Shown here: positions 1-53,127 of the stretch, one piece after another
Position numbering within the stretch: position 1 is the stretch's first letter
Layout: every line of letters begins with the position of its first letter
DNA from: a virus
Taxonomy: Duplodnaviria; Heunggongvirae; Uroviricota; Caudoviricetes
Virus record (IMG/VR): IMGVR_UViG_3300047202_000291
Strand: one strand, 5' to 3'
Length of the DNA stretch: 53,127 nt
The notes under the pieces: model-generated
Databases searched by the model: none
What the model was told of the DNA's origin: nothing
Seen by the model: the letters and a program-made list of their open reading frames with translations, nothing else
Position numbers and translations under genes: made by a program

Positions 1-66
1 GTTATAAGGAGCAATGTAGAAAACGGCGGTTTGGGGAGCAGTTTTGTGCTAGGATTATCTCGATAG
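1..66 (+). CDS. 3' end of a CDS (VIRSNVENGGLGSSFVLGLSR*), possibly the wrap-around end of the 50197 gene
   Basis: Frame 1 open for 21 codons to TAG at 64-66; 15/21 codons start with a purine; in frame with the ORF running off the window end. Confidence 0.35.
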   Translation, partial: VIRSNVENGGLGSSFVLGLSR

Positions 67-285
67 AGATAATCCGCTATAGAGCTAAAATATCCAATTT
101 AAATATGTGCGAAATATAATCAACCAAACAGGCTTTTCAATCTACCTAAAGAGTGAAGGAAATAAGTAAAAAAATAAATAATTCACTCTTTCTTCTTGGA
201 TTGGAACCTATCACTTTTAACAAAAGGTATCTTTAAAAAAGAGCCTCTTATATAGATTTTAATGGTGTGTTTTGGTCATTCTGTT

Positions 286-446
286 TTTTTGTCCAAAATG
301 AAGAAGTGAATGTCCAAAAGGAGCTTATATATATTATAAGAAATAACCTTCGGGATATGGTATATTGAAGAATATTATTATTTAAAGGTTATTTTAGATT
401 TGCTATTTGACCTAAAATTAGGGCACCTTCTTTTTGTACAAAATGA
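286..446. repeat. 16-bp imperfect direct repeat TTTTTGT(C/A)CAAAATGA in an AT-rich non-coding region; candidate origin
   Basis: Copies at 286-301 and 431-446 differ by one base; partial TGTCCAAAA at 311-319; directly upstream of the helicase gene. Confidence 0.4.
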
Positions 447-519
447 GTTTTTGAACCTAAGTAGCAGAAAATCTTTTTCATAGTATATAATCCATTCTCT
501 ATTTTTGACTCAGATAATA

Positions 520-527
520 TTTATAAA
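520..527 (+). promoter_or_regulatory. Archaeal TATA box
   Basis: TTTATAAA about 33 nt upstream of ATG 560. Confidence 0.5.
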
Positions 528-559
528 TCAGTTCTCTAGATTAAACATGGAGTTGGGCC

Positions 560-2290
560 ATGGCTGATGTTTCTATTGACGAGAAAAAGGCAATTATCAA
601 GGAACCAAATGACAAGGTTTTCTTTACGAAGCACTGCAAGGATGTGTCCACTGATGAGATAAAGCGTATGATAGCTGGCACCGAGCATGCATTTATTGAC
701 GGTAAGATGATACGCTTTGCGAATGGTAGCGTTTGTAAGATTGATTGGAAGAAGATGATGAAGATTTCGGAGGGATTTTATACCTCATCTTCGTTGAAAG
801 TAATCCCCGTGGTGGATAACATTCAGGGAGTCTTTGAGCCCAGGACATCTCTTGGGACTACTCCGATATGCTTTGCAAATTTTAAAAAAAAGGGCGTGTC
901 ATTCTTCTTTTCAGAGGAAGAGCCGGATATGTTTGGTGATTCCATACATCTTGATTCAGAGTCTTTTCTTGGTAAGCTTACAGACTCCGAGCAGCAGGAA
1001 TATGAAGGAGTCTCGGTTATATTCCCTTTTAATGATAATAAGGAGAAGCAGGAATTTTCTTCATTCTTTAATTTTTCTAATAAATATAACATCATGGGTT
1101 TCTTGATTGAGGTGCCAAAGAAGACAGGTCGTGGTGTCCTTGAGATGGAAAAGACTATTGTGGTTTCATCATACTCTTTGTTCCAGGAGGATTTTAGTTC
1201 CTTGCAGCCAATTCTGAAGCATATAAATAATATTAATGACCTTTCTCTTGTTTGGGATTTTGATAACGATAAGAGTATCTATTCAGAGGATGAGATGTAT
1301 ATTTTGTTGTCTAATTTGTTCTTTTATGAGTACAACGTCCCTGCTTTCCATCTGACTTTGTGCGGACCGCAGAGGGCCGCTCGAAAGTCAACATGGCTTT
1401 CTATGGTTGGTGCCATTACGGGGGATGAAATAGTGCGCTGTGAAGGATCAACGTATAAGGGGCTTGTCCCTTCATTCTATGATAAAAAGATAGATCCTGG
1501 TAAGATTCTTAGGGCAAAATTCTGTTTCCTCGGTGATGAGTTCTTTAGGGCTCCAGCGCAATCAAGCGAGGAGACCTCGAGTTATGTTAAGACGCATAAA
1601 TTCCTTGTGTCAATGATGGGTTTATTTGATAAGAAGATAGCAAGTTTCACATCGGGAAAGTGTTCGGGAAGCTTTGTATTCACGAAATCCTTCTTTGCAA
1701 CAGATAATATGAAGGTTTCGAATGAGCTTAGGCAGATGTTCGAGAACGATCCAGCTCCTCTTAGGAGGTTTAATTTTATGATAGTTAGCCAGGAAACAGA
1801 AGACCGCGGCGATAAGGTGTTTGGTGAGTTAGATGAGCCTGAGCTTCTGAAGCTTACAGAGGAAAGGCTTAAAAGGGCATCTGGTTTGTCATTTAGGGAT
1901 TATTTGGTCTTGCTTAAATTCATGCGTGCATGTATTCCTCATGTGGTATATGATAGGCAAAGGATGCATAAGATTCAGGATGCGGCTATCGAAAAAATAA
2001 AGCCAGAAAATGCTTTGTTGCCAACTCCAAAAACAGAGCGTTGGAAGGATCTTGCAGCAGGCATAGGTAATGCGACTAGGGCCTGTATTAAGAGCGCAGC
2101 TGTTATGGGTGTTATTTTAAGGTGGAACTTGGATATTCTTCCTTCTTTTGGTGAGTTTGTAGCAAATGAAGATGATTATGCTCTTGCAGAAAGAATGGTT
2201 GAAAGGCTAATATTTGATAAAACAAAAGTCCTGACTGGGCATTCGAGTGAAGAAACCGGGGTCCAGAGATTTTCAGGAATTATGAGGTAG
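560..2290 (+). CDS. mcm: MCM-like AAA+ replicative helicase
   Basis: Atypical Walker A GPQRAARKST; GSTYKGL (cf. MCM GSSAAGLT); GKILRAKFCFLGDEF Walker B; FFATDN sensor 1; PAPLRRFNFMI Arg finger (cf. ALLSRFDL). Confidence 0.7.
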   Translation: MADVSIDEKKAIIKEPNDKVFFTKHCKDVSTDEIKRMIAGTEHAFIDGKMIRFANGSVCKIDWKKMMKISEGFYTSSSLKVIPVVDNIQGVFEPRTSLGTTPICFANFKKKGVSFFFSEEEPDMFGDSIHLDSESFLGKLTDSEQQEYEGVSVIFPFNDNKEKQEFSSFFNFSNKYNIMGFLIEVPKKTGRGVLEMEKTIVVSSYSLFQEDFSSLQPILKHINNINDLSLVWDFDNDKSIYSEDEMYILLSNLFFYEYNVPAFHLTLCGPQRAARKSTWLSMVGAITGDEIVRCEGSTYKGLVPSFYDKKIDPGKILRAKFCFLGDEFFRAPAQSSEETSSYVKTHKFLVSMMGLFDKKIASFTSGKCSGSFVFTKSFFATDNMKVSNELRQMFENDPAPLRRFNFMIVSQETEDRGDKVFGELDEPELLKLTEERLKRASGLSFRDYLVLLKFMRACIPHVVYDRQRMHKIQDAAIEKIKPENALLPTPKTERWKDLAAGIGNATRACIKSAAVMGVILRWNLDILPSFGEFVANEDDYALAERMVERLIFDKTKVLTGHSSEETGVQRFSGIMR

Positions 2291-2299
2291 GTGGAAAAA

Positions 2300-2722
2300 A
2301 TGGTAAGAATAAAGGAAATAAATGAAAAGGACTTGTCAACTATGGAAGGATTTTGTAGGCTCTTTATAGAGAAGAGGGACGCATATAGATTGCGTCTTTT
2401 GGCAAAGAAATATAAGATGAGGCGCATAGCCTTCTTCAAGAAACTTGTGGAGTTCTTTGAGAGTTATTATGATATTCTCGAATCAAAGCATTTTTCTTTA
2501 CAGAAGTTCTTGGATGAGAGAAAGGAACTTGAGGAATTGTATAAAAATAAAATACAGGTAATAACGGATGAATTTGAGGCTTTGGAGGAAAACTATAAAA
2601 AGGCAATAGCAGAATTGAACGAATATAGGGAAAAATACACGAAATTGATCGTAGATATTTATGAGGCAAAGAAAGATGGAAGTCAGTTATCAGAAGAGAA
2701 GGGAAATATCAGACAACCTTAA
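2300..2722 (+). CDS. Coiled-coil protein
   Basis: E/K/L heptads; SD-like GAGGTAGGTGG before ATG 2300. Confidence 0.7.
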   Translation: MVRIKEINEKDLSTMEGFCRLFIEKRDAYRLRLLAKKYKMRRIAFFKKLVEFFESYYDILESKHFSLQKFLDERKELEELYKNKIQVITDEFEALEENYKKAIAELNEYREKYTKLIVDIYEAKKDGSQLSEEKGNIRQP

Positions 2723-2900
2723 TCATATCTCTGATATGGTTAGTCATATGCTCTGGGCCTTGGACGAAAAGCGCAGAGATGAGTTGGATTTAAGTAGTAT
2801 AGAATTCGATCTGAAGCACACTCAGAAGTGCGTGGAGGAACTTACAGATGAGCTTAAAAAAATACTTTTTGAAGATGATAAGAAAACAGAGCTATCCTGA
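2676..2900 (+). CDS. Small helical hypothetical protein
   Basis: ORF track 2661..2900; start moved to the second Met. Confidence 0.55.
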   Translation: MEVSYQKRREISDNLNHISDMVSHMLWALDEKRRDELDLSSIEFDLKHTQKCVEELTDELKKILFEDDKKTELS

Positions 2901-2993
2901 TGGAGGGCTCGGTCTTATGCGTGCACGGGCAGTGCTAAGGTTTGGAACACCTCTTTTCCTTGGCCTGCACACCGGCACGGCGGAGGTATAAAC

Positions 2994-3149
2994 ATGAAAT
3001 TTTGTAAATGCGGTCATGCGGAAAGGGATCATAAGGGTATATGTTGTGGCGAGGCATGTTTTTTATGTAAGTGCCGGGAGTTTGAAGAAATAGATGAATG
3101 CGCTTGTCGAGAGGGAGAGGAACCATTGGAGGAAGAAAATGGCATTTGA
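2994..3149 (+). CDS. 51-aa Cys/His-rich Zn-binding microprotein (not in ORF track)
   Basis: MKFCKCGHAERDHKGICCGEACFLCKCREFEEIDECAC...; 9 Cys; GGAGGT SD at 2982-2987. Confidence 0.7.
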   Translation: MKFCKCGHAERDHKGICCGEACFLCKCREFEEIDECACREGEEPLEEENGI

Positions 3150-3315
3150 ATTGTTTCAGTTGCAACCAATTCATATTTATGTTGGGTTGGCTATATTTGG
3201 TTTGTTTAGTGGCATTGGGGGTGGTGTTGGTCAGCTTGTCACTAAATTGTGGATAGAACTGCATATATTAAAGATACATAAAAAAATAGATAAGATTAAG
3301 AAAAAAGTGAGGTAA
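3139..3315 (+). CDS. Small membrane protein
   Basis: GGAGG SD; hydrophobic IYVGLAIFGLFSGIGGGVG followed by a basic tail. Confidence 0.6.
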   Translation: MAFELFQLQPIHIYVGLAIFGLFSGIGGGVGQLVTKLWIELHILKIHKKIDKIKKKVR

Positions 3316-3318
3316 AAT

Positions 3319-4161
3319 ATGGTTCAGCGGCTTTATGGGAAAACGAAGATTTTTACATGGAATGATCAGAAGGCAAAGTTACCTAAGCCTTTGCGAGGGG
3401 CTGTAGCGAGGGGTGCCTTGACAAGGCTTTCTGTGTCAAAAATGACAATGTATGAGAAATGTCCTTATGCATTTAAGTTTTATTATGTGGATGGTCTTAC
3501 AAGTCTTGATGATTCTGATGCCTTGGTTAATGGAAAGATTCTTCACGATATGTTTTATTATGCATCGATCGCAGAATATCCTGAGATAATTAGGACTCAT
3601 GAGAAATATGCTGAGTTCATGCAGGACTGTGAAAATTTTATTGGATTTTCGAGGAAAAGAATGTTTTATCTCGGAACCTCAATTCCTTATCTTGCAGAAT
3701 ATGAGATTTATGATAAGGATTTTGATGTATTGCTTTTTGTTGATAGAATTGATAAGCTGAAAGATGGCTATGAAATAATTGATTACAAGACAGGTAAGGT
3801 GCACGGGGTGGGGCTCTACAGGTTTCAGCTTGCTTTATATGCCTATTTTGTCGAAAAACATTTAAAGATTAAGATCAGAAGGTGGGGAATATACTTCACA
3901 AATTCAGGAAGGTATTTGGGTGAAGTTGCTGATAGGAAGAAAATGGAGTTGATTCCTAAGACCCTGGAAGCTGTAAGGAATAGGATTAAGCATTCATCAG
4001 CTCGGAATCATTTTCCGAAGAAATCGGGACCATTATGTAATTTCTGTAATTTTAGGCATTATTCTCTTTGCAATGGTATCGGTGAAAATAAGGATCCGAA
4101 CTACTTCGGGGAGCTTGATATTTATAGGTATTCGAGGAAAAATAAAAAAGACGATATTTGA
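3319..4161 (+). CDS. PD-(D/E)XK RecB/AddB/Cas4-like nuclease with 4-Cys (Fe-S) staple
   Basis: YEKCPYAF, VDRID, IIDYKTG, QLALYA, CNFCNFRHYSLC. Confidence 0.85.
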   Translation: MVQRLYGKTKIFTWNDQKAKLPKPLRGAVARGALTRLSVSKMTMYEKCPYAFKFYYVDGLTSLDDSDALVNGKILHDMFYYASIAEYPEIIRTHEKYAEFMQDCENFIGFSRKRMFYLGTSIPYLAEYEIYDKDFDVLLFVDRIDKLKDGYEIIDYKTGKVHGVGLYRFQLALYAYFVEKHLKIKIRRWGIYFTNSGRYLGEVADRKKMELIPKTLEAVRNRIKHSSARNHFPKKSGPLCNFCNFRHYSLCNGIGENKDPNYFGELDIYRYSRKNKKDDI

Positions 4162-4170
4162 GGTGGAACA

Positions 4171-4419
4171 ATGGGGCTTAGTTCGTATACTGTAAATCAA
4201 AGGAAACTCATGAGAAGCGTTCAAGAATTGAGGAATTATCTTTTGGCAGTGATGAAAAGGATAGATAAATATGAAGATAAGAAACCAAAGTTTGTAAAAG
4301 CCACGGTGAAAGATGTTCAGGGAAGAATAGATGCTTGGTTTTTAGGTCGGAGAAGGACGATTAAAGGAATTGAAGAGCGAGTTGAGGCTCTTGAAAAAGA
4401 GATTCAAAATAAATGGTGA
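4171..4419 (+). CDS. Hypothetical basic/coiled-coil protein
   Basis: GAGGTGG SD; ORF track. Confidence 0.65.
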   Translation: MGLSSYTVNQRKLMRSVQELRNYLLAVMKRIDKYEDKKPKFVKATVKDVQGRIDAWFLGRRRTIKGIEERVEALEKEIQNKW

Positions 4420-4763
4420 TTGGGATGTTGCTGTTAAATTTTACATGGGGAATATATGTGACTGTATTTTTAATTTCCTTCTTTTTTATGGTTGTAGATG
4501 GTGTTATTACAAATATTAACGCAAGATTTCAGTTTGAATATTATCGTTCAGAAATTTTGCCTTGGGTTAAATGGGCATATAAAAATAAATCTTTTTTAAT
4601 GGGACTCCTATTATCAATGTTGTGTGGTCTGGGTATTTTTGTGGCGTTTATTCTATTGCCAATTAAGCTGACTTGGATTGTCTTTTTATTTGGGTTTTGG
4701 TTTTATAGGGTGTTTCATAGCTCCATGAAGTTATATTATAATATGCGGAGGAAACGGCAATGA
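4413..4763 (+). CDS. Multi-pass membrane protein
   Basis: About three hydrophobic segments; basic C-terminus. Confidence 0.65.
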   Translation: MVIGMLLLNFTWGIYVTVFLISFFFMVVDGVITNINARFQFEYYRSEILPWVKWAYKNKSFLMGLLLSMLCGLGIFVAFILLPIKLTWIVFLFGFWFYRVFHSSMKLYYNMRRKRQ

Positions 4764-4939
4764 AATATAATTCAATCAAGGAAATTGAAGATGAATTTGA
4801 GAAGAAAAAGAAAGCTTTTCAGGACGCGTGTCCTCATAGGAAGACCAAATGGTTCGTAGAATATTGGGCTGTTGCTCATTCGACTGGGAAGGAAATTAGG
4901 GTATGTTTAAGGTGTAATAAAACTTTGGAGAAAAGGTGA
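4760..4939 (+). CDS. 59-aa Zn-ribbon microprotein (not in ORF track)
   Basis: ATGA-coupled to the upstream stop; CPH...CLRC motif. Confidence 0.6.
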   Translation: MKYNSIKEIEDEFEKKKKAFQDACPHRKTKWFVEYWAVAHSTGKEIRVCLRCNKTLEKR

Positions 4940-5259
4940 TGCGGATGAAGAAAAAACCAACAGAGCAGAGTTTGATCTTTAAGAACACATTGTTTATTAT
5001 TTTGATTTTTTTAATTGTGGTGGCTGCACTTTATTTTTTTGGTGCGCTTGATGACGAGAGAAGGGAGCTTGGCTACAAGACCGATGCCGTTTGTCTGATA
5101 AGTGGTCATTTCGATGGAACCGCAGAATTGTTAAGAACAGGGTCTTTAGATGATGGAAGCCACATTTATTGGTTTAATTGCTCTGAGAATACGGTTAAGA
5201 TTCAATATGATTCTGAGGCTAATATCGGATACATCATTAAATTAGAAAAAGGCGAATGA
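4936..5259 (+). CDS. Membrane-anchored small exported protein
   Basis: Basic N-terminus, TM segment, Cys pair in the ectodomain. Confidence 0.6.
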   Translation: MMRMKKKPTEQSLIFKNTLFIILIFLIVVAALYFFGALDDERRELGYKTDAVCLISGHFDGTAELLRTGSLDDGSHIYWFNCSENTVKIQYDSEANIGYIIKLEKGE

Positions 5260-5646
5260 ATGGCTGTGAATGCGACAATCGATATAACTAATGGAGGTTT
5301 AAATATGATGGGTAGTTCAATGAGTAGTTGGCTTGTAACGATAGTGATATTTTTTGTGGTTTTATTGACCTTATTTATTTTGTCAAAGAACTTCAGGAGA
5401 TTTCTTTATGGTGCGGTAGTTTCGGGATTTCTTCTAATAGACTATTTTCTATCGAGATGGATTGGTGCATCGGCATCAGTGGGAGACTCAGAGCCATTGA
5501 AATGGACCGTCGTGGTAGTTGGATTTATCATAATCTCTGTGATTATAGGTAAATTTTTGGAAAAGACTGCATTTGTTAAGAGATTTGAAAAGAATTGGGG
5601 TGTGAATCGGAATGAAAAGTTATCTGGAAAGAAAAGGGTACGATAA
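5260..5646 (+). CDS. 3-TM membrane protein; N-terminus weakly resembles the coat-like proteins
   Basis: GGLNMMGSSMSSWLVTIV aligns without gaps to DGLGTVGAAFVSWLDLIV. Confidence 0.6.
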   Translation: MAVNATIDITNGGLNMMGSSMSSWLVTIVIFFVVLLTLFILSKNFRRFLYGAVVSGFLLIDYFLSRWIGASASVGDSEPLKWTVVVVGFIIISVIIGKFLEKTAFVKRFEKNWGVNRNEKLSGKKRVR

Positions 5647-5791
5647 GATTGCGCCAAAGGCATTTTGTGGAACTACTTTTGGCGGATACTGGTTTTGCTG
5701 TAAAAGGCATACTACGATAAGATACATTCTCGTGTTTCTTGTCGGAGTTGCATCGGGGGTTGCCTTGATTCATTACGGGTTGTTGAAATGA
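5612..5791 (+). CDS. 59-aa microprotein with C-terminal TM
   Basis: MKSYLERKG...YILVFLVGVASGVALIHYGLLK*; stop overlaps the next ATG (ATGA). Confidence 0.5.
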   Translation: MKSYLERKGYDKIAPKAFCGTTFGGYWFCCKRHTTIRYILVFLVGVASGVALIHYGLLK

Positions 5792-5949
5792 AGCTTGAAG
5801 ATCCAGTGAAATGTCAGTGGTGTCACGAGGAGGACACTATGCGCGTCGATACAAATGGAGAAATCAAAAAATACCTTTGTAATAAATGTTTCAGGACCTT
5901 TAGAAAGAGACCGGAGGGATATATTAACCATCGTGGGGAATTGATATGA
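5788..5949 (+). CDS. 53-aa Zn-ribbon microprotein
   Basis: CQWC...CNKC; ATGA overlaps at both ends. Confidence 0.65.
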   Translation: MKLEDPVKCQWCHEEDTMRVDTNGEIKKYLCNKCFRTFRKRPEGYINHRGELI

Positions 5950-6386
5950 CTTCAATAGGAAATAAATCAATGCTTGTAAAAAGTGAATTTTGCCAGACTT
6001 GTGCGAGGTGTTGTAAGGAATTTATCTGCGGAGGATTTGATTTAGATTTTGTAGTGAGATTTCTATGGATGTCTGATGAGCGGATACAACCAAGAGATAG
6101 TATGTTTAGGGATGATTGGGGTAATATTAAGCGGGAAGTTATTTTTAGGTTTCCTTGTAATAAGTTGGAACTAAAGGATGGAAAATATTTTTGTTCTGTG
6201 TGGGATAAGGAGCGCCCGGATTTCTGTAATACATACCCCGATAACTGTTTCTATAGTATAGATGTTTGGGATACGATTAAGATAAAGAAGATGCTCCAAG
6301 AGGCGAGGGTAGATTGTCCGGGTTTGGGAAAGGTTACAGTGAAGCAGGTGCAGGAAATGTTGATTAAGCATCGGGAGGAGAAATAA
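5946..6386 (+). CDS. YkgJ/CxxCxxCC family metal-binding protein
   Basis: CQTCARCC...FPCNKL...CSVWDKERPDFCNTYP. Confidence 0.75.
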   Translation: MTSIGNKSMLVKSEFCQTCARCCKEFICGGFDLDFVVRFLWMSDERIQPRDSMFRDDWGNIKREVIFRFPCNKLELKDGKYFCSVWDKERPDFCNTYPDNCFYSIDVWDTIKIKKMLQEARVDCPGLGKVTVKQVQEMLIKHREEK

Positions 6387-7085
6387 ATGGAAAGGAATGT
6401 GGGCGTATCTATTATTATACCTTGTTATAATGAGGAGAAGCGTATTCCGAAAACAGTTCAGATTATGAACGCTTGGCTTAATACTCATCTGCAAGATGAA
6501 GTTATTTTCTCTGATGATGGTTCGGAGGACAATACGATTGAACAGATCTTTAATTTAAGAAAGCATACTCGAATGAAAATAATGGAATCAGGTTATAATT
6601 TTGGGAAATGGAATGCCATAAGAAAAGCCTTTTTTATGTGTAAGAATCCTTATGTGGTCTTGCTTGATGCTGATCTGTCAGTAGATCCTAAATATATAGA
6701 TGAATATGGGACCTTGCTTGAGCCGAATTGCCTTGTTCTTGGGAATAGGTATGGTAAGTATAAGTCAAAGGTGCCCTTGGCTAGGTTCATCTTAAGTAGG
6801 GGTTTTAATATCCTAGAGCGGCTTATTGTTGGGTTGAGGCTTCCAGATACTCAGGTTCCCTTTAAGATGATGGAACGAAGCCCAAAGATGGCGCAAGTCT
6901 TTGTTGAGCTTGAGGAAAGGAAGTTCACGGGCGATGTGGAGCTCATTAGGCGGGCTCAGCTTAAAGGAGTAAAGATGAGCTCAGTGGATGTTCAGTATGA
7001 GTTCAAGGAAGGGTCAACTGTTTTGTTCAAGAAGCATGCGTGGCCTATGTTTAAGGCTCTATGGGCTATAAGGAAAATAAGATAG
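6387..7085 (+). CDS. GT2 glycosyltransferase, dolichyl-phosphate-sugar synthase-like
   Basis: SIIIPCYNEE, SDDGSEDNT, GKWNAI, LDADLS, DTQVPFK, DVELI. Confidence 0.85.
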   Translation: MERNVGVSIIIPCYNEEKRIPKTVQIMNAWLNTHLQDEVIFSDDGSEDNTIEQIFNLRKHTRMKIMESGYNFGKWNAIRKAFFMCKNPYVVLLDADLSVDPKYIDEYGTLLEPNCLVLGNRYGKYKSKVPLARFILSRGFNILERLIVGLRLPDTQVPFKMMERSPKMAQVFVELEERKFTGDVELIRRAQLKGVKMSSVDVQYEFKEGSTVLFKKHAWPMFKALWAIRKIR

Positions 7086-7124
7086 TGTTTCGAACATATA
7101 ACGGAAAAAGTTATGTTTGAAACA
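7086..7124. promoter_or_regulatory. Two TGTT-N3-AACA palindromes forming a long inverted repeat (operator or terminator)
   Basis: TGTTTCGAACA 7086-7096 and TGTTTGAAACA 7114-7124, upstream of TATA-like TTTAAAGG at 7148. Confidence 0.45.
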
Positions 7125-7206
7125 TTATATTCTACAAACGATAACTATTTAAAGGAAAGCTTCGTAATGGAATTTTATAGACGATTAAACATTGGAGGTG
7201 TTTAAT

Positions 7207-7605
7207 ATGGTGGAAAGACAGACCGCAAATCTCCTCGAAGAATTTGAGGGCATAGTCGAGGATGTGCAACTGGAAAAGAACACATTCGCAGATAGCGAAA
7301 CAGATCAGTTTCACATAACAATGAAGCCCACGGACAAAGAGATCAAAGGAAAGACAGGGATGTTGCATGAGTGGATAAGGATGTCCCCGAAGAGCAAGGA
7401 AGAGATAATTCCTGAAGGAAGCATTCTTGATAAATACCTTACTCAGGTAGAGATGCTTGTGCCTGAGGCTAAGAAAGCCAAGACTTTGACGGAAGCGTTC
7501 GCAACAATAAAGGGGAAAAAATTCACCTTTAAGAAAGTGAAGTTAGGAAGGTCATTTGAAGGGCACGCAGCAAGAGAATACTGGGTTCCGGTAAAAAGGC
7601 TTTAG
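7207..7605 (+). CDS. Stand-alone soluble protein, putative ssDNA-binding (OB-like) protein
   Basis: Own TATA-like box, GGAGGTG SD at 7194-7200 and downstream T-tract. The SSB call is inference from the beta-rich pattern. Confidence 0.5.
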   Translation: MVERQTANLLEEFEGIVEDVQLEKNTFADSETDQFHITMKPTDKEIKGKTGMLHEWIRMSPKSKEEIIPEGSILDKYLTQVEMLVPEAKKAKTLTEAFATIKGKKFTFKKVKLGRSFEGHAAREYWVPVKRL

Positions 7606-7638
7606 GCGATCAAAAAGGCTGCTTGAAAATACTATAAA

Positions 7639-7658
7639 TTCTTTTGTTTTTTCTTTTT
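7639..7658 (+). terminator. T-rich archaeal-type terminator
   Basis: TTCTTTTGTTTTTTCTTTTT after the 7605 stop. Confidence 0.45.
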
Positions 7659-7847
7659 AAAATATGTTGAAGGTGCTTAATGATAAAGAAAATTATGAAA
7701 AGAATCTTATATGATATTTTAAATACTTTTGAAAATGTTCTGGAAACTGGTTGGCAAAATCTTTTAGAAGCGACGAGGACAAAGCCTCATCAAAAGACAG
7801 TATGGGATGGTATTATTCCAACAAGAAAAACGCCAAGGGTGAGATGA

Positions 7848-8162
7848 GTGGTGATGCGTGTAGGTAAACGGCTCGGGAGAATAATGTTCTGTAACGAGCA
7901 GAATATAGACCTTTATCTTAATCTCCGCTATGGTTCTCTTCTTCAGGTATGCAAGGAACTTGACATTAATTATTCTCACGCGCTTAATTTGCTGAAGATC
8001 TGGGGGAGTATGGGCTTGATCGAGCGTAACAAGGCAGGTTTTGGCTATAATGTGTTCTACACACTGAAAGGTCGGGGCCTGCTTGATCAGCTCAAGAGAA
8101 TCAAGGTCTATATGAAGAAGACGAATGTGCAGTGGCATGAAAAGCAAGGTGATACTCAATGA
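7848..8162 (+). CDS. Winged HTH transcription regulator
   Basis: LLQVCKELDINYSHALNLLKIWGSMGLIER...VFYTLKG. Confidence 0.7.
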   Translation: MVMRVGKRLGRIMFCNEQNIDLYLNLRYGSLLQVCKELDINYSHALNLLKIWGSMGLIERNKAGFGYNVFYTLKGRGLLDQLKRIKVYMKKTNVQWHEKQGDTQ

Positions 8163-8548
8163 GCTGTGACTGGTGTCTTCAGGGTAAGTGTCGGAGTAAT
8201 GATGAAGCTACCTGCGACTTTAAGACCCTGCCGATGGAGAAGGACGCAATTATAAAGCGCATTGAGGGCGAATGGGTTATTGTGAAGCAGAGATTTGAGG
8301 TTATTAAAGGTCTCAAAGACCTATCGGATGGTTTGCAGGTCGCAACGCTTGTTAATGAGGCAAAAGACAAGATTCAGGGAATCACAATCATGCGCCAGGT
8401 TTGTCTTGAGAAATTCAAGGTTAATCATTTTCCAGAAAAGAATATGTATAGTTTTATGAAGCTCGTGATGGGTGTCGATAGGCATATGAAGCGGCTTTAT
8501 CAACTCGCGCAGAATAAAAGGATCTCGGATGTCACAAAGAAAAGTTAA
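8159..8548 (+). CDS. Hypothetical protein with N-terminal Cys cluster
   Basis: ATGA coupling; CDWC...C...C. Confidence 0.6.
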   Translation: MSCDWCLQGKCRSNDEATCDFKTLPMEKDAIIKRIEGEWVIVKQRFEVIKGLKDLSDGLQVATLVNEAKDKIQGITIMRQVCLEKFKVNHFPEKNMYSFMKLVMGVDRHMKRLYQLAQNKRISDVTKKS

Positions 8549-8753
8549 GGTGACGAGGGAATTTTTTATTAATTGTTGTGGGAACTGGCTACCAGAAAAT
8601 AGAAATATATTTGTTGGGTTCCTGAAGTTCGAGAAAGAAGGAAGGGTAAGTTTTTATGTGCGGGGTTCGTCCCTCATCATAAGAGATAATGAAAATTGTA
8701 GAGATAGGTTGATTGGAGGCGGGAAACATGGAAGGAATAGATCCGAAGCTTGA
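8529..8753 (+). CDS. Hypothetical protein
   Basis: ORF track; fills the gap between flanking genes. Confidence 0.45.
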   Translation: MSQRKVKVTREFFINCCGNWLPENRNIFVGFLKFEKEGRVSFYVRGSSLIIRDNENCRDRLIGGGKHGRNRSEA

Positions 8754-8964
8754 ATTAAAGTGGATTGAGAAGCGGATACAGGACATACAAAAAGGTCTTC
8801 TTCATGCGGAGAATGTTGGTTTTCCAGAAGCGGAGAGGCTTTTGATAGATATGAAGACAGCGATTGAGCGCGATAAGAAGCTTTTGACAGAGCTTAGGGG
8901 AAAGAAAATAAGGCTTGGGGCTCAACTCGAGGAAGAAAAAAAGAAAGATAAGGGTGGTGAATAA
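8728..8964 (+). CDS. Coiled-coil protein
   Basis: GGAGG SD at 8715; heptad pattern. Confidence 0.65.
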   Translation: MEGIDPKLELKWIEKRIQDIQKGLLHAENVGFPEAERLLIDMKTAIERDKKLLTELRGKKIRLGAQLEEEKKKDKGGE

Positions 8965-8965
8965 G

Positions 8966-9274
8966 ATGAATGGACAAGAGCAGCATATGCCTGAAGCGAA
9001 GGAGCACGAAGGAATGAGAAAATTTAAGAATTTATTTAAGTTCTCAATGATCATAATCGTCATTCTTTTGATTGTGCTTATAGTTAATGGCATAAGGATG
9101 CGTAATCTTGAAGGGGGTTATGCGACAGGATATAATGACTGTGCGGCAAAATGTAATGAGAAACTGGATCTTTTGAAATCGACATGCGTTCAGATTACTC
9201 AAGGACTGGTGCAAGAGAATATGACTCCGATTGTTAATCCAGGCAATGCTTCGATTCAAATCGTGACCGGTTGA
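8966..9274 (+). CDS. Single-TM protein
   Basis: FSMIIIVILLIVLIVNG TM followed by GYATGYNDC...C ectodomain. Confidence 0.6.
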   Translation: MNGQEQHMPEAKEHEGMRKFKNLFKFSMIIIVILLIVLIVNGIRMRNLEGGYATGYNDCAAKCNEKLDLLKSTCVQITQGLVQENMTPIVNPGNASIQIVTG

Positions 9275-9275
9275 G

Positions 9276-10961
9276 ATGAAGAAAAGTTGGTTTCCTTGGA
9301 TCATTGTATCAATATTTTTTATTTTTTTATTTCTTTTAGTTTTTAATCTGTCTCTCAATCGCAGCATTTGGTTTGATGAGGGGTTTTCTACATTATATGC
9401 GCAAAAGTCAGTTAGTTATATCATTCAGCCACACGACGTACACCCACAATTTTATTATCTCATTCTTCACAGTTGGATAAAGATCTTTTCATCTAGTTTT
9501 ATATCACTTAGGTCTTTATCAATTATATTTGGGCTCTTGTCTTTTTTCTTGCTTTATAAAATTCTGAGGGTCTTGTTTAAAGGGGATTCAAGCGTCAATA
9601 AGAATACAATAGTTCTTGTGCTACTTTTATTTTCATTTTCATCAGTCTATTTGCATTATTTTACGGAGATTAGAATGTATGCGATGGCTCTTTTCTTTTG
9701 TCTATTGTCATTTTATCTTATGCTTACACAAACAGGAAGTATTCTGAAATTTTTGGCTTTCTGTTTTTGCACTGCCATTCTTCCTTATATTCATTATTAT
9801 ACTGTATTCTTTATATTGGGTGAGGTTTTATATACCTTCTTTTATTGGTTCAGGTCATCAGATTCTATTGGGAAGAAGAAAATAGCTTTTTCTTGGATGT
9901 TCATATTTATACTCACTATCCCAATTATAATTTATTTTTTTAAGCAGAGAGCAAGGATTGTGGGAATGTGGTTTCAAGGGCAGAGTTGGGCTTCTTTATT
10001 GTCAACAGTTCATTATGCTTTCTTTCATGTCAATGTGAATTTATTGTCAGATATATCATCTGTGTTGGGGCTTATATTTGTGTGTGTTGTGCTTGCCTTG
10101 GTATTAATTTTATATATTTGTAGGTTGGAGGGGGGTGAGAAGAAGCTTGCCTTGTGGTTGTTTTTGGCATATGCAATTCCGCCATTCTTGGGGATGGCGA
10201 TAAACAGGTTAATTATGCCAGTTTATCACCACAGGTTCTTCTTCTTTACAAGTTGGATTCTTGTTTTACTTGTGGGAAGAGCAATCTGTGTTCTTATGAG
10301 TGATGGAAAGAAATTGGGAAGAATAGTTGGTATTCTTAGCGGAATCTTGGTGTTATTTTTTGTTTTATTTAACTTACAAGTTTATTTCACTACTCAATCT
10401 TTTGAGCTTAGGGATACTAATGCCTGGTTACAGCAACAATGTGGTGATGATGTGAAGATTGTTATTCATGAATCACCATTTTCAATGTTGCCGGGCATGG
10501 TGCTCGCTCCTTGTTATCAGCACTATGTATATAGCGAGCTTAATGAAAAGGAATTTGCCAGTGCCGGGGGTGACGTAATAAATAAGGATCAGATAATCTC
10601 GAATAAAACAGAGCTATTGAAATTCGATAAGTTTTATTATATGCAGAGTGAAGCCGGTTCTTTGATTGTGCCTGGCTTTGATTATGAGACTATGTTTGTG
10701 ACAGATGGTCTTAATGTTACTTTGGCAACAAGGCAAGAGAATCAGTCGGTCTTAAATTCATTGGGTTATTCGAAAGAAGAGTATCTTATGAGCCTTAATG
10801 GAACTTGTCGAATGGCATCTGATTGTTTTATAAATAATTCCCTGGCCGGTTGTGAACAGCAAGCTTGTAATTGGTGTTGTAATGCCCTCGGAATGTTAGC
10901 CGGTTGTACTTTGATGTATTGTATGGCTGAAGAGGAAGTGCAGAGGTTGAATCTTACATGA
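9276..10961 (+). CDS. GT-C (family 39/PMT-like) polytopic glycosyltransferase with Cys-rich C-terminal appendage
   Basis: SIWFDEGFS, DVHPQFYYLILH, SLRSLS, EIRMYA motifs; about 12 TM segments. Confidence 0.8.
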   Translation: MKKSWFPWIIVSIFFIFLFLLVFNLSLNRSIWFDEGFSTLYAQKSVSYIIQPHDVHPQFYYLILHSWIKIFSSSFISLRSLSIIFGLLSFFLLYKILRVLFKGDSSVNKNTIVLVLLLFSFSSVYLHYFTEIRMYAMALFFCLLSFYLMLTQTGSILKFLAFCFCTAILPYIHYYTVFFILGEVLYTFFYWFRSSDSIGKKKIAFSWMFIFILTIPIIIYFFKQRARIVGMWFQGQSWASLLSTVHYAFFHVNVNLLSDISSVLGLIFVCVVLALVLILYICRLEGGEKKLALWLFLAYAIPPFLGMAINRLIMPVYHHRFFFFTSWILVLLVGRAICVLMSDGKKLGRIVGILSGILVLFFVLFNLQVYFTTQSFELRDTNAWLQQQCGDDVKIVIHESPFSMLPGMVLAPCYQHYVYSELNEKEFASAGGDVINKDQIISNKTELLKFDKFYYMQSEAGSLIVPGFDYETMFVTDGLNVTLATRQENQSVLNSLGYSKEEYLMSLNGTCRMASDCFINNSLAGCEQQACNWCCNALGMLAGCTLMYCMAEEEVQRLNLT

Positions 10962-11107
10962 ATAAAGATAAATTGCTTGATGATCTAAAGAGAGTCTACT
11001 CAGAGATATATTCTCTTGAACGAGTGCGTGTCGGGATCAATAAGAAGATAAAAATCCGTAAACAGCATCTTTATGCCGTGTTGAATTACTTGAGGATGGA
11101 AAAATGA
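10958..11107 (+). CDS. 49-aa helical microprotein
   Basis: MNKDKLLDDLKRVYSEIY...; ATGA overlaps at both ends. Confidence 0.55.
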   Translation: MNKDKLLDDLKRVYSEIYSLERVRVGINKKIKIRKQHLYAVLNYLRMEK

Positions 11108-11352
11108 CTGGATTAGATTTCAAAGATTTCGAGGCAGTCTTACGAGACGTTGAGAGACGTTATCATGAAAAAGGAAAAAAATATTTTGATAGCTGGAAAC
11201 ACAAGGAACTTAACGAGCTCAGTTATATTTTTTATAAGGATTTTCAGGATTTAGTCGATGAATTTAAAAATGAAAGGATTTATAAAAAGATGATAGATGT
11301 TATATTGATGGGTATGATGGTTGCAGCGAGGCAGAAGCATGGTGAAGATTAG
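11104..11352 (+). CDS. Hypothetical all-alpha protein (weak MazG-like/NTP pyrophosphatase resemblance)
   Basis: KGKKYFDSW...KMIDVILMGMM; the functional call is weak. Confidence 0.5.
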   Translation: MTGLDFKDFEAVLRDVERRYHEKGKKYFDSWKHKELNELSYIFYKDFQDLVDEFKNERIYKKMIDVILMGMMVAARQKHGED

Positions 11353-11599
11353 TTATGATGCAAAGATAAAGTCAAGGTCTCTGGTTGACTTTGGTGGAGC
11401 AGAGAATGAGTTCTTCGAAAAAGTAGAGGAAGCGATGAAGAGGGATGAGGACATAGTTGTTTCAATAAAGGGCGAAGAAAAAAGCGGGATGTCGCAGGTC
11501 GCAATCGCGATTCCATTGACGGCCTTCGAAAAGTATTACGGCCGTAAACCTGAACAAATTGTCTTGACAAAAGAGGAGATGAAAAGATGGGGGCTTTGA
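11339..11599 (+). CDS. Hypothetical protein with a degenerate P-loop-like segment
   Basis: IVVSIKGEEKSGMSQVAI. Confidence 0.55.
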   Translation: MVKISYDAKIKSRSLVDFGGAENEFFEKVEEAMKRDEDIVVSIKGEEKSGMSQVAIAIPLTAFEKYYGRKPEQIVLTKEEMKRWGL

Positions 11600-11687
11600 C
11601 TGATATTGTAGTGTTGTGTCTTTTCTTTTATGGGATATGGACGGGTATTTATGTAGGAATATGCATTGAGCAAAGGAGGGTGAAGAA

Positions 11688-11930
11688 ATGGCAAATGAAA
11701 TCCAAGGGATAATGAAAAGAAGAGGAGATGGGCGGCATTGTGTTGATTTGTCTAATCCGAATGCATTTTTGTATACTGAAGGAACTGAAGAGCATCCATC
11801 CTTGTCGGTTTGTTTCACAGATGAAGAGTTGCTTAGTTTTTATGAGCAATTGGCAGGATATATTTCGTATAAGAGGTCTCTGATAAAAATTATGAACGCG
11901 CGAGGGTGGAAGAAAAATGGAACCAATTAA
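11688..11930 (+). CDS. Hypothetical protein
   Basis: GGAGGGTG SD; ORF track. Confidence 0.65.
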   Translation: MANEIQGIMKRRGDGRHCVDLSNPNAFLYTEGTEEHPSLSVCFTDEELLSFYEQLAGYISYKRSLIKIMNARGWKKNGTN

Positions 11931-12108
11931 TATGGAGATATATCAGCTCGTTAATATGAATTTTCTGAGATTTGAGCTGGCTATTTTTTGTAGGGATATT
12001 TGTAAACCAAAGGACAAGGCGGGGTGTCTTGGTTGTAGGATAAATAAAGTTAAATCTTATCTTGATGATCCTGGTCAACAGGCAAGCGAAATGAATAAGG
12101 TGAGATGA
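11917..12108 (+). CDS. Small Cys-containing protein
   Basis: CRDIC...CLGC. Confidence 0.5.
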   Translation: MEPINMEIYQLVNMNFLRFELAIFCRDICKPKDKAGCLGCRINKVKSYLDDPGQQASEMNKVR

Positions 12109-12374
12109 TGGCGCGAGGAAAAATGTCGGGTATTGTGTGGGGTAAAATAGAGGTATATGGTGAAGAAGGGTTATCTGAGGTCAAGCAAGTTTTGATAGAT
12201 GTTGTGACTAAATTAGGGTATCCTGAAAGAAAGTCACTAGAAGATGAGAAGAAGGAAGAGGATGCTTTGAAGAAAGAATTGGAGGATATGGGTAAAGATG
12301 GTGCAAAGGATGTTGTTCCACTCAATAGATCCGGAGCAATCCAAGGGGTTCCTGAAAAAGAAGACGCAATGTGA
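12105..12374 (+). CDS. Hypothetical acidic protein
   Basis: AGGTGAG SD; ORF track. Confidence 0.6.
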   Translation: MMARGKMSGIVWGKIEVYGEEGLSEVKQVLIDVVTKLGYPERKSLEDEKKEEDALKKELEDMGKDGAKDVVPLNRSGAIQGVPEKEDAM

Positions 12375-12504
12375 TTTTTGTGGCGGTCCAATCGAGGGTA
12401 CCGAATGTTTAGTGATGACTCCTAAGTTCGAGACTAAAGGAATATATTGTTCTCACAAGTGTGTTCTTGCGGCAGATGAAAAAAATGACATACTTCCAAA
12501 ATAA
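12298..12504 (+). CDS. TRASH/MYM-like Zn-finger protein (start uncertain)
   Basis: CDFCGGPI...YCSHKC. Confidence 0.55.
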   Translation: MVQRMLFHSIDPEQSKGFLKKKTQCDFCGGPIEGTECLVMTPKFETKGIYCSHKCVLAADEKNDILPK

Positions 12505-12529
12505 ATCCGACTAAGTCGGGGGTTTCCCA

Positions 12530-12718
12530 ATGATAAAAAGAAGTGATTTGCGAAAAGTTATGATGAAGAAGGGGTATAGATTAATATCTGTTCCTTCTGG
12601 AAAAGGTTTGATGATTAGATATGTCAAGAATAAGATACCTTATTCAACTGTCATAAGTGAATTTGAATTAGAAAATATAATTAACGAGGTGACTACTCCG
12701 CATTCCCCACATGAATAA
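12530..12718 (+). CDS. Small basic protein
   Basis: ORF track; GGGGT SD-like site. Confidence 0.55.
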   Translation: MIKRSDLRKVMMKKGYRLISVPSGKGLMIRYVKNKIPYSTVISEFELENIINEVTTPHSPHE

Positions 12719-12744
12719 ATTCGTGTGTACCCCGCGGATATTTT

Positions 12745-12918
12745 ATGGACGAATCAATCAAGGAAAAAATTGATGTGATACGAGGACGACTTAACGATAT
12801 GGTTCAATATAGGAAAAGCCTTGTGAAAAAAATGACTGTTTATTCTGTTGAAAGAATCATTCTTGACGCAAGAATAGACTCGTTGGAATGGGTTCTCGCG
12901 ATTCTTGGAGGTGAATGA
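12745..12918 (+). CDS. 57-aa helical microprotein
   Basis: MDESIKEKIDVIRGRL...LEWVLAILGGE*; ATGA-coupled to the next gene. Confidence 0.55.
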   Translation: MDESIKEKIDVIRGRLNDMVQYRKSLVKKMTVYSVERIILDARIDSLEWVLAILGGE

Positions 12919-13133
12919 TGTTTAAGAAATGGAGATATAAAACCGCGTTTTTCTTTGGTAGAAAGGAGCATTTTTTTTCAAGAGTCCTTTTTGTTTGTTT
13001 GTTGATTACCTTAGGTTTGTTTTACTTATCTATCTTTAGTGCTGTAAAGATTCTGCTTTTCATTGACATCGGTCTTTGGATTTTATATTGGGGCGCCCAT
13101 AGACTTGAGAAATTGGCTCATCCAAATCATTAG
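12915..13133 (+). CDS. 2-TM membrane protein
   Basis: GGAGGTGA SD; two hydrophobic segments. Confidence 0.6.
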   Translation: MMFKKWRYKTAFFFGRKEHFFSRVLFVCLLITLGLFYLSIFSAVKILLFIDIGLWILYWGAHRLEKLAHPNH

Positions 13134-13468
13134 AATTTCTTGTTAAGGGCCGAGATTTGTTGGATTAGGATATTAATTCTAAACATAAATATGATGATTA
13201 AGTAAAATAAGGTTCTCCATTCACCATATTTTTTTAAGGAATAGTTTGTCAAAAGCCACATTATCCAAAAAAAAATTAATATTCCAATGAAGTCACCTAT
13301 GTGATATATGACATTATACCAAATTGCTTGATCAGATTTTTTCCAAGGATGGTTGAATTTTCTATATCGTCTAAGGACAAAATTGAATAGTCTGTCTCTT
13401 ATCGGTGCGCCAGTGCTTTTATCAGAAGGGAATGATAACTCTTCATCTTTTAGTTTTAACAAGCCCAA
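13130..13468 (-). CDS. 2-TM membrane protein co-transcribed with the RHH gene
   Basis: Hydrophobic segments; 10 nt downstream of the RHH stop; GAGGGTG SD on the minus strand. Confidence 0.65.
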   Translation of the reverse strand: MGLLKLKDEELSFPSDKSTGAPIRDRLFNFVLRRYRKFNHPWKKSDQAIWYNVIYHIGDFIGILIFFWIMWLLTNYSLKKYGEWRTLFYLIIIFMFRINILIQQISALNKKF

Positions 13469-13478
13469 AATAACACCC

Positions 13479-13733
13479 TCAGATTATTTTTTCAAGATTG
13501 ACTTTGGTTAAGTCAAGTTTATTCAGTAAATTCCAGATCCTCGTGAATTCTCTGTCTCCAACATCTTTTCTTATTTGCTGGATTTTTTCACCATAGAACA
13601 GAGTTTCATTATATACGAAGGATCTGCTAAGCAGGACAGTTGTATGCTCTTGTTTGCGTAAAGCTTCTAAGCGTTTACATAAGTCTTTATCAATTCTGAC
13701 ACTGATAGCTTCTTTTCGCTCGTTTAAAGCCAT
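13479..13733 (-). CDS. Ribbon-helix-helix (CopG-like) regulator
   Basis: EAISVRIDKDLCKRLEALRKQE; TATA 24 nt upstream. Confidence 0.75.
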   Translation of the reverse strand: MALNERKEAISVRIDKDLCKRLEALRKQEHTTVLLSRSFVYNETLFYGEKIQQIRKDVGDREFTRIWNLLNKLDLTKVNLEKII

Positions 13734-13756
13734 ATTCTGTCAATTAATAAAGCACA

Positions 13757-13824
13757 TATTTAAATTTTTCCATTTGTATTTTTTGTATACTATGTGATAC
13801 AATTTGCACCAAGGTTTATAAATA
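13757..13824. promoter_or_regulatory. Divergent archaeal promoters flanking a palindromic operator candidate
   Basis: TTTAAATA on minus (13757-13764), TTTATAAATA on plus (13815-13824), TTGTAT-N8-ATACAA at 13783-13802. Confidence 0.55.
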
Positions 13825-13866
13825 ACCCCACCAATATAATCAATATTATCGTATGGAGGTATAAAA

Positions 13867-14037
13867 ATGACTTATGTAGGAAACAACTATAGCAAGGCAG
13901 ACTTCCAGAACATCGTTGTAGACGGTCTAGGAACCGTTGGTGCAGCGTTTGTCAGCTGGGTAGACTTGATCGTGCTGTTGATTGTTCTCGGCTTCATTGT
14001 CGGAATATTCATCAAGCTCGGCAACCTCTTTAAGTAA
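13867..14037 (+). CDS. Putative major coat protein A (56 aa; not in ORF track)
   Basis: MTYVGNNYSKADFQNIVVDGLGTVGAAFVSWVDLIVLLIVLGFIVGIFIKLGNLFK; TATA plus GGAGGT SD; C-ending codon bias. Confidence 0.75.
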   Translation: MTYVGNNYSKADFQNIVVDGLGTVGAAFVSWVDLIVLLIVLGFIVGIFIKLGNLFK

Positions 14038-14107
14038 ATGGGTTGAAAATTATTTGTTTTTTTGATTAAATACAATGATAGTTAAAAACTCTGAAGGAGG
14101 ATAAAAA

Positions 14108-14275
14108 ATGACATATACCGCAAATTACAATAAAGCCGACTTTCAGAACATAGTTGTTGATGGTCTAGGAACAGTAGGCGCTGCCTTTGTTTCATGGCTT
14201 GATTTAATTGTGTTGCTGATTGTGCTTGGGTTTATTGTGGGTATCTTCATAAAACTGGGCAACCTCTTTAAGTGA
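14108..14275 (+). CDS. Putative major coat protein B (55 aa; tandem paralogue; not in ORF track)
   Basis: MTYTANYNKADFQNIVVDGLGTVGAAFVSWLDLIVLLIVLGFIVGIFIKLGNLFK; GGAGG SD; 46/47 aa identical to A over the C-terminal part. Confidence 0.75.
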   Translation: MTYTANYNKADFQNIVVDGLGTVGAAFVSWLDLIVLLIVLGFIVGIFIKLGNLFK

Positions 14276-14299
14276 AGATAGCTACAGAGCAACAGGAAA

Positions 14300-14327
14300 T
14301 TTTTTTATTCTTTTTTTCTTCTTATTC
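14300..14327 (+). terminator. T-rich terminator after the coat-like genes
   Basis: TTTTTTTATTCTTTTTTTCTTCTTATTC. Confidence 0.55.
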
Positions 14328-14341
14328 TTATATATTTTAAT

Positions 14342-14356
14342 GGAAAAATTTAAATA
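14342..14356 (+). promoter_or_regulatory. BRE/TATA of the surface-protein operon
   Basis: GGAAAAA-TTTAAATA ending 25 nt upstream of ATG 14381 (leaderless). Confidence 0.6.
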
Positions 14357-14380
14357 CCAGCATACATATTTGGCTCTTAT

Positions 14381-15676
14381 ATGAGAAAATACTGGCTTGC
14401 CTTGTTCCTATTGGTGGTCGTTCCTATGGTTTTGGCAATAAATAAGCCCATATTTGAGAATCCGATTCTGTCATATAAGAACTTATCATATAATCTTTCT
14501 TGGGTGCCTTCAGATAATGTGGCATATCGGTTGTTCTTTAATAATACGCAAATTTTTAATGGTTCAACAAATTCTTATTTATTCTCGCTCAATAATTTTA
14601 GTTCAGGAAATTTCTCTTTGCTTGTTAATGCGACAGATTTAAATGGATCGGATATAGGTCTTGGTTGGCTTTTTTTCACAGCGAATACTGCGCCAACAAA
14701 ACCAGGATTGACGGCTTGCTCTTCAGCAGATATATCTCTTGGGCCGATTGTCTTTAATATCACTGCTTCAACTGATGTAAATTTGGATCCGGTTATGTAT
14801 TTATTATATGCAAATGATGTGAGTTTAGCAAATTTCACGGGGGTCCAATATAATTTGACAAGCTTCTCTGAAGGTAATTTTTCTTTTAAGGTATGTGCAA
14901 GCGACGGTTATGCTCAAACTTGTTCAGATCCTGTAGCTGTAAGCATTTCTAACGGAACGATCCCCCAGATTAATTCTGTGTCTTATGGCTACGGGATACC
15001 TTTTTATGGAGATATTCAAGTAAGGGTTATCTCAATTAATGTGAGTATAGCCGATTTGAGGGAGAATCAGGTTAATGCTTCAATCTATGCATCGAACAGC
15101 GATTATTATGATGAAGACGATAATATAACTAGATATGCAACTTGTTCGAAGATAGCTGACATTGGCGGTATAAAAACATATAATTGTTCTGTGCAGATAA
15201 GTTATTTGATGCAGCCAGGATTTTATGATGTGCATATTTATGCATTCAATGGGTTTAAATCAGCAGATAAGGTTTTCCAAGAGAAAGTAGGTATTGGGAC
15301 TTTGCTTTCTTATGGAACTTCTTCTCCGATATTTGATTTCGACAACACATATAGCGATTGGACCTATACGAATCCTGTGGCAAATATAACAAATTTAGGC
15401 AACGTCCCTTATTCTGATGTTGGATTAGAATTGAAGAATATGACTTGCCCCCACAATTATGATTATCCTTTGGCATCCTTTAGATTTAGTAAGAGGGATA
15501 ATAGAGGATCAGCATTTCTTGCGGAGAACGGGTTTCAATGGCTCGATTTGGCCATTTCAAGAGGAATTTCTCATGACTTATATTTCTTTTTAAGTAATCC
15601 TGATGAGACTATCCCAGATCATCCCACTGAATGTGATGCTCGTTGGAGTCTTAAGTTAAAGTATATTGCGGGGTAA
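14381..15676 (+). CDS. Secreted Ig-like/beta-rich glycoprotein
   Basis: Signal peptide; about 19 N-x-S/T sequons in 431 aa by my count. Confidence 0.75.
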   Translation: MRKYWLALFLLVVVPMVLAINKPIFENPILSYKNLSYNLSWVPSDNVAYRLFFNNTQIFNGSTNSYLFSLNNFSSGNFSLLVNATDLNGSDIGLGWLFFTANTAPTKPGLTACSSADISLGPIVFNITASTDVNLDPVMYLLYANDVSLANFTGVQYNLTSFSEGNFSFKVCASDGYAQTCSDPVAVSISNGTIPQINSVSYGYGIPFYGDIQVRVISINVSIADLRENQVNASIYASNSDYYDEDDNITRYATCSKIADIGGIKTYNCSVQISYLMQPGFYDVHIYAFNGFKSADKVFQEKVGIGTLLSYGTSSPIFDFDNTYSDWTYTNPVANITNLGNVPYSDVGLELKNMTCPHNYDYPLASFRFSKRDNRGSAFLAENGFQWLDLAISRGISHDLYFFLSNPDETIPDHPTECDARWSLKLKYIAG

Positions 15677-15681
15677 GAATC

Positions 15682-16833
15682 ATGAGAAATAAATTTTATA
15701 TTGGGTTGATTGGCTGTTTATTATTATTGGTAATGGCACCATTTTCAAGAGCAGTTGGTGTGGCAAGGCCATTCTTTTCAGATAATACCTTTGATATGGA
15801 GGCCAATGAATCAGATTCCATTGGCTTTCAGCTTCAGAACGGCGAGGATACCTCAAAAACCTTAGTCCTTAAGATTTCTGCACAAAATCCTTTTGAAATC
15901 GAAGGCGGTTCTTTTTATGAGAAACAATTTACTTTGACTTCGGGCGAAGTTAAGAATGTGCCGATTGAGTTTTATTCTGAACAAGAGGGTCTTTACAGGG
16001 TAGATTATGGGTATTCTGAAGTTTGTTCAGGAGGAGGCACTGTTTGTTTTAATACAGAAATTACCGACTCATTTTTTGTTCAAGTTGGAGATGACGATAC
16101 TTATTATGGTTTTGACATACCGCTTGTTTATGGGAGATTTAGGCTTAATACAGAATCAAGGACCATAACCGACATCGATGATTTGGTTATTTCAAGTAAT
16201 TGGTCGGATATTGACTTTTCAGATTCGACCGTTGATCTGACCGGCTTTAGGGAAGAATATGTTGATGTGGGGCAAGGATTTGTGTCCATAAGCAGTTTTC
16301 CGGGATTAAACTATCCGGCGAGGATTATGCTTAGGGATATCGAGAGTAACTATAGGATTTATAAGGACGGGATTCTCTGTCCGCTCAATATATGTGAAAA
16401 TATATATTATACATCGAGCAACAAAAAGCTTTATTTTGATGTGACGGGCTTTTCAAGATATGAGGTGCGATACGATTCTTCTATCGGGGGTTCAACAAAT
16501 ACTGGGGGAAACACCGGCGGTTCTACAGGAGGAATAATTACGCCGCCAAAGAATAATACAAATAGCACAAATAATACGATGATAATGCCAGAAGAACCAG
16601 TCATTAATCATGTACCGGTTAGTCCGAATCCAAGTCTTCAACCGGCAAATATTTCGAAATTAACAGATACTCCGAGTCCTTTTGCAAAGAATAATAAATC
16701 AAATGAAGTGATCGCGCCAGTATCAACAGAGGGTAAGCTCCGGTTGATAAAGGCAATTTTTTATGGGTTTCTGGCACTTATATTTGCAGGAGTATTGATA
16801 TATTATGTGGGAAAAGATGCTACTCCACAATGA
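15682..16833 (+). CDS. Membrane-anchored surface protein
   Basis: Signal peptide; DGILCPLNICENIYY...FDVTGFSRY domain; G/T/N/P linker; C-terminal TM. Confidence 0.75.
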   Translation: MRNKFYIGLIGCLLLLVMAPFSRAVGVARPFFSDNTFDMEANESDSIGFQLQNGEDTSKTLVLKISAQNPFEIEGGSFYEKQFTLTSGEVKNVPIEFYSEQEGLYRVDYGYSEVCSGGGTVCFNTEITDSFFVQVGDDDTYYGFDIPLVYGRFRLNTESRTITDIDDLVISSNWSDIDFSDSTVDLTGFREEYVDVGQGFVSISSFPGLNYPARIMLRDIESNYRIYKDGILCPLNICENIYYTSSNKKLYFDVTGFSRYEVRYDSSIGGSTNTGGNTGGSTGGIITPPKNNTNSTNNTMIMPEEPVINHVPVSPNPSLQPANISKLTDTPSPFAKNNKSNEVIAPVSTEGKLRLIKAIFYGFLALIFAGVLIYYVGKDATPQ

Positions 16834-16933
16834 AAAAGACGAAAATAGAGAAATATTTAAATACTAGGGTACCTATACTGATTGTAGTCGTAGGTTTGTT
16901 GTTCTTGAGATTTATTGACATTGAGGTGGAATC

Positions 16934-17527
16934 ATGAAAAAGATACTTTGTTTAGTTTTGTTTCTATTGTTGTTGTTGCCCATTGTTCTTTCAGCAGATT
17001 ATGTGCCTACGGGAAGGGCGGATTTTGCAGTCTATGCTGATCCAAATCCAGAGCTTTCTGATTTTGTTTATACCACAGTTAAGATAAATGAGTCGGTCTA
17101 TCCAAACGAAGTGTTTCAATGCATAACTATGGTTTTTGCGAACCAAAGTGGGACTAATATTCATGTGCAGTCAAATCCACCCCATATTAATCCGGCGAGG
17201 TATTTGATTCTTAATCCGAATGAAGAGATGCAGACGTCCCCGGAAGCACTGGGCTATTTTCCAGTGCATAATGGCATAGCGAATGTCTATTATCGTTCTA
17301 AGGATATAATCGCATATAATTCCTTCTTATATGTAATTTTTTGTAATTCAAATCAGACTCAATTAGTCTATGAAGAATATTTGAATCCTGTTTATAAGGA
17401 GATGGGTAAAAGTTTGCCTTCTAGGGGTGTGTGGTTTGCTAAGTCGGAGAACGCCAGTACATTTGCCATCGTAGCGGCATTTATTTTGCTGCTTCTGATG
17501 TTTATATATTATAGGTTCACTAAGTAA
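16934..17527 (+). CDS. Type I membrane protein
   Basis: GAGGTGG SD; signal peptide; C-terminal TM plus basic end. Confidence 0.75.
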   Translation: MKKILCLVLFLLLLLPIVLSADYVPTGRADFAVYADPNPELSDFVYTTVKINESVYPNEVFQCITMVFANQSGTNIHVQSNPPHINPARYLILNPNEEMQTSPEALGYFPVHNGIANVYYRSKDIIAYNSFLYVIFCNSNQTQLVYEEYLNPVYKEMGKSLPSRGVWFAKSENASTFAIVAAFILLLLMFIYYRFTK

Positions 17528-17540
17528 ATGGGGGCAACTG

Positions 17541-19271
17541 ATGAAGGTTTATGTTATTTTATTAGCAACTTTATTAGCTATAAATTTTGTAATGGCGGCG
17601 CAGCCGATGCAGCAATCGAATAAAATATATTTGGATCCATTTTATAGACAATCTATGTTGTTAGGAACAAACTATACCTATTTAATAAAAGTTAATCCGC
17701 CAGATGGCATAAGTTCGGTGGTTTCAGCAATAATTTCATTTGATATTTATATGACTCCATCGGTTAATTTTTCGTTATCAGTAAATGGTCAGAAATGTAA
17801 TACTCCTTGGTTTTATGTTTCAACAACTTTTGCATCTGCAGGTCAGGCAAGAGTGAATTTTGATTGTAATAATATTATCAATAAGTCCGGAACTTATACT
17901 GTGGTTCTGAGGGCGACCCAGGCAAACACCGGTTCCGTTTCTGGTTGGCTTGATTTGACCTACATGAATAATCCTGCAGGAACAGTCGAAGTTTCAGGAA
18001 CGGAATATCAGGTTGGAGATACGGCAACCACCTTTTTGCAGCTTAAGGATGATCAGGGTCTGCCAGTAAATAATGGTGCTTGTTACCTTGATGTTTACTA
18101 TCCGACAAGTTATAATGCGACTCATACAAAATGGCTAGATAATGTTCCGATGATATTTAAGGGAGGTGGCATGTATTACTATGATGTGGTTGTTCCAAAT
18201 TATACTGGGGTTTATATGACTGCTGCGACTTGTTATTATGCTTATAATTGGGTTTGGATATATCCGTATAATGAACTTGTTTATTATCCGGTTAGAGCAG
18301 CTAATTCTGGAATTTGGGGTGGAGCAGAAGCGAACCTGAATAATCCGGAAGATGGGGTTTATGATGAGTGCACTACCTCGGGAAGTGGGACGTGTCAAGC
18401 TAATTATACTTTTAATATTTCTCAATATGGATCAATAAGTAATATAACTAATATTAATTTATATTATCTTGGAGAAGATACTTCTTCTAAAGTCTTAACT
18501 GTGGCATATTGGAACGGGACGGCATTTGTTAATTTAGCAAATACACTAACTTTTGTTGCCACCGGTTCGGCCACCGTTCCCTCTGGAATAGATCAATTTT
18601 TAACTAATGTAATCCCGTTAAATGGAATAATAAATAATCAGACTGTAATTATAAGATTAACGGTAGTTCATACTGGAACTGCAACTATGTATGATAATTG
18701 GTTGTCGCTCGGAGTATTAAATGCAAAGGGGACTATTCAGGAGCTTAAGGGAAGTAGTGAGATGCATGTTTCTAGTCAGTTGACTGTTATACAGCTTTTA
18801 TTGAATGATATTTGGACTTATATTCAGAATATCTGGAATAAGCTTCTTGGGATTGAAGTTACAGTAAATGCTACCTATAATAATACAAATACAATTATAA
18901 GTCGACTGAATGGAACGGGAAAAATAGCAGAAGTTTTGAATCAATCTACATTAAAGTTCTTGAGTAATATATATTATGCAACAGATTCTGGAAGGCTTTA
19001 TGTTCAGGCACTAAAAGGGGATTTGCCAGCGAATGATTTAAGTTGCTATTTAAATGCATATTATCCTAATGGGAGCATATATGTTGGTGCATCAATGACG
19101 TCAATAGGTTCAAATGGGCTGTATTACTATAATATAACTCCTTCAGTTAGAGGAGTTTATGCTACATCAGTAAATTGCACAAGCGGAGCATTTGGTGGTA
19201 GGACTCTTTATACTGCCGGAAGCTTTGAAGCTTTAGTTTTACCTCAAGATCAAATATCGGTGATAAGTTAA
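17541..19271 (+). CDS. Secreted spike-like protein with two MG2/Ig-like domains and a helical stalk
   Basis: Signal peptide; TEYQVGD...CYLDVYYP...GVY...C and a second CYLNAYYPNG...GVY...C copy. Confidence 0.7.
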   Translation: MKVYVILLATLLAINFVMAAQPMQQSNKIYLDPFYRQSMLLGTNYTYLIKVNPPDGISSVVSAIISFDIYMTPSVNFSLSVNGQKCNTPWFYVSTTFASAGQARVNFDCNNIINKSGTYTVVLRATQANTGSVSGWLDLTYMNNPAGTVEVSGTEYQVGDTATTFLQLKDDQGLPVNNGACYLDVYYPTSYNATHTKWLDNVPMIFKGGGMYYYDVVVPNYTGVYMTAATCYYAYNWVWIYPYNELVYYPVRAANSGIWGGAEANLNNPEDGVYDECTTSGSGTCQANYTFNISQYGSISNITNINLYYLGEDTSSKVLTVAYWNGTAFVNLANTLTFVATGSATVPSGIDQFLTNVIPLNGIINNQTVIIRLTVVHTGTATMYDNWLSLGVLNAKGTIQELKGSSEMHVSSQLTVIQLLLNDIWTYIQNIWNKLLGIEVTVNATYNNTNTIISRLNGTGKIAEVLNQSTLKFLSNIYYATDSGRLYVQALKGDLPANDLSCYLNAYYPNGSIYVGASMTSIGSNGLYYYNITPSVRGVYATSVNCTSGAFGGRTLYTAGSFEALVLPQDQISVIS

Positions 19272-19714
19272 TGGGCAAAAATAAAATAATAATGACATTT
19301 GTAATTTTGGTGATTATTGTGGTTGTCGCAATAGCTGTTAAATTAATATTTTCAGATAAGAAGGAGTTGGAAAAAATTATTATTGATACTGGCGATGGTG
19401 AATTGACCATTGTTTCAAAGACAGAGTATGTTCCTGGAGATGAAGGTCAGATTATAGCTTCATTAAGGGATAAGAATTTCAATAATATCAATGCTTCATG
19501 TGACGCTATTGCTTTATATCCAAATAAGAGTATTTTTTTAAGTCAGTCAATGGTTTCAAATATTATGGAGAATTATTTTATTAATTTTTCAATTCCAAGA
19601 ATCGATGGTGTTTACGAGTATAAGGTAAATTGTTCGTGGGATAATAGGCAAGCAGTTGCTAGCAGTTCATTTCATGTATCGAAAGGAAGGATGAAAGCAT
19701 GGATCGAGAAGTAA
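19271..19714 (+). CDS. Signal-anchored single MG2/Ig-like domain protein
   Basis: TEYVPGD...C...YP...GVYEY..C...SFHVS. Confidence 0.7.
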   Translation: MGKNKIIMTFVILVIIVVVAIAVKLIFSDKKELEKIIIDTGDGELTIVSKTEYVPGDEGQIIASLRDKNFNNINASCDAIALYPNKSIFLSQSMVSNIMENYFINFSIPRIDGVYEYKVNCSWDNRQAVASSSFHVSKGRMKAWIEK

Positions 19715-20742
19715 AATCTAGGACATCAGAAATAATTCTTATCTTTATCATAGTTATAGCCATCTGCGGGTTGGGTATTGTGGCAATAAGTCAGTTTGGC
19801 AATAGCTACTTTGAGCAGCAGCCTTCTTTAGCCTCAAATCAGGAAAGAAGGCTTGTTGCTAGGGTAAAGGGCTCTATTTATGAGAATAGCGAGCAGATGT
19901 CAGTCTTTGGAACCTGTGTCGATTCTTACGATGTGCCCGTAATTAATTCAACAGGCACTTTTTATGCCTGGTTTCCAAATGGGACCCAATATCTCTTGAG
20001 TCAACCAATGACGCAAATGGCCGAAGGTTATTTTGTGTGGCAAGGGGCAATGCCTATTGTGGGAGGAACATATTTGACAGAGTTTATCTGTGATGGTCTC
20101 GGTCAGCAGGCAAGGGCCTGGGGAGAGTGGCAGAATCCAGTATGGGTTAATAGAATCGCAGATATTCTAAGTTTGACAAATTATTCTTATTTATTGCTTC
20201 AGGACGTAAATGGTAATGTAGTTTCAATTAATGCAACGGTTAATGAGATAATTGATATTTTGAATAATCTTAATATAAGCTTGAATTGGTCGATAGTTTT
20301 AAATGCAATTAATGAGAGCACAACCAATATCATACAGAATATCACTTTCTTGCAGCAGACTATGGAGAATGATTTCAATCAGACAAATCAGCTAATCTTG
20401 GATACCCAAGTTATCGCTAATGCTTCGGTGGATAGGACAGATTCTTATCTGGCTTGGTTGCTCTGGAAGATAATCAATGGAACCGGATCGCCAATAAATG
20501 GTAGCGTTACTTGGGACGAATATTATGTGGATAGGGTTGCTTATTGGCATAGTTGGACAATCAAAATTAAAGTTTATGATGAATATGGTTCAATAGTTAG
20601 AAGTCCGTTGGCATATTGTACAATTGAGACTAATATGCATCCTTTACAATATATGGTTTCGGAGGGAGATCACTTTACAATTACCTTATTTATTAATCAA
20701 CTGGATGATTTGAGTTGGATAACATTTTGTTCGAGGGTATGA
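19699..20742 (+). CDS. Signal-anchored Ig-like plus coiled-coil spike protein
   Basis: KGSIYE..E.MSVFG.C...GTYLTE...GEWQNP.WV.RI.D shared with 39570. Confidence 0.7.
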   Translation: MDREVKSRTSEIILIFIIVIAICGLGIVAISQFGNSYFEQQPSLASNQERRLVARVKGSIYENSEQMSVFGTCVDSYDVPVINSTGTFYAWFPNGTQYLLSQPMTQMAEGYFVWQGAMPIVGGTYLTEFICDGLGQQARAWGEWQNPVWVNRIADILSLTNYSYLLLQDVNGNVVSINATVNEIIDILNNLNISLNWSIVLNAINESTTNIIQNITFLQQTMENDFNQTNQLILDTQVIANASVDRTDSYLAWLLWKIINGTGSPINGSVTWDEYYVDRVAYWHSWTIKIKVYDEYGSIVRSPLAYCTIETNMHPLQYMVSEGDHFTITLFINQLDDLSWITFCSRV

Positions 20743-20796
20743 ATCTGGGAATAATGAGAACATTTAAATATTTCAATAGGGATGGAAGGTGAGAGG

Positions 20797-23661
20797 ATGA
20801 AAAAAACAGCAATTATTTTACTGCTTGGCTTGCTTTTGGTAGTTGCATTTACAGAGGCTTCATTTAGGTGTGTGGATGGTTCAACAGATGATACGTGCAC
20901 TGTAATGATTGTTGCGCCGGTCATGAATGTAGCCAACGAGTCTTTTATTAAGATTTGGGGATGGACTAATTCTTCTTTTACCGAAGTTAATTCATATGCT
21001 TTGCCAAGCGGAGATAGTGTTCAAGGGGGAGTTGCTTGTTATAAGGAACAGTGTTATTTTAAGGTAATAGGTACGTCTGGAGGGATATATTCCCTTAACA
21101 TGGTTTCTGGGTCTGCCGTAGCGCACCCCGCATTTTCCGGTAGTAATTTTTATGATGAGAACACCACGCCAGTTTTTTTGCCAGTCGATTCAGATTCCTG
21201 TCCTTTAATAGGCGGATCTCCGGCTTCTTTTTCGCTAAATGAAGGGCATACGGTAACAGTAACTATAGGTAGTTCGGATTATGAGATTACTTTAGACGAT
21301 GTAACATCCCAATGGGCAGCTGATTTTACTATAGATGGAGTGCCTTTCAGTCTTTATTTAAACACTCCGGTTTCTATTGATGTTAATGTGGCTATTGAAG
21401 TAACGGCAGTTAGGACTCATTCAGTTGATTTTAGGCTTATTGTTGGGGGAGGTACTGGAGGAACATATACTGAAGATGTTTTGCTGGCGTTCAATATGTA
21501 TCGTGGCAGTATAAAGGATTGTTCTGCTGGCGTTATAGGTTTGAATTTTACCTTAAGTTCAGTTAATTACGCTGAAAGTTCTTATTCAACATATACGGAT
21601 GATTCTCTTTGTCAGAGAAAAGCGTCAATGGTTGTTCCAAAAGGGACAAATGGAGTTCTTGGCTTTGTTGTAGTGCTTAATCCAGATCCGGACGTTTCAT
21701 CATCACAAAATTCAACAAAATTAACATATATTGAGAATGATTTTTGTGATATTAATCCAGAGACAGCAAGATTCGAAAAAAACACAGTAATTAAGGATCT
21801 TGGGGTAGATGTTTCTGTGACGTGTTTAAGCAATGTGGTTAGGGGTAGGTGTAATAGTGAGGGGGATGTAGATTATGCTTTTATATATGGGACGAATAGC
21901 GATCCGACTCATCTAACCGCCGCCTGTATAGATTCAAATGGTTATCTTAAATATGAGATGTCACTTGATGCAAATTGTTCGGATCTCGTAAATGATATTT
22001 CAGTAACAGAGATTTCACCATATAGTTATTATGATGGGTTTATTTTTGGAAAAGGAATAATCAGCTTTGAGGATGTTGCAAATGGAGTCGCATTATCTCT
22101 TAGGAAACCATCAACGGGAAATTCATCCATATCACAGCAGCTGTTGGGGAATAGTATCCCGGTAGATTTTAACGGGGATAATTTATTTGATTTAATTACA
22201 ATGAATACAACCGATTTGATGTTTTATCTGGGAAACGCTGTGGGGGAGAAAATAACCGCCGGATCTTTGGCAGTGAACAGGCTCTATCCTTGTGATATAG
22301 ATTTTTCAATTGAGCCAAATGGGATTGGTCAAGTAGGTGTAATAGCAACAGTTCCTTCTCCATCAAATAAGCAAAGTTATTATTATACTGCTAACTTCGG
22401 TGATGGTTCGGAGACGATTACTCAGGATCCTAGCAATCCTTTGCAATCATCCCCTGATTTATTTCAACATACCTTTAAGGAACCGGGGAATCATACAGTA
22501 AATGCTTCGGTTTGTCTTAAGAATGGCACAAAACCAGATCCGTGTGCCTCTTCGACTTGTGTCTTGGTAGCGCCATATAATGTAACTAAAGTCGATCCAG
22601 TTGATCCAGGTCCCGGGGAGTGTTTAGGAAAAAATCTTGGGTTCGTGATAGATAATCCTGCGATTATAGATATTTGTGCAGATGCCTATGGTTATATTAA
22701 CTTCAATGGTTTGGGTAAATTTATGGCTGCGAAGAAAGAGGTTTGTGATCAGAGATCAGGTCATGTGACGTTTTATGTAAAGATGCAGGATTCGGGCGCA
22801 AAGGCGGATTTGGTGCTTAGAAGTGCTACAAATCCATTTGAAGGTTCTGGTGGATATCTGGCTCAATTGAAAATAGAAGGGTCAGTCTTTAAGGTATTTA
22901 AGAATAGTACATGGACTATTGTAAAAAACAATGTTTCGTTGAATACCTGGCATAGGATAAAGATAGAGGTAGATACTCAGGTGAGGAAAGCATATTATTA
23001 TCTGGATGATGAAGCAGATTCATTTTATTCAGCAGCCTTTTTGGATGTGACAGTTAAAAGTTTATTTAATACCCAGATTATGATAAAATACTTTGGAGGG
23101 AATTTTTGGTTTGATAAGTCTCCTTGGGGTTGTGTTGTTACTGGGGCAATAACAATTCCGCAGGTGAATAAATTGATTGATAATTTTGAAGCTTGCGGGA
23201 TGAGTATAAATATATTGTCTGGTTGCGACCCAACTAATGGGACGTTATATTCGGCGGCAGTTAAGGCGGGAGCAGCATCAGATTCTTATGATAATGTTGC
23301 GGGGTTTTGCAGAAGCAAAGATACGACTCTTTTAGCTTGTTACGATCATAGCGAAAGCAATAATAGGGTTTGTACCTATGAGGATTTGAAGAACATAGTG
23401 AATATAAGACCAGCTTGTACAGCGGAAGTGATGAATTATTGTGTGGATTTCCTATATAAATTGAAAAGCGGAGGTCAGGCATCAGATGGTGTTGTAGTTT
23501 GTTCAGCAACTCTTGGATTTGGTGTCGCGATGGATAAGGTAACTGTGCCAATTATCTCTTATGTATATAGGATATTTTTAGCAAATTGGCTTGAGATTGC
23601 GCTTTTGATAGTGGGCTTGATTGTGATCTTTACAATAATAGGATTGAAGAAAAAAACTTAA
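20797..23661 (+). CDS. Large Cys-rich surface protein (FG-GAP-like, PKD-like and lectin-like segments; C-terminal TM)
   Basis: Signal peptide MKKTAII; PVDFNGDNLFD; ANFGDG...HTFKEPGNHTV; TM-GLKKKT; TATA at 20763-20770. Confidence 0.75.
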   Translation: MKKTAIILLLGLLLVVAFTEASFRCVDGSTDDTCTVMIVAPVMNVANESFIKIWGWTNSSFTEVNSYALPSGDSVQGGVACYKEQCYFKVIGTSGGIYSLNMVSGSAVAHPAFSGSNFYDENTTPVFLPVDSDSCPLIGGSPASFSLNEGHTVTVTIGSSDYEITLDDVTSQWAADFTIDGVPFSLYLNTPVSIDVNVAIEVTAVRTHSVDFRLIVGGGTGGTYTEDVLLAFNMYRGSIKDCSAGVIGLNFTLSSVNYAESSYSTYTDDSLCQRKASMVVPKGTNGVLGFVVVLNPDPDVSSSQNSTKLTYIENDFCDINPETARFEKNTVIKDLGVDVSVTCLSNVVRGRCNSEGDVDYAFIYGTNSDPTHLTAACIDSNGYLKYEMSLDANCSDLVNDISVTEISPYSYYDGFIFGKGIISFEDVANGVALSLRKPSTGNSSISQQLLGNSIPVDFNGDNLFDLITMNTTDLMFYLGNAVGEKITAGSLAVNRLYPCDIDFSIEPNGIGQVGVIATVPSPSNKQSYYYTANFGDGSETITQDPSNPLQSSPDLFQHTFKEPGNHTVNASVCLKNGTKPDPCASSTCVLVAPYNVTKVDPVDPGPGECLGKNLGFVIDNPAIIDICADAYGYINFNGLGKFMAAKKEVCDQRSGHVTFYVKMQDSGAKADLVLRSATNPFEGSGGYLAQLKIEGSVFKVFKNSTWTIVKNNVSLNTWHRIKIEVDTQVRKAYYYLDDEADSFYSAAFLDVTVKSLFNTQIMIKYFGGNFWFDKSPWGCVVTGAITIPQVNKLIDNFEACGMSINILSGCDPTNGTLYSAAVKAGAASDSYDNVAGFCRSKDTTLLACYDHSESNNRVCTYEDLKNIVNIRPACTAEVMNYCVDFLYKLKSGGQASDGVVVCSATLGFGVAMDKVTVPIISYVYRIFLANWLEIALLIVGLIVIFTIIGLKKKT

Positions 23662-23670
23662 GGTGAGACT

Positions 23671-24975
23671 ATGAAAAAAGCAATATTTATTTTATTGGCA
23701 ATGAGTATATTATTGGTATCATTTTGTTTTGCGCAGGGAAACGGGACTAATAATTATCTCAAGATTTCGAATGTAACTTTTATACCTTCATATAGGTATA
23801 GTGTGGAAAATCCTCCGTCAGAGTTGCCTCTTGGATGTAATGATTTTATGGAAATGCACGCAGATGTTGAGGATGCATGTCAAGGTACGGTCGGAGCAGT
23901 TGGTGTTAGGGATGTAACCTTCGATTTACTTGTGCTTGATACGAGTAATTCTCCGTTAGGGCAGCCATTGGGTAATGCGACAGTTCTTTTGAGGAAAAGC
24001 ATTCCGGGGGTTCGAGTTAGTGGAAATGAGACGAAGGGGCATTATTATGCGCAATATACTGTATATCCGGTCTTTTCTCCAAATTCAAATCCAAAGATCG
24101 AATATGAGTTTCTTGATGTGCATGTAACGACGAGAGAGGATTCGGTTGGTTATTGTGAGGTTGGTTTCTCCGGATCTGGAATTGGGCAATCTCAATGTGG
24201 TCTTAATGCTGATGAGACTCCGCTTTATTTATATTGTTTTGGTACGGATGTGTTGGAGGATTATCCGGGATTCTCATATTCTGGGAGAATGTTTAATTCA
24301 ACTTGTTTATGTAGTTCAACAGCCACACAAAGTAATTGTACCATTTGGAATTATTATAATACCTCTTGGGCAATAGTTGCTGGATGTGAGGGATCAACCT
24401 ATGAAAGTGGGTTGCTTGCTCCCTGTGATTATTGCGATCCATTATGGACTCCCCAATATAGTAGCTGTAGTGTAGATGATTACGGGACAATGACTGGAAC
24501 AATGGCGAAAGCATATACTTCATTAGGTAGGGATCCTAATAATCCATCCCAGTCTTGTGGTGATGCAACAAGGAATACCATAGGTCAGATTATATTTAAT
24601 CATCCGGGAGGGGCTTCAGACACCAAAGCACCATATGATTCTGGAGCCGAGATTTCTTGTTCAATTGATGCCTGGTTAAGGGGAGATCATGATATGTATG
24701 CGACCGGAAAAAACACGATTCCTGCAATAGGAGATAAGAAAGTTGTTAATTTTGAGAATATGCAGGTAACTAACTTTACATTTGGTTCAACTTTCCAGCC
24801 CTTGATGTTCGATGTAGATTATGATGGGCGAAATGATGTATTTGTTATCGGGTCCGGTAAGATATATGATTATAGTATAAATCCAGGTAGCAATATTTAT
24901 TTAAAAAGGTCATTAAATACAGCATACACTTTCACAGGGCAGCCAGCAATTTATGGAGTGGAGGAGCTGGTTTAA
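23671..24975 (+). CDS. Secreted Cys-rich protein, apparently C-terminally truncated
   Basis: Signal peptide; ends shortly after FG-GAP-like FDVDYDGRNDV with no anchor. Confidence 0.65.
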   Translation: MKKAIFILLAMSILLVSFCFAQGNGTNNYLKISNVTFIPSYRYSVENPPSELPLGCNDFMEMHADVEDACQGTVGAVGVRDVTFDLLVLDTSNSPLGQPLGNATVLLRKSIPGVRVSGNETKGHYYAQYTVYPVFSPNSNPKIEYEFLDVHVTTREDSVGYCEVGFSGSGIGQSQCGLNADETPLYLYCFGTDVLEDYPGFSYSGRMFNSTCLCSSTATQSNCTIWNYYNTSWAIVAGCEGSTYESGLLAPCDYCDPLWTPQYSSCSVDDYGTMTGTMAKAYTSLGRDPNNPSQSCGDATRNTIGQIIFNHPGGASDTKAPYDSGAEISCSIDAWLRGDHDMYATGKNTIPAIGDKKVVNFENMQVTNFTFGSTFQPLMFDVDYDGRNDVFVIGSGKIYDYSINPGSNIYLKRSLNTAYTFTGQPAIYGVEELV

Positions 24976-24996
24976 TTCGCAAGAGGGGCGAAGGAA

Positions 24997-25071
24997 ATGC
25001 AGAAGTATAAGGTATTGATTATTCTGGTAATTATTGCCCTAAATTTGTTTTCGAGCGTGATGTTTAAATGA
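24997..25071 (+). CDS. 24-aa signal-peptide-only mini-ORF
   Basis: MQKYKVLIILVIIALNLFSSVMFK*; GAGGGG upstream; TGA overlaps ATG 25068. Confidence 0.4.
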   Translation: MQKYKVLIILVIIALNLFSSVMFK

Positions 25072-28000
25072 AAAAAATATTTTTATTTATATTGATGTTT
25101 GTCTTTTCAATATATTATACTCATGCTTTCAGTGGTTCTGGTGATGGGACCGGAAGCAATCCTTTTCAAGTAACTGATTGTTTGCAATTACAGGAAATTG
25201 AGCTTAATTTAACTGCTAGTTATATTGTAATGAATAACATTAATTGCAATGATACAATTAATTGGAATGGCGGGGCAGGATTTATACCGATTAGTAGCTT
25301 CTCAGGTTCTTTTGGCGGAAGAGATTATGTTATCAGTAAATTATATATATATGATACTCGTTCATATCCGAGAACCACCGGTTTATTTGGTTGGTTTGGT
25401 CCTGGTACTATCAGCAATGTATTTTTAGAAGATGTTAATATAACGGGATCACATGGATCTTATTCTTGTGATGTTGGTGGATTAGTGGGTTTTCAAAATG
25501 GGGGAATAATTTCTGGTTCTCATGTTACTGGAAGCGTAAAGTCAGGCATTATTGTTGGCGGGTTAGTGGGTAATAAAAATCAGGGAATTATTATTAATTC
25601 ATATTCTGCTGCGAATGTAGTGGGAGATCGGGACGTGGGTGGATTAACAGGCTATAATTATGGGCCCATAAGTAATTCATATTCTATTGGAAATGTAACG
25701 GGGAATAGTTATGTTGGTGGATTAATAGGATCTAATCGAGGGGGAGTTGTTAATTCATATTCTGTTGGGCGTGTAGTGGGGGGTGGTAGTTATGTTGGTG
25801 GATTAGCAGGGCGCGATACAGGAGGTTTTACTAATTCATATTGGAATAACGAAACAAGTAATCAAAACACAAGTGCGGGTGGAGAAGGTAAAACAACAGC
25901 CGAGATGAAACAACAAGCAACCTTTGTTGACTGGGATTTTGCTAATATTTGGACTATTGATGGGGGAGTGACCTATCCAGATTTAATAACAGAGGAACAT
26001 CTCGAATGTCTTGTTGATTCTGATTGTGGGCTTTGTGATGGATGTGAATTTGGACTGTGCGTTGTGCAGCCCATGTATGAGGACCTAAAAGATGAATGTC
26101 CAATAAGTTTTAATGCTTGTTTGAACAACTATACCCTACAAGGTCCGGGCGGTTTTTGTGGTGGTCATATGTTCCAGAAGGGCGTGTGTGATGTAAGTTC
26201 TGGGGCGGCTAATGTTAGTGTTGGAAATGTTTGTATCAACGGGACAGATACTAATCCAACTTCTGGAGTTAATTGCGGAATATGGAAGAATTGTATATAT
26301 GAAAATACGTTTGCCAACGAATATTATGTAGGTTATATTGGAGATGGAACAGATACTTGTATTGATACAGATTGGCAGCCAACAGGAACAATATGGAATG
26401 CTAGTGTTGATTATTACGTAAAAACGACTGAACATGCAGAAACTTGTCAAGAATGGAGTCGCGCACTGGGTTGGGCATGGTCGGGTTCTTATGGTGCAAG
26501 TGAAGGAACGATTGTTTTAAAAAATGCTGTTGTTTCAGTGTATGGGGGAGTCATATCTTTAGCCTATGCAGACGATACTTACATTACGACTACCTGGCCA
26601 GTCGATGTAGAAGGATATACTTTTTATACTGTGCTTAATACTGGAGATTTGGATGAGGCATTTTTCTTTTGGATAAATTGGACCTCTAGAGATTATATTA
26701 TTGTTGCTTTAAATGTAGTTACGCAGACCTGGAGAAATGTAACTTTTGGGTCTTATTCTGACGATTTGGAATTCGAAGGGGTTAATTGTATATCTGTTGG
26801 AGAAGGATATAATGGTATTCCGAATGACGCTGAATGTTATATCCTATATTTAAATAACCTGACATTTGAGATACAAGGAATAATGGACGGCATTAATACG
26901 ATTGATAATTTAACCTATTTCGGGGGGTGGATTGGTTTTATAGGTGAAGCTAAAATATATGTGAGTCAAGAGAATAATTGGAATCTCCCTAATCGTCCTC
27001 CCGGCGGAACTATTGAAGATAGCGGGATTTGGGGTTGGGATGGATATTCTTGGAATCATGAAATTATCCATATAACGGGATGGTGGGATGGATATTATGG
27101 AGCAAGTATGATTGCTGAGTCATTAGATGGTCATAGGGCTTTAATCGCCAGTCCAATAGCTCATTTGATGATTTATGATAATGGTTCTTTTATTGATCAA
27201 GGTAGTGCTTGGTCCGGTCTTCAGATTGAGGAGTCCACCGGAAGAATTTGCATGAGCGGAGGGTGGAATAATAATATTCAGGTTAGTTGTATGGATTATT
27301 GGGGAGGTAATGATACTTGGGTGGCGGAAGTTGATGCATGTGTGCAGATAGCTACCCCGGAAAGTTGCGAAACGTGGCCGGGTAGTTTTAATGCCGACGG
27401 GTTTGATTGTAATGCAAATACTTCGGTATGCGCTATCGGGGGAATAATGAGGAGTTGGCCAAGTTGGGTGGGATTAATTTTTTATAATCATAGAGTTGCT
27501 CCGATAGCAATAGGTAGTATTATAACTCAAATAGCAATTCCAAATCCAGTTGCTTACGGGAGTATAACAACTTGGTCAGCAATACCGACGCATTCATTAG
27601 GTTATCAGAGCAATGTAACGATGACAATAAGCGGTGCTTGTCTTGATGTTTCATATTTAACATATGATTTTTTTGATGTAAATAGTGGAGATACAGTATC
27701 TTACCCATTTGACACAACACAATTTAATTCTAATGCTAATTGTACAATACATACGGTAGCGTACTTTACAAGCGGAGATGTGGCGAATGCTACAGATATA
27801 ATCCTTCAAGTAATAGGAGAAACAGAGGGCGAATTGGGTGGCCTTATTTGTTCAAATGGGCTTCCAGGAAGATGCACGACTTATCTTGCAGTTCCAATCT
27901 CTCCATATGTTAAATTTTTTGATTCTACTTTAGTGGAAGCTACGACGGTAAACATAGGTAAAAGCATTACTGGAGCGGGCATAGCATGTCATTTGAATAA

Positions 28001-30071
28001 ATGTTACATAAAGAGTACGGATAATTATGGCGTAATGATTAAAGATCAAGTGAATATTTCAACTGTTGATTTGCTTGATGGGGCAGTTGCCAGAAGAGTA
28101 GCAACAGATGGAAATATTCCTTTATTCGGTGATGTAAATCAAGACGGGAATACGGAAGTTGTTTGGTGGGGGACAGATGGTCTTATTTGTATAACCTCAG
28201 TTAATTTAACAGATTTAATCTGTGCAAACACCGGACTCTATGGATTCGGTGGAGTTTCATATTCTGGAGTTAAAACTATTTGGGCCGGGATTGTTGCACA
28301 ATCTCCAGGATATTCTTTTACTATAGGTAAAATCAATTTTGAAAGTAATCCTCCATCGTTCCAAGCGAAGAATTTTGGAGAAGTATTTAGCCTAACTTCA
28401 GGTAATTGTGTTAGTAACCCAGTCATAGTCCAATGTGGAAGAAGCAATCATAATGATGTTGCTTTAATTTATTATAGGAATGATTCGGGTCAAAAACAAG
28501 CTACCGCAATATGTTTTGATGGGTCTAATTTTGAGGTATTGGGTTCATTCACATTTACGGCAGAGGAAAATCCGTGTAAAATATCATCTATTGATGTGAA
28601 TGTTGATGCTTGGGGCGATCTTATAACTTCAATAGGGATTATCGATATAAAGAGTCAGCAGATTTATTTAACAGAATTATATGGTACTTCTATTCCAATC
28701 GATTTCAATAGTGATGGAAGTGCCGATTTTATATCGACTATTGGGGGATCCTTTTGGAGCTCAATGAATACAACCTTCTTTTTATCTGTGCCCGAAGCTC
28801 AGAGAATAGGTGTAGGTCCATTCGCTGTGACGAAAATGGATTGTTCTGTGAATGATTATGGTTACTTAACAGTTGATTTATATGGAAATGCTCCGACCTC
28901 AGACATTCATTTCATAATGGATCCGGGGGACGATACGGACGTTTATACTGCATCAGTGCCTTATTTTACTCATCAATATGTTCTTTCAACCAGGAATTAT
29001 ACTGTTGTAGGTGGTATTTGCAATAATGTTGGTTATACCTGTGCATATAAGACCTGCAAAGCGCAGGTAATGAAAGGAGATCTTGAGGTGATTATAACAA
29101 ATCCAATAACTGGTTGGAACGACTGGACTTCTGCGGGCGGGGCTGCTGGTATAGATGACGATGGAATGCTATATTTTAGTTCTGGTGTTCCAGCTACATA
29201 TTATCATGATTTTAGTTGTGGAACCACCCAGTGTATCATAAATTTTTCAGTTATGAATTCGGGAGTTGATTTATTTGACTTCATTTTATATGTGGGTAAT
29301 GACATGGCTGTTGACATTAAATTTGATGATGGAAACATCAAAATATTAAAAAATGGGGAATGGAAAGTAATAGCTACATATATGAAGGATCAGCTTAAAA
29401 CATATTCTGTACTCGTTGATAAGGAGATTTATAAATTTTGGCTTACAAGGGACGGCATAGAACTTTACGCTGGTGATCTGATGTCTCATCCAAAAAGCCT
29501 CTATAATATGCAGGTTGGTTTATACTATAGTAAAGGGTTTATTAAAATAGGGAGTGTTTATGCATCTTGCGCAGGATCAGAAGTTTTGGTGGAGTCAGAG
29601 AAGAAGAATGTTGTCTATAACGAGCTTTTAGCTAAAGGCTTTGATCCGGCAAGGCTTGATGCATGTGATAACAATGTGACCTTTTATGTTTCCGCCAGAG
29701 CTCCGGAAAATTATACGGATGCTATGGGTGCGCTCTTTGGTTATTGTAGGGATAAGAAAAACACGCATTATTGTTCTATATCCGATCTGTCAGATACCAT
29801 AAAATATAATAAGAATTGCTTTAAAGAGGCAATGAATTATTGTGTTTTAGTGACTTATCCGACTGAGCACGGGGGCATTAGCTATAACTCGGGTGAAGGA
29901 ACAGTAGTTTGCTTCACTTCGATAGGAATAGATGTCTTTACTGGTCAAGTAGTCCTTCCAATGATAAAAAATATATATGAGATGATACGTATCAATCTTA
30001 TTCCGGTGTTGATTTTGGTTGTTTTGCTGATAATAATTTTTTCAATCATAGGCTTGAAGAAGGCGAGGTGA
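25068..30071 (+). CDS. 1667-aa adhesin: GLUG repeats, Cys module and C-terminal paralogue of the 20797 protein
   Basis: GDGTGSNPFQV...TGLFG...VGGLVG repeats; C-terminal AMNYC...TM-GLKKAR. Confidence 0.8.
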   Translation: MKKIFLFILMFVFSIYYTHAFSGSGDGTGSNPFQVTDCLQLQEIELNLTASYIVMNNINCNDTINWNGGAGFIPISSFSGSFGGRDYVISKLYIYDTRSYPRTTGLFGWFGPGTISNVFLEDVNITGSHGSYSCDVGGLVGFQNGGIISGSHVTGSVKSGIIVGGLVGNKNQGIIINSYSAANVVGDRDVGGLTGYNYGPISNSYSIGNVTGNSYVGGLIGSNRGGVVNSYSVGRVVGGGSYVGGLAGRDTGGFTNSYWNNETSNQNTSAGGEGKTTAEMKQQATFVDWDFANIWTIDGGVTYPDLITEEHLECLVDSDCGLCDGCEFGLCVVQPMYEDLKDECPISFNACLNNYTLQGPGGFCGGHMFQKGVCDVSSGAANVSVGNVCINGTDTNPTSGVNCGIWKNCIYENTFANEYYVGYIGDGTDTCIDTDWQPTGTIWNASVDYYVKTTEHAETCQEWSRALGWAWSGSYGASEGTIVLKNAVVSVYGGVISLAYADDTYITTTWPVDVEGYTFYTVLNTGDLDEAFFFWINWTSRDYIIVALNVVTQTWRNVTFGSYSDDLEFEGVNCISVGEGYNGIPNDAECYILYLNNLTFEIQGIMDGINTIDNLTYFGGWIGFIGEAKIYVSQENNWNLPNRPPGGTIEDSGIWGWDGYSWNHEIIHITGWWDGYYGASMIAESLDGHRALIASPIAHLMIYDNGSFIDQGSAWSGLQIEESTGRICMSGGWNNNIQVSCMDYWGGNDTWVAEVDACVQIATPESCETWPGSFNADGFDCNANTSVCAIGGIMRSWPSWVGLIFYNHRVAPIAIGSIITQIAIPNPVAYGSITTWSAIPTHSLGYQSNVTMTISGACLDVSYLTYDFFDVNSGDTVSYPFDTTQFNSNANCTIHTVAYFTSGDVANATDIILQVIGETEGELGGLICSNGLPGRCTTYLAVPISPYVKFFDSTLVEATTVNIGKSITGAGIACHLNKCYIKSTDNYGVMIKDQVNISTVDLLDGAVARRVATDGNIPLFGDVNQDGNTEVVWWGTDGLICITSVNLTDLICANTGLYGFGGVSYSGVKTIWAGIVAQSPGYSFTIGKINFESNPPSFQAKNFGEVFSLTSGNCVSNPVIVQCGRSNHNDVALIYYRNDSGQKQATAICFDGSNFEVLGSFTFTAEENPCKISSIDVNVDAWGDLITSIGIIDIKSQQIYLTELYGTSIPIDFNSDGSADFISTIGGSFWSSMNTTFFLSVPEAQRIGVGPFAVTKMDCSVNDYGYLTVDLYGNAPTSDIHFIMDPGDDTDVYTASVPYFTHQYVLSTRNYTVVGGICNNVGYTCAYKTCKAQVMKGDLEVIITNPITGWNDWTSAGGAAGIDDDGMLYFSSGVPATYYHDFSCGTTQCIINFSVMNSGVDLFDFILYVGNDMAVDIKFDDGNIKILKNGEWKVIATYMKDQLKTYSVLVDKEIYKFWLTRDGIELYAGDLMSHPKSLYNMQVGLYYSKGFIKIGSVYASCAGSEVLVESEKKNVVYNELLAKGFDPARLDACDNNVTFYVSARAPENYTDAMGALFGYCRDKKNTHYCSISDLSDTIKYNKNCFKEAMNYCVLVTYPTEHGGISYNSGEGTVVCFTSIGIDVFTGQVVLPMIKNIYEMIRINLIPVLILVVLLIIIFSIIGLKKAR

Positions 30072-31324
30072 ATAAAATGGCATTGAGTATCTGGGCGTTT
30101 ATTACGATTATTGGGGGAATAGGAATTGTTGTGGCTATTATCGGGAAGCTTTCTGGTGTGACGGAAGCATTAAAATTAGTGTTGGAATTTTTTGGACACG
30201 TATTTTCAACAATAAGGGATACATTTACAGCGATTACACACGTAGCGCCACCATTCATTAAGATAATTCTATTCTTGTTGATATTTTGGACAATGGGTGC
30301 TTTTTTGTTTTCAATGACAATAGGCGCCGCCTATGTGTGTCATCCACAATCAGGAGATTTATATCGGGGGTCTATCGATGAGATGATTATGTATTACATA
30401 TATCCAACCGGATCCTATGCTGAGCAGATTGCTTCTAATGATCAGTATTCTATCGAGGCTTTTAGACCCGGGGGGATATTTGGTGAATGGAATGAACCAA
30501 GTACAGATGAGTTTGGAGATATGGTTTTTTGGCAGACGCCAGCGATCTCTTCGAATTGTGGAGCAGATAACTGTCCTCCAGATGTTGGAATGTATTATAT
30601 AATTCCAAGCGAATATCCTTTTGAGGTAATAGATGGTTTTATCGCTAACGAAGAACCATTTGCATTTAAAATGTGTTACTTGCCACCACGAATAGGGCTT
30701 TCAAACGATTATGAGGTAACCTCTGGGACCTGTTATTTATCAGTTGAAAATTGTAGAGACCATGCCATTACTAATTTTGCTAAAGCTCCGAAGGCAGAGG
30801 AAATGTACCAATTCACATATCAATTAGATAATAAAGATAAGATATTTAATATTCGATTTAAACCAACGTCATCAAAATATGATTTGAATGATTGTACTGC
30901 TTTGCCAAATACTGGCGGAAATAATGTGCCGGAATCGGTCTATTTAAATGGAAACTACATTTCTTTAAAATTTAAGTTAAAAGAAGGGACTTTTGATTGT
31001 GGCGGAGCGGGTTGTATTGTTTATGATAGAACAATTAAGTCGATTGGGAGTCCTCAGGAAATTGTCACAAGGGAAAGTCCGGTTACTGCGAGAACTGTTT
31101 TTATGCAAAAAAACTTCAAAATGGTTAATTCTTTATCTAATCAATCAAATGATGAAAGTTCTTTATTTTCCTTTGCATGTGTTGAAGATAAGGATAGGCC
31201 GGGATTTTATGATGAGAATGAGACCTTTAAGATTCTTGGTATTCCGATTTTTGATATAAGGGTAATTTTAATTATAATTGGATTGACGGCCTTCTTTGGA
31301 TTAATTAGGCTAGTAAAGAGATAG
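30068..31324 (+). CDS. Polytopic membrane protein with a Cys-rich ectodomain
   Basis: N-terminal TMs, large Cys-containing loop, C-terminal TM. Confidence 0.7.
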   Translation: MNKMALSIWAFITIIGGIGIVVAIIGKLSGVTEALKLVLEFFGHVFSTIRDTFTAITHVAPPFIKIILFLLIFWTMGAFLFSMTIGAAYVCHPQSGDLYRGSIDEMIMYYIYPTGSYAEQIASNDQYSIEAFRPGGIFGEWNEPSTDEFGDMVFWQTPAISSNCGADNCPPDVGMYYIIPSEYPFEVIDGFIANEEPFAFKMCYLPPRIGLSNDYEVTSGTCYLSVENCRDHAITNFAKAPKAEEMYQFTYQLDNKDKIFNIRFKPTSSKYDLNDCTALPNTGGNNVPESVYLNGNYISLKFKLKEGTFDCGGAGCIVYDRTIKSIGSPQEIVTRESPVTARTVFMQKNFKMVNSLSNQSNDESSLFSFACVEDKDRPGFYDENETFKILGIPIFDIRVILIIIGLTAFFGLIRLVKR

Positions 31325-31350
31325 TTTTTAAACTATTTATAAATTAACTT

Positions 31351-31365
31351 CGAAAGATTTAAATA
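31351..31365 (+). promoter_or_regulatory. BRE plus TATA of the membrane-protein/ATPase operon
   Basis: CGAAAGA-TTTAAATA ending 23 nt before ATG 31388. Confidence 0.65.
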
Positions 31366-31387
31366 TTCAAGAGATTTGGGTGTTGTT

Positions 31388-32083
31388 ATGAAGAGTTGGG
31401 TTTGCTTAGTATTATTAATCTGTTTGCTATTTCCATGTATCGAGGCAGCGGACGATAATCCATTTCTTACCTCGGGTTCTGCGCCAGGAGTAACAGCTCA
31501 GCAGGAGCAGATTGCCGCGGCTGCTTTGATTGCTCCACAGCTTCTTGAAATGGAAAAGAAGCTTGCGGATGATCTAAAAGGTTATCAAGATGAAAATTTC
31601 ATGGCTCTTGATCAAAGAACTTCTGAATTCTTAAAATCTTTCCAAACTAAGGCAATTTTAGGTATTCTTGGGCTTAATTTACTGTCAGTTGGCATAATTT
31701 TTTACATAATTAATAAAAATCAAAGGAAAATAGCCTACGAATCAGTTTCCTTGAGAAAACGTCAGGGAGATGAAGATAGACTTCATTTTGTCGATACCCT
31801 TAATCAGATAAGGGCCAAAGTAGAGTTTTTAGAGGAAGAGGCAAGAAAAGTAAAGGATACGAGAGTCTTGCCGACTCAGATTTTAGAGCAAGAATATGGA
31901 GGTGCTCAATATGGACGAGAATACGGAGATGGACGAGGCGGGTCACCCCAGATTGATCCCTGGGGTAATGCCGTGGAGGAGGGACCAGAATATCCCCCAG
32001 AATACTATGACCCCGCAACAGGAGAGCAATTACCTTGGGGAGCTCCAAGAGAGGGAGAATATCCGCCAGAGGGGTTTATATAG
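31388..32083 (+). CDS. Membrane protein with coiled coil and acidic Y/P/G/E tail
   Basis: Signal peptide, central TM, low-complexity tail. Confidence 0.7.
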   Translation: MKSWVCLVLLICLLFPCIEAADDNPFLTSGSAPGVTAQQEQIAAAALIAPQLLEMEKKLADDLKGYQDENFMALDQRTSEFLKSFQTKAILGILGLNLLSVGIIFYIINKNQRKIAYESVSLRKRQGDEDRLHFVDTLNQIRAKVEFLEEEARKVKDTRVLPTQILEQEYGGAQYGREYGDGRGGSPQIDPWGNAVEEGPEYPPEYYDPATGEQLPWGAPREGEYPPEGFI

Positions 32084-32567
32084 CGATAATATAGATCCTT
32101 CAATAGGGCAAAGACCCAATCAGCCGATGCAGCCACAAATGGCTCAGCAACAGCCAATGCCACAGCGACAGCCATATCCTCAACCTTATCCTCAACCTCA
32201 GCCTCAAAGGGCTCCGATGCCTCCCAGACAGCCTCCAATGCAGCAACCAGGGTATCAACAGCCAATGCCTCCGAGGCAGCCATATCCTCAACAGCAACAA
32301 CCCCTGAGACAACAGCAATATCCTCAGCAATATCCTCAACAGCCTCGAAGACCAATGGGGCCTCCGCCAATGCAGAGACCTCAGCAGTTTCCAGGTCAGC
32401 CATATCCGGGGCAATATCTTGGACAGCAATCACCAGTGCCTCAGCCGATGCCTCCAAAAAAGAGCAAAAAGAAGCCAATTCTTGTCGCTTTAATGATATT
32501 GGTCGGCATTCTTGTAGTTGTATTTATTTTTTCAGTGTATGTTTTTATTAAAAAATATGGACTTTAG
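31911..32567 (+). CDS. Pro/Gln-rich tail-anchored protein
   Basis: GGAGGTG SD at 31898-31904; QPYPQ/QYPQ/PMPP repeats; KKSKKK then C-terminal TM. Confidence 0.7.
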   Translation: MDENTEMDEAGHPRLIPGVMPWRRDQNIPQNTMTPQQESNYLGELQERENIRQRGLYSDNIDPSIGQRPNQPMQPQMAQQQPMPQRQPYPQPYPQPQPQRAPMPPRQPPMQQPGYQQPMPPRQPYPQQQQPLRQQQYPQQYPQQPRRPMGPPPMQRPQQFPGQPYPGQYLGQQSPVPQPMPPKKSKKKPILVALMILVGILVVVFIFSVYVFIKKYGL

Positions 32568-32576
32568 TGAAGCAGC

Positions 32577-33398
32577 ATGGCAGAAACTCAGCCCGAGAAC
32601 CGCAGCGACAAAAGTAAAATTATACTTGTTGGTGTAATTATTATAGTTGTTGCTATCATAATTTATGTTATGGTTACTGAAGGTAAAGGCGGCCTCTATA
32701 ATCTTGGTGCAAAAGTTCTTCAATATGGAATTATCGCTGCGATCATAGGGTTGATAATTTGGGTTGTCCTTAAAATTCTTCAGAAGCCAAAAGTGGATCT
32801 TGTCGCACTCGATATGCAGAATATCATAGATGCGGGAATTTTATCTAAGCCGCCAATGCTTAAGGATCTTTATTTTACGGGAGATAAGGAACATGGTGAG
32901 TTTCGCGTTGGTAAAATTACAGGGTATTGCCAACTGCAAAGCTACAAGGATTTAAATAAAATAGCAGACTTAACTGATAAAGAAATATTAGATTTACAGA
33001 AGAAAGGTCAGGTTCCATCGGATTTTATAATTAAAGAGGATTGTTTTGTTTTCAAGAAATTCGGTTTTCCATTCTCGATGCTCGAGCAACCCAAAGTTCT
33101 GAGGACTTTGGAGGATGAGCATTCTCAATTAGTTGGTGATGTTAAGGTTTATGCAGTTTCTATGATTAAAAAATATTCCTATTACTGGCCTAATCGTGGA
33201 CATCTTGACGTGGCGAGGATAGATCATTCAGTCATAGGTGAGGCTTATAGAGGAAGCATACACCAGTTCCTTAAGGACTTCGTGTCCATTCAACAAAAAG
33301 CAGTCGGTCTTGATGCAGAGCATAGAAAGGGTCTTGAGCAGAGGAAATTGCTAAAAATACCAAGTCCACTTTCGGAGCAAGAAGGTAGGGGTCAATGA
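32577..33398 (+). CDS. 2-TM membrane protein with a large cytoplasmic domain
   Basis: Two N-terminal hydrophobic helices followed by a soluble domain. Confidence 0.75.
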   Translation: MAETQPENRSDKSKIILVGVIIIVVAIIIYVMVTEGKGGLYNLGAKVLQYGIIAAIIGLIIWVVLKILQKPKVDLVALDMQNIIDAGILSKPPMLKDLYFTGDKEHGEFRVGKITGYCQLQSYKDLNKIADLTDKEILDLQKKGQVPSDFIIKEDCFVFKKFGFPFSMLEQPKVLRTLEDEHSQLVGDVKVYAVSMIKKYSYYWPNRGHLDVARIDHSVIGEAYRGSIHQFLKDFVSIQQKAVGLDAEHRKGLEQRKLLKIPSPLSEQEGRGQ

Positions 33399-33628
33399 GT
33401 AAAGTAATTTTGTTTAAGATAAAGAAAGAAGACATTGATAAGGCAATTGATGCTTTTATAAATAAAAGAATCGCTGAAATTTGTAAAAAGCAGAAAGTTG
33501 ATGTTCAGATTCAATATGAAGTGGATCAGGCGGTTATCGAGGTATCTGCTCCAGAATATGATGCAAGACTTTTGAAAATCGAAAAGTATTTAAAAAATAA
33601 ATTCAAGGATTTTAATGAGGTGATGTGA
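33395..33628 (+). CDS. Small soluble protein
   Basis: ATGA coupling; ORF track. Confidence 0.6.
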   Translation: MSKVILFKIKKEDIDKAIDAFINKRIAEICKKQKVDVQIQYEVDQAVIEVSAPEYDARLLKIEKYLKNKFKDFNEVM

Positions 33629-33792
33629 TGGTCAGAGTTTTTGATGCAACTACTTTGTTGTATAATACCTTTTTTGATGCAAAAAGGATGCTCGATGAAG
33701 GGATGAAGCCAAAGAAGGTACTGGAGTATGTGGAGAAGAAAATAGATTTCCTTAAGAATCCGACTCCGGGGAACAAGATTGATTGGCAATGA
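33628..33792 (+). CDS. 54-aa microprotein
   Basis: MVRVFDATTLLYNTFFDAKRML...; GAGGTG SD. Confidence 0.5.
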   Translation: MVRVFDATTLLYNTFFDAKRMLDEGMKPKKVLEYVEKKIDFLKNPTPGNKIDWQ

Positions 33793-34091
33793 AACAGACT
33801 CTTTCAGATAGAAAAAAGAAAAAGAGAATGTGTGTTTTATGTAAGAAGCATAAGGCTCTTATAAATAGCGAATTTTGTAGTCAATGTGATGGTTATAAGA
33901 GAAAAGGAATAATAAAATATGGTGGTCGGGATGCGGGAGTTCTTTACTATTAAGACGGGGAATCTTTATCAGGACGAAAATCTTGAGGAGCTTATTCTTT
34001 ATTATGATCGGCAGAAAGTATGTTACGCGCTTATGTTTGCAGGAGCTATTCTTTTGCTTTATGCGATATTGTGAAAGGAACGGGTGAAAAA

Positions 34092-34391
34092 ATGAGTAGC
34101 AAATTTTGGAAGGAAAAGCCATTAACGTGGCAAAGGGCAGTAACGACAGTTGCCTTTATTTTATTTATGGGGCTCATAGCTTGGCTGACAATTGGTCCAA
34201 GGCACATTGTTGCTGAATGTTCTGTGAATAATATGGATTGGGTGCAATTGCCTGATTTTATTGAAGATGGTCCGTGCTGGGTGAATGTAGAGACTAATAA
34301 ATCCATGTGTGTTTTTCCAAGAGATATGCAATGCAGATTCGAAGGTGACATTTCGATATTGGGGGCCTTGATAATGGCTTATGGAAAATGA
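34092..34391 (+). CDS. Single-TM protein with a 4-Cys ectodomain
   Basis: GGGTGA SD; TM AVTTVAFILFMGLIAWLTIG. Confidence 0.6.
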   Translation: MSSKFWKEKPLTWQRAVTTVAFILFMGLIAWLTIGPRHIVAECSVNNMDWVQLPDFIEDGPCWVNVETNKSMCVFPRDMQCRFEGDISILGALIMAYGK

Positions 34392-34543
34392 AAGTAAGCG
34401 AATCAAGAACATCAAGCTTTTTCAGACAAAAGCAAAAGTTAAGAGAATTTTATAAGCGGTGGAAGGTTGGAGCAATAACTTGGGAAGAGATCCCCGGAGA
34501 TTATCAAGTATTGCTTCAAAAATATTACGGGGCGGGGCCATGA
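34388..34543 (+). CDS. 51-aa microprotein
   Basis: ATGA overlaps at both ends. Confidence 0.45.
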   Translation: MKVSESRTSSFFRQKQKLREFYKRWKVGAITWEEIPGDYQVLLQKYYGAGP

Positions 34544-34615
34544 GGATATTTTGTTGGAGAATCGATATGTGTCCTTTTTGCGGATTAATTTCAATTGAGA
34601 GGATAAAGAAGAGAC

Positions 34616-35035
34616 ATGGTAGTAACTAAATTCAGCTACGAAGAAATGATTTTGCTCCGAATGTTGGAACTTAACTCTTTAAAGAAATGATGCGAGAGTA
34701 TCTTTCGAAGATTGCCACACTATTGGAGCGAATTATTCCTATTGGCCTTTCAGCTCTTTGAGCCAGATAGCGCAGAATATACTGTTTTGCAGGATCAAAT
34801 AGTTGCGGTGGAGAATATCATATTTAATAAAAAAGAAGTACAAGCAGGTCTTAGTCTTTATGATATAGAGATGGCAATTGAGTCGAATCCAGATTATTAT
34901 GCTTATTTTGAAAGGTCAGATGGAAATCAGGTAACTAAGTTCGACGTTGAGCGTGAGCTTAACAAGATAAAGCAATGGATTTATTCGGAAGTAAGGGTTC
35001 GTGCAGTGACCCGTAAGTTTCGTAGATTCAGGTGA
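34616..35035 (+). pseudogene. Frame-disrupted or recoded gene immediately upstream of the ATPase
   Basis: In-frame TGA at 34688 after T_TTA_AAG; the alternative frame 34687-34761 looks coding and ends CTT_TGA. Confidence 0.4.
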
Positions 35036-35112
35036 ATCTCTAATGAGTAGTAACAAAAGAAAATCAAGAGGAATACAAATTCTCATAAGATCGATTCGGG
35101 GGGTGTTTGAGA

Positions 35113-36006
35113 ATGATTAATCTCAAGGCTCTCGATCGTGAAACCCGCGACTATCTTGAGTTAAAAAGTGAGTCAGAACCTACATTTGAGCGTGCGCTCG
35201 ATGAAGACTATACAGATGAATTTTTTGAGACTCTTGAATCAAGAGGCTCTACAGATAGCAATCATTCTTTCATTTGTAGTGTAGCAGGAAAACAGGGCGG
35301 GGGAAAAAGCTATTCGGCATTGTCCTGTTGTTCAGTCCTTGATCCGAATTTTTCAATAGATAATATATATTTTGATTATAATGATCTTGTCAATAATAGG
35401 CATAGGCTTTTGCCAAATACTGCAGTTCTTGTTGACGAGCAGACAGAATCCTATGGTGTTGATTCTAATCGAGTCAATATAGTTCTTCACGCTCTCAAGG
35501 AGCAATTGAGAAAGAAATCAATTCATTTCTTTTTTTGTTCACCAACCTTGAAAGATGAATATCACACTTCGCAATATGTTCTCGAGACTATGTTTATTGA
35601 TTACGAGGAGAAGATTACCTATTGTGCGTATAAGACTAGGGAACTTTTGACCCTTGGTTATGTGAAGATACCCCACCCTCTTAATTTTCTTCCAAGAGAG
35701 TTTCTTGAGGAATATGAGGCCAGAAAAGATGCTCATCTTGATATGCTCACCGGCGTTAAGCAGGTCGATGAGATTGAAGATCGCGCAAAGCTCATTATGG
35801 CGTCTCCCATTTTTCTTAAGGCCGAGCTTATTTATAGGAAAAAGCTCGGCTATGTGCCTATGAATATGCTTTGGCAGATTATCAGTAAGCTTTATCCTGA
35901 TTTTAAATCTGGCGTAATGGTGGGTGAATTGGCGTCAAGGATTAAGCTTAATAAAGAGCTTACCGGTGAGTGGATGATTAGCGGCGTTAAGCCTAAAAAG
36001 AAATAA
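35113..36006 (+). CDS. Zot/pI-like P-loop ATPase (FtsK-HerA superfamily), candidate assembly/packaging motor
   Basis: Walker A GKQGGGKS, Walker B AVLVDE, downstream QLRKKSIHFFF.SP; no terminase nuclease domain; GGGGGTG SD. Confidence 0.7.
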   Translation: MINLKALDRETRDYLELKSESEPTFERALDEDYTDEFFETLESRGSTDSNHSFICSVAGKQGGGKSYSALSCCSVLDPNFSIDNIYFDYNDLVNNRHRLLPNTAVLVDEQTESYGVDSNRVNIVLHALKEQLRKKSIHFFFCSPTLKDEYHTSQYVLETMFIDYEEKITYCAYKTRELLTLGYVKIPHPLNFLPREFLEEYEARKDAHLDMLTGVKQVDEIEDRAKLIMASPIFLKAELIYRKKLGYVPMNMLWQIISKLYPDFKSGVMVGELASRIKLNKELTGEWMISGVKPKKK

Positions 36007-36093
36007 ATGCTTTTTAAATGATTTATATACTTCCTGTTCTTTCTGCTGTTGCAACAGCTAATTTAACTATTTTGTGCACGTTTCTTACCTGTA

Positions 36094-36101
36094 TTTATAA
36101 A
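36094..36101 (+). promoter_or_regulatory. TATA box heading the tagged-protein cluster
   Basis: TTTATAAA ending about 26 nt before ATG 36128 (leaderless). Confidence 0.55.
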
Positions 36102-36127
36102 CAAAAGAGTCAATTTATACTTAAATC

Positions 36128-36514
36128 ATGGTAAATGGCTTTATATCTCACTTTAAAAAGGGCTGGCGCGGAGATTCTTGGAGACATTCTCAGGCAGCTC
36201 GTGGCATAGAGACTGGCTCTAAACGAAGAACTCCCTCATATGAAACAGACTATCGTATTGCTTCATTTATTCATAACGCTCCTGCAGAGGAGCCAGAGGC
36301 AGCAGTAATTCCAGGAATTTCTGCACCTTTGGAAGAACAGCAAGCCCAACCCGTGGAAGGCAGGCTCTTAACCGAGCCTGTCTCTACGGTCTCATTAGGA
36401 GCTCCCATCGAAACTCTAGGAACAGAGTTTAAAATTGATTCATTAATGATTCCTGGCACTCCTCCAGAGCCAAAGACTTTAGAGGAAGAGGCGCCTGGGA
36501 TTCCAGAAGGGTAA
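36128..36514 (+). CDS. Tagged protein 1: acidic, Pro-rich, probably disordered
   Basis: GWRGDSWRHSQAARGIET followed by an E/P/A-rich body. Confidence 0.75.
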   Translation: MVNGFISHFKKGWRGDSWRHSQAARGIETGSKRRTPSYETDYRIASFIHNAPAEEPEAAVIPGISAPLEEQQAQPVEGRLLTEPVSTVSLGAPIETLGTEFKIDSLMIPGTPPEPKTLEEEAPGIPEG

Positions 36515-36515
36515 A

Positions 36516-37142
36516 ATGAACAAATACAAATCATATGGAAAAGGTTGGCATTATGAATCTCATAGGCATAGTCTTGCGGCCAAGGGTATTAAGACATCAT
36601 TTGCATCGGAGAATGCATATATGAATTTGCTCGATTCAATTAATAAAATTTATCCAGAGCATGATTCGGATGAGCAGTTTGAACTCTTTGGTGATTGGAA
36701 TAGGGATTATTTAACGGGGTCAAAAGCATATGGTTCATTGTCATTTGCAGCAAAAGAAAATAAAGTTGAGGTTTATGGCGAAAAACTTAAATTAGCTCAA
36801 CCGAGAAAGATGGAAAGAGTTTATGATATTCAAAAGGATGTTGAATGGCAAATCGAGCGAGAAAGAAAAACAAAACAGCTGATTGCTTTAAAACAGGATT
36901 ATGCGAAAAGACTCGTGGAATTAGAGGAATTTGCTAAAAGAAAACCAACTTTTGAAAAAGAGGAAATTCCAGATCGGATTAAATTCGATGAGTTTCAGAG
37001 GCTACAGGATGAAATACAGAAACTCGATTCTGAGATAAATCCTTCGGTGGTAAAATATGAGAGGCATATAAAAGTCGCTGCACAAAGCTTATTTCCTTCA
37101 GAATTTAAAGATAAAATGGTGGTTGCTAAATCATATAAATAA
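36516..37142 (+). CDS. Tagged protein 2: coiled coil
   Basis: MNKYKSYGKGWHYESHRHSLAAKGIKT. Confidence 0.8.
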   Translation: MNKYKSYGKGWHYESHRHSLAAKGIKTSFASENAYMNLLDSINKIYPEHDSDEQFELFGDWNRDYLTGSKAYGSLSFAAKENKVEVYGEKLKLAQPRKMERVYDIQKDVEWQIERERKTKQLIALKQDYAKRLVELEEFAKRKPTFEKEEIPDRIKFDEFQRLQDEIQKLDSEINPSVVKYERHIKVAAQSLFPSEFKDKMVVAKSYK

Positions 37143-37153
37143 ATGGTGAAAAA

Positions 37154-38017
37154 ATGAATAATCGGTATAAATCCTATGGTAAAGGTTGGCATTTTGAATC
37201 AATCAGGCATAGTCTTGCAGCAAGAGGCATTTTGACAAGATTCAAGAAAGAAGCATCAGAGCCTATTTTTGGTAAAAGAGGAGTTGCCGAAGAATTAAAG
37301 GCAAGAAAGATGTCAGAAGCAAAAGCAAAAGATCTTATCGTTGCCGGAGCACTTTCTGATCTTCCTAAATCATCAGAGGAGAAGATGGCATTAAGGGAAT
37401 TGGAGCTTACATTAAGGCCAAGGGAAAGGCGTGGCGTTAGGATAATGAAATTAATCACTCAGAAAATTTCTTCTCCAATTCCATTCGAGAGTTTTGATCA
37501 TTATAAAAATAAGGTGAAAGGGGCTATTGAGGAAGTTATGCCTTTGAGTATGAAGGTTGATGTGAGGCTTCCAATAAGAGGAGGAAGTAAAGCTGGAGTT
37601 GTTACTGCAGAGCCTCCAACAGCAGAGGAATATATTGATTATCTGCTTGATCATCGTTATAAGGAGCAGTTTGGGTTCTATGATCCGTCAACAAAGACTT
37701 TCACTGCAGAGTATGAAGGTAGGCCGGAGAGCTTTGAAGTTTATGGTGGAAGAGGCATGAAGTCAAGAGAGTTAGAGAAACTTTCAGAAATGCTTGAGCC
37801 TATCGAAGAGAAGAAAAGGAAAGCTGAACTTGAGATTCTTGAAGATAAGCGAAGGAAAGAAGTTCGTGCAGAAGCATGGAAAAAAGCTGAACTCAGAGGA
37901 ATCCAATCTGATGAGATAGACGAAACAAAGGGGGACTTAATTAGTGTAGAAGTTAAGCCAACGAAATATCCCCCCATAAAAGCGGATATGATGTATTATG
38001 AGGGGGAAAAGGGATGA
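37154..38017 (+). CDS. Tagged protein 3: charged helical
   Basis: MNNRYKSYGKGWHFESIRHSLAARGILT. Confidence 0.8.
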   Translation: MNNRYKSYGKGWHFESIRHSLAARGILTRFKKEASEPIFGKRGVAEELKARKMSEAKAKDLIVAGALSDLPKSSEEKMALRELELTLRPRERRGVRIMKLITQKISSPIPFESFDHYKNKVKGAIEEVMPLSMKVDVRLPIRGGSKAGVVTAEPPTAEEYIDYLLDHRYKEQFGFYDPSTKTFTAEYEGRPESFEVYGGRGMKSRELEKLSEMLEPIEEKKRKAELEILEDKRRKEVRAEAWKKAELRGIQSDEIDETKGDLISVEVKPTKYPPIKADMMYYEGEKG

Positions 38018-39573
38018 GATTTTTCAGAAGATATAATAAGGGTTGGTATAACGATTCATATAGGCATAGCCTCGCAGCAAAAGGAATTAAAACAAGATTT
38101 GCTTCGAATGGACAGCAGTTAATACCTCCTTTGATGCCTCCGATCGAAGATAAGAACCTAACAAAGTTGGCTATGGATTATGCTGATGTTAAGATTAATA
38201 TTAATGAATTACAAAAATTAGTTTCGCCAGAAGAGGTATCTCTCGTTGTGGATAAGGCTGCTAAAATCACAGCAGATCGGCAATTAATCGAGGCGACTAA
38301 AGCCAGGGCAAGAAGAATGTGGGAAACGCCAGTTGGTCCGCGAAGAGAGGAAAGGGGAGCTGCTGCAATTCCAACAGCAAGAAAAATAGAAGAAGAAGAA
38401 AAGACCGAAGAGGAACTTGCCGCAGAACAAAGGCTTCCGTTCTCAAGATGGCTTACTCGGGTTAGAAGTGGTGATTTTACAGGGCCGGAGCCCCCATTGA
38501 ATGAGTCTGAGAAACTTGCACAAAGGGCAGCAGTTATTGATGGCGTACAGGCAAAAGTAGATCATGGTGATCTTCTAAAGGCTTCAGATTGGCAGGATTT
38601 GGAGAAAACATATGGTCTTTCACATTCAGAGATAAACAGGCTTAAAGCTTATCAACATCAGGAACTGCCTTCTTTGCTTAGGAAAACAGGTAGAGTCGCT
38701 GGCGCAGAAGCTCTCAAGATTGAAGAGGCAACCACCGGTTTCCTGAAGAAAGGTTGGGGATCTTTGAAAGAAAAAGTTCAGCCATCTATATCTGAAATTT
38801 CTGGTGGGAAAATTGAAGATGAGTTAAAGAAAATCGAAGCTAAGAAAGAGGAAATTGAGGCTGCAAAAGGTATATTTAATCCTCTCGGTGCCAGTTGGAT
38901 GGGTGAGGGTGGGGAAGAAAAGCTTAAGCAGGAGCAGAGAAAGAAGATTTATGCTGATGCTATTTCTGCTCAAAGGGATCTTGATGCTTTATTCGAAAAT
39001 AAGGAAGCTTTGGCAAAAGCTGATTTATCTGGTTATAATAAGGGAGAGAAGGCATTTAGGAAAGGAGATCGTGAGATGCTTTTAGATGCAATTACAGAGC
39101 TTGATGCTCAGCATATGAAGCTTCAGGATAGGATGTGGCATGTCGAGGCTGTTAGAGGTAATATTTTGAATAAGCAGACTATGGATCATACAATTGCTAT
39201 GGCTTCGGATGATGGCAATAAGATTATGCCAAACTTTTTATTTGGCAGTGGCGGAGGCAATGCAATTGTCAAGCAAACTAGGAAGGTTAACCAAATTAAG
39301 GAATCAATTAAGAAAAGTTCAAATGAGGTCGCTGGAAGGCTAGCTATGTTAAGAAACAAATTGAAGAGAATGGATGCGACAGTTCCATCTCAGGCACCAG
39401 TTCCAGAAGCTCCGGTTAAGGTATTCAGGAAAACTCAGGGTCTGGGAATCATTACGTCCTTTGATGATTTTGAAGGTCAATTAAAGCATCAGAACCCGGT
39501 GCTCGAAGGGATTCAAAAGAAGGAAATAAAGAATCCGGCTTTAAGAAAATTAGATGAGAGTGAAGAACAATGA
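38014..39573 (+). CDS. Tagged protein 4: 519-aa helical
   Basis: MRFFRRYNKGWYNDSYRHSLAAKGIKT. Confidence 0.8.
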   Translation: MRFFRRYNKGWYNDSYRHSLAAKGIKTRFASNGQQLIPPLMPPIEDKNLTKLAMDYADVKININELQKLVSPEEVSLVVDKAAKITADRQLIEATKARARRMWETPVGPRREERGAAAIPTARKIEEEEKTEEELAAEQRLPFSRWLTRVRSGDFTGPEPPLNESEKLAQRAAVIDGVQAKVDHGDLLKASDWQDLEKTYGLSHSEINRLKAYQHQELPSLLRKTGRVAGAEALKIEEATTGFLKKGWGSLKEKVQPSISEISGGKIEDELKKIEAKKEEIEAAKGIFNPLGASWMGEGGEEKLKQEQRKKIYADAISAQRDLDALFENKEALAKADLSGYNKGEKAFRKGDREMLLDAITELDAQHMKLQDRMWHVEAVRGNILNKQTMDHTIAMASDDGNKIMPNFLFGSGGGNAIVKQTRKVNQIKESIKKSSNEVAGRLAMLRNKLKRMDATVPSQAPVPEAPVKVFRKTQGLGIITSFDDFEGQLKHQNPVLEGIQKKEIKNPALRKLDESEEQ

Positions 39574-41735
39574 ACATGAAATCAGTCATATTAATCTTTT
39601 TTGCAATAATTGGGTTTACGATGCTAAGTTCAGCTATATTTATGAGCCAAAACTACAAAATGATTCAAGACAATGCCTTTAAGTCAGCGGTTCCTGTAGA
39701 AATAACTCAGATAAAGGAAGCCTCTACAGATGCAAATAAAATAAGGGCCATGTTGAAAGGTTCTATTTATGAATCTGGTGAAGGTATGTCTGTCTTCGGT
39801 GCTTGTTTTGATGGATATGGCTATTTGCTTCCCGGATCAAATGCGACCTTCTCATCTTGGTATCCAAATGGAACTCAGTGGCATAATGAATCTCCGATGG
39901 TTTCAATAGATAGTTCTGGTAGATTTGATATTCAGTTGACAATGGGAGATTCATATGGTACTTATTTAACAGAGATAAAGTGTAGGTATGAGGGGGATTA
40001 TGCAGTAGCTTATGGAGAATGGCAGAATCCGGATTGGGTTAAGAGGATTAAAGATACGCAGGATTCGGTGATTAATTTGACAAGCCTTGCTTCGGCGCAA
40101 TATGCTAATCTTACAATTTTAATTGGGGATTTCAAGGATGAGATACAAGTTAACTTTAGTCAGGTTCTTAATGCAATAGCGAATATTGATATTACTCCGC
40201 AATTTACTGGGTTGGATACTCAGCTTAAGGAAATATATAATCAGGTTCATGCTCTCGATACGTCTTTTTGGGTTATAGATACACAAGCTCCATGGTATTC
40301 TTTTGGATCGGGTATGTTTGAGTTTAGGGCGGTAGATATGCTTTCTCTAAATGATATATATGCTGTTTCGGACGACGGGTATATTGTATATTGGGATGGT
40401 GAAACTTGGTCTGTGGAGGCTAATTATTCTGACATTGCGTGGTATGGGGTCTCAGTATTGCCTGCTTCTACTCCTTACGCATGGTCTGTTGGGAGCGACA
40501 TTACGACAAGCACCTCCGTGTATTCGGTCAATGGCGGGACTCCGACCACGTTCAATGATAGCGTTGGTACAGCATATTGGGATATTAAGCTTTTCCCAGC
40601 CCCAAATAGTCCATCATCTAATTTTATGGGCTATATTTTGGAAGACAACGGCGTCGTATGGTATTCATCAGATTCGGCAATCACATTTAGTAATCCGATT
40701 AACATCACCTGTTCTGCAACTTCAGCAGATATTGGAAGAATTTCCCAAATCCTTTCTAATGCGGATCTTGGAGTCACTTCAGGGTATAGATTAGCGATGG
40801 TTATGTGCGATCAGTTCTTATATTATGATGGAGTTGGTTTTAGTGCATATACTGTGGCAAACCAGAAATTTAGGGATGTAGAGGTTGTCTATGATGATGT
40901 GGCATTTGCAGTTTCAAAGGATACAGTTACCAATGAGCTTAATGTATATCAATTTAATGGGACTGCATTGAGCCTTGTTTATTCAGCTAATGATTCTACC
41001 ATTGAGCCGAGGGGAATTGCTGCTGCAACTCCAAATGACGTTTGGGTGGTCACAAACAATCCATCAGTATATTATCATTATGATGGCTTTAAGTGGGAAT
41101 ATGCAAATTATCCTTACTCTGGTGCAATTGGACTAAGCATATTATTTACGAACGGTACTATTCCGGGGCTTTATGATATCAGTATGTTTAATTCGAAGAA
41201 TGCTTATGCGGTTGGAACAGATGGGCTGATTATGAAATTTTATAGCGCATATGATGAGAGATTTGATAAAGTTATAAACAATATATTGAATCTTTCAAAT
41301 ACTTTGAATTTATCTATTTTAAATGATATATATGGTGCTATTGTCGTGATAAATGGAACCACTTATAATATAAGTGTGGTTTTGGCCTCGATGAACACAA
41401 GTCTTATGGATTTGACAAATATTGTATTGGCGATGAACTTTTCGATAACGACTGAACTGACAAATCTTGATGCTAAGATCGATTTACTTAACGCTTCGAT
41501 GAATGTAAGATTCGATGAAGTCATTACCGAGATAAGTTACTTAGATTTATATTTAAATAGCACAATTTATCCGGCTTTGAATTTAATATTGGAAAGGCTT
41601 GGTGTAATTGAGACAAATGTCAATGCAACTTTGCAAATAGTTAATGAGACTCAGATTACAGTAAATCAGATGAATGCTTCAATAAATGAATTGTTGAATC
41701 AGTCGAGGCGTATCCACGCTTGGATAACGGTGTAG
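39570..41735 (+). CDS. Spike-like protein: Ig-like domain, beta-propeller and long coiled coil
   Basis: Signal anchor; domain shared with 19699; DIYAVSDDGYIVYWDG-type blades; heptad-rich C-terminus. Confidence 0.75.
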   Translation: MNMKSVILIFFAIIGFTMLSSAIFMSQNYKMIQDNAFKSAVPVEITQIKEASTDANKIRAMLKGSIYESGEGMSVFGACFDGYGYLLPGSNATFSSWYPNGTQWHNESPMVSIDSSGRFDIQLTMGDSYGTYLTEIKCRYEGDYAVAYGEWQNPDWVKRIKDTQDSVINLTSLASAQYANLTILIGDFKDEIQVNFSQVLNAIANIDITPQFTGLDTQLKEIYNQVHALDTSFWVIDTQAPWYSFGSGMFEFRAVDMLSLNDIYAVSDDGYIVYWDGETWSVEANYSDIAWYGVSVLPASTPYAWSVGSDITTSTSVYSVNGGTPTTFNDSVGTAYWDIKLFPAPNSPSSNFMGYILEDNGVVWYSSDSAITFSNPINITCSATSADIGRISQILSNADLGVTSGYRLAMVMCDQFLYYDGVGFSAYTVANQKFRDVEVVYDDVAFAVSKDTVTNELNVYQFNGTALSLVYSANDSTIEPRGIAAATPNDVWVVTNNPSVYYHYDGFKWEYANYPYSGAIGLSILFTNGTIPGLYDISMFNSKNAYAVGTDGLIMKFYSAYDERFDKVINNILNLSNTLNLSILNDIYGAIVVINGTTYNISVVLASMNTSLMDLTNIVLAMNFSITTELTNLDAKIDLLNASMNVRFDEVITEISYLDLYLNSTIYPALNLILERLGVIETNVNATLQIVNETQITVNQMNASINELLNQSRRIHAWITV

Positions 41736-41744
41736 GTGATTAAA

Positions 41745-41888
41745 ATGAAACTGAAAATGAATAAGTTGGTGTCTGTGCCGAAAGCAAAAATAAGTTTAAC
41801 CCCGCGCGGGCACAAAGCGCATCTTGGGATAAGGACGGTTAATCTAAAGGGTACCGAAAAGAAGAAATGGGCTCTTCCGTGGAAATAA
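41745..41888 (+). CDS. 47-aa basic microprotein
   Basis: AGGTGAT SD; MKLKMNKLVSVPKAK...KKKWALPWK*. Confidence 0.6.
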   Translation: MKLKMNKLVSVPKAKISLTPRGHKAHLGIRTVNLKGTEKKKWALPWK

Positions 41889-41898
41889 GGTGAGGAAA

Positions 41899-42687
41899 AT
41901 GAATCGCTATAAATCATATGGAAAAGGATGGCATTTTGAGTCATATAAGCATAGTCTTGCAGCTAAAGGGATTAAAACCAGATTTGCCGCAGACGATGAT
42001 AAAGTCATTATGAAAACAAGGAGTCTTGATGATTATCCTCCTGGAAGCCCAGAGAGGATGCAACATGTTCAAGAGATTATAAAGGCAGAAGAGCTTAAAA
42101 AGAAGAAAGGTCCAAGGGGCATTTCCGGCCCATCGACAATGAGAACGGATGTTGCTGTTGTTTACGGGACGACAGTTATGGATAAAGAGGGGGTTTTGCA
42201 TGTGGTTGGTGGCAAAAGGATTCCTAAGAAAAGGTTAAATCAGTTTTATGATGACTATATAAAAAAGACGCTTATGAATAAAAAAGTGCTCATGGATAAA
42301 GAAAAAGAAGCTGAAATAAGAGCTTTTATGATTGAGCAGGGTAAGCAGATTATGAAAAAAGAGAAAGGAGCGGACTTAACTATAGAAGAGGAAGCTGAAA
42401 TAAAACAAACGGTTGATGAGAGAATTAATGCAGCAAAGCTTCAATTTGGTAAGGTTATGGAGGATGTTAAGGCGATGGATGGTTGGCTTGATTCAATCGA
42501 TGTTACATCAGACTCTTTTGATAATCAGCTTCAAGAAGCTCAAGCAAGGGTAAATACAGTTATGGACCAACGAGGCACTATAATTCCAGGTCAAGAAGTC
42601 ACAAGATTAAGGGATAAAGTTAAAGAGATTAGGGAAAGAAGAAATGTTTACCTAAGGGGTAGACCGGAAAAATGGCCACCAGAATGA
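41899..42687 (+). CDS. Tagged protein 5: charged helical
   Basis: MNRYKSYGKGWHFESYKHSLAAKGIKT; AGGTGAGG SD. Confidence 0.8.
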   Translation: MNRYKSYGKGWHFESYKHSLAAKGIKTRFAADDDKVIMKTRSLDDYPPGSPERMQHVQEIIKAEELKKKKGPRGISGPSTMRTDVAVVYGTTVMDKEGVLHVVGGKRIPKKRLNQFYDDYIKKTLMNKKVLMDKEKEAEIRAFMIEQGKQIMKKEKGADLTIEEEAEIKQTVDERINAAKLQFGKVMEDVKAMDGWLDSIDVTSDSFDNQLQEAQARVNTVMDQRGTIIPGQEVTRLRDKVKEIRERRNVYLRGRPEKWPPE

Positions 42688-43199
42688 TGAGTAAATATAA
42701 GCGCCAAGGCTGGTATTTTGAGTCGCAAAGGCACAGTCTTGCTGCAAAAGGTATAAGAACGAAGAGATTTGACTTTGCTCTAATTAAGAAAATAGACGAA
42801 GGTCAGCCCAAGCCATTGACACCGCAGGAGATCGCTGAGGATAAGGCAAGGGAAAAAAAGCCATTTGATATGTTTAAAAGCCCCGAAGAGAAATCAGATT
42901 ATGGTAAGAACAGAAGGCGTGCGACCATCGATGAGGTTCAGCAGATGATGAACAATAAGTTTAGGCAACTCGAGAGGAAGGGAGACATTCGTTTTGAGGA
43001 TAGTATTCGTTTCCTAGATCATGAATATGCGCCAATTGCCAGGCGATTCCTCGATGGTGGTATGACCTTGGAGCAATTCGAATATGAGTCGGATGTTGCT
43101 TTTAATAATTTTACAAAGAATCATAAGCGAAGCTTAAGCCCTTTTGCATGGGGCGAACAGCAAGAGAGTTTTTTTAATTGGGAGGCACAGGCAAAATGA
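42684..43199 (+). CDS. Tagged protein 6
   Basis: MMSKYKRQGWYFESQRHSLAAKGIRT; ATGA coupling. Confidence 0.8.
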   Translation: MMSKYKRQGWYFESQRHSLAAKGIRTKRFDFALIKKIDEGQPKPLTPQEIAEDKAREKKPFDMFKSPEEKSDYGKNRRRATIDEVQQMMNNKFRQLERKGDIRFEDSIRFLDHEYAPIARRFLDGGMTLEQFEYESDVAFNNFTKNHKRSLSPFAWGEQQESFFNWEAQAK

Positions 43200-43450
43200 A
43201 AAAATTAAGACCAATCGAGAAGTTCGTTGGAATGGGCATTATTGCTCAGCACAACATCATTAAAAGGTACAAAAAATGAGTATATGTAGGAATTGTGGCG
43301 TAATGCATGCGGGTTTTTCATGCCCGGGATGTGGAAAGATTCATGGTTGAATATGATCCGCTTTGGGCAATAAAGCCAAAGAAGAGAATAAGAAGATTTG
43401 CAAAATATAAGAATATCAATGTTCCAAGAAGCAAAACGAAATGGTGGTAA
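43196..43450 (+). CDS. Chain of three coupled micro-ORFs: 43196-43279 (27 aa), 43276-43350 (24 aa, CxxC..CxxC), 43343-43450 (35 aa, basic)
   Basis: Overlapping start/stop codons fill the gap exactly; MSICRNCGVMHAGFSCPGCGKIHG; MVEYDPLWAIKPKKRIRRFAKYKNINVPRSKTKWW. Confidence 0.45.
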
Positions 43451-43451
43451 A

Positions 43452-43595
43452 ATGATTAGAAAATTTCCAAATCAGAGGAAATATGGGTTATATTCCTTAA
43501 CTTCACATAAAAGATTAGGGACGTTCAGAAGTCGAACAGCGGCTAATAAAAGGGAGCGTCAGATTCAGTATTTTAAACACAAAGGAGGAAAATAA
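43452..43595 (+). CDS. 47-aa basic microprotein
   Basis: YGLYSLTSHKRLGTFRSRTAANKRERQIQYFKH, a motif I associate with uncharacterised viral proteins. Confidence 0.65.
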   Translation: MIRKFPNQRKYGLYSLTSHKRLGTFRSRTAANKRERQIQYFKHKGGK

Positions 43596-43596
43596 A

Positions 43597-44895
43597 ATGA
43601 AAAAAGAAATTTTAGTAGTGTTGGCATCCTTGATGATGCTATGTGTAATTAGTTCGGTTTATGCGGCAGTGACAGAATGTGTAGACGCGAGCGGTAATCC
43701 GCAGGCGGGTCCGGGTGCGTATCCTATGTATAATGATACTGGGGTAGTTACAAATGTGACGCTCGGACAGATTTGTGTAGATGCTACAAATTATGATGTG
43801 GTGCCAAATGTCACATATAATTGTGGAAATACAAGTGCCATGATAGATAACGCGTGTACCTATACAACGTATTTTACTGGATTCCTCGGTGACGGGACAG
43901 TGACTTGTACGAATGTAGGGTGGGTCACCGGAACAACATATACTTTGGCAGTCGGTTATATAGTTAATACCACGATTAATGCGAGCTGGGTAACGAGAGG
44001 AGATTATATCTCTGATGTTGGTGAGATCGTGCCTGCAAAGGATGCATGTTTAAATGAGTATACCTTGCAAGGACCGACCGGATATTGTGACGGAGCAGGC
44101 GCTCTCGATACAGATGGTTCATTGGCAAATGCTACTGATGGAAATGTCTGTATTATTGGAGTTGATTCTCAGCCAGATGCATCAGTTCATTGTATAGGCA
44201 CAGCCGATACTTGGTCGGATTGTGTTGAAAACCAATGTGAAATAGATGAATATTATGTTGGTTATAGTGTGGGAAATGCGACTGGATGCTCCGATACTGA
44301 TTGGGTTTTGATGGGCGTAAGTGATCCTGCAAATGGATATAGGGTAAGCAACACCGGTCATGCGAATCTTTGTACATATGTGGCAACCGGTGGGATTCCG
44401 GTCTATACTGGATGTGCAAATGCATATACGAGGAATGGAACATCTGGTTATTGTAATGGTGCTGGCGGGGATGCAACGACAACTTTGCATGTGACTGAGG
44501 GTAATGTTTGTTCAGCTGGTGCCAATGCGCAGCCAGGTGCAGGAACAAATTGTGGGACTTGGTATAATTGCGTACAGGGTCAATCTGCAATCAATACATA
44601 TTATGTTGGTTATGCAGCGTCAGGTTCAAGTTGCTCTGATACTGATTGGGTGGCAACAGGATCGCATGTAGATTTAGCGAGCGGTCTTAGAGCAAGATAC
44701 ACCGATCATGAGTCAACTTTATGTAGCACATCAGGATATAATGCAGCATATAATAAAGGGGATTTCGAGCCAATCGTGACGGATGCTATGGGAACTGCAG
44801 GAGCTGGTGTTGTAAGTTGGGCTGATCTCGCGGTGACTTTGCTCGTTATATTATTCCTGGGTGGAGCAGTCCTCAAATACAAAAAATTATTTTAA
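43597..44895 (+). CDS. Minor coat/adhesin: signal peptide, Cys-rich repeats and C-terminal coat domain
   Basis: Last 52 aa are 27/52 identical, ungapped, to coat B. Confidence 0.8.
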   Translation: MKKEILVVLASLMMLCVISSVYAAVTECVDASGNPQAGPGAYPMYNDTGVVTNVTLGQICVDATNYDVVPNVTYNCGNTSAMIDNACTYTTYFTGFLGDGTVTCTNVGWVTGTTYTLAVGYIVNTTINASWVTRGDYISDVGEIVPAKDACLNEYTLQGPTGYCDGAGALDTDGSLANATDGNVCIIGVDSQPDASVHCIGTADTWSDCVENQCEIDEYYVGYSVGNATGCSDTDWVLMGVSDPANGYRVSNTGHANLCTYVATGGIPVYTGCANAYTRNGTSGYCNGAGGDATTTLHVTEGNVCSAGANAQPGAGTNCGTWYNCVQGQSAINTYYVGYAASGSSCSDTDWVATGSHVDLASGLRARYTDHESTLCSTSGYNAAYNKGDFEPIVTDAMGTAGAGVVSWADLAVTLLVILFLGGAVLKYKKLF

Positions 44896-44923
44896 ATTTT
44901 TTATTTTTTATTTTAGGTAAAAA

Positions 44924-46036
44924 ATGAACAAATACAAATTATATGGAAAAGGTTGGTATTTTGAATCAATTAGGCATAGTCTTGCAGCTAAAGGAATAAA
45001 AACTTGGCAAAAGGAATATAAGTCCCTCGTCAAATCTTTTCCAGGTGAAAATCCAAGATTAACCAAGGAATTTGCTAGATTCCGGCAAGAAGATCCGGGT
45101 AAATATGATAAATTCAGGGTTAAAAAGACTAAAACAGGTAAAGAGCTTATATTCGGCCATAATAAAAAGATGCGTGTTTGGGAGTTACAGAGTGTCCTTG
45201 TTCCAAGAGTTTCAATGGCATCTAAAGACTATTCTTTCATAGGAACTGCAGATGAGAAGCCGGGGCAGTTCATAAAGGAGAATTTGGAGTCACATGAAGA
45301 TCATTCAATAGAGCATTATGCAAAAGGAGTTGAATATGTACTAAAGCATCCTTTTAAGGATCTTGATGGTGATTGGCTTTCATATAATGAAGCTGCAGGT
45401 AACCATGTTGAACTTTCAAAACATCCTGTTGAGCGTGCCGAAGAACGTGGAGCAGCATTATTTGGTCGTGTCTTGTCGCAGGCCAACATGGAACCTTTGA
45501 TTGAGCGGGGTCAAGGTAGGACATTTAGGGAAATAACAATGGATATTGCATTTGGTAGAAGATCGGGGGTCACAGATGACAACGAACTTCATCAAAAGAG
45601 CCAAAAGCCTTGGCATGATCGGATCAAAGGCGGTCTCGCAGATAAGAAGAAGCCATCTGATTTTGATCAGAAGCAACTTATAGATGGTGTTAAAGTTGAA
45701 ATAGAGCACACCTCAAATCCTTTAATTGCCAAAGAAATAGCTATGGATCATTTGACAGAAGATAAATTATATTATAAGAAATTGGAGCTTATGGAAAAGA
45801 AGAGACATTCGATGCAAGCAGAAACGGTAGGAGTAGTTACAGCTGAGGCTCTTGCTGGTGCGGTTGCTGAACATGAAAAGCGAGCAACACAAAGGCAGGC
45901 GTATCATCAGGCTCATATTTTGGAGCATCAGCATCATAAAGATATTATAGAAGAGCAGGGTTATGATGTGAGGTCACCAATTCAAAAAACTGCTGCATTT
46001 ATGCTTACGGATGAAGGCTTTGAAAAGCCACAATGA
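44924..46036 (+). CDS. Tagged protein 7: multidomain with a DUF5661-like domain and His-rich end
   Basis: Tag; GGLAD...GVKVEIEHT...AKEIAMDHLTED..YYKKLELME. Confidence 0.8.
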   Translation: MNKYKLYGKGWYFESIRHSLAAKGIKTWQKEYKSLVKSFPGENPRLTKEFARFRQEDPGKYDKFRVKKTKTGKELIFGHNKKMRVWELQSVLVPRVSMASKDYSFIGTADEKPGQFIKENLESHEDHSIEHYAKGVEYVLKHPFKDLDGDWLSYNEAAGNHVELSKHPVERAEERGAALFGRVLSQANMEPLIERGQGRTFREITMDIAFGRRSGVTDDNELHQKSQKPWHDRIKGGLADKKKPSDFDQKQLIDGVKVEIEHTSNPLIAKEIAMDHLTEDKLYYKKLELMEKKRHSMQAETVGVVTAEALAGAVAEHEKRATQRQAYHQAHILEHQHHKDIIEEQGYDVRSPIQKTAAFMLTDEGFEKPQ

Positions 46037-46050
46037 TGGAGGTAAAGAAA

Positions 46051-46149
46051 ATGGCAAAAAACAAATTTTGGAAAAACCCAGTTGCTGCGCTTGGCGCTGC
46101 CGGTAAGAAAGCAATACCTAAGATAAAGCACAAAATAAAAATAATGTAA
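46051..46149 (+). CDS. 32-aa basic microprotein
   Basis: GGAGGT SD at 46038; MAKNKFWKNPVAALGAAGKKAIPKIKHKIKIM. Confidence 0.6.
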   Translation: MAKNKFWKNPVAALGAAGKKAIPKIKHKIKIM

Positions 46150-46167
46150 ATTAGTGGAGGTGAAATA

Positions 46168-46449
46168 ATGAGTCCATATGTGCCCACTTATGTGGCGGGT
46201 GATTTGTCAGCAATCGGTGTAGATGCGGCTGGAACAGCAGGGGCAGCAGCTGTTGGTTGGATTCCCTTGCTTGTCGGAGCCGGCATTATATATAAAGGCA
46301 CCGAGCTTGGCATAAAGAAATATAAGACATTAAAGAAAGAAGCAAAGAAGCATCCAAGGAAAGCAATGGCTTATCGTGGATGGCATTATGATTCATATAG
46401 GCATTCATTAGCAGCGAAAGGTATAAAAACTGGAAGATATAGGAGGTAA
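46168..46449 (+). CDS. Tagged protein 8: coat-protein paralogue carrying the tag at its C-terminus
   Basis: N-terminal 33 aa are 15/33 identical to coat B; GWHYDSYRHSLAAKGIKT at aa 71-88; GGAGGTGA SD. Confidence 0.8.
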   Translation: MSPYVPTYVAGDLSAIGVDAAGTAGAAAVGWIPLLVGAGIIYKGTELGIKKYKTLKKEAKKHPRKAMAYRGWHYDSYRHSLAAKGIKTGRYRR

Positions 46450-46454
46450 TTAAA

Positions 46455-46817
46455 ATGAAATATCAAGGAAAAGGTTGGCGTTATGAAAATTATAGGCACA
46501 GTTTAGCAGCAAAAGGTATAAGAACAAAGATAAGACCAATTAGTCTTTACGCAAGACCGCCATATATGTACGAGCATATGCATGGTCAGGAGCCAATGCC
46601 TATCGAAGAGCCTATTAAGTTAAAAAAAGAAGAATATGAGACTATTTTTGAGAAAGGAACTGAAACTGCGGAGAATCTCGGTGGGCAATTAGGTGATTTT
46701 ATATTCAGGACCAATCCTGAAAGTAAGGAAACTGCTTTCGAGAAGGGCACTACAACAGCAGAAGAAAAAGGAAAAGCCCTTGGGGATAAGATTTTTCGTG
46801 GTCCAATTAGATTTTGA
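46455..46817 (+). CDS. Tagged protein 9 with an internal 30-aa tandem repeat
   Basis: Tag; ETIFEKGTETAENLGGQLGDFIFR and ETAFEKGTTTAEEKGKALGDKIFR. Confidence 0.8.
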   Translation: MKYQGKGWRYENYRHSLAAKGIRTKIRPISLYARPPYMYEHMHGQEPMPIEEPIKLKKEEYETIFEKGTETAENLGGQLGDFIFRTNPESKETAFEKGTTTAEEKGKALGDKIFRGPIRF

Positions 46818-46826
46818 GGTAAGAAA

Positions 46827-46982
46827 ATGGCATATGATTTAGATGGAACATCCCCGATCATTAAGAAAGTAACTAAAGGTCCATATAAAAAAACAGATCC
46901 TATTTGGTGGCGGGATGCTGGTGGGAATCTTTTTGAGAAGGTTTCAATCAATTCCGTTAAAAAATGGAAGTGGATAAGGTAG
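46827..46982 (+). CDS. 51-aa basic/Trp-rich microprotein
   Basis: GAGGT SD; ...PIWWRDAGG...KKWKWIR*. Confidence 0.6.
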   Translation: MAYDLDGTSPIIKKVTKGPYKKTDPIWWRDAGGNLFEKVSINSVKKWKWIR

Positions 46983-46994
46983 GAGGTAATGAAA

Positions 46995-47162
46995 ATGAAA
47001 TACAACTATGCGAGTAAATTAAAATTTTATGACCTAAAGGCAAGAAAATCTTTCAAGACTGATAAGTATAAAGCAGTCAAAAAATCAGGAAGGAATTTTG
47101 TCGTGGCAACAGCGCCTTCGGGAGCTACTGCCTGGAGAATAGTTGCAAAACCAAAAAAGTAA
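46995..47162 (+). CDS. cc1: CC1-like archaeal chromatin protein (55 aa; not in ORF track)
   Basis: LKFYDLKARKSFKTDKY...FVVATAPSGATAWRIV matches the pattern I recall for Thermoproteales CC1 (KFYD.KA...F.TD.Y...F.VA.SP..G....R); GGAGGT SD. Confidence 0.65.
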   Translation: MKYNYASKLKFYDLKARKSFKTDKYKAVKKSGRNFVVATAPSGATAWRIVAKPKK

Positions 47163-47170
47163 TTTGAGTT

Positions 47171-47195
47171 GGCCTGCAGCAATGTGGGCTTTATT
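47171..47195 (+). terminator. GCAA-tetraloop hairpin plus T-run after cc1
   Basis: GGCCTGCA-GCAA-TGTGGGCT-TTATT. Confidence 0.35.
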
Positions 47196-47221
47196 ATCAT
47201 CAGTTCATACGAGGACGAAAA

Positions 47222-47776
47222 ATGAAAGGTTGGCGATACGAAGGATATAGGCACAGTTTGGCAGCTAAAGGTATAAGGACCTTTAAGAAAGGGAAATATC
47301 ATTTCACTTTGCCAGGTTCAGAAGTCATAAAACTTTCGAAGGAAATCGAAAGTGAGCTTAAGCCTTTATCAAGGAGAATTGACATTGCGGGCAGTATACG
47401 AAGAAAAGTCGATGAGCCAGTTGATGTTGATATTGTGATGATTCCAAAAAATAAAGAGAAAGTTCGTGAGAAACTTGCACATCTCGGGAGAATTACTGCA
47501 CAGGGAGAAACTATGGTTGAGACGAAGATCAATGGAGTCGATGTAGATACTTATTTTGCAGAACCAGATTCATACGGTGCGCAGCTTATGACGAGAACCG
47601 GTCCTTGGCAAGGCAATCTTGGAAATCGGACTTTGGCAAAAAACAAATGCATGAAGCTTAGCCAATATGGTCTTTTTGACCGAAAAACAGGCAAAAGAAT
47701 AGCTGGAAGAACAGAAAAGGAGATTTATGAGGCCCTTGGTAAAAAATATAAAGAACCAGAACTCAGGGGAATGTAA
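47222..47776 (+). CDS. polX: Tagged protein 10: minimal DNA polymerase X (palm and thumb only)
   Basis: IAGSIRR..DVDIV, VDVD, QLMTRTG, KLSQYGLF, EKEIYEALGKKYKEPELR. Confidence 0.85.
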   Translation: MKGWRYEGYRHSLAAKGIRTFKKGKYHFTLPGSEVIKLSKEIESELKPLSRRIDIAGSIRRKVDEPVDVDIVMIPKNKEKVREKLAHLGRITAQGETMVETKINGVDVDTYFAEPDSYGAQLMTRTGPWQGNLGNRTLAKNKCMKLSQYGLFDRKTGKRIAGRTEKEIYEALGKKYKEPELRGM

Positions 47777-47834
47777 TACGATTTATACTCGAATTTATAA
47801 ATGACGAAATAAATTGAAAACACAGGGTGAAAAA

Positions 47835-49115
47835 ATGGAAAAAATGAAGATGAAAAATCCGAATAGGATTAAAGTGATGTTGCTTGTATTAACAGTATTC
47901 ATTTTGGGTGGAGCAATAGCAGTTACGCAATATGCATATGGTTCTCAGGTTATTGAGAAAAATGAGAATATGTATATGATTTCCCACACAGAGTATAGAT
48001 ATGGTGAGATGGGGCAAATCATCGTTAGACTGGTTGATTTCCAAGGGGATCCAATTGTCGTGGATAATTGTACTGCTTCAATATTATATCCCGATAAGAG
48101 TTTTTTTGCGCAGGATGCTTTGATGTTGGATTCGGAGAACATAACTGGAGATCATTATTATAATTTTACCACGCCAAATGGTCCGGAAGGAGTCTATGAA
48201 TACCAGGCGACCTGTAATTATGCTCCAAGTAAAACAAAAACTGCAACTAATTCATTTCACTTGTCTTCAGCATTTAACACAACTATAGCTGATCTTGAGA
48301 TTGCAATTGCAGATTTGACGGAGATAAATAGCACAGTAGTTGCTTTTAGAACAGAAGTTCAGGCAAATTTTAGTCAAGTTCAGTCTGTTCTTAGTATAAT
48401 TAATGGAACTGCTGAAGAAATTCAATATACTGTTGAGCAGGCTAATGCGACGATAAATGGGATTAACTCAAATCTGAATGACTTTATTACTAATACCACT
48501 CTCGCCTTGGCTACAATAGATGCAAATACTGTGGCTATTAATAATACAGTAAATGCAATTTATGCAGATCTTGCGACTTTGAATACAACAATGATTGTTA
48601 GATTTGATGCGATTGATGCATATATGTCAGCGAACTTTACTCAGGTATTTAGTAATATATCTGATTTAAGGCAGCTTGTGTATGATATTAATACGAGTAT
48701 CATTGATGCGGCGAATGCAATCAATTTGTCCTTATCAGGATACATCGCTGATTTATCTGCGCAATTAGATGCAGTTAATCTGTCCTTATCGACCCAGATT
48801 TCCGATTTATCAACGAAAGTTGATAATGTGAATCTGTCAATTAGTTCAAGTATAGCAGATTTTAGGCAGGAAGTTCAGGTTAATTTCAGTCAGGCTTGGG
48901 TGTGGTTTGATTTAATAAACACAACGACAATTAGCACCTATGATTATATGACCGGAACTCTGGCAGATAATATAGATAGTGTACTGACAACCATCGGAGT
49001 GATTAATGCGACAGTAAATAGGATTGAAGAGAAGACAGATGTGATAAACACAACAACTAAGCAAATCTTGCAGAATCAGGAAGATGAGGTCTTCATAAGT
49101 ACATATAGTGGATGA
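47835..49115 (+). CDS. Spike-like protein: MG2/Ig-like domain and long glycosylated coiled coil
   Basis: TATA at 47794; signal anchor; TEYRYGE...GVYEYQATC...SFHLS; heptad/sequon-rich stalk. Confidence 0.75.
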   Translation: MEKMKMKNPNRIKVMLLVLTVFILGGAIAVTQYAYGSQVIEKNENMYMISHTEYRYGEMGQIIVRLVDFQGDPIVVDNCTASILYPDKSFFAQDALMLDSENITGDHYYNFTTPNGPEGVYEYQATCNYAPSKTKTATNSFHLSSAFNTTIADLEIAIADLTEINSTVVAFRTEVQANFSQVQSVLSIINGTAEEIQYTVEQANATINGINSNLNDFITNTTLALATIDANTVAINNTVNAIYADLATLNTTMIVRFDAIDAYMSANFTQVFSNISDLRQLVYDINTSIIDAANAINLSLSGYIADLSAQLDAVNLSLSTQISDLSTKVDNVNLSISSSIADFRQEVQVNFSQAWVWFDLINTTTISTYDYMTGTLADNIDSVLTTIGVINATVNRIEEKTDVINTTTKQILQNQEDEVFISTYSG

Positions 49116-49119
49116 GAAT

Positions 49120-50160
49120 ATGGATAAGTATAAGCATTACGGTAAAGGTTGGTATTATGAGTCCCTGAGGCACTCTTTGGCAGCTAGGGGCATAAGATCA
49201 ACCTTTGCTTTCGATGATAGATCCAATATTGTTACAATGGAGGACAGGACTCCGGGTAGAATAAGACAATATAATAAATTTCTACAGGAAAATGCTACCT
49301 TGCCCAACGAGCAGTTAGCAATAGCCTTGATGGGTAGGTTTGGTGAAATCAAGCAGCAATATGCTGATAGGCTTGTGCGGGAATTCAGGAAATGGCAGGA
49401 AGTCCCTATTCCGAAGTATGTTTTAGAGCAAGATAAAGGTAAGGCTAAGCTAAGAGTTGCAGATTATCATGACGCGATCGATAAAGTTCTTAGTAAGGAT
49501 CATTATCAAAATGCTACGGATGAGGAGGTTATTGTATATCTTATAAAGCAATTTCCAGAAGTTAATGAGCGCTACGCGAAAGAATTGCTTTATCGGCATA
49601 AGAAATTTGAAGAAGATCAGAAGAGGGCAAAATTCGGTTGGCATGGTAATTATGCGTCAAAATTGACAGGATTTCCAATAGCTTATACAAAGCAGGGTAT
49701 TCCAATCACGATAAAGAATCCTTTAAGGACTTCCTTTAATGGGAAACGCTATCCCGTGACTCCGGAAGAAGTCAAGCAGGAATTTGATAATTTATCCGAT
49801 GAGGCTGTGGCTGGCATTAGAGAGATTAGCTTCCGTGATCCATCAGAAGTGCCAGGAAGTAAGCAGGGTCTCGCTTGGGCACAATATGCGCGCTCTGCTA
49901 AGAGAATTAACATATTCTCTCAGCCAAAGGTAGAGGCCCAAAATCCTGAGAATAGGCGTTATTTGATGGCATATGTGCTTCCTCATGAGGCCGCCCATCA
50001 TGCGACTTTACATAATATGAAACTTACTGAAGATCCTATGATAGTTGAGGAGGCTCGCGCAGATGCGATGGTATATGGCGAAGATCCATTGAATCCAAAG
50101 GTTTTGCAAAGGCGCATTGCTTTGAGGCAGGCTCAATTTGGTCCAAAGGGTACGGTTTAA
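49120..50160 (+). CDS. Tagged protein 11: zincin-like (HExxH) metallopeptidase
   Basis: Tag; VLPHEAAHH...EEARAD. Confidence 0.75.
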   Translation: MDKYKHYGKGWYYESLRHSLAARGIRSTFAFDDRSNIVTMEDRTPGRIRQYNKFLQENATLPNEQLAIALMGRFGEIKQQYADRLVREFRKWQEVPIPKYVLEQDKGKAKLRVADYHDAIDKVLSKDHYQNATDEEVIVYLIKQFPEVNERYAKELLYRHKKFEEDQKRAKFGWHGNYASKLTGFPIAYTKQGIPITIKNPLRTSFNGKRYPVTPEEVKQEFDNLSDEAVAGIREISFRDPSEVPGSKQGLAWAQYARSAKRINIFSQPKVEAQNPENRRYLMAYVLPHEAAHHATLHNMKLTEDPMIVEEARADAMVYGEDPLNPKVLQRRIALRQAQFGPKGTV

Positions 50161-50196
50161 AATGAAATGTGCTGATAAATTTTGGGGTGAAGTATA

Positions 50197-53127
50197 ATGA
50201 GGAAATTAATTTTATTTTTAGTTGTGGTTCTGTGTTTGATTGGCTTTGTTTCTGCAGAACAATGCAATGAAACGTGGAGGCCATGCATCTACGATGAGAA
50301 TATGACTCTTATAGAATGCACATCAACAGACATGAGCTATATGTTTTATGGAATAACAGATTTTAATAATACAGTCGGAGACATCACGGGCTGGAATGCG
50401 AGTTGCATAACAAATATGGATGATATGTTTGAAAGCTCTGATTTCAACCAAAATATAGATAGTTGGGACACGAGCAGCGTAACAACCATGGTAGATATGT
50501 TTTACGATGCGATATTTAATCAGCCCATAGGTTCCTGGAATACAAGTCAAGTTACATCAATGTATGGTATGTTTAGCGGAGATAATTATTTTAATCAAAA
50601 TATAAGCAATTGGGATGTAAGTCAAGTAACGACGATGGCTTGGATGTTCCGTGATGATTATGCGTTTAGTCAAGATATAAGTGGTTGGGATATTAGCAAT
50701 GTAGCAGATATGACGGGTATGTTTAATGGAGTTTCTCTATTAATAGTAAATTATGATGCTTTATTGAATAGTTGGGCAGCCCAGTCAGTCCAAAGTGGCG
50801 TATCGTTTGATGCCGGTAATACGAAATATTCATCAATAGGGCTTGTTGGAAGAAATATTCTTATAGATACTTATGGATGGGCCATTACGGATGAGGGGTT
50901 GGGAGTAATTCATGGGAAATTTAATAAAATGAGGTATTTGGAGTATAATGGTTCATTTACTGGCAGCGATGTCGTTGTTAAAATTTCAGTTAATATCTCT
51001 GATGCGACCGCTAATTGTTCCGATGTTGAATTTACTAATAATGCTGCTAACACTGTTTATGAGCATTTCACTTATCAATGTAATCCGGATGGGTTAAGCA
51101 CCTTCTATATTCAGATACCATCTAGTGTTGAAGGAAAGAATTATTTTAGCATTTTTTATGATGCGACTGATAAATCAATGCCTGATGGAAGTGATTATAA
51201 TATTTTTATAATTTATGATGACTTCAATAGGCCAGATAATGATTCTTTGGGGAATGCATTAACAGGTCAAGCATGGACTGAAGGAGGGTTTGGTGGAAAT
51301 AGTAATATAACGAATAACGAGATGGCGGCAATTTATTCAAGCGGAACTTTAGCAGTTGCTTGTCCTAGTTCAGGAGATAATGTGGTTGTAGAAAGTATAG
51401 TTAGATCGAATGCCGAGAATGGTTCGGATCCGGGGATGTTTAGCGGAGGATGTGGTTTTGGTGACGGAACTTGGATTAACTTATATGCTACGGCAGCAAC
51501 AGGTTACTGGACGTATGGAAGTGGTCCTGGCTCCGGTTATACGCCATTTGGTGTTCCTTTTGTTAAAGATGAAATATATAATTGGCTATTATGGTCGAAT
51601 GGAAGCACAGGAAATTATAATGTTTACTTGGATGGAGTGATGAAAGTTGATTCTGGTATAAAGAGAACAGATGGCACTACAGACTTTTATACTACAATCA
51701 ATACATGGTCCACCGCATGGTGGGATGATATTAGGGTTTATTACGGGGATGTTCCCCAGGATCTGGTAATTGGAGAAGAAAAGGAATTCATACAGCTTAT
51801 TTATCCCGGGGATGGAATGGTATTGGATAGGCAAACTTCTCCAGAATTAAAAATTAAATTAGTCGGAGAAGTCGAAACAGTCAATGTCTCTTTTTATGAT
51901 GCATCGAATGATTCTTTGATTTGTGAAATAGATGCTGTTGAAATATCTGAAGATGGGGTGAATGTTACTTGTGACTGGCTTAATCTTACAGTTAATCAGG
52001 AATATTTCTGGTATGTTAATGTAAGTACCGAGATAGCAATAATTAAAAGTAGTGTTTGGAGTTTTACTCCTGATGATGAGCCTAAAGTTTATAACATGAG
52101 GATTGAGCAGATTAATACAGATGAAGTTCAGTTTAAGTGGGAAAATGAACCCGATATGGAGTGGATTTCTTTTAGGGTTGGTAGCGATATAATGGAGGTT
52201 CGTGGTATTACCGGGGTATCGCAAGAGTGGAATGTTACTGTGTTGTATCCGAATTATGATTATATTTTTGAATGGCAGCTTGGAGATAATCTTACCTCAA
52301 TGAGCGATTATTATAATTTCTATTTTAGGTCTGGTGGCTGGAAACCGGATCTTGCAGATTATAAATATAAGAGGCTCGTCACGGTAAATAGCAGTCAGAT
52401 AGGCTCCGATTTAGACGATTACGCCGTAAATGTTTCATTAACAGAAGAGAACTTTCAGTATTTTGATTCTGTTAATTGGGTGTATTATCCCGCATTTAAG
52501 CATTTAAATTGGACAAATGGTAATGATATAAGGTTAGTTAACTACTACGAAACTAAATACTTGCCATTTGAGATTACAAAATGGGATGTGGCGGGCGAAG
52601 GATGTGTGCAGCAGCAGACAATTCCTAATGCGACAGCCTACGAAGGTGACTTTGCGACTTATAGCTTTGCGCACGATGGAGATTGGTTGACTCAGGCAAC
52701 TCCCAATCCTGATGGAACTGATTATTATAATTACACAATTCGTGCCGGAGCAAAAGACACAAGCAAATTCAGGATTCACGATGGTGAGTGGGGTTGGGAT
52801 ATAAATATCCCTACAGGATGTTTCGGGGGCACGGACTTGCAGTTTAAATCAGTTGCAAATACGACTCCAGAGCATGTTGTGAAGACCTATTGTAGGGATA
52901 ATTTAGATCCGGACACATGGAATCTTGTAAGGGACAATCTAAATGCATCATACTATATATATGAAACAATGGTAACCTGGGAGTTCGATTGTGAGGCAGA
53001 TATTTCAGTTATTCCAGAGCACTTTGATGATGCTTCTCAGCAGAATGTGCCTGGAATAGATGGTAATTATGACACTAAATTTTGGGTATACTATGGATAT
53101 TCTGAAGCAGAGAACAACGAGTCCGCA
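50197..53127 (+). CDS. BspA/DUF285 repeat surface protein with lectin-like and DUF2341-like domains (runs off the window; not in ORF track)
   Basis: GGGGTGA SD; signal peptide; FNQ.I..WDTS.VT.M..MF repeats; YKRLVTV...NGNDIRLV...FWVYYG; open for 977 codons to the end. Confidence 0.85.
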   Translation, partial: MRKLILFLVVVLCLIGFVSAEQCNETWRPCIYDENMTLIECTSTDMSYMFYGITDFNNTVGDITGWNASCITNMDDMFESSDFNQNIDSWDTSSVTTMVDMFYDAIFNQPIGSWNTSQVTSMYGMFSGDNYFNQNISNWDVSQVTTMAWMFRDDYAFSQDISGWDISNVADMTGMFNGVSLLIVNYDALLNSWAAQSVQSGVSFDAGNTKYSSIGLVGRNILIDTYGWAITDEGLGVIHGKFNKMRYLEYNGSFTGSDVVVKISVNISDATANCSDVEFTNNAANTVYEHFTYQCNPDGLSTFYIQIPSSVEGKNYFSIFYDATDKSMPDGSDYNIFIIYDDFNRPDNDSLGNALTGQAWTEGGFGGNSNITNNEMAAIYSSGTLAVACPSSGDNVVVESIVRSNAENGSDPGMFSGGCGFGDGTWINLYATAATGYWTYGSGPGSGYTPFGVPFVKDEIYNWLLWSNGSTGNYNVYLDGVMKVDSGIKRTDGTTDFYTTINTWSTAWWDDIRVYYGDVPQDLVIGEEKEFIQLIYPGDGMVLDRQTSPELKIKLVGEVETVNVSFYDASNDSLICEIDAVEISEDGVNVTCDWLNLTVNQEYFWYVNVSTEIAIIKSSVWSFTPDDEPKVYNMRIEQINTDEVQFKWENEPDMEWISFRVGSDIMEVRGITGVSQEWNVTVLYPNYDYIFEWQLGDNLTSMSDYYNFYFRSGGWKPDLADYKYKRLVTVNSSQIGSDLDDYAVNVSLTEENFQYFDSVNWVYYPAFKHLNWTNGNDIRLVNYYETKYLPFEITKWDVAGEGCVQQQTIPNATAYEGDFATYSFAHDGDWLTQATPNPDGTDYYNYTIRAGAKDTSKFRIHDGEWGWDINIPTGCFGGTDLQFKSVANTTPEHVVKTYCRDNLDPDTWNLVRDNLNASYYIYETMVTWEFDCEADISVIPEHFDDASQQNVPGIDGNYDTKFWVYYGYSEAENNESA

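Follow-up and report, generated by a model that had tools for sequence, protein, structure and literature searches.

Copies A and B, two tandem genes in the window analysed here (a stretch of 53,127 nucleotides, or 53 of the 117 kb of a contig of 117,127 bases), are both real genes under very strong purifying selection. On balance, we favour the reading that an uncultivated archaeal virus with a large genome (117 kb) uses their product as its major coat or envelope protein, and that the same small module, when found on other proteins, would serve to plug them into the shell. The two genes are arranged head to tail on the same strand:

13867–14037, plus strand: copy A, 56 amino acids, with a type-A N-tail of 12 residues that carries an N-Y-S sequon
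14108–14275, plus strand: copy B, 55 amino acids, with a type-B N-tail of 11 residues and no sequon

After its N-tail, copy A comprises a conserved core, a single transmembrane span and the tail KLGNLFK; the core of copy B is the same except for an L in place of V32. When the last 47 codons of the two ORFs were aligned from the stop codon, 29 differed, 28 of them synonymously and one by the V32/L replacement. These are exactly the figures given in the first-pass annotation, which had also placed an N-Y-S sequon in copy A only, as the sequence confirms. At the nucleotide level there were 32 differences, 27 of which fell at third positions. We ran 100,000 trials with 32 random substitutions each, and not one left the protein with a single amino-acid change or fewer. 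The other five reading frames differed between A and B at 13–29 of 46 residues and were interrupted by stops, save for one copy in one reverse frame; because these frames diverge so widely and nearly all carry stops, the annotated frame is the constrained one.

At positions encoding the same residue, 18 of 46 codons were identical in A and B, against 19.3 ± 3.1 expected for two independent back-translations drawn on the codon usage of the window. The silent sites are therefore saturated, and the DNA of the shared part (77% identity) is as different as the identity of the proteins allows. Together, the random-substitution trials, the comparison of frames and the saturated silent sites bear out the earlier statement that both genes are real and constrained. 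Between paralogues within one genome, pS ranged from 0.43 to 0.96, as high as between orthologues of different genomes; recent gene conversion between the copies could therefore be rejected. Where they encode the same residues, A and B draw on codon sets that are almost complementary, an arrangement that may reduce repeat recombination and tune expression.

Codon bias is an indicator of high expression where translational selection operates, and we used it as a proxy. Among two-fold codons ending in a pyrimidine, the fraction NNC/(NNC+NNT) was 0.18 for the genes of the window. Copy A scored 15/21 (binomial P 1e-7), the highest among 80 ORFs, and copy B 6/18. In the relatives, the copies ranged from 0.10 to 0.73, nearly all well above backgrounds of 0.17–0.19. 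The bias of copy A toward C-ending codons thus suggests a very high expression of the array genes. GC3 was 0.64 in copy A and 0.43 in copy B, with 0.33 for the window's genes.

Sequences resembling expression signals surround and separate the two genes:

13811–13824, plus strand: candidate archaeal promoter, AAGG followed by TTTATAAATA (13815–13824), 43 nt before the ATG of copy A
13855–13860, plus strand: Shine-Dalgarno sequence of copy A, GGAGGT (GGAGG at 13855–13859), with a 7-nt spacer to the ATG
14057–14063, plus strand: T7 run in the spacer between A and B, which might act as a partial terminator or an attenuator
14094–14100, plus strand: Shine-Dalgarno sequence of copy B, AAGGAGG, with a 7-nt spacer to the ATG
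14300–14318, plus strand: candidate archaeal terminator of the array, with T7 runs at 14300–14306 and 14312–14318

The candidate promoter, AAGG-TTTATAAATA, was recognised by its agreement with the archaeal BRE/TATA consensus. A AAGGTTTATA(A/T)A box with the same spacing to the first copy occurs in two close relatives (L001 and L002) and in the distant L014, and a TATA-like box also precedes the arrays of L005, L006 and L009, relatives more remote than L001 and L002. A GGAGG-type site precedes every copy in every relative, and downstream of the last copy every relative examined has T-rich runs. Thus the box, the ribosome-binding sites and the terminal T runs all recur in L001, L002, L005, L006, L009 and L014, the last being only 40–50% identical. 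The strong Shine-Dalgarno sequence that the first-pass annotation had assigned to each copy was found in both cases, 7 nt before the ATG and kept in the relatives; the TATA box and terminator it had ascribed to the pair are likewise present, but it had overlooked the T7 run between the copies. Because of this run, the pair may not be a single simple transcription unit. Runs of T7–T8 also separate the copies in L001 and L002, while none occur in L005 and L006, where the spacers are 17–33 nt long. The array may accordingly be one operon with optional attenuation. Taken together, the predicted promoter, ribosome sites and T runs fit a highly expressed gene.

A word-indexed search returned 130 clusters of homologues of 55–57 residues, 71–98% identical, all of them metagenomic and on contigs of up to 116 kb; in JGI data, the homologues are called hypothetical proteins. 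The family had no match in Pfam, PHROGs, NCBIfam, the PDB, GenBank phage records or IMG/VR. Hits to DUF4330, NB glycoprotein, LAXTG_small_WW and holins in Pfam, PHROGs and NCBIfam were at chance level, and a profile search of the PDB retrieved nothing but the first transmembrane helix of MsbA (E 0.05), which we took to reflect composition. Neither tblastn nor blastn found a match for the coat, the locus or the neighbouring P-loop ATPase (see below) in GenBank phage and archaeal-virus records, and scans of IMG/VR with the coat and with the ATPase recovered no relatives. Among the cellular genomes of 185,579 species (GTDB), the family occurred on one 56-kb contig only, binned in a 1.2-Mb MAG labelled Methanosarcinales. 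No description of the protein family or of the virus group was found in the papers searched.

The genes were always found in arrays of 2–5 copies, down to 37–50% identity. Syntenic contigs have three or four tandem copies, the MAG contig has two lying between homing-endonuclease-like ORFs, and the distant lineage L013 has two. In L014, also a distant lineage, there are three called copies, an uncalled fourth and a fifth further on. The uncalled ORF (5113–5286 of L014) lies between called copies and has a GGAGGTG site but no ATG, GTG or TTG start (possibly ATC); it could be either a copy with a non-canonical start or one in decay. In L009 (contig CAZPUM010000004.1, 6908–12229), the two coat genes have as neighbours, on either side, a total of three large ORFs (438, 542 and 583 amino acids), which share helix-turn-helix repeats and a homing-endonuclease-like middle part, an arrangement that suggests selfish insertions beside an essential gene.

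The N-tails of the family fall into three classes: class A, with 12 residues and often an N-Y-S/T motif; class B, with 11 residues; and class C, with 25–29 residues, a Cys...Cys loop and an N-x-T. A sequon (N-x-S/T) was present in 74 of 120 N-tails of homologues. Type A is an orthologous class across relatives, and since copy A belongs to class A and copy B to class B, the duplication predates these viruses. The 44-residue core is about 70% fixed across 95 homologues. W31 and D33 hardly vary, and close relatives all have G42xxxG46.

The charged residues of the protein are D12, D19 and D33 on one side and K50 and K56 on the other. A Kyte-Doolittle profile gave one hydrophobic peak at residues 34–50 with a shoulder at 13–30, and AlphaFold2 modelled the monomer as one continuous helix over residues 10–55 (pLDDT 95 over the span and 54–77 before it). 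Combined with the sequons in the N-tails, the ectodomains fused on the N-terminal side of the module (see below) and the existence of a Cys-loop class of N-tail, these features indicate that the N-terminus is outside, that a single span covers approximately residues 32–50 and that the basic tail is inside. A Foldseek search of BFVD with the monomer model gave nothing below E 4.8, a lone helix being uninformative for fold searches, and in a four-copy multimer prediction the chain's own fold came out uncertain.

The first-pass annotation had named a match to a pilin, a holin or another cellular family as an outcome that would speak against a coat protein; we looked for matches to pilins and holins, and there was none beyond chance level. 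A type IV pilin or archaellin was rejected, as these have a class III signal peptide and a hydrophobic helix at the N-terminus, whereas here the N-terminus is polar and the span C-terminal. A holin was rejected as well: the PHROG matches were at chance level (best E 0.35, 4 of 31 members) and the genomic context is a block of exported glycoproteins.

The immediate neighbourhood of the array includes the following:

13479–13733, minus strand: divergent 84-amino-acid gene, conserved beside the array; a possible small DNA-binding regulator
14381–31324, plus strand: block of ten exported-protein genes, directly after the array

An ORF of the same size and position as the 84-residue gene was found in L001–L006, and a 71-residue counterpart in L014 and L015. 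The gene at 13479–13733 had no Pfam or PDB match; judging from its N-terminal pattern only, it possibly encodes a ribbon-helix-helix regulator. In the ten-gene block, all proteins have a signal peptide or an N-terminal anchor, with 0.5–4.4 sequons per 100 amino acids and 2–50 Cys; five of the ten end in a C-terminal span plus a basic tail, and weak Ig-like, PKD and GLUG matches were observed. The order of array and exported block also holds in relatives, where the array always heads an exported, sequon-rich block.

A sharp split separates these genes from the block at 36128–50160, whose products are mostly tagged proteins (see below) that lack Cys and have hardly any sequons; exported proteins break the series at 39570, 43597 and 47814. 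Nearly all genes of the window (1–53127) are on the plus strand, and the GC skew, in 2-kb windows, was strongly positive throughout (0.13–0.36). Upstream of the array lie a family-2 glycosyltransferase (6387–7085) and a nine-span glycosyltransferase of the PMT_2 type (9276–10961), both also present in L001 and L005; these enzymes may glycosylate the coat N-tail and the spikes.

The module is not confined to small proteins. Searched exhaustively with HMMER, a set of 1.84 billion representatives yielded 59 matches, and in about 47 of these distant relatives (proteins of 114–2155 amino acids) the module forms the last ~50 residues. They include a signal-peptide Cys-rich protein and right-handed beta-helix/NosD proteins, and also bitopic proteins in which a Lys-rich N-terminus, a first span and a Gln-rich linker precede the module. 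Two further instances are found in the window itself:

44737–44892, plus strand: coat module forming the last 52 residues of the 432-amino-acid protein encoded at 43597–44895, which has a signal peptide, 21 Cys and sequons
46168–46449, plus strand: 93-amino-acid protein with a coat-like N-terminal module (first ~45 residues), a Lys-rich linker and the C-terminal peptide GW.Y..YRHSLAAKGI

The first of these modules is identical to copy B at 27 of 52 positions (BLASTP, E 1e-15) and matched the profile with E 2e-21; the second matched it with E 2e-17. The peptide GW.Y(E/D)S.RHSLAAKGI heads at least 10 Cys-free, sequon-free proteins in the 36128–50160 block, and is C-terminal instead in the 93-residue protein, possibly an adaptor that binds the tagged proteins to the membrane or the coat. 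Outside the arrays, the region 1886–4058 of L018 has a gene for a bitopic protein, composed of a Lys-rich N-terminus, a span, a linker and the coat module, at the third position after a Band_7/SPFH gene.

A C-terminal protein-sorting signal was considered as well and rejected: no NCBIfam model for PGF-CTERM or similar signals was among the matches at E ≤ 1, and the module is longer than a motif followed by a span and a basic tail. Its 50 residues include a conserved helix outside the membrane, and free-standing genes for it exist as well.

That a conserved transmembrane anchor is common to many exported proteins does not by itself make it a lattice subunit. Copies A and B are single-span proteins devoid of capsid homology, the module anchors many different exported proteins, and some module-bearing proteins are encoded beside a Band_7/SPFH gene; all this would also suit a membrane protein of the infected cell that is not in the particle, acting in egress, in exclusion or as a platform for membrane domains or cell-cell adhesion, with the module as a shared anchor or oligomerisation tag. 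We regard this as unlikely. Free-standing anchors in 2–5 tandem, near-identical and strongly expressed copies are hard to explain unless they have a bulk structural role, and the searches gave holin matches at chance level (best E 0.35) and no match to a sorting-signal family. The structural coat role is in turn strengthened, on circumstantial grounds, by the deep conservation of the 2–5-copy arrays, the top codon bias, the position at the head of the exported block and the reuse of the module on adhesin-like proteins.

Searches of the window against Pfam and PHROGs gave no match to a capsid protein, portal or terminase at E ≤ 0.01, and revealed neither a viral hallmark gene nor a candidate for a cytoplasmic capsid protein. 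The window also holds a Cas4-like nuclease, a PolX-like gene and an ATPase:

35107–36006, plus strand: P-loop ATPase of 299 residues, with Walker A GKQGGGKS and Walker B VLVDEQ; a candidate morphogenesis ATPase

The ATPase family co-occurs with the coat family on contigs of 90,826, 45,918 and 117,127 bases, and is putatively linked to the coat genes. Some homologues of the ATPase from the same virus group carry inteins (Pfam PF14890 and PF14528), and one homologue is labelled Woesearchaeota. The model of the ATPase (pLDDT 85) matched generic RecA/KaiC folds, the N-domain of Zot, inovirus Zot and ORF286 of ATV. Its language-model neighbours included an Atlas cluster of 251-residue 'DnaA-like' proteins from Thermoproteota (score 0.93, TM 0.49/0.57), an annotation that is also carried by B251 of SSV1. 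When the ATPase was compared with SSV1 B251, only the P-loop aligned (E 0.014; hhalign 33%), and identity to the His1 ATPase was 18% over 112 columns.

These data bear on the possibility that the small protein is associated with an internal membrane or an envelope, the real capsid (double jelly-roll, HK97 or other) being encoded elsewhere in the genome or being too divergent to detect. Membrane-containing icosahedral viruses encode many small membrane proteins, the window covers 53 of 117 kb, and A32-like packaging ATPases did appear, at low rank, in the fold search. Zot and ATV ranked above them, however, and the window gave no capsid, portal or terminase match. Moreover, the relatives are absent from IMG/VR, which picks contigs by viral hallmark genes, and the predicted N-out topology and the ectodomain fusions fit an outer layer. 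We therefore consider an internal-membrane role quite improbable.

The lack of a viral hallmark gene in the window would also agree with a large plasmid-like replicon whose small protein is a pilus or fibre subunit for DNA transfer or adhesion, and small hydrophobic helical subunits do build conjugative pili. Here, though, the hydrophobic part is C-terminal, so that the protein lacks a class III signal peptide; among the genes of the window we recognised neither a VirB4/HerA-type ATPase nor any other transfer gene, the ATPase present being small and Zot-like, and large N-terminal ectodomain fusions are atypical of pilins. A pilus or fibre subunit thus seems to us most improbable. We infer instead that the element is a virus, and its host is probably an archaeon.

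We now return to the favoured reading, a virion coat, and compare it with known systems. The features of the pVIII class of inovirus coats, including the leaderless Pf3 type, provide the first standard of comparison. In its membrane-bound form, such a coat resembles A and B in having ~45–56 residues, a net-acidic exposed N-terminal part, a semi-hydrophobic helix, one span with small-residue packing motifs and a basic inner C-tail; moreover, both inoviruses and this element have a P-loop ATPase that is Zot-like by fold. The Pf3-type layout proposed in the first-pass annotation (acidic N-tail, semi-hydrophobic helix, one transmembrane segment, basic tail, no leader) is accordingly upheld by sequence, hydropathy and the single predicted helix.

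The differences are nonetheless substantial. Only two basic residues occur in the A/B tail, the coat genes are in multiple tandem copies, and the module is found naturally at the C-terminus of large proteins. The element is of archaeal type, with TATA boxes and N-glycosylation sequons. Whereas inoviruses have ssDNA genomes of 5–10 kb, A and B lie on a 117-kb contig together with DNA enzymes and glycosyltransferases. No inovirus coat model was among the Pfam (E ≤ 10) or PHROG (E ≤ 1) matches, and of the inovirus genome traits (small ssDNA, rolling-circle, pI/pIV genes), only the Zot-like ATPase fold fits.

Pleolipoviruses (HRPV-1 VP3/VP4 type) offer a second comparison: from genomes of 7–17 kb they build a vesicle-like particle with spikes anchored at their C-terminus, and they encode a small membrane protein as well as a P-loop NTPase. 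The present element may share this particle concept. The spikes of pleolipoviruses are not known to have an anchor in common with the small protein. A and B also differ from that group in having no sequence match in GenBank virus records, and 117 kb far exceeds 7–17 kb.

The likeness to fuselloviruses and His1 is of another kind. These viruses also have small, very hydrophobic alpha-helical proteins, nearby large glycosylated and C-terminally anchored proteins, and a small P-loop ATPase in the genome; His1, by its annotation, has a small hydrophobic capsid gene along with signal-peptide proteins bearing C-terminal anchors. Fusellovirus VP1 and VP3 are adjacent paralogues with a near-identical C-terminal helix, and the first-pass annotation was right in saying that the tandem pair recalls them, the adjacent arrangement of paralogues being parallel to that in SSV1. 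At the DNA level the two cases are opposite, as the shared part of SSV1 VP1 and VP3 is identical at 61 of 61 positions and that of A and B is at the identity floor.

Family membership is another matter, for inoviruses as for fuselloviruses and His1. The profile search against inovirus and spindle-virus capsids that had been suggested as a check was run and gave no match. In particular, PF06281 (VP1_VP3) and PF25665 (His1_capsid) did not match any of 31 members at E ≤ 10, nor did they find anything at E ≤ 10 on the genome of a relative (G001). Hhalign probabilities were 0.4% against SSV1 VP3 and 0.3% against His1 VP21. Among the 100 nearest language-model clusters, the only named families were His1_capsid (0.80) and VP1_VP3 (0.77), both below the 0.9 that we took as the level of a lead. 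SSV1 VP1 and His1 VP21 show two hydropathy peaks with a trough, while A and B show one peak and a shoulder. In SSV19 VP1, both termini are on the inner face and the loop is outside (PMC9351363), whereas here the N-tail would be outside, judging from the sequons in 74 of 120 N-tails and the point at which ectodomains are fused.

We also considered that the protein might be a very divergent true homologue of the SSV1 VP1/VP3 and His1 VP21 hairpin, with helices at 10–31 and 33–55. The language-model neighbourhood, with no named families other than His1_capsid and VP1_VP3, would agree with this, as would the tandem paralogues (as in SSV1), the possibly B251-like ATPase nearby and the lower confidence (54–77) of the first half of the AlphaFold helix. 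Against it stand the failure of either Pfam model to match the 31 members at E ≤ 10, hhalign probabilities below 1%, one hydrophobic peak rather than two, a model that is one continuous helix, and N-terminal sequons and ectodomains where VP1 has inward-facing termini (PMC9351363). We judge such a homology very improbable. Predicted spindle viruses of Asgard, ANME-1 and nanohaloarchaea are reported to have two capsid paralogues, and the genomes of published predicted spindle viruses reach 72.6 kb (PMC9894754; 10.1101/2025.02.15.638363). As far as can be told from sequence, A and B are most like a membrane-inserted helical coat protein that is a member of neither the inovirus nor the spindle-virus family.

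If the small protein is indeed a coat or envelope protein, a mechanism can be outlined. The leaderless protein of 55–56 residues would insert in the membrane of the host; its N-tail, which is short and often glycosylated, would face out and its basic tail in, as its charges, sequons and fusions suggest. Through small-residue motifs (DG.GT.GA for the outer helix, G42xxxG46 for the span), the helices could then pack side by side into a dense layer. The fusions that place the module at the C-terminus of adhesin-like proteins are observed, and such proteins would presumably co-assemble into the layer, as might the versions of the module that are extended by a Lys-rich segment at the N-terminus or by an address peptide at the C-terminus. 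Co-assembly would display spikes outside and tether internal proteins or DNA inside. Like those of fuselloviruses, pleolipoviruses and inoviruses, the particle would bud or be extruded at the membrane, and the Zot/B251-like ATPase encoded nearby may drive this step. With several tandem copies under the control of a single strong promoter, the needed amount of protein would be supplied, and the conserved N-tail classes A, B and C would provide surface variants.

A bolder form of this proposal, which we put forward only tentatively and think doubtful as it stands, is that the protein builds the shell of a widespread, unrecognised lineage of archaeal viruses of >100 kb, as a single-span, inovirus-like helix in a membrane, with the module as a universal plug. 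The particle would then contain no jelly-roll, HK97 or hairpin capsid protein. By natural coat fusion, adhesins would be plugged in on the outside, and Lys-rich DNA-binding segments and the address-peptide adaptor on the inside. The scrambled silent sites would reflect selection for identical proteins while preventing repeat recombination.

Whatever the role of its product, the pair is a clean case of tandem duplicates that encode a near-identical protein with DNA at the minimum possible identity. If A and B do form a particle, they would represent a new family of capsid proteins, and would extend the use of small, helical, membrane-inserted coats from genomes of 5–75 kb to about 117 kb. The family would also be a search handle for a large and abundant group of archaeal viruses that current pipelines miss, given that it has no relatives among IMG/VR or GenBank viruses and yet forms 130 metagenomic clusters. 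The fusions would amount to a natural coat-fusion display, suggesting how such particles gain host-binding proteins. Should the reading as a lineage of >100 kb hold true, it would mean a new principle of virion building and a new class of major capsid protein.

What the first reader, a model, noticed from the sequence alone, without database searches (positions are those of the whole stretch)
36128..50160. Eleven unrelated proteins share an 18-aa tag: candidate virion cargo-loading system
Seen: GWx[YF][ED]SxRHSLAA[KR]GI[KR]T, often preceded by MNKYKSYGK, lies at the N-terminus of 10 proteins and the C-terminus of one. All lie in one cluster behind a single TATA. G, W, H, S, A, A, G, I are invariant and position 5 is always D/E. 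Codons vary, including Ser as both AGY and TCN, so selection acts on the peptide. Apart from the coat-fused copy, tagged bodies have no signal peptide or TM and are unrelated (PolX, peptidase, DUF5661, coiled coils, disordered). Knowledge: T4 internal proteins use a shared N-terminal capsid-targeting sequence, and encapsulins use cargo-loading peptides. Inference: the tag addresses proteins into the virion or onto the genome for delivery at infection. I cannot assign it to a described family.
Basis: partly seen in the sequence, partly recalled or inferred. Interest (0 to 1): 0.95.

Follow-up and report, generated by a model that had tools for sequence, protein, structure and literature searches.

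The report
Shared address peptide on archaeal-virus proteins
Eleven unrelated proteins of an uncultivated, probably archaeal virus carry the same 18-residue peptide, which is undescribed, heads over 2,000 protein families in related elements, and varies by genome like a label read by one common partner, probably during particle assembly.

Summary
Exactly 11 copies of GWxx[ED]xx[RK]HSxAA[KR]GIxT lie at 36.1-50.2 kb, ten N-terminal and one C-terminal on a hydrophobic coat-like domain. Codon positions 1/2/3 are 81/79/49% identical, so selection acts on the peptide. The 11 bodies are unrelated: a minimal PolX, a zincin-like HExxH domain, DUF5661, and charged or disordered proteins.

No Pfam, NCBIfam, PHROG or PDB family matches the tag. 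A profile finds 2,062 protein clusters, almost all tagged at the N-terminus. They come from sediment contigs syntenic with this window and carry ligases, PolX, phosphatases and more. The tag is absent from IMG/VR and GenBank phages.

New here: each genome has its own tag dialect, kept despite saturated synonymous sites. This points to one co-evolving reader, a virus protein or the tags themselves, rather than plain DNA. A related repeat (hhalign 93%) occurs 3-6 times in alphaproteobacterial hemerythrin/DUF892 stress proteins.

My best reading (about 0.45) is a docking tag that gathers soluble proteins at the assembly site or in the particle. The partner, any cleavage and presence in virions are unproven.

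This scan had already noted the same tag on adjacent DNA of the same genome (e1-1853289).

The parts
36128..36514 (+). Tagged gene 1 (128 aa). Divergent tag GWRGDSWRHSQAARGIET at nt 36161-36214, followed by an acidic P/E-rich disordered tail.
   Evidence: Orthologue in L139 is 77% identical.
36516..37142 (+). Tagged gene 2 (208 aa). Tag at nt 36543-36596 with the MNKYKSYGK prefix. Body is rich in charged residues and matches no family.
37154..38017 (+). Tagged gene 3 (287 aa). Tag at nt 37184-37237. Charged, helix-rich body.
38014..39573 (+). Tagged gene 4 (519 aa). Tag at nt 38041-38094. Long charged, coiled-coil-like body; the family is found in 15 loci and tagged in 13.
41890..42687 (+). 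Tagged gene 5 (265 aa; the likely true start is the ATG at 41899). Tag at nt 41926-41979.
42672..43199 (+). Tagged gene 6 (175 aa). Tag at nt 42708-42761. The family is found in 10 loci and tagged in 8.
44924..46036 (+). Tagged gene 7 (370 aa). Tag at nt 44951-45004. Body contains DUF5661. In relative L139 it corresponds to two separately tagged genes.
46168..46449 (+). Fusion of the coat-like hydrophobic domain to the tag (93 aa). The tag is at the C-terminus, nt 46378-46431, after a Lys-rich linker.
   Evidence: Orthologues in L087, L088 and L139. Reverse-order fusions (tag then coat) in L003, L056, L065 and L112.
46455..46817 (+). Tagged gene 9 (120 aa). Tag at nt 46473-46526.
47222..47776 (+). 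Tagged minimal family-X DNA polymerase (184 aa). The tag starts at residue 3 (MKGW), nt 47228-47281.
   Evidence: Pfam thumb 1.9e-15 and palm. PDB sequence matches to T. thermophilus PolX (2e-16) and to the 174-aa ASFV repair Pol X (1.7e-7, near full length).
49108..50160 (+). Tagged HExxH zincin-like protein (350 aa; the likely start is the ATG at 49120). Tag at nt 49147-49200. The family is found in 15 loci and tagged in 13.
35107..36006 (+). Untagged P-loop ATPase (Zot/AAA-like) immediately upstream of the tagged array. It is conserved in 10 loci and interrupted by inteins in some relatives. It is a candidate reader or assembly motor.
39570..41735 (+). Untagged protein with an N-terminal membrane anchor and many glycosylation sequons, inside the array (paralogue at 47814-49115).
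43597..44895 (+). Untagged secreted Cys-rich protein that ends in the coat-like domain.
43307..43595 (+). Two untagged small, very basic proteins (43307-43450, and about 43452-43595 within ORF 43398-43595). They are conserved inside tag arrays of 5 and 11 loci.
46989..47162 (+). Untagged 57-aa basic protein, conserved inside tag arrays of 9 loci.

Best explanation
The peptide [K/R]GWxx[E/D][S/P]xRH[S/A]LA[A/S][K/R]G[I/V][K/R]T is a portable docking (address) module. It is a Trp-containing turn plus one capped helix of about 10 residues, on a flexible basic arm. This group of large, non-tailed, probably archaeal viruses attaches it to the end of otherwise unrelated soluble proteins.

All tags of one genome are read by one common partner that co-evolves with them. 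That partner is most likely a virus-encoded protein of the conserved morphogenesis module (ATPase, membrane protein, coat-like shell), or the tags of the other clients. Reading brings the clients together at the assembly site and probably into the particle. The clients include charged rod-like proteins, a minimal PolX, a zincin-like hydrolase, and in relatives ligases, phosphatases and acetyltransferases. The coat-tag fusion would act as the membrane or shell anchor.

Shown here: the shared peptide, selection on it, its modularity, its wide distribution, its linkage to the module, and the genome-specific dialects. Inferred: binding to a common partner, location in the virion, and delivery at infection.
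For: 1. There are 11 copies on bodies with no mutual similarity. Codon-position identity of 0.81/0.79/0.49 shows selection at the peptide level.
2. The tag is a detached arm. AF2 on the tag alignment gives a helix over ESxRHSLAAK at pLDDT about 80. In the full-length zincin model, residues 1-45 have pLDDT below 50 while the body is above 90.
3. The profile finds 2,062 clusters at E<=1e-3 among 1.84 billion representatives. In 126 loci there are 467 tagged ORFs, 438 of them N-terminal. Bodies include DNA ligase, PolX/NTase, RNA ligase, HAD/NIF phosphatases, GNAT, TRAM and cupin.
4. Only 3% of tagged ORFs have a TM-like segment, against 31% of untagged ORFs. The exceptions are mostly fusions to the coat-like domain, in both orders.
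5. Relatives are syntenic: the tagged arrays follow the same ATPase and are interleaved with the same membrane glycoproteins and small basic proteins. In each MAG the tags sit on one or two contigs.
6. Dialects exist: WIN GW[HY][YF]ESxRHSLAAKGI; L056 GWRGESHRHYLAAKGIKT; L073 GWxREPARHSLAAxGVKT; L125 ...RHYLAAKYG. Third-codon identity is only 0.40-0.51 (0.66 in one locus), so this is not recent gene conversion. Within-locus identity is 0.72 against 0.648 for shuffled sets (sd 0.003). At the variable positions, unrelated proteins of one genome are as alike (0.539) as orthologues in different genomes (0.539), and both exceed background (0.420).
7. Each new or split gene keeps its own tag: WIN 44924-46036 corresponds to two tagged genes in L139. 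Among orthologues, tag identity is 0.64 against 0.42 for the bodies.
Against: - There are no data on virion content, and the element is uncultivated.
- The 'coat' is inferred only from its size, hydrophobicity and fusions. It matches no Pfam or PHROG family.
- No partner has been identified.
- Tags fused to either end of the coat-like domain do not fit a simple 'tag always faces the lumen' topology if that domain crosses a membrane once.
- Some tagged genes in relatives lie beside primase, dUTPase and MoxR genes rather than structural genes. A replication- or repair-centred hub therefore remains possible.
- A related motif in bacterial stress proteins with no virus context suggests that the core may have a more general property, such as self-association or binding of a ubiquitous ligand.
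- The arm is strongly basic, as expected for nucleic-acid binding.
Confidence: 0.45

Rival explanations
1. The tag is a nucleic-acid-binding arm. This small basic helix binds the viral DNA (or RNA) directly. It tethers repair enzymes and bridging proteins to the genome, which would bring them into the particle only passively.
For: - The arm carries about +7 net charge with conserved W, R, H, S and K, and a K/R-rich stretch follows the tag.
- Many bodies act on DNA or RNA ends: PolX, ligases, phosphatases, TRAM.
- The coat-like fusion places the tag after a Lys-rich tail.
- Proteins with tags at both ends or in tandem would bridge DNA.
- There is a weak look-alike to the forkhead recognition helix KGWRDSVRHNL (E 0.6).
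- The bacterial look-alikes lie beside TopIB and UDG genes.
Against: - DNA is chemically the same in all these viruses, yet each genome keeps its own dialect at positions 4, 6, 7, 10 and 16 across unrelated proteins, with saturated synonymous sites. This is hard to explain without a co-evolving protein partner.
- The bacterial version of the motif is charge-neutral and lies in D-rich tails.
- The forkhead match is not significant, and the tag lacks the rest of that fold.
Confidence: 0.2
2. The tag is a homotypic 'sticker'. Tags bind one another, possibly through a metal bridged by the E/D5-H9 pair. Oligomeric coiled-coil tagged proteins would then form a multivalent matrix, single-tag enzymes would partition into it as clients, and the coat-tag fusion would pin it to the shell.
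For: - Dialects shared by all tags of a genome arise naturally if the tags must fit each other.
- Several tagged bodies are long and rich in charged residues.
- Tandem and double-ended tags exist.
- The related bacterial motif occurs 3-6 times per chain, separated by low-complexity G/R/D spacers. This is a sticker-and-spacer layout.
- Coat-like fusions occur in either order.
Against: - There is no direct support for self-association.
- The tag is a single short helix with a high positive charge, which disfavours self-association without a counter-ion or metal.
- The homology of the bacterial repeat rests on 17 columns and includes a one-residue indel.
Confidence: 0.15
3. The tag is a short linear motif that docks virus proteins onto a conserved host hub, such as a sliding clamp, chaperone or membrane-remodelling machine, and is unrelated to the particle.
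For: - DNA enzymes are frequent among the clients.
- Tags also occur next to replication genes.
- The invariant core (G, W, R, H, L, A, G) is extremely conserved across diverged elements.
Against: - The tag is essentially absent from cellular genomes. There were 5 contigs among about 185,000 species genomes for the strict pattern, and 2 of 301 genomes of one class for the profile. No host client uses the same motif.
- Tags are concentrated in the morphogenesis block and fused to the coat-like domain.
- The dialects would require different host-hub alleles.
Confidence: 0.08
4. The tag is mainly a processing or turnover signal. It would be a propeptide removed by the conserved tagged HExxH enzyme, or a degron that times protein levels, with no docking role.
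For: - A zincin-like HExxH protein is one of the most conserved tagged genes: 15 loci, with invariant H293, E294, H297 and E315.
- The tag has a strong preference for the N-terminal position.
Against: - No conserved residue or cleavage motif follows the tag. Positions +19 to +24 are variable and basic.
- Genuine C-terminal, internal and tandem copies exist.
- Fusion to the coat-like domain in both orders is not expected of a propeptide.
Confidence: 0.05

Closest known systems
Capsid-targeting sequence (CTS) of phage T4 internal proteins IPI-III and Alt (from my own knowledge)
   Same: A short N-terminal peptide shared by unrelated proteins. The genes are clustered and turn over quickly. A hydrolase belongs to the same set. 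The proposed result is enzymes loaded into the particle and delivered with the DNA.
   Different: - The T4 CTS is about 10 residues, is not basic, binds the scaffolding core of an HK97-type prohead, and is cut off by the gp21 protease at an [LI]xE site.
- This tag is an 18-27-residue basic Trp-helix motif.
- No HK97 capsid, portal, terminase or prohead protease was found in the ORFs scanned.
- No cleavage motif is conserved.
- C-terminal and tandem copies exist.
Encapsulin cargo-loading peptides (from my own knowledge)
   Same: A short terminal peptide on a flexible linker addresses diverse enzymes, including ferritin-like and hemerythrin cargo, to the inside of a protein shell.
   Different: - Encapsulin peptides are usually C-terminal and have a different consensus.
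- They need an HK97-fold encapsulin gene nearby. None was seen in the window or next to the bacterial hemerythrin/DUF892 look-alikes.
GW[FY]GD[SP]xGHSEA[AS]RRGW repeats in alphaproteobacterial hemerythrin/DUF892 proteins (no name or description found by me)
   Same: The core is the same: GW..[DE][SP]..H[SA].A[AS][RK].G followed by a hydrophobic residue. hhalign gives probability 93%, E 3e-7, over 17 columns. The tag profile hits five repeats in P0068.
   Different: - The bacterial motif is cellular.
- It occurs in 3-6 internal tandem copies in G/R/D-rich tails.
- It is charge-neutral, has Gly where the tag has Arg8, and has one extra residue before the final Gly.
- Its neighbours are stress-type genes: Crp regulator, TopIB, UDG and glycogen/trehalose enzymes.
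African swine fever virus repair DNA polymerase X
   Same: The body of the tagged gene 47222-47776 is a palm-plus-thumb-only PolX that aligns over nearly the whole 174-aa ASFV enzyme. ASFV is reported to package its repair enzymes (my own knowledge), which is the fate proposed here.
   Different: ASFV Pol X has no such N-terminal tag. The similarity concerns one cargo body, not the tag system.
Forkhead (winged-helix) recognition helix H3
   Same: Local sequence likeness: KGWRDSVRHNL against KGWxxESxRHSL.
   Different: The match has E 0.6 and needs a one-residue gap. The tag has none of the other roughly 80 residues of the fold. I treat it as a chance resemblance or, at most, a hint of groove binding.

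Membership tests
T4-type capsid-targeting sequence | Short N-terminal peptide shared by otherwise unrelated proteins of one virus | tested here: met
   Ten of 11 copies are N-terminal and the bodies are unrelated. In relatives, 438 of 467 tags are N-terminal.
T4-type capsid-targeting sequence | Conserved protease cleavage site at the end of the tag ([LI]xE in T4) and removal during maturation | tested here: not met
   No residue is conserved at positions +19 to +24 after the tag in 372 aligned tags. Actual cleavage cannot be tested with these tools.
T4-type capsid-targeting sequence | HK97-type prohead with scaffolding core, portal, terminase and prohead protease | tested here: not met
   Pfam scans of 38 window ORFs, including all ORFs of 400 aa or more, found none of these. 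PHROGs found nothing for the tagged genes or the module genes.
Encapsulin cargo-loading peptide | Encapsulin (HK97-fold, Linocin_M18) shell gene next to the cargo | tested here: not met
   None was found in the window ORFs scanned or beside the bacterial look-alikes.
Encapsulin cargo-loading peptide | Physical binding of the peptide to the shell interior | not testable with these tools
KGG stress repeat (Pfam PF10685) | Match to the family model | tested here: not met
   There is no PF10685 hit in the window proteins at E<=0.1, in P0068:200-563 at E<=10, or in the genome holding P0197 at E<=1, although the model rang in 5 control genomes.
Forkhead / winged-helix DNA-binding domain | Complete three-helix winged-helix domain of about 100 residues | tested here: not met
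   Only 18 residues resemble helix H3, at E 0.6. There is no Pfam forkhead hit.
Alphaproteobacterial GW...HS.AA repeat (undescribed) | Profile-level similarity of the motif core | tested here: met
   hhalign gives probability 93%, E 3.3e-7, over 17 columns.
Alphaproteobacterial GW...HS.AA repeat (undescribed) | Three to six internal tandem copies in a G/R/D-rich tail after a hemerythrin or DUF892 domain | tested here: not met
   The window proteins carry one terminal copy each. Only a few relatives have two.

The most novel reading that the evidence does not exclude
A new group of roughly 116-117-kb non-tailed archaeal viruses uses a genome-specific peptide 'address code'. One Trp-helix tag, read by a co-evolving virus-encoded reader or by the other tags, assembles a dozen or more enzymes and rod-like proteins into an internal matrix of the particle for delivery at infection. 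The dialects keep co-infecting relatives from stealing each other's cargo. The tag derives from an ancient self-contained mini-module that alphaproteobacteria use in multiple copies in stress proteins.
Probability: 0.3. Interest if true: 0.88.

Novelty: new variant of a known kind. Interest (0 to 1): 0.72.

Why it matters
No protein-sorting signal for particle assembly is known to me in non-tailed archaeal viruses, and my literature searches found none for archaeal viruses. If this tag is an address label, three things follow:

- The accessory proteome of an uncultivated virus group could be read from sequence alone, because the tag would mark the clients. These span more than 2,000 protein clusters, including ligases, PolX, phosphatases and acetyltransferases.
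- The genome-specific dialects are a natural experiment in the co-evolution of a signal shared by many clients.

The link to a repeat in bacterial hemerythrin/DUF892 stress proteins makes both motifs easier to study, since the bacterial hosts are cultivable.

Tried and rejected
- **Complex prediction.** Four copies of the tag (alignment A5, residues 4-36) gave no verdict: score 0.01 against a mark of 0.42. This is neither for nor against self-association, and it used the only job, so no tag-reader pair could be tested.
- **Known families.** Pfam, NCBIfam and PHROGs scans and PDB profile searches with three alignments found nothing for the tag.
- **KGG repeat.** I considered it because E. coli yciG (KGG) sits in one operon with DUF892 genes (my own knowledge). 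I rejected it because PF10685 does not hit.
- **Public virus collections.** IMG/VR gave 0 confirmed loci with the alignment and 0 with a degenerate DNA pattern. GenBank phage and archaeal-virus records gave no tblastn match to the tag or to the ATPase.
- **DNA-level explanations.** A recombination site or gene conversion is rejected because third-codon positions are near saturation in most genomes.
- **Literature.** Sequence strings of the tag and of the bacterial repeat, DUF5661, and 'capsid targeting sequence' with 'archaeal virus' found nothing relevant.
I compared tag dialects with the coat-like, ATPase and small basic proteins. Too few loci hold both for a test.
- **Fold search of the HExxH protein.** Only weak zincin/gluzincin matches came back (best E 0.16), so no family is assigned.
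- **Whole-record searches.** The long metagenome contigs behind L073, L045, L085 and L065 are not held. No genome is held for the window.

Full report

Yes. A six-frame scan for the core H[ST].A[AS][RK]G returns exactly 11 sites. All are on the + strand between 36,185 and 49,171, and none lies elsewhere in the 53 kb. Each lies in a long ORF. Ten are within the first 35 residues. One is at the C-terminus of the 93-aa ORF 46168-46449.

In an alignment of the 11 arms, G, W, H, S, A, A, G and I are invariant and R, L and T nearly so. The repeat finder recovers the same 56-nt family at 70-86% identity to its reference copy.

Selection is on the peptide:
- Pairwise identity at codon positions 1/2/3 is 0.81/0.79/0.49.
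- Half of the identical-residue pairs use different codons.
- Ser10 is encoded by both AGY and TCN.

Most of the genes have a GGTGA/GGAGG-like ribosome-binding site. The two GTG starts are probably ATGs 9-12 nt further on.

With the tag masked, no two of the 11 bodies resemble each other. The bodies are:
- a palm-plus-thumb PolX that aligns over almost the whole 174-aa ASFV Pol X;
- a DUF5661 protein;
- an HExxH...E protein whose C-terminal 165 residues fold confidently and resemble zincins only weakly;
- an acidic disordered protein;
- several proteins rich in charged residues;
- a hydrophobic coat-like domain.

**2. What is the tag, structurally?**

AlphaFold2 on an alignment of 44 diverse tags gives a turn carrying the Trp, followed by one helix over ESxRHSLAAK at pLDDT about 80. 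In the full-length HExxH protein, the first 45 residues have pLDDT below 50 while the body exceeds 90. The tag is therefore a detached arm and not part of the body's fold. A basic, variable stretch follows it.

**3. How widespread is it, and where?**

No Pfam, NCBIfam or PHROG model and no PDB sequence matches it.

A profile of the 11 arms, run against 1.84 billion cluster representatives, finds 2,062 at E<=1e-3. The best 150 almost all carry the tag at the very N-terminus. Their bodies include ATP-dependent DNA ligase, PolX and other nucleotidyltransferases, RNA ligase, HAD/NIF phosphatases, GNAT, TRAM, cupin and DUF5661. Most have no family.

A degenerate DNA pattern gave these counts:

| Collection | Result |
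|---|---|
| IMG/VR | 0 hits |
| About 185,000 species genomes | 5 contigs |

In the five MAGs, the tags sit on one or two contigs each. Of 301 genomes of one archaeal class, only two carry the tag. GenBank phage and archaeal-virus records hold neither the tag nor the ATPase.

The 126 loci plus the window (607 kb) hold 467 tagged ORFs. Of these, 438 are N-terminal, with up to 14 per 10 kb.

**4. Context**

Two long MAG contigs (56 and 37 kb) and a 116-kb metagenome contig are syntenic with the window. The order is giant secreted proteins, then a 273-aa membrane protein, then a Zot/AAA-like ATPase, then the tagged array. The array is interleaved with membrane glycoproteins, small basic proteins and coat-like domains.

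Conserved tagged families are the HExxH protein, the 519-aa charged protein, the DUF5661 and PolX proteins, a 175-aa protein and the coat-tag fusion.

Tagged ORFs almost never have a TM-like segment (3%, against 31% of untagged ORFs). The exceptions are mostly fusions to the coat-like domain, and these occur in both orders.

Where a gene is split or replaced in a relative, each piece has its own tag. Among orthologues the tag is more conserved than the body (0.64 against 0.42).

In some relatives, tags also flank AEP primase, dUTPase and MoxR genes. Another note reports archaeal-type tRNAs with introns. I did not re-test the tRNA finding.

**5. The most informative new result: dialects**

Each genome has its own version of the variable positions:

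| Genome | Dialect |
|---|---|
| Window | GW[HY][YF]ESxRHSLAAKGI |
| L056 | GWRGESHRHYLAAKGIKT (8 of 12 copies) |
| L073 | GWxREPARHSLAAxGVKT |
| L125 | ...RHYLAAKYG |

Third-codon identity among the tags of one genome is only 0.40-0.51, with 0.66 in one locus. Within-locus identity is 0.72, against 0.648 +/- 0.003 after shuffling.

At the ten variable positions, identities are:
- tags of unrelated proteins in one genome: 0.539;
- tags of orthologues in different genomes: 0.539 (0.482 when the bodies are below 50% identical);
- background: 0.420.

Many independent genes have therefore shifted together under selection. This is what one expects if all tags of a genome fit one partner that itself changes between lineages. 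That partner could be a virus-encoded protein or the other tags. It is not what one expects of binding to DNA alone.

**6. A relative outside viruses**

The profile also hit P0068, a DUF892 protein with five repeats of GRGWYGDSxGHSEAARRGW. At least 558 alphaproteobacterial proteins (Novosphingobium, Phenylobacterium, Caulobacteraceae, Bauldia) have a hemerythrin or DUF892 domain followed by 3-6 such repeats in a G/R/D-rich tail.

Profile-profile comparison with the viral tag gives 93% probability and E 3e-7 over 17 columns, with a one-residue indel.

Their neighbours are a Crp-type regulator, TopIB, UDG and glycogen/trehalose enzymes, and there is no encapsulin. The Pfam KGG stress-repeat model does not match them.

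This suggests the core is an old, self-contained mini-module. What it binds in bacteria is unknown.

**7. Mechanism**

I commit to a docking (address) tag read by one common, co-evolving partner. It would gather soluble proteins at the assembly site and probably into the particle (0.45). The linkage to the morphogenesis block, the coat-like fusions, the exclusion from membrane proteins, the modularity and the dialects support this. Virion location, the partner and any cleavage are inferred, not shown.

Rivals are:
- a nucleic-acid-binding arm (0.20), favoured by the charge and the DNA enzymes and disfavoured by the dialects;
- a homotypic sticker that builds a matrix (0.15), favoured by the dialects, tandem tags and the bacterial multi-repeat layout;
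- a host-hub motif (0.08);
- a pure processing signal or degron (0.05).

Fusions on both ends of the coat-like domain remain unexplained if that domain spans a membrane once.

**8. Comparison and novelty**

The tag works like the T4 capsid-targeting sequence or encapsulin cargo peptides, but it is a member of neither. There is no HK97-type head, scaffold, prohead protease or encapsulin gene, no conserved cleavage site, and the chemistry differs. I found no publication on it. It is a new variant of a known kind of system, in an undescribed virus group. This scan had already noted it on neighbouring DNA of the same genome.

Noticed in passing
P0068 and P0151-P0269 (e.g. L133:8001-9404, L136:8001-9413): At least 558 alphaproteobacterial hemerythrin or DUF892 proteins end in G/R/D-rich tails with 3-6 repeats of GW[FY]GD[SP]xGHSEA[AS]RRGW. 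They also carry 'D..GRFTS' motifs. I found no family or paper for the repeat. The genes sit beside Crp-type regulator, TopIB, UDG and glycogen/trehalose genes.
   Followed up: partly
L010:3364-5460 (-) and L127:1751-4822 (-): The orthologues of the window ATPase (299 aa) are 698 and 1,023 aa in two relatives. In L010 the extra sequence starts inside the P-loop (GSQGC...), which looks like intein insertion.
   Followed up: no
window 46051-46149 (+): A 32-codon micro-ORF (MAKNKFWKNPVAALGAAGKKAIPKIKHKIKIM) lies in the gap before the coat-tag gene. It is conserved in relative L139 (11376-11474), so it is probably a real small basic protein.
   Followed up: partly
window 44924-46036 versus L139:10001-11379: The single 370-aa tagged DUF5661 gene of the window corresponds to two adjacent genes in the 116-kb relative, each with its own tag. 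The tagged PolX is 343 aa there, against 184 aa here.
   Followed up: partly
window 43307-43450, 43452-43595, 46989-47162: Three very basic untagged proteins of about 36-57 aa are conserved inside tag arrays of 5-11 loci. They may be DNA-condensing or adaptor proteins. They have no family match.
   Followed up: partly
L132:9568-9900 (-), Thermoplasmata MAG contig of 176 kb: A lone tagged 110-aa protein with a TM-like segment lies next to RusA and PIN-domain genes. This may be an integrated element, which would hint at a host.
   Followed up: partly
L138:8376-9227 (+), 420-kb contig of a small archaeal genome: A multi-pass membrane protein with a His/Lys-rich N-terminus contains a tag-like KGWFAEREQHKLAAQGVK (profile E 5e-6 for that genome). 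It lies directly upstream of a type-IV-pilus/archaellum-like ATPase and membrane genes.
   Followed up: no
window 32130-32340 (+): A Q/P-rich imperfect repeat (units of 12-18 nt, six copies of a 37-nt family) lies inside ORF 31896-32567.
   Followed up: no

Follow-up and report, generated by a model that had tools for sequence, protein, structure and literature searches.

Could a virus in nature carry a surface protein on a copy of its own coat subunit, in the way that filamentous phages are engineered to display foreign domains? The question is raised by an open reading frame (ORF) at positions 43597-44895 of the stretch of DNA analyzed here (the window; 53,127 nt), which the initial annotation had read as an adhesin fused N-terminally to a full coat domain. 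The 53-kb window has a G+C content of 36-41%, a strong GC skew and essentially all of its long ORFs on the + strand, and no tRNA genes were found in it. The fused gene and its parts are as follows.

43584-43588, + strand: GGAGG, a Shine-Dalgarno-like site 8 nt upstream of the ATG at 43597, read directly from the sequence.
43597-44895, + strand: ORF of 432 aa, comprising a signal peptide, three Cys-rich beta repeats and a C-terminal module.
43597-43668, + strand: signal peptide, aa 1-24, MKKEILVVLASLMMLCVISSVYA↓A, with n/h/c layout; helix at residues 3-20 in the AF2 model.
43669-44001, + strand: Cys-rich beta repeat R1, aa 25-135, all-beta in the AF2 model (pLDDT about 85-92).
44002-44370, + strand: Cys-rich beta repeat R2, aa 136-258, 43% identical to R3 (E 3e-30).
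44371-44730, + strand: Cys-rich beta repeat R3, aa 259-378, membrane-proximal, present in all 18 homologues.
44731-44892, + strand: C-terminal module, aa 379-432, a full-length paralogue of a free 55-aa protein.

The ORF is separated from the preceding small ORF by a gap of 1 nt and is therefore probably transcribed within a cluster of tagged genes. Its N-terminus, MKKEILVVLASLMMLCVISSVYA↓AV, shows the n/h/c arrangement expected of a Sec-type signal peptide. This arrangement is kept in 17 homologues, in whose alignment a comparable leader is followed by A-(V/I)-T-x-C, and the signal peptide proposed in the initial annotation is thereby upheld. The same annotation had described about 360 aa of Cys-rich, sequon-bearing repeats; the character of this region was correctly recognized, with 20 Cys, nine N-X-S/T sequons and three repeats, and its length is 354 aa (residues 25-378). 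R1 is 27-29% identical to R2 or R3 (E 2e-9 and 4e-9). R2 is missing from the homologues of 297-301 aa (P0009, P0010, P0012 and P0013), and R3 has invariant Cys, Trp and Tyr-Tyr-Val-Gly-Tyr positions across the 18 homologues, the invariant columns of their alignment including C305, C319, W322, C325, Y335, G338, Y339, C346 and C376.

AF2 modeling of the full protein from 19 sequences (pLDDT 81) produced an all-beta ectodomain followed by terminal helices at residues 390-398 and 400-428. Residues 25-378 had no match in Pfam, PHROGs or NCBIfam. With the full-length model, Foldseek returned no match at E <=0.001 in PDB and BFVD, an atlas fold search gave TM <=0.34, and a VIA-wide fold search matched the terminal helix alone (Z <=4.0). 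Repeat R3 folded on its own gave a poor model (pLDDT 62), so that the absence of a fold match refers to the full-length model. Judged from its sequence, the product is most likely an exported, predicted N-glycosylated, disulfide-rich type-I membrane glycoprotein. We regard its ectodomain as a putative adhesin, and our guess is that it most likely serves host recognition.

The C-terminal module has three counterparts in the window, two of them free small proteins labeled coat A and coat B.

13867-14037, + strand: coat A, free small protein of 56 aa (profile E 2e-28), with GGAGG at 13855-13859.
14108-14275, + strand: coat B, free small protein of 55 aa (profile E 1.4e-29), with GGAGG at 14096-14100.
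46168-46449, + strand: 93-aa protein with a type B module at its N-terminus, a Lys-rich linker and a C-terminal GWxxDSYRHSLAAKGI tag (profile E 3e-21).

Both free copies in the window thus have their own GGAGG site, and each is followed by a T-rich tract, that of coat B lying 3' of its stop codon. The TATA-like TTTATAAATA at 13815-13824, upstream of coat A, is a candidate promoter element. The module is laid out as Y-x3-Y-x3-D-x3-I-x2-D-x2-G-T-x-G-A, followed by a hydrophobic helix and then the tail KYKKLF. In the 93-aa protein, the hydrophobic part, GWIPLLVGAGIIY, is short and Pro/Gly-rich, as in all tag-linked module proteins.

The homology between the fused and the free proteins is confirmed. 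The last 52 aa of the fusion are identical to residues 3-54 of coat B at 27 positions (52%) without a gap, exactly as the initial annotation had stated, and to coat A at 24 of 52 positions; all other registers between the fusion end and the small proteins give 2-7 identities. A phmmer search of the six-frame translation of the window returned coat B at E 1.2e-13, coat A at 9e-12 and the ORF at 46168-46449 at 1.5e-5. In alignment A2, the fused …S-G-Y-N-A-A-Y-N-K-G-D-F begins level with the free M-T-Y-T-A-N-Y-N-K-A-D-F, and the ends coincide. Positions 1-55 of the module profile were matched at aa 378-432 of the fusion (E 3e-27), so the homology spans the entire free protein, from about 44731. 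The description of a "full" domain is accordingly justified, and the start that had been set at 44737 falls in the module, two residues after the real one. Of the identical positions, about half fall within the 25 polar residues that precede the hydrophobic helix, which argues that the similarity is no artefact of helix composition.

The fused module is 50% identical to the free coats of its own window, compared with a median of 48% and a maximum of 55% for those of other loci; being no closer to its own free coats, it appears to be an old paralogue and not a recent copy. At loci L006, L019 and L023 the fused module does follow the free coat encoded in the same genome, but this is not so in the window, VAPB, L041 or L042. 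In view of this mixed outcome, such tracking was dropped as a general argument; the window gene gives no co-evolution signal.

The 18 homologues of the glycoprotein, with identities from 97% down to about 30%, contain one to three repeats each. The same C-terminal module ends 13 of them, and the remaining five (P0008, P0011, P0014, P0015 and P0016) end in another, longer anchor with two hydrophobic helices, so the ectodomain does not depend on the coat-like module. One homologue with the two-helix anchor lies on an 11-kb contig (L001) together with a tyrosine integrase. The idea that this second anchor, too, copies a free small protein was rejected, since a search found no free small-protein relative of it and L001 holds no paralogue. 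The two-helix anchor had no tblastn match in 50,697 deposited phage and archaeal-virus records, and its hhalign comparison with His1 VP21, a single-sequence template of low sensitivity, gave a probability of 1.0%.

The position of the gene is kept in 3-4 long contigs, including L064, L065 and L059 (= L003), where the orthologues adjoin a DUF5661 gene within a run of tagged genes that all begin with a GWxxESxRHSLAAKG peptide. L064 also keeps, in the same place, a 92-aa gene of module plus tag that is the counterpart of 46168-46449 in the window. On the 121.5-kb contig VAPB010399959.1, the free pair (L043) and the orthologue (L059) are about 38 kb apart, similar to the 30-kb spacing between the free pair and the fused gene in the window. 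No relative was found in IMG/VR with the whole protein, coat B or alignment A8, and tblastn of the whole protein against the 50,697 deposited records gave no match.

The initial annotation had also proposed a survey of the domains fused to the coat domain in relatives; it was carried out, and it revealed a general design. A profile built from 14 modules was run against a set of 1.84 billion representative proteins and matched 247 clusters at E <=0.001, including 31 at E <=1e-10. The best 150 of the 247 clusters were sorted by the place of the module.

Free module proteins: 34 of the 150 best clusters, 47-80 aa.
Module at the extreme C-terminus: 90 of the 150 best clusters, 84-1969 aa, with up to 100 sequons.
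Module N-terminal or internal: 26 of the 150 best clusters, nearly all with the tag peptide.

A signal-peptide-like start was seen in at least 53 of the 90 C-terminal fusions, which are rich in sequons, and their ectodomains are varied. When 60 of these fusions were scanned against Pfam, the recurrent matches were Laminin_G_3 (five), GH39 (three), NosD, Beta_helix, Peptidase_M14 and DUF2341 (two each), with single cases of a beta-propeller (Beta-prop_ACSF4/PQQ_2), filamin, cohesin, PKD, pentaxin, Big_7, legume lectin and Kelch. Domains of these types are usual on viral receptor-binding or depolymerising proteins or on cell-surface proteins.

A metagenome scan yielded 54 loci, in which free genes nearly always form tandem arrays of 2-4 copies (five in L006); such arrays occur in more than 50 loci. 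A C-terminally fused gene directly follows the free array in L006 (724 aa, Laminin_G_3/PKD), L019 (201 residues), L023 (1278 residues) and L041 and L042 (766-772 residues), and L042 has a second fused reading frame of 455 residues. An alignment of 25 free and 25 fused modules showed shared invariant Y, Y, D, D and G residues outside the helix, with I and G/A nearly always kept as well. The presence of these invariant polar residues in the fused modules is more than a plain anchor would need. Ordinary anchors are also available in the same window: five other signal-peptide glycoproteins (starting at 15682, 16934, 20782, 25068 and 30068) have C-terminal anchors that are unrelated to the module (all <=7 bits), and the coat-like module thus appears to be used selectively.

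The initial annotation had placed the N-terminus of the coat outside, and the wider family speaks for the same orientation. Six free representatives have a leader ending in …A↓(A/T)Y, and its end coincides exactly with the beginning of the leaderless M-(A/T)-Y forms. A sequon lies within the first 14 aa in 64 of 112 distinct free modules, compared with 22.9 in composition-preserving shuffles, and none occurs later. The 112 free modules have a mean net charge of -1.1 across their first 25 residues and of +2.3 across their final 12. In nine clusters whose N-terminus is Lys-rich and lacks a signal peptide, an extra hydrophobic segment lies upstream of the module and would hold the N-side of the module outside. 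An outside N-side is therefore supported on four independent sequence-based grounds, namely leaders, sequons, charge and extra segments. The tag-first, signal-less proteins were considered as a possible contradiction and set aside. They form a subtype of their own, in which the hydrophobic part of the module is short and rich in Pro and Gly (…V-x-W-I-P-x-x-V-x-x-x-x-x-Y-G-G-A-K…); this subtype includes the ORF at 46168-46449, and its members thus have no bearing on the topology of the coat-type module.

Whether the small protein is a coat was approached through its context and through database searches. In the 48 window ORFs, Pfam and PHROGs recognized a Cas4-like PD-(D/E)XK nuclease, a family-2 glycosyltransferase, a PMT_2-like membrane protein and a Pol-beta-like protein, together with DUF5661, DUF285 and PKD/GLUG/DUF2341 surface domains. 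Neither these 48 ORFs nor 80 ORFs of relatives gave a match to a canonical capsid, portal or terminase family, and the 48 window ORFs gave none to a tail family either; a canonical capsid gene may lie outside the 53-kb window. The Pfam tally of the window contained no Zot match, and its sole Walker-A protein (35107-36006) belongs to no family. The module had no match among PDB sequences and none above noise in PHROGs, and 14 module sequences searched against Pfam at E up to 10 gave one Phage_Coat_B match at E 0.042, which is noise. Coat B had no tblastn match in the 50,697 deposited phage and archaeal-virus records, and hhalign of module alignment A6 with His1 VP21 (ORF21), a single-sequence template with low sensitivity, gave a probability of 0.8%. 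The free arrays precede blocks of secreted glycoproteins. The tandem high dosage, the position, the pVIII-like size and polarity and the lack of another capsid candidate indirectly point to the 55-aa protein as a putative virion coat.

On this basis, a mechanism can be proposed. The free and fused forms would both enter the host membrane with the short basic tail inside and the polar N-side, which would often be glycosylated, on the outer face. Since the juxtamembrane motif of the free protein is shared by the fused module, the latter is proposed to co-pack as a minor subunit into a lattice of the abundant free subunits, which would be the virion coat or envelope. The ectodomain would thereby be mounted outward on the surface, most likely for host recognition. 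We hold the chances to be evenly balanced that the fused glycoprotein is a minor subunit of a virion shell or envelope built of the free protein, a natural display like that of "type 88" pVIII phage. A complex prediction for three copies of coat B and the fused module scored 0.00, was run without controls and weighs neither way.

Several known systems offer a measure for this arrangement. In "type 88" pVIII display, the wild-type gene VIII and a fused gene VIII are present in one genome. As in engineered pVIII display, a signal peptide and a foreign ectodomain stand N-terminal to a coat of about 50 aa with a single helix, unfused copies are co-encoded, and a mosaic particle with few displaying subunits would be expected. 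The present case differs in being natural, in carrying ectodomains of up to about 1,900 aa, far beyond the tolerance of pVIII, and in belonging to a large dsDNA-type, probably archaeal element with no sequence relation to pVIII.

The closest natural analogue may be the inovirus minor coat protein pIII, rather than solely the engineered display. pIII has a signal peptide, disulfide-bearing receptor-binding domains and a C-terminal helix that serves first as a membrane anchor and then lies among the coat helices. The signal peptide, ectodomain and C-terminal hydrophobic anchor recur in ORF 43597-44895, as far as sequence and model can tell. In contrast, the pIII anchor has no recognisable homology to pVIII and occupies one tip only, whereas here the anchor is a full-length paralogue (52%) and one genome family joins it to many different ectodomains.

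Among filamentous coats, those of M13 and Pf1 have a leader and that of Pf3 has none; leaderless and leader-bearing variants likewise coexist in the present family. The module also shares with inovirus major coats a length of about 55 aa, one long helix, an acidic N-side, a hydrophobic core and a basic tail. It differs by having no Phage_Coat_Gp8 or Phage_Coat_B membership, by its sequons and by the fact that no Zot/pI family was detected; moreover, the genome is more than ten times larger (the window alone measures 53 kb) than the small ssDNA genome of an inovirus.

Tailed phages carry Ig-like and other decoration domains on structural proteins, such as the BIG2 domain of the phi29 capsid. 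Natural fusion to a structural protein thus displays binding domains there as well, but on every capsid subunit or on an accessory protein of an HK97-fold shell, whereas here a separate minor gene would copy a whole small coat-like protein as the anchor. In spindle-shaped archaeal viruses, the hairpin capsid proteins SSV1 VP1 and His1 VP21 are encoded beside a receptor-binding adhesin (bioRxiv 10.1101/2021.07.29.453957); the passages of that paper on the adhesin and on hydrophobic proteins describe no adhesin with a capsid-protein copy. These capsid proteins resemble the free module proteins in being small, very hydrophobic and membrane-like, in having paralogous copies and in adjoining large adhesin genes, but they measure about 80 aa and have two hydrophobic helices, as opposed to the one helix here.

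Topology, motif and the presence of free and fused forms in one genome would fit equally well if the module were an anchor or oligomerisation unit in the membrane of the infected cell and not part of a virion, which we consider unlikely. The free proteins would then form a patch, an egress structure or an exclusion structure, and the fused glycoproteins would decorate the infected cell, with superinfection block, cell contact or surface remodelling as possible roles; the last is suggested by the glycosyltransferases and the PMT_2-like membrane protein of the window. However, tandem high-dosage arrays placed before blocks of secreted proteins resemble viral structural modules, no other capsid candidate emerged from the 48 window ORFs and the 80 ORFs of relatives, and the acidic outside and basic tail match helical coats that touch nucleic acid, such as pVIII.

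The absence of a recognized hallmark virion gene among the 48 window ORFs also bears on the nature of the DNA itself. Together with the one-strand gene layout and strong GC skew, as found in some giant archaeal extrachromosomal elements, it would suit a plasmid-like element or a piece of a host genome in which the module belongs to a cellular surface-anchoring or filament system. We judge this quite improbable. The neighbourhoods of relatives contain Mom-family genes (six), LAGLIDADG and NUMOD3 homing endonucleases, glycosyltransferases, Cas4-like genes and RecU; such content is compatible with viruses, and its Mom-family, homing-endonuclease, Cas4-like and RecU genes are typical of them. No relative emerged when 185,579 species genomes were scanned by pattern; as this pattern-limited scan has limited sensitivity, the result is weak evidence of absence.

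The way in which many of the secreted proteins end, with the motif, then a hydrophobic helix and then a basic tail, also recalls archaeosortase-style signals such as PGF-CTERM, which are removed or lipid-modified; the likeness to the small ORFs would then be structurally meaningless. This is very unlikely, as such signals are short motifs with no free form, while the conserved polar part of the module spans about 25 aa, far above known sorting motifs, and its free tandem copies, some with their own leaders, would be senseless for a signal of this kind; searches of the sorting-signal families of NCBIfam (E up to 1) and Pfam gave no match. Finally, transmembrane segments are prone to spurious matches, but a chance match between hydrophobic helices has a negligible probability given E 1e-13 within the window, a single matching register, identities of which half are polar and a motif invariant across 25 free and 25 fused modules.

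Returning to display on a virion, a wider version of this reading can be put forward tentatively, with clearly less than even confidence: the 55-aa pVIII-like helix may build the shell or envelope of an undescribed clade of large archaeal viruses, its copies acting as a universal adaptor for ectodomains outside and for basic or tagged cargo inside. The outside mounts of such a two-sided display would be lectins, glycosidases and beta-helices of up to about 1,900 aa, joined by N-terminal fusion; the inside mounts would be attached through an extra hairpin segment or a C-terminal extension.

No description of the module family or of a coat-fused adhesin was found in the literature, and, within the libraries and literature searched, neither of the two protein families (module and ectodomain) nor the virus group has been described. 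A surface protein on a coat-like helix is already known from filamentous phages; what is new here is a full homologous copy of a coat-like protein on dozens of unrelated ectodomains. With the module profile, candidate virion surface proteins (247 clusters) can be picked out in metagenomic viral contigs that otherwise defy annotation, and the profile points to proteins worth seeking in particle proteomics. If the small protein is a coat, these viruses would follow a simple, evolvable rule, the fusion of any secreted domain to a coat copy, which would explain how host-recognition proteins are acquired and swapped in a group of unknown archaeal viruses. It would also mean that a pVIII-like helix can bear very large passengers in nature, a point of relevance to display technology. 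Were assembly instead confined to the host membrane, the glycoproteins would by the same principle be displayed on the infected cell.

Sequence comparison separated two subtypes of the ~55-aa module, the coat type and the tag-linked type. The coat type has a long, strongly hydrophobic helix (W-x-D-L-I-V-L-L-I-V-L-G-F…), whereas the tag-linked type has a short hydrophobic part rich in Pro and Gly (W-I-P-x-x-V-x-x-x-x-x-Y-G-G-A-K). The tag-linked subtype is confined to proteins that also bear the GWxxESxRHxLAAKG peptide, which can be located either before or after the module. Examples, among others, are:

46168-46449, a window ORF with the tag-linked module
P0083, P0082, P0104, P0105 and P0116, representative proteins with the same subtype

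At four of the relatives' loci, the free array opens with a gene that is extended N-terminally by ~20-25 aa:

L009, 7029-7244, extended first gene
L014, 1075-1308, extended first gene
L015, 9722-9973, extended first gene
L049, 1275-1541, extended first gene

At three other loci (L025, L031 and L053), an extension of this length is carried by the last gene of the array. Among the natural 'passengers' of the module this extension is the smallest, and in the representative protein P0021 it contains two Cys residues and sequons. Nine further clusters of 119-171 aa (P0078, P0035, P0061, P0142, P0042, P0151, P0107, P0046 and P0089) lack a signal peptide; their N-terminus is Lys-rich, and they end in a coat-type module preceded by an extra hydrophobic segment. 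The predicted hairpin would put their basic domain, which is possibly DNA-binding, on the inner face.

Eleven consecutive genes (14381-31324) directly follow the two free coat genes of the window; each has a signal peptide or TM segment at its start and many sequons (up to 28), and the locus is likely a surface or structural block. The large glycoproteins encoded at 20782-23661 and 25068-30071 have their own common anchor at the C-terminus (…V-x-P-x-I-x-x-x-Y-x-x-x-x-x-N-x-x-x-x-x-L-x-x-V-x-L-I-x-I-F-x-I-I-G-L-K-K); this anchor is unrelated to the coat module and thus represents a second anchor family in the genome. Five representative proteins (P0008, P0011, P0014, P0015 and P0016) have an ectodomain homologous to the Cys-rich one of the fused gene, ORF 43597-44895, with the coat module replaced by an ~85-aa anchor of two hydrophobic helices. 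One homologue with the two-helix anchor lies on a short metagenome contig:

L001, 2600-3607, homologue with the two-helix anchor

This 11-kb contig encodes a 1265-aa protein as well as a tyrosine integrase and may therefore be a different, smaller element. The Cys-rich ectodomain seems to move between elements.

A GWxxESxRHSLAAKG peptide stands at the start of each gene in a run at 36516-50160, and this run is kept in three more contigs (L064, L065 and L059). Tagged genes in these contigs number 8-11 per 20 kb. The products of tagged genes include Pol-beta-like, topoisomerase-I-like and DUF5661 proteins. The sole window ORF with a Walker A motif (35107-36006) had no Pfam match and no PDB sequence match, and both Zot and MCM were absent from the Pfam tally of 48 window ORFs; the 'Zot-like ATPase' and 'MCM' that the initial annotation attributed to the genome were therefore not confirmed by these comparisons.

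Around the coat arrays of relatives, 80 ORFs included endonucleases of the LAGLIDADG (four) and NUMOD3 (one) types alongside six proteins of the Mom family, with Mom-family or homing endonuclease genes flanking the free arrays at L009, L010, L016, L034, L043, L040 and L015. The presence of these proteins suggests a virus group with DNA modification and active homing elements.

Follow-up and report, generated by a model that had tools for sequence, protein, structure and literature searches.

Gene organization and conservation of the fusion locus

The window analyzed here, that is, the whole stretch of 53,127 nucleotides, derives from an uncultivated, probably archaeal virus; its GC content is approximately 38%, and nearly all of its genes lie on the plus strand. 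The gene under study, hereafter the fusion ORF, encodes a protein of 93 aa in which a coat-derived "P-type" module is followed by a Lys-rich helix and by a C-terminal copy of a tag that is shared with other proteins of the window (Table 1). The initial annotation had described this layout as a coat-like N-terminus, a Lys-rich linker, and a C-terminal tag, and all three parts were recovered at the positions listed in Table 1, with 10 Lys/Arg residues between positions 43 and 69 and a tag core that closely matches the tag profile. The Shine-Dalgarno sequence of the fusion ORF is strong, and the coat genes and the neighboring micro-ORF have similar sites. We also considered whether the C-terminal tag could be an artefact of read-through into the next gene, and rejected this because the fusion ORF has its own stop codon, located 5 nt before the next ATG, and because nine orthologue clusters keep the same arrangement.

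These nine clusters consist of proteins of 90-93 aa that share 57-97% identity and an identical three-part order. Gene order is kept as well: three contigs of a relative (L001-L003) carry a tagged DUF5661 gene, a 32-aa ORF, the fusion gene, and a 119-aa tagged gene in this succession. Compared with the L001 orthologue, the fusion ORF showed a dN/dS of 0.16 overall, with values of 0.40 for the module, 0.07 for the Lys-rich part, and 0 for the tag. Conservation of the fusion across relatives, which had been proposed as a check on the gene, was thus confirmed, and the identity, synteny, and substitution data indicate that the fusion ORF is a real gene under selection.

Table 1. Features of the fusion locus and of the coat-like reference genes in the window
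Feature	Position	Strand	Description	Remarks
Coat-like gene A	13867..14037	+	56 aa, homology reference	HMM and alignment
Coat-like gene B	14108..14275	+	55 aa	HMM, alignment, and BLASTP
True coat domain	44737..44892	+	C-terminus of a secreted Cys-rich protein of 432 aa (43597-44895)	Coat HMM E 1.7e-14, profile positions 3-55
Micro-ORF	46051..46149	+	Basic, 32 aa, own GGAGGT, directly 5' of the fusion gene	Called as a gene of 32 aa at this position in L001-L003 (L001 9892-9990), similar translations
Shine-Dalgarno-like GGAGGTGA	46156..46163	+	4 nt 5' of the fusion ORF ATG	Read from the sequence
Fusion ORF	46168..46449	+	93 aa; ATG 46168, TAA 46447-46449	Coat-derived module, Lys-rich helix, C-terminal tag
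"P-type" coat-like module	46177..46293	+	Residues 4-42	Y-x-P-T-Y-V-x-x-D ... D-x-x-G-T-x-G-A, Pro33 kink, short hydrophobic end
Lys-rich amphipathic helix and linker	46294..46374	+	Residues 43-69	Conserved; Met 5 residues before the GW of the tag
Shared tag core	46378..46431	+	Residues 71-88	G-W-x-x-[DE]-S-x-R-H-S-L-A-A-K-G-I-K-T, then basic tail G-R-Y-R-R
Next gene	46455..46817	+	120 aa, own N-terminal tag	Starts 5 nt past the fusion stop; synteny kept in L001-L003

Several features of the surrounding gene row are worth recording. In several independent tag rows (those of L053, L008, and L009, as well as the window at 43597-46449), a gene combining module and tag has as its near neighbor a secreted protein with a true coat domain at its end; the two are directly adjacent in L053, where the pair lies at 5621-7338 of contig VAPB010399959.1, a sequence of 121.5 kb and near-genome length. 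The tag row of the window also includes an untagged protein of 433 aa (47814-49115, plus strand) with an N-terminal hydrophobic anchor, long repeats rich in N-x-S/T, and weak Pfam matches of the coiled-coil type, and from these sequence traits it looks like a glycosylated surface fibre. Additionally, a row of nine tagged genes in L004 (G001; GCA_018221245.1, a contig of 13.2 kb binned as Woesearchaeota) ends in a permuted gene, P0011, in which the tag precedes the module. This bin is the sole hint at a host lineage, and the contig may be a binned viral contig and not a provirus.

Homology of the module to the coat-like proteins

Residues 3-36 of the fusion ORF could be aligned without gaps with coat-like proteins A and B and with the last 50 residues of the 432-aa protein, leaving 13 invariant columns (Y4, Y8, D12, I16, D19, G22, T23, G25, A26, V29, W31, L34, and V36). 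The N-terminus of the fusion ORF was identical to coat B at 15/34 positions and to the 432-aa protein at 16/34 positions, and the corresponding pairwise BLASTP comparisons gave E-values of 2e-6 and 1e-6. A coat-only HMM, based on 120 database homologues of the coat with no fusion member among them, was run on the 832 stop-to-stop ORFs of the window; it ranked coat A, coat B, and the 432-aa protein at the top, followed by the fusion ORF (E 5.9e-7, 24.9 bits), and the next match had an E-value of 0.0035. Reciprocally, the module HMM picked up coats A and B at E-values of 1.8e-9 and 2.7e-11. When 70 module sequences were compared with 41 coats by hhalign, the two alignments matched over 41 columns with a probability of 98.8% (E 5e-17). 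The coat similarity that had been claimed for the N-terminus therefore passes profile tests, both with the coat-only HMM and with hhalign. A weak match of the coat HMM (E 0.0035), restricted to two short stretches, was seen in a 128-aa ORF of the window (5260-5646, plus strand) and may simply be due to a hydrophobic segment.

The N-terminus had been called a coat paralogue, and this term needs to be narrowed: the homology is real, but the module is not a full paralogue of the coat. The match of the coat HMM on the fusion ORF is confined to positions 3-36 of the coat profile, so the module does not represent the whole coat domain. The hydrophobic, proline-free C-half of the coats (positions 37-56) is absent from the fusion ORF, which has Pro33 in place of Asp32 of the coats, followed by approximately ten hydrophobic residues. 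The remaining core is only marginally hydrophobic and is proline-kinked, with a best 19-residue Kyte-Doolittle mean of 1.77 versus 2.9 in the coats. The same distinction was observed across the two families, since one to three core prolines were present in 69 of 70 module sequences and none in 40 of 41 coats. While the stand-alone coat of about 55 aa ends in a short basic tail, the fusion ORF has a length of 93 aa and carries 51 residues, including 17 Lys/Arg, after the core. The coat family itself comprises at least 135 clusters of 55-56 aa with 73-95% identity, and we infer that these 55-aa proteins are virion coats. Taken together, the alignments and profiles indicate that residues 4-42 are derived from a coat-like protein, of which the N-terminal two thirds were kept and the hydrophobic C-half was swapped for a short proline-kinked segment.

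The shared tag

The tag core of the fusion ORF (residues 71-88) scored 50.4 bits against the tag HMM, higher than any other copy in the window or in the tested loci. The motif of the tag family, G-W-x-x-[DE]-S-x-R-H-S-L-A-A-[KR]-G-[IV], is present, at residues 71-88 of 93 instead of the usual N-terminal position. Across the 10 aligned copies of the window, the residues G, W, H, S, L, A, A, G, and I were invariant, and the core of the fusion ORF differed from that of the L001 orthologue by six synonymous and no non-synonymous changes. Apart from the fusion ORF, the tag carriers of the window have it at the N-terminus (nine clear cases and one weak), and the C-terminal location is found in the fusion ORF only. 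Two copies per protein, in tandem or internal positions, were detected in P0207, P0209, and P0219, and P0214 is a protein of 47 aa containing little beyond one tag. Because the tag occurs in tandem and internal copies, a free terminus is not needed, and the N-terminal position is not a defining property of the tag.

The tagged soluble proteins of the window comprise a PolX-like nucleotidyltransferase, a DUF5661 protein, and an HExxHH protein. The PolX-like protein (47222-47776, plus strand; 184 aa) matched the DNA polymerase beta thumb at an E-value of 1.9e-15 and the palm weakly; its tagged counterpart in the L001 row has 343 aa and is followed by a tagged DNA ligase. The third protein (49108-50160, plus strand) has an HExxHH ... 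EARAD motif of the metalloprotease type. No model in Pfam or NCBIfam recognized it, and it is a candidate for a protease involved in tag processing or maturation.

The wider family of module proteins

In an exhaustive profile search, 90 proteins were recovered (65 at an E-value of 1e-10 or better), and these were annotated with separate HMMs for the tag, the module, and the coat. Clustering at 50% identity gave 66 module-bearing representatives, so that the family contains at least 66 clusters. Tag and module were found on one polypeptide in 52 of the 66 representatives, a share that is perhaps somewhat inflated because the search profile contained tag columns, with the module alone scoring high enough for detection. 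The tag is N-terminal in 50 representatives and C-terminal in two (the cluster of the fusion gene and one protein of 78 aa); it is absent in the other 14, several of which are incomplete sequences. As a check free of this bias, 79 metagenome loci were inspected for which the tag had been the only selection criterion (499 kb in total, with 347 tagged ORFs). They hold nine module ORFs, at most one per locus, and all nine are tagged (five C-terminally, four N-terminally). These tag-selected rows often also encode secreted proteins with a terminal domain of the true coat type.

The position of the module within these proteins varies. The module directly follows the tag in 24 of the 50 N-tagged forms, and 24 have at least 90 aa before the module; at least 60 aa follow the module in 33, and both flanks are long in 10. 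The flanks are basic on average, with mean charges of +4.2/-0.85 in the 15 aa before the module and +6.9/-1.8 in the 20 aa after it. The same domains also appear on either side: Pfam DUF5661 precedes the module in P0145, P0147, and P0155 and follows it in P0150 and P0159, and five proteins have the HExGHH...EARAD motif N-terminal of the module, whereas in four it is found on the C-terminal side. Relatives that combine an HExxHH domain with the module are P0136, P0141, P0145, P0154, P0163, P0172, P0175, P0180, and P0194. Neither signal peptides nor additional hydrophobic segments were found among the 66 representatives.

Within the module, D12, G22, and G25 were invariant over 70 sequences, and Y4, P6, I16, D19, T23, A26, V29, P33, V36, and G44 were conserved in at least 90%. 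The family consensus Y-G-G-A-K-x-x-K-K runs on into the Lys-rich stretch and is kept across the same 70 sequences. The fusion ORF has the family motif and the Lys-rich helix, and its module scored 90 bits with the module HMM. By these comparisons, the fusion ORF is the smallest, minimal form within a family that is widespread and undescribed and that connects the coat with the tag system. The initial annotation had regarded the fusion as the strongest internal evidence that the tag is related to the virion. What stands is that genes of this class provide the best internal connection between tag and coat, as judged from the 52 of 66 families, the nine of nine tag-selected ORFs, and the shared gene row; the further step to the virion depends on the presumed role of the coat itself.

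Predicted structure and membrane topology

The Lys-rich part (residues 43-69) contains 10 Lys/Arg in 27 residues and has a hydrophobic moment of 0.47. AlphaFold2 (AF2), run on a deep alignment, predicted helices at residues 10-29 and 32-61 with a pLDDT of 82.8, reaching 90 or more over residues 31-60. The linker was modeled as an extension of the second helix, and the whole forms an extended kinked helix without a hairpin. A model of the whole 93-aa protein from a shallow alignment of 12 rows was uninformative, with a pLDDT of 57. Foldseek gave no match for the module model in the PDB, and a wide structural search with it retrieved generic long helices only, at Z-scores of about 5, with FtsB/FtsL and ATP synthase b among the best (Z approximately 5.3-5.4). 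Complex predictions for two coat copies and the module, entered as alignments, yielded no answer, with scores of 0.00 in both runs, and are neutral with respect to binding. A strict helical hairpin was considered for the module and, because the AF2 model is extended, is kept merely as one form of a same-side arrangement.

The 432-aa protein has an N-terminal signal peptide, visible in its translation, and the coat domain at its C-terminus, and a 68-aa homologue of the coat type, P0210, has a typical cleavable signal peptide before the Y-x-P-T-Y motif. The true coat domain is therefore oriented with its N-terminus outside, because it ends secreted proteins and is preceded by a cleavable leader in P0210. 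The initial annotation had extended this orientation to the fusion ORF and placed the tag on the inside for that reason. The inner side of the tag survives on other grounds, but the argument itself fails across the family, where 50 of 52 tags precede the module, basic residues cluster on each flank, and the same domain can stand before the module or after it. The N-side of the module in relatives is often a signal-less soluble domain of 90-330 aa. Given that signal peptides are missing, that basic flanks are found on both sides, and that the same domains occur in either position, both flanks of the module are probably located in one compartment, first the cytoplasm and then the particle interior. 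It follows that an outside N-terminus cannot be transferred from the coat to the module family.

For the fusion ORF considered by itself, an ordinary single span with the N-terminus outside and the C-terminus inside fits the charges and the core equally well. There is no Lys/Arg and there are two Asp residues before the core and 17 Lys/Arg after it, and 23-26 uncharged residues in a row are sufficient for a single span. The extended kinked helix of the AF2 model and the long single helices retrieved in the structural search also count against the same-side arrangement. The side of the coat layer that bears the tag is not readable from the fusion gene alone. Nevertheless, the same-side and N-out/C-in arrangements agree in that the tag of the fusion ORF most likely faces the cytoplasm or the virion interior.

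Proposed role, alternative explanations, and origin

We tentatively favor an explanation in which the fusion protein is a minimal anchor protein and adaptor, with its coat-derived module in or against the coat layer and its flanks and tag on the inner face. The module would embed in or pack against the coat or envelope layer from the inner side, in a kinked form that is either monotopic or embedded in the lattice, and both of its flanks would stay on the cytoplasmic face, later the virion interior. The Lys-rich helix (residues 43-61) might rest either on DNA or on the head groups of acidic lipids, and the tag would be exposed on the inner face, where it could meet a putative reader common to the tags of nearby soluble enzymes. 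The fusion protein might in this way couple the putative tag reader, be it a hub or a nucleoprotein, to the coat layer, or seed a tag-dependent layer there. An adaptor job of this kind is likely because the protein has no other body.

Among the other explanations, the one closest to the initial annotation takes the fusion protein for a single-pass coat paralogue, N-out and C-in, that assembles in parallel with the major coat while its tag and Lys-rich tail bind the genome and tether the core to the shell. This fits the N-out orientation of the true coat domain in the 432-aa protein and P0210, the acidic, K/R-free N-tail, the strongly basic C-side and the uncharged core of 23 residues, the straight kinked helix drawn by AF2, and an N-terminal motif rich in small residues (G-T-x-G-A-A) of the helix-packing kind. 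However, a uniform N-out orientation is untenable for a family in which identical domains stand on either side of the module and 50 relatives have the tag and up to approximately 330 aa of signal-less protein N-terminal of it, with basic flanks on both sides. Moreover, the C-half that gives the coats a firm membrane span is missing, and the tag is conserved too precisely for a mere basic patch; we regard this explanation as somewhat unlikely.

The tag could also act before assembly, as a cytoplasmic signal for processing, targeting, or a chaperone (e.g., for cleavage by the tagged HExxHH protein), in which case the fusion protein would be a small membrane-associated client. The occurrence of the tag in N-terminal, C-terminal, internal, and tandem positions, and nearly alone in P0214, marks it as a portable recognition unit that relies neither on a free end nor on a particular side of the module, as such a signal would be, and the HExxHH...EARAD domain is tagged in the window and often fused to the module in relatives. 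Against this, no cleavage site, protease family, or chaperone was identified, the searches of Pfam and NCBIfam with the HExxHH protein included, and the most canonical and most constrained tag is found on an anchor-helix-tag protein without an obvious cargo function; we consider this explanation unlikely. Finally, the 55-aa proteins and the module might have no place in the virion and instead remodel or mark a host membrane as a platform for replication, assembly, or egress, where the tag would recruit DNA enzymes and the fusion protein would be the docking seed. Several tagged proteins are indeed DNA enzymes (the PolX-like protein of the window, and the DNA ligase and PolX-like protein in L001), and no recognized capsid fold was found in the scanned parts of the window. 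Yet the row encodes secreted, Cys-rich, sequon-bearing proteins with true coat domains at their ends, together with other surface-type proteins, all of which resemble particle decorations, and the coat genes are in tandem, tiny, and extremely conserved, as is typical of major structural proteins. A platform outside the virion appears improbable.

Regarding its origin, the fusion gene probably goes back to a stand-alone module gene, like that of the untagged 78-aa protein P0151, whose stop codon was lost, so that its frame continued into the tag of the following gene. Met residues are found at the junctions: many internal modules begin with "M-A-Y", and the C-terminal tag has a Met five residues ahead of its GW. 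These relic residues point to the fusion of neighboring genes by loss of a stop codon, and P0151, together with the tag-only P0214, may represent the building blocks.

The anchor explanation that we favor could be part of a broader scheme, in which the tag is the docking peptide of a new cargo-loading system in large archaeal viruses, the coat-derived module is its attachment point, and the 93-aa protein is the minimal dedicated tether between the coat or envelope and a tag-organized inner layer of enzymes and nucleoprotein. We offer this scheme as a speculative possibility, with a modest chance of being correct. The tag is found on a large share of the proteins in large uncultivated archaeal viruses of this group, and the fusion gene class is the only place where it is physically joined to something with a recognizable structural relative, namely the coat-like protein. 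If the tag is a loading signal, it would represent a new principle of protein packaging in archaeal viruses and would account for how these viruses bring repair enzymes into their host. Constraints on the topology come from the permutations that occur in nature, in which both the tag and the other domains can stand on either side of the module, and a protein of 93 aa is small enough for synthesis.

Comparison with known systems

Searches of Pfam, PHROGs, and NCBIfam with the module, the Lys-rich part, and the tag recovered no family at a meaningful E-value, and when profiles of the module and coat alignments were run against PDB sequences, only chance matches appeared. A look-up in the ESM Atlas produced no usable lead, a scan of IMG/VR with the module alignment confirmed no relative, and no paper turned up in full-text searches with the motifs of the tag and the module.

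The likeness to the single-pass anchor proteins FtsB/FtsL and ATP synthase b is one of geometry only, as a membrane-type helix runs into a long polar helix in each case. There is no sequence relationship, and the Z-scores obtained are non-specific for long helices. The intramembrane domain of caveolin and the "proline knot" of oleosin are monotopic anchors with a central proline and both flanks in the cytoplasm. The module resembles them as an analogy of topology only, in that a hydrophobic stretch of approximately 23-30 residues is broken by a conserved proline and the flanks would lie on the same side. However, there is no homology, and the AF2 model of the module is an extended helix.

By architecture, the nearest known protein is pVIII of inoviruses, in particular that of the leaderless Pf3 type. 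This protein is small and helical; its N-tail is acidic, its middle hydrophobic, and its C-side basic and, in inoviruses, in contact with DNA. Versions of it that are paralogous or fused ("display" proteins) ride along with the major coat. The fusion protein is likewise small and predicted to be helical, and its acidic, hydrophobic, and basic parts follow in the same order. In contrast to pVIII, it has no sequence membership in the known coat families of Pfam, PHROGs, NCBIfam, or the PDB, it retains only the N-terminal two thirds of a coat, its core is weak and proline-kinked, and its family has large soluble domains on both sides of the module.

The tag, in turn, comes nearest in its logic to short peptides that direct proteins into particles. 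The capsid-targeting sequence of the internal proteins of phage T4 is removed by the prohead protease, and the cargo-loading peptides of encapsulins load cargo inside the shell. Fusions of cargo and shell exist in encapsulin systems and are of another kind, and we know of no fusion between the peptide and a shell module in T4. The tag described here differs from these peptides in sequence and in being fused also to a shell-derived hydrophobic module; what it has in common with them is that one short peptide, portable between protein ends, is carried by many unrelated proteins of a single element.
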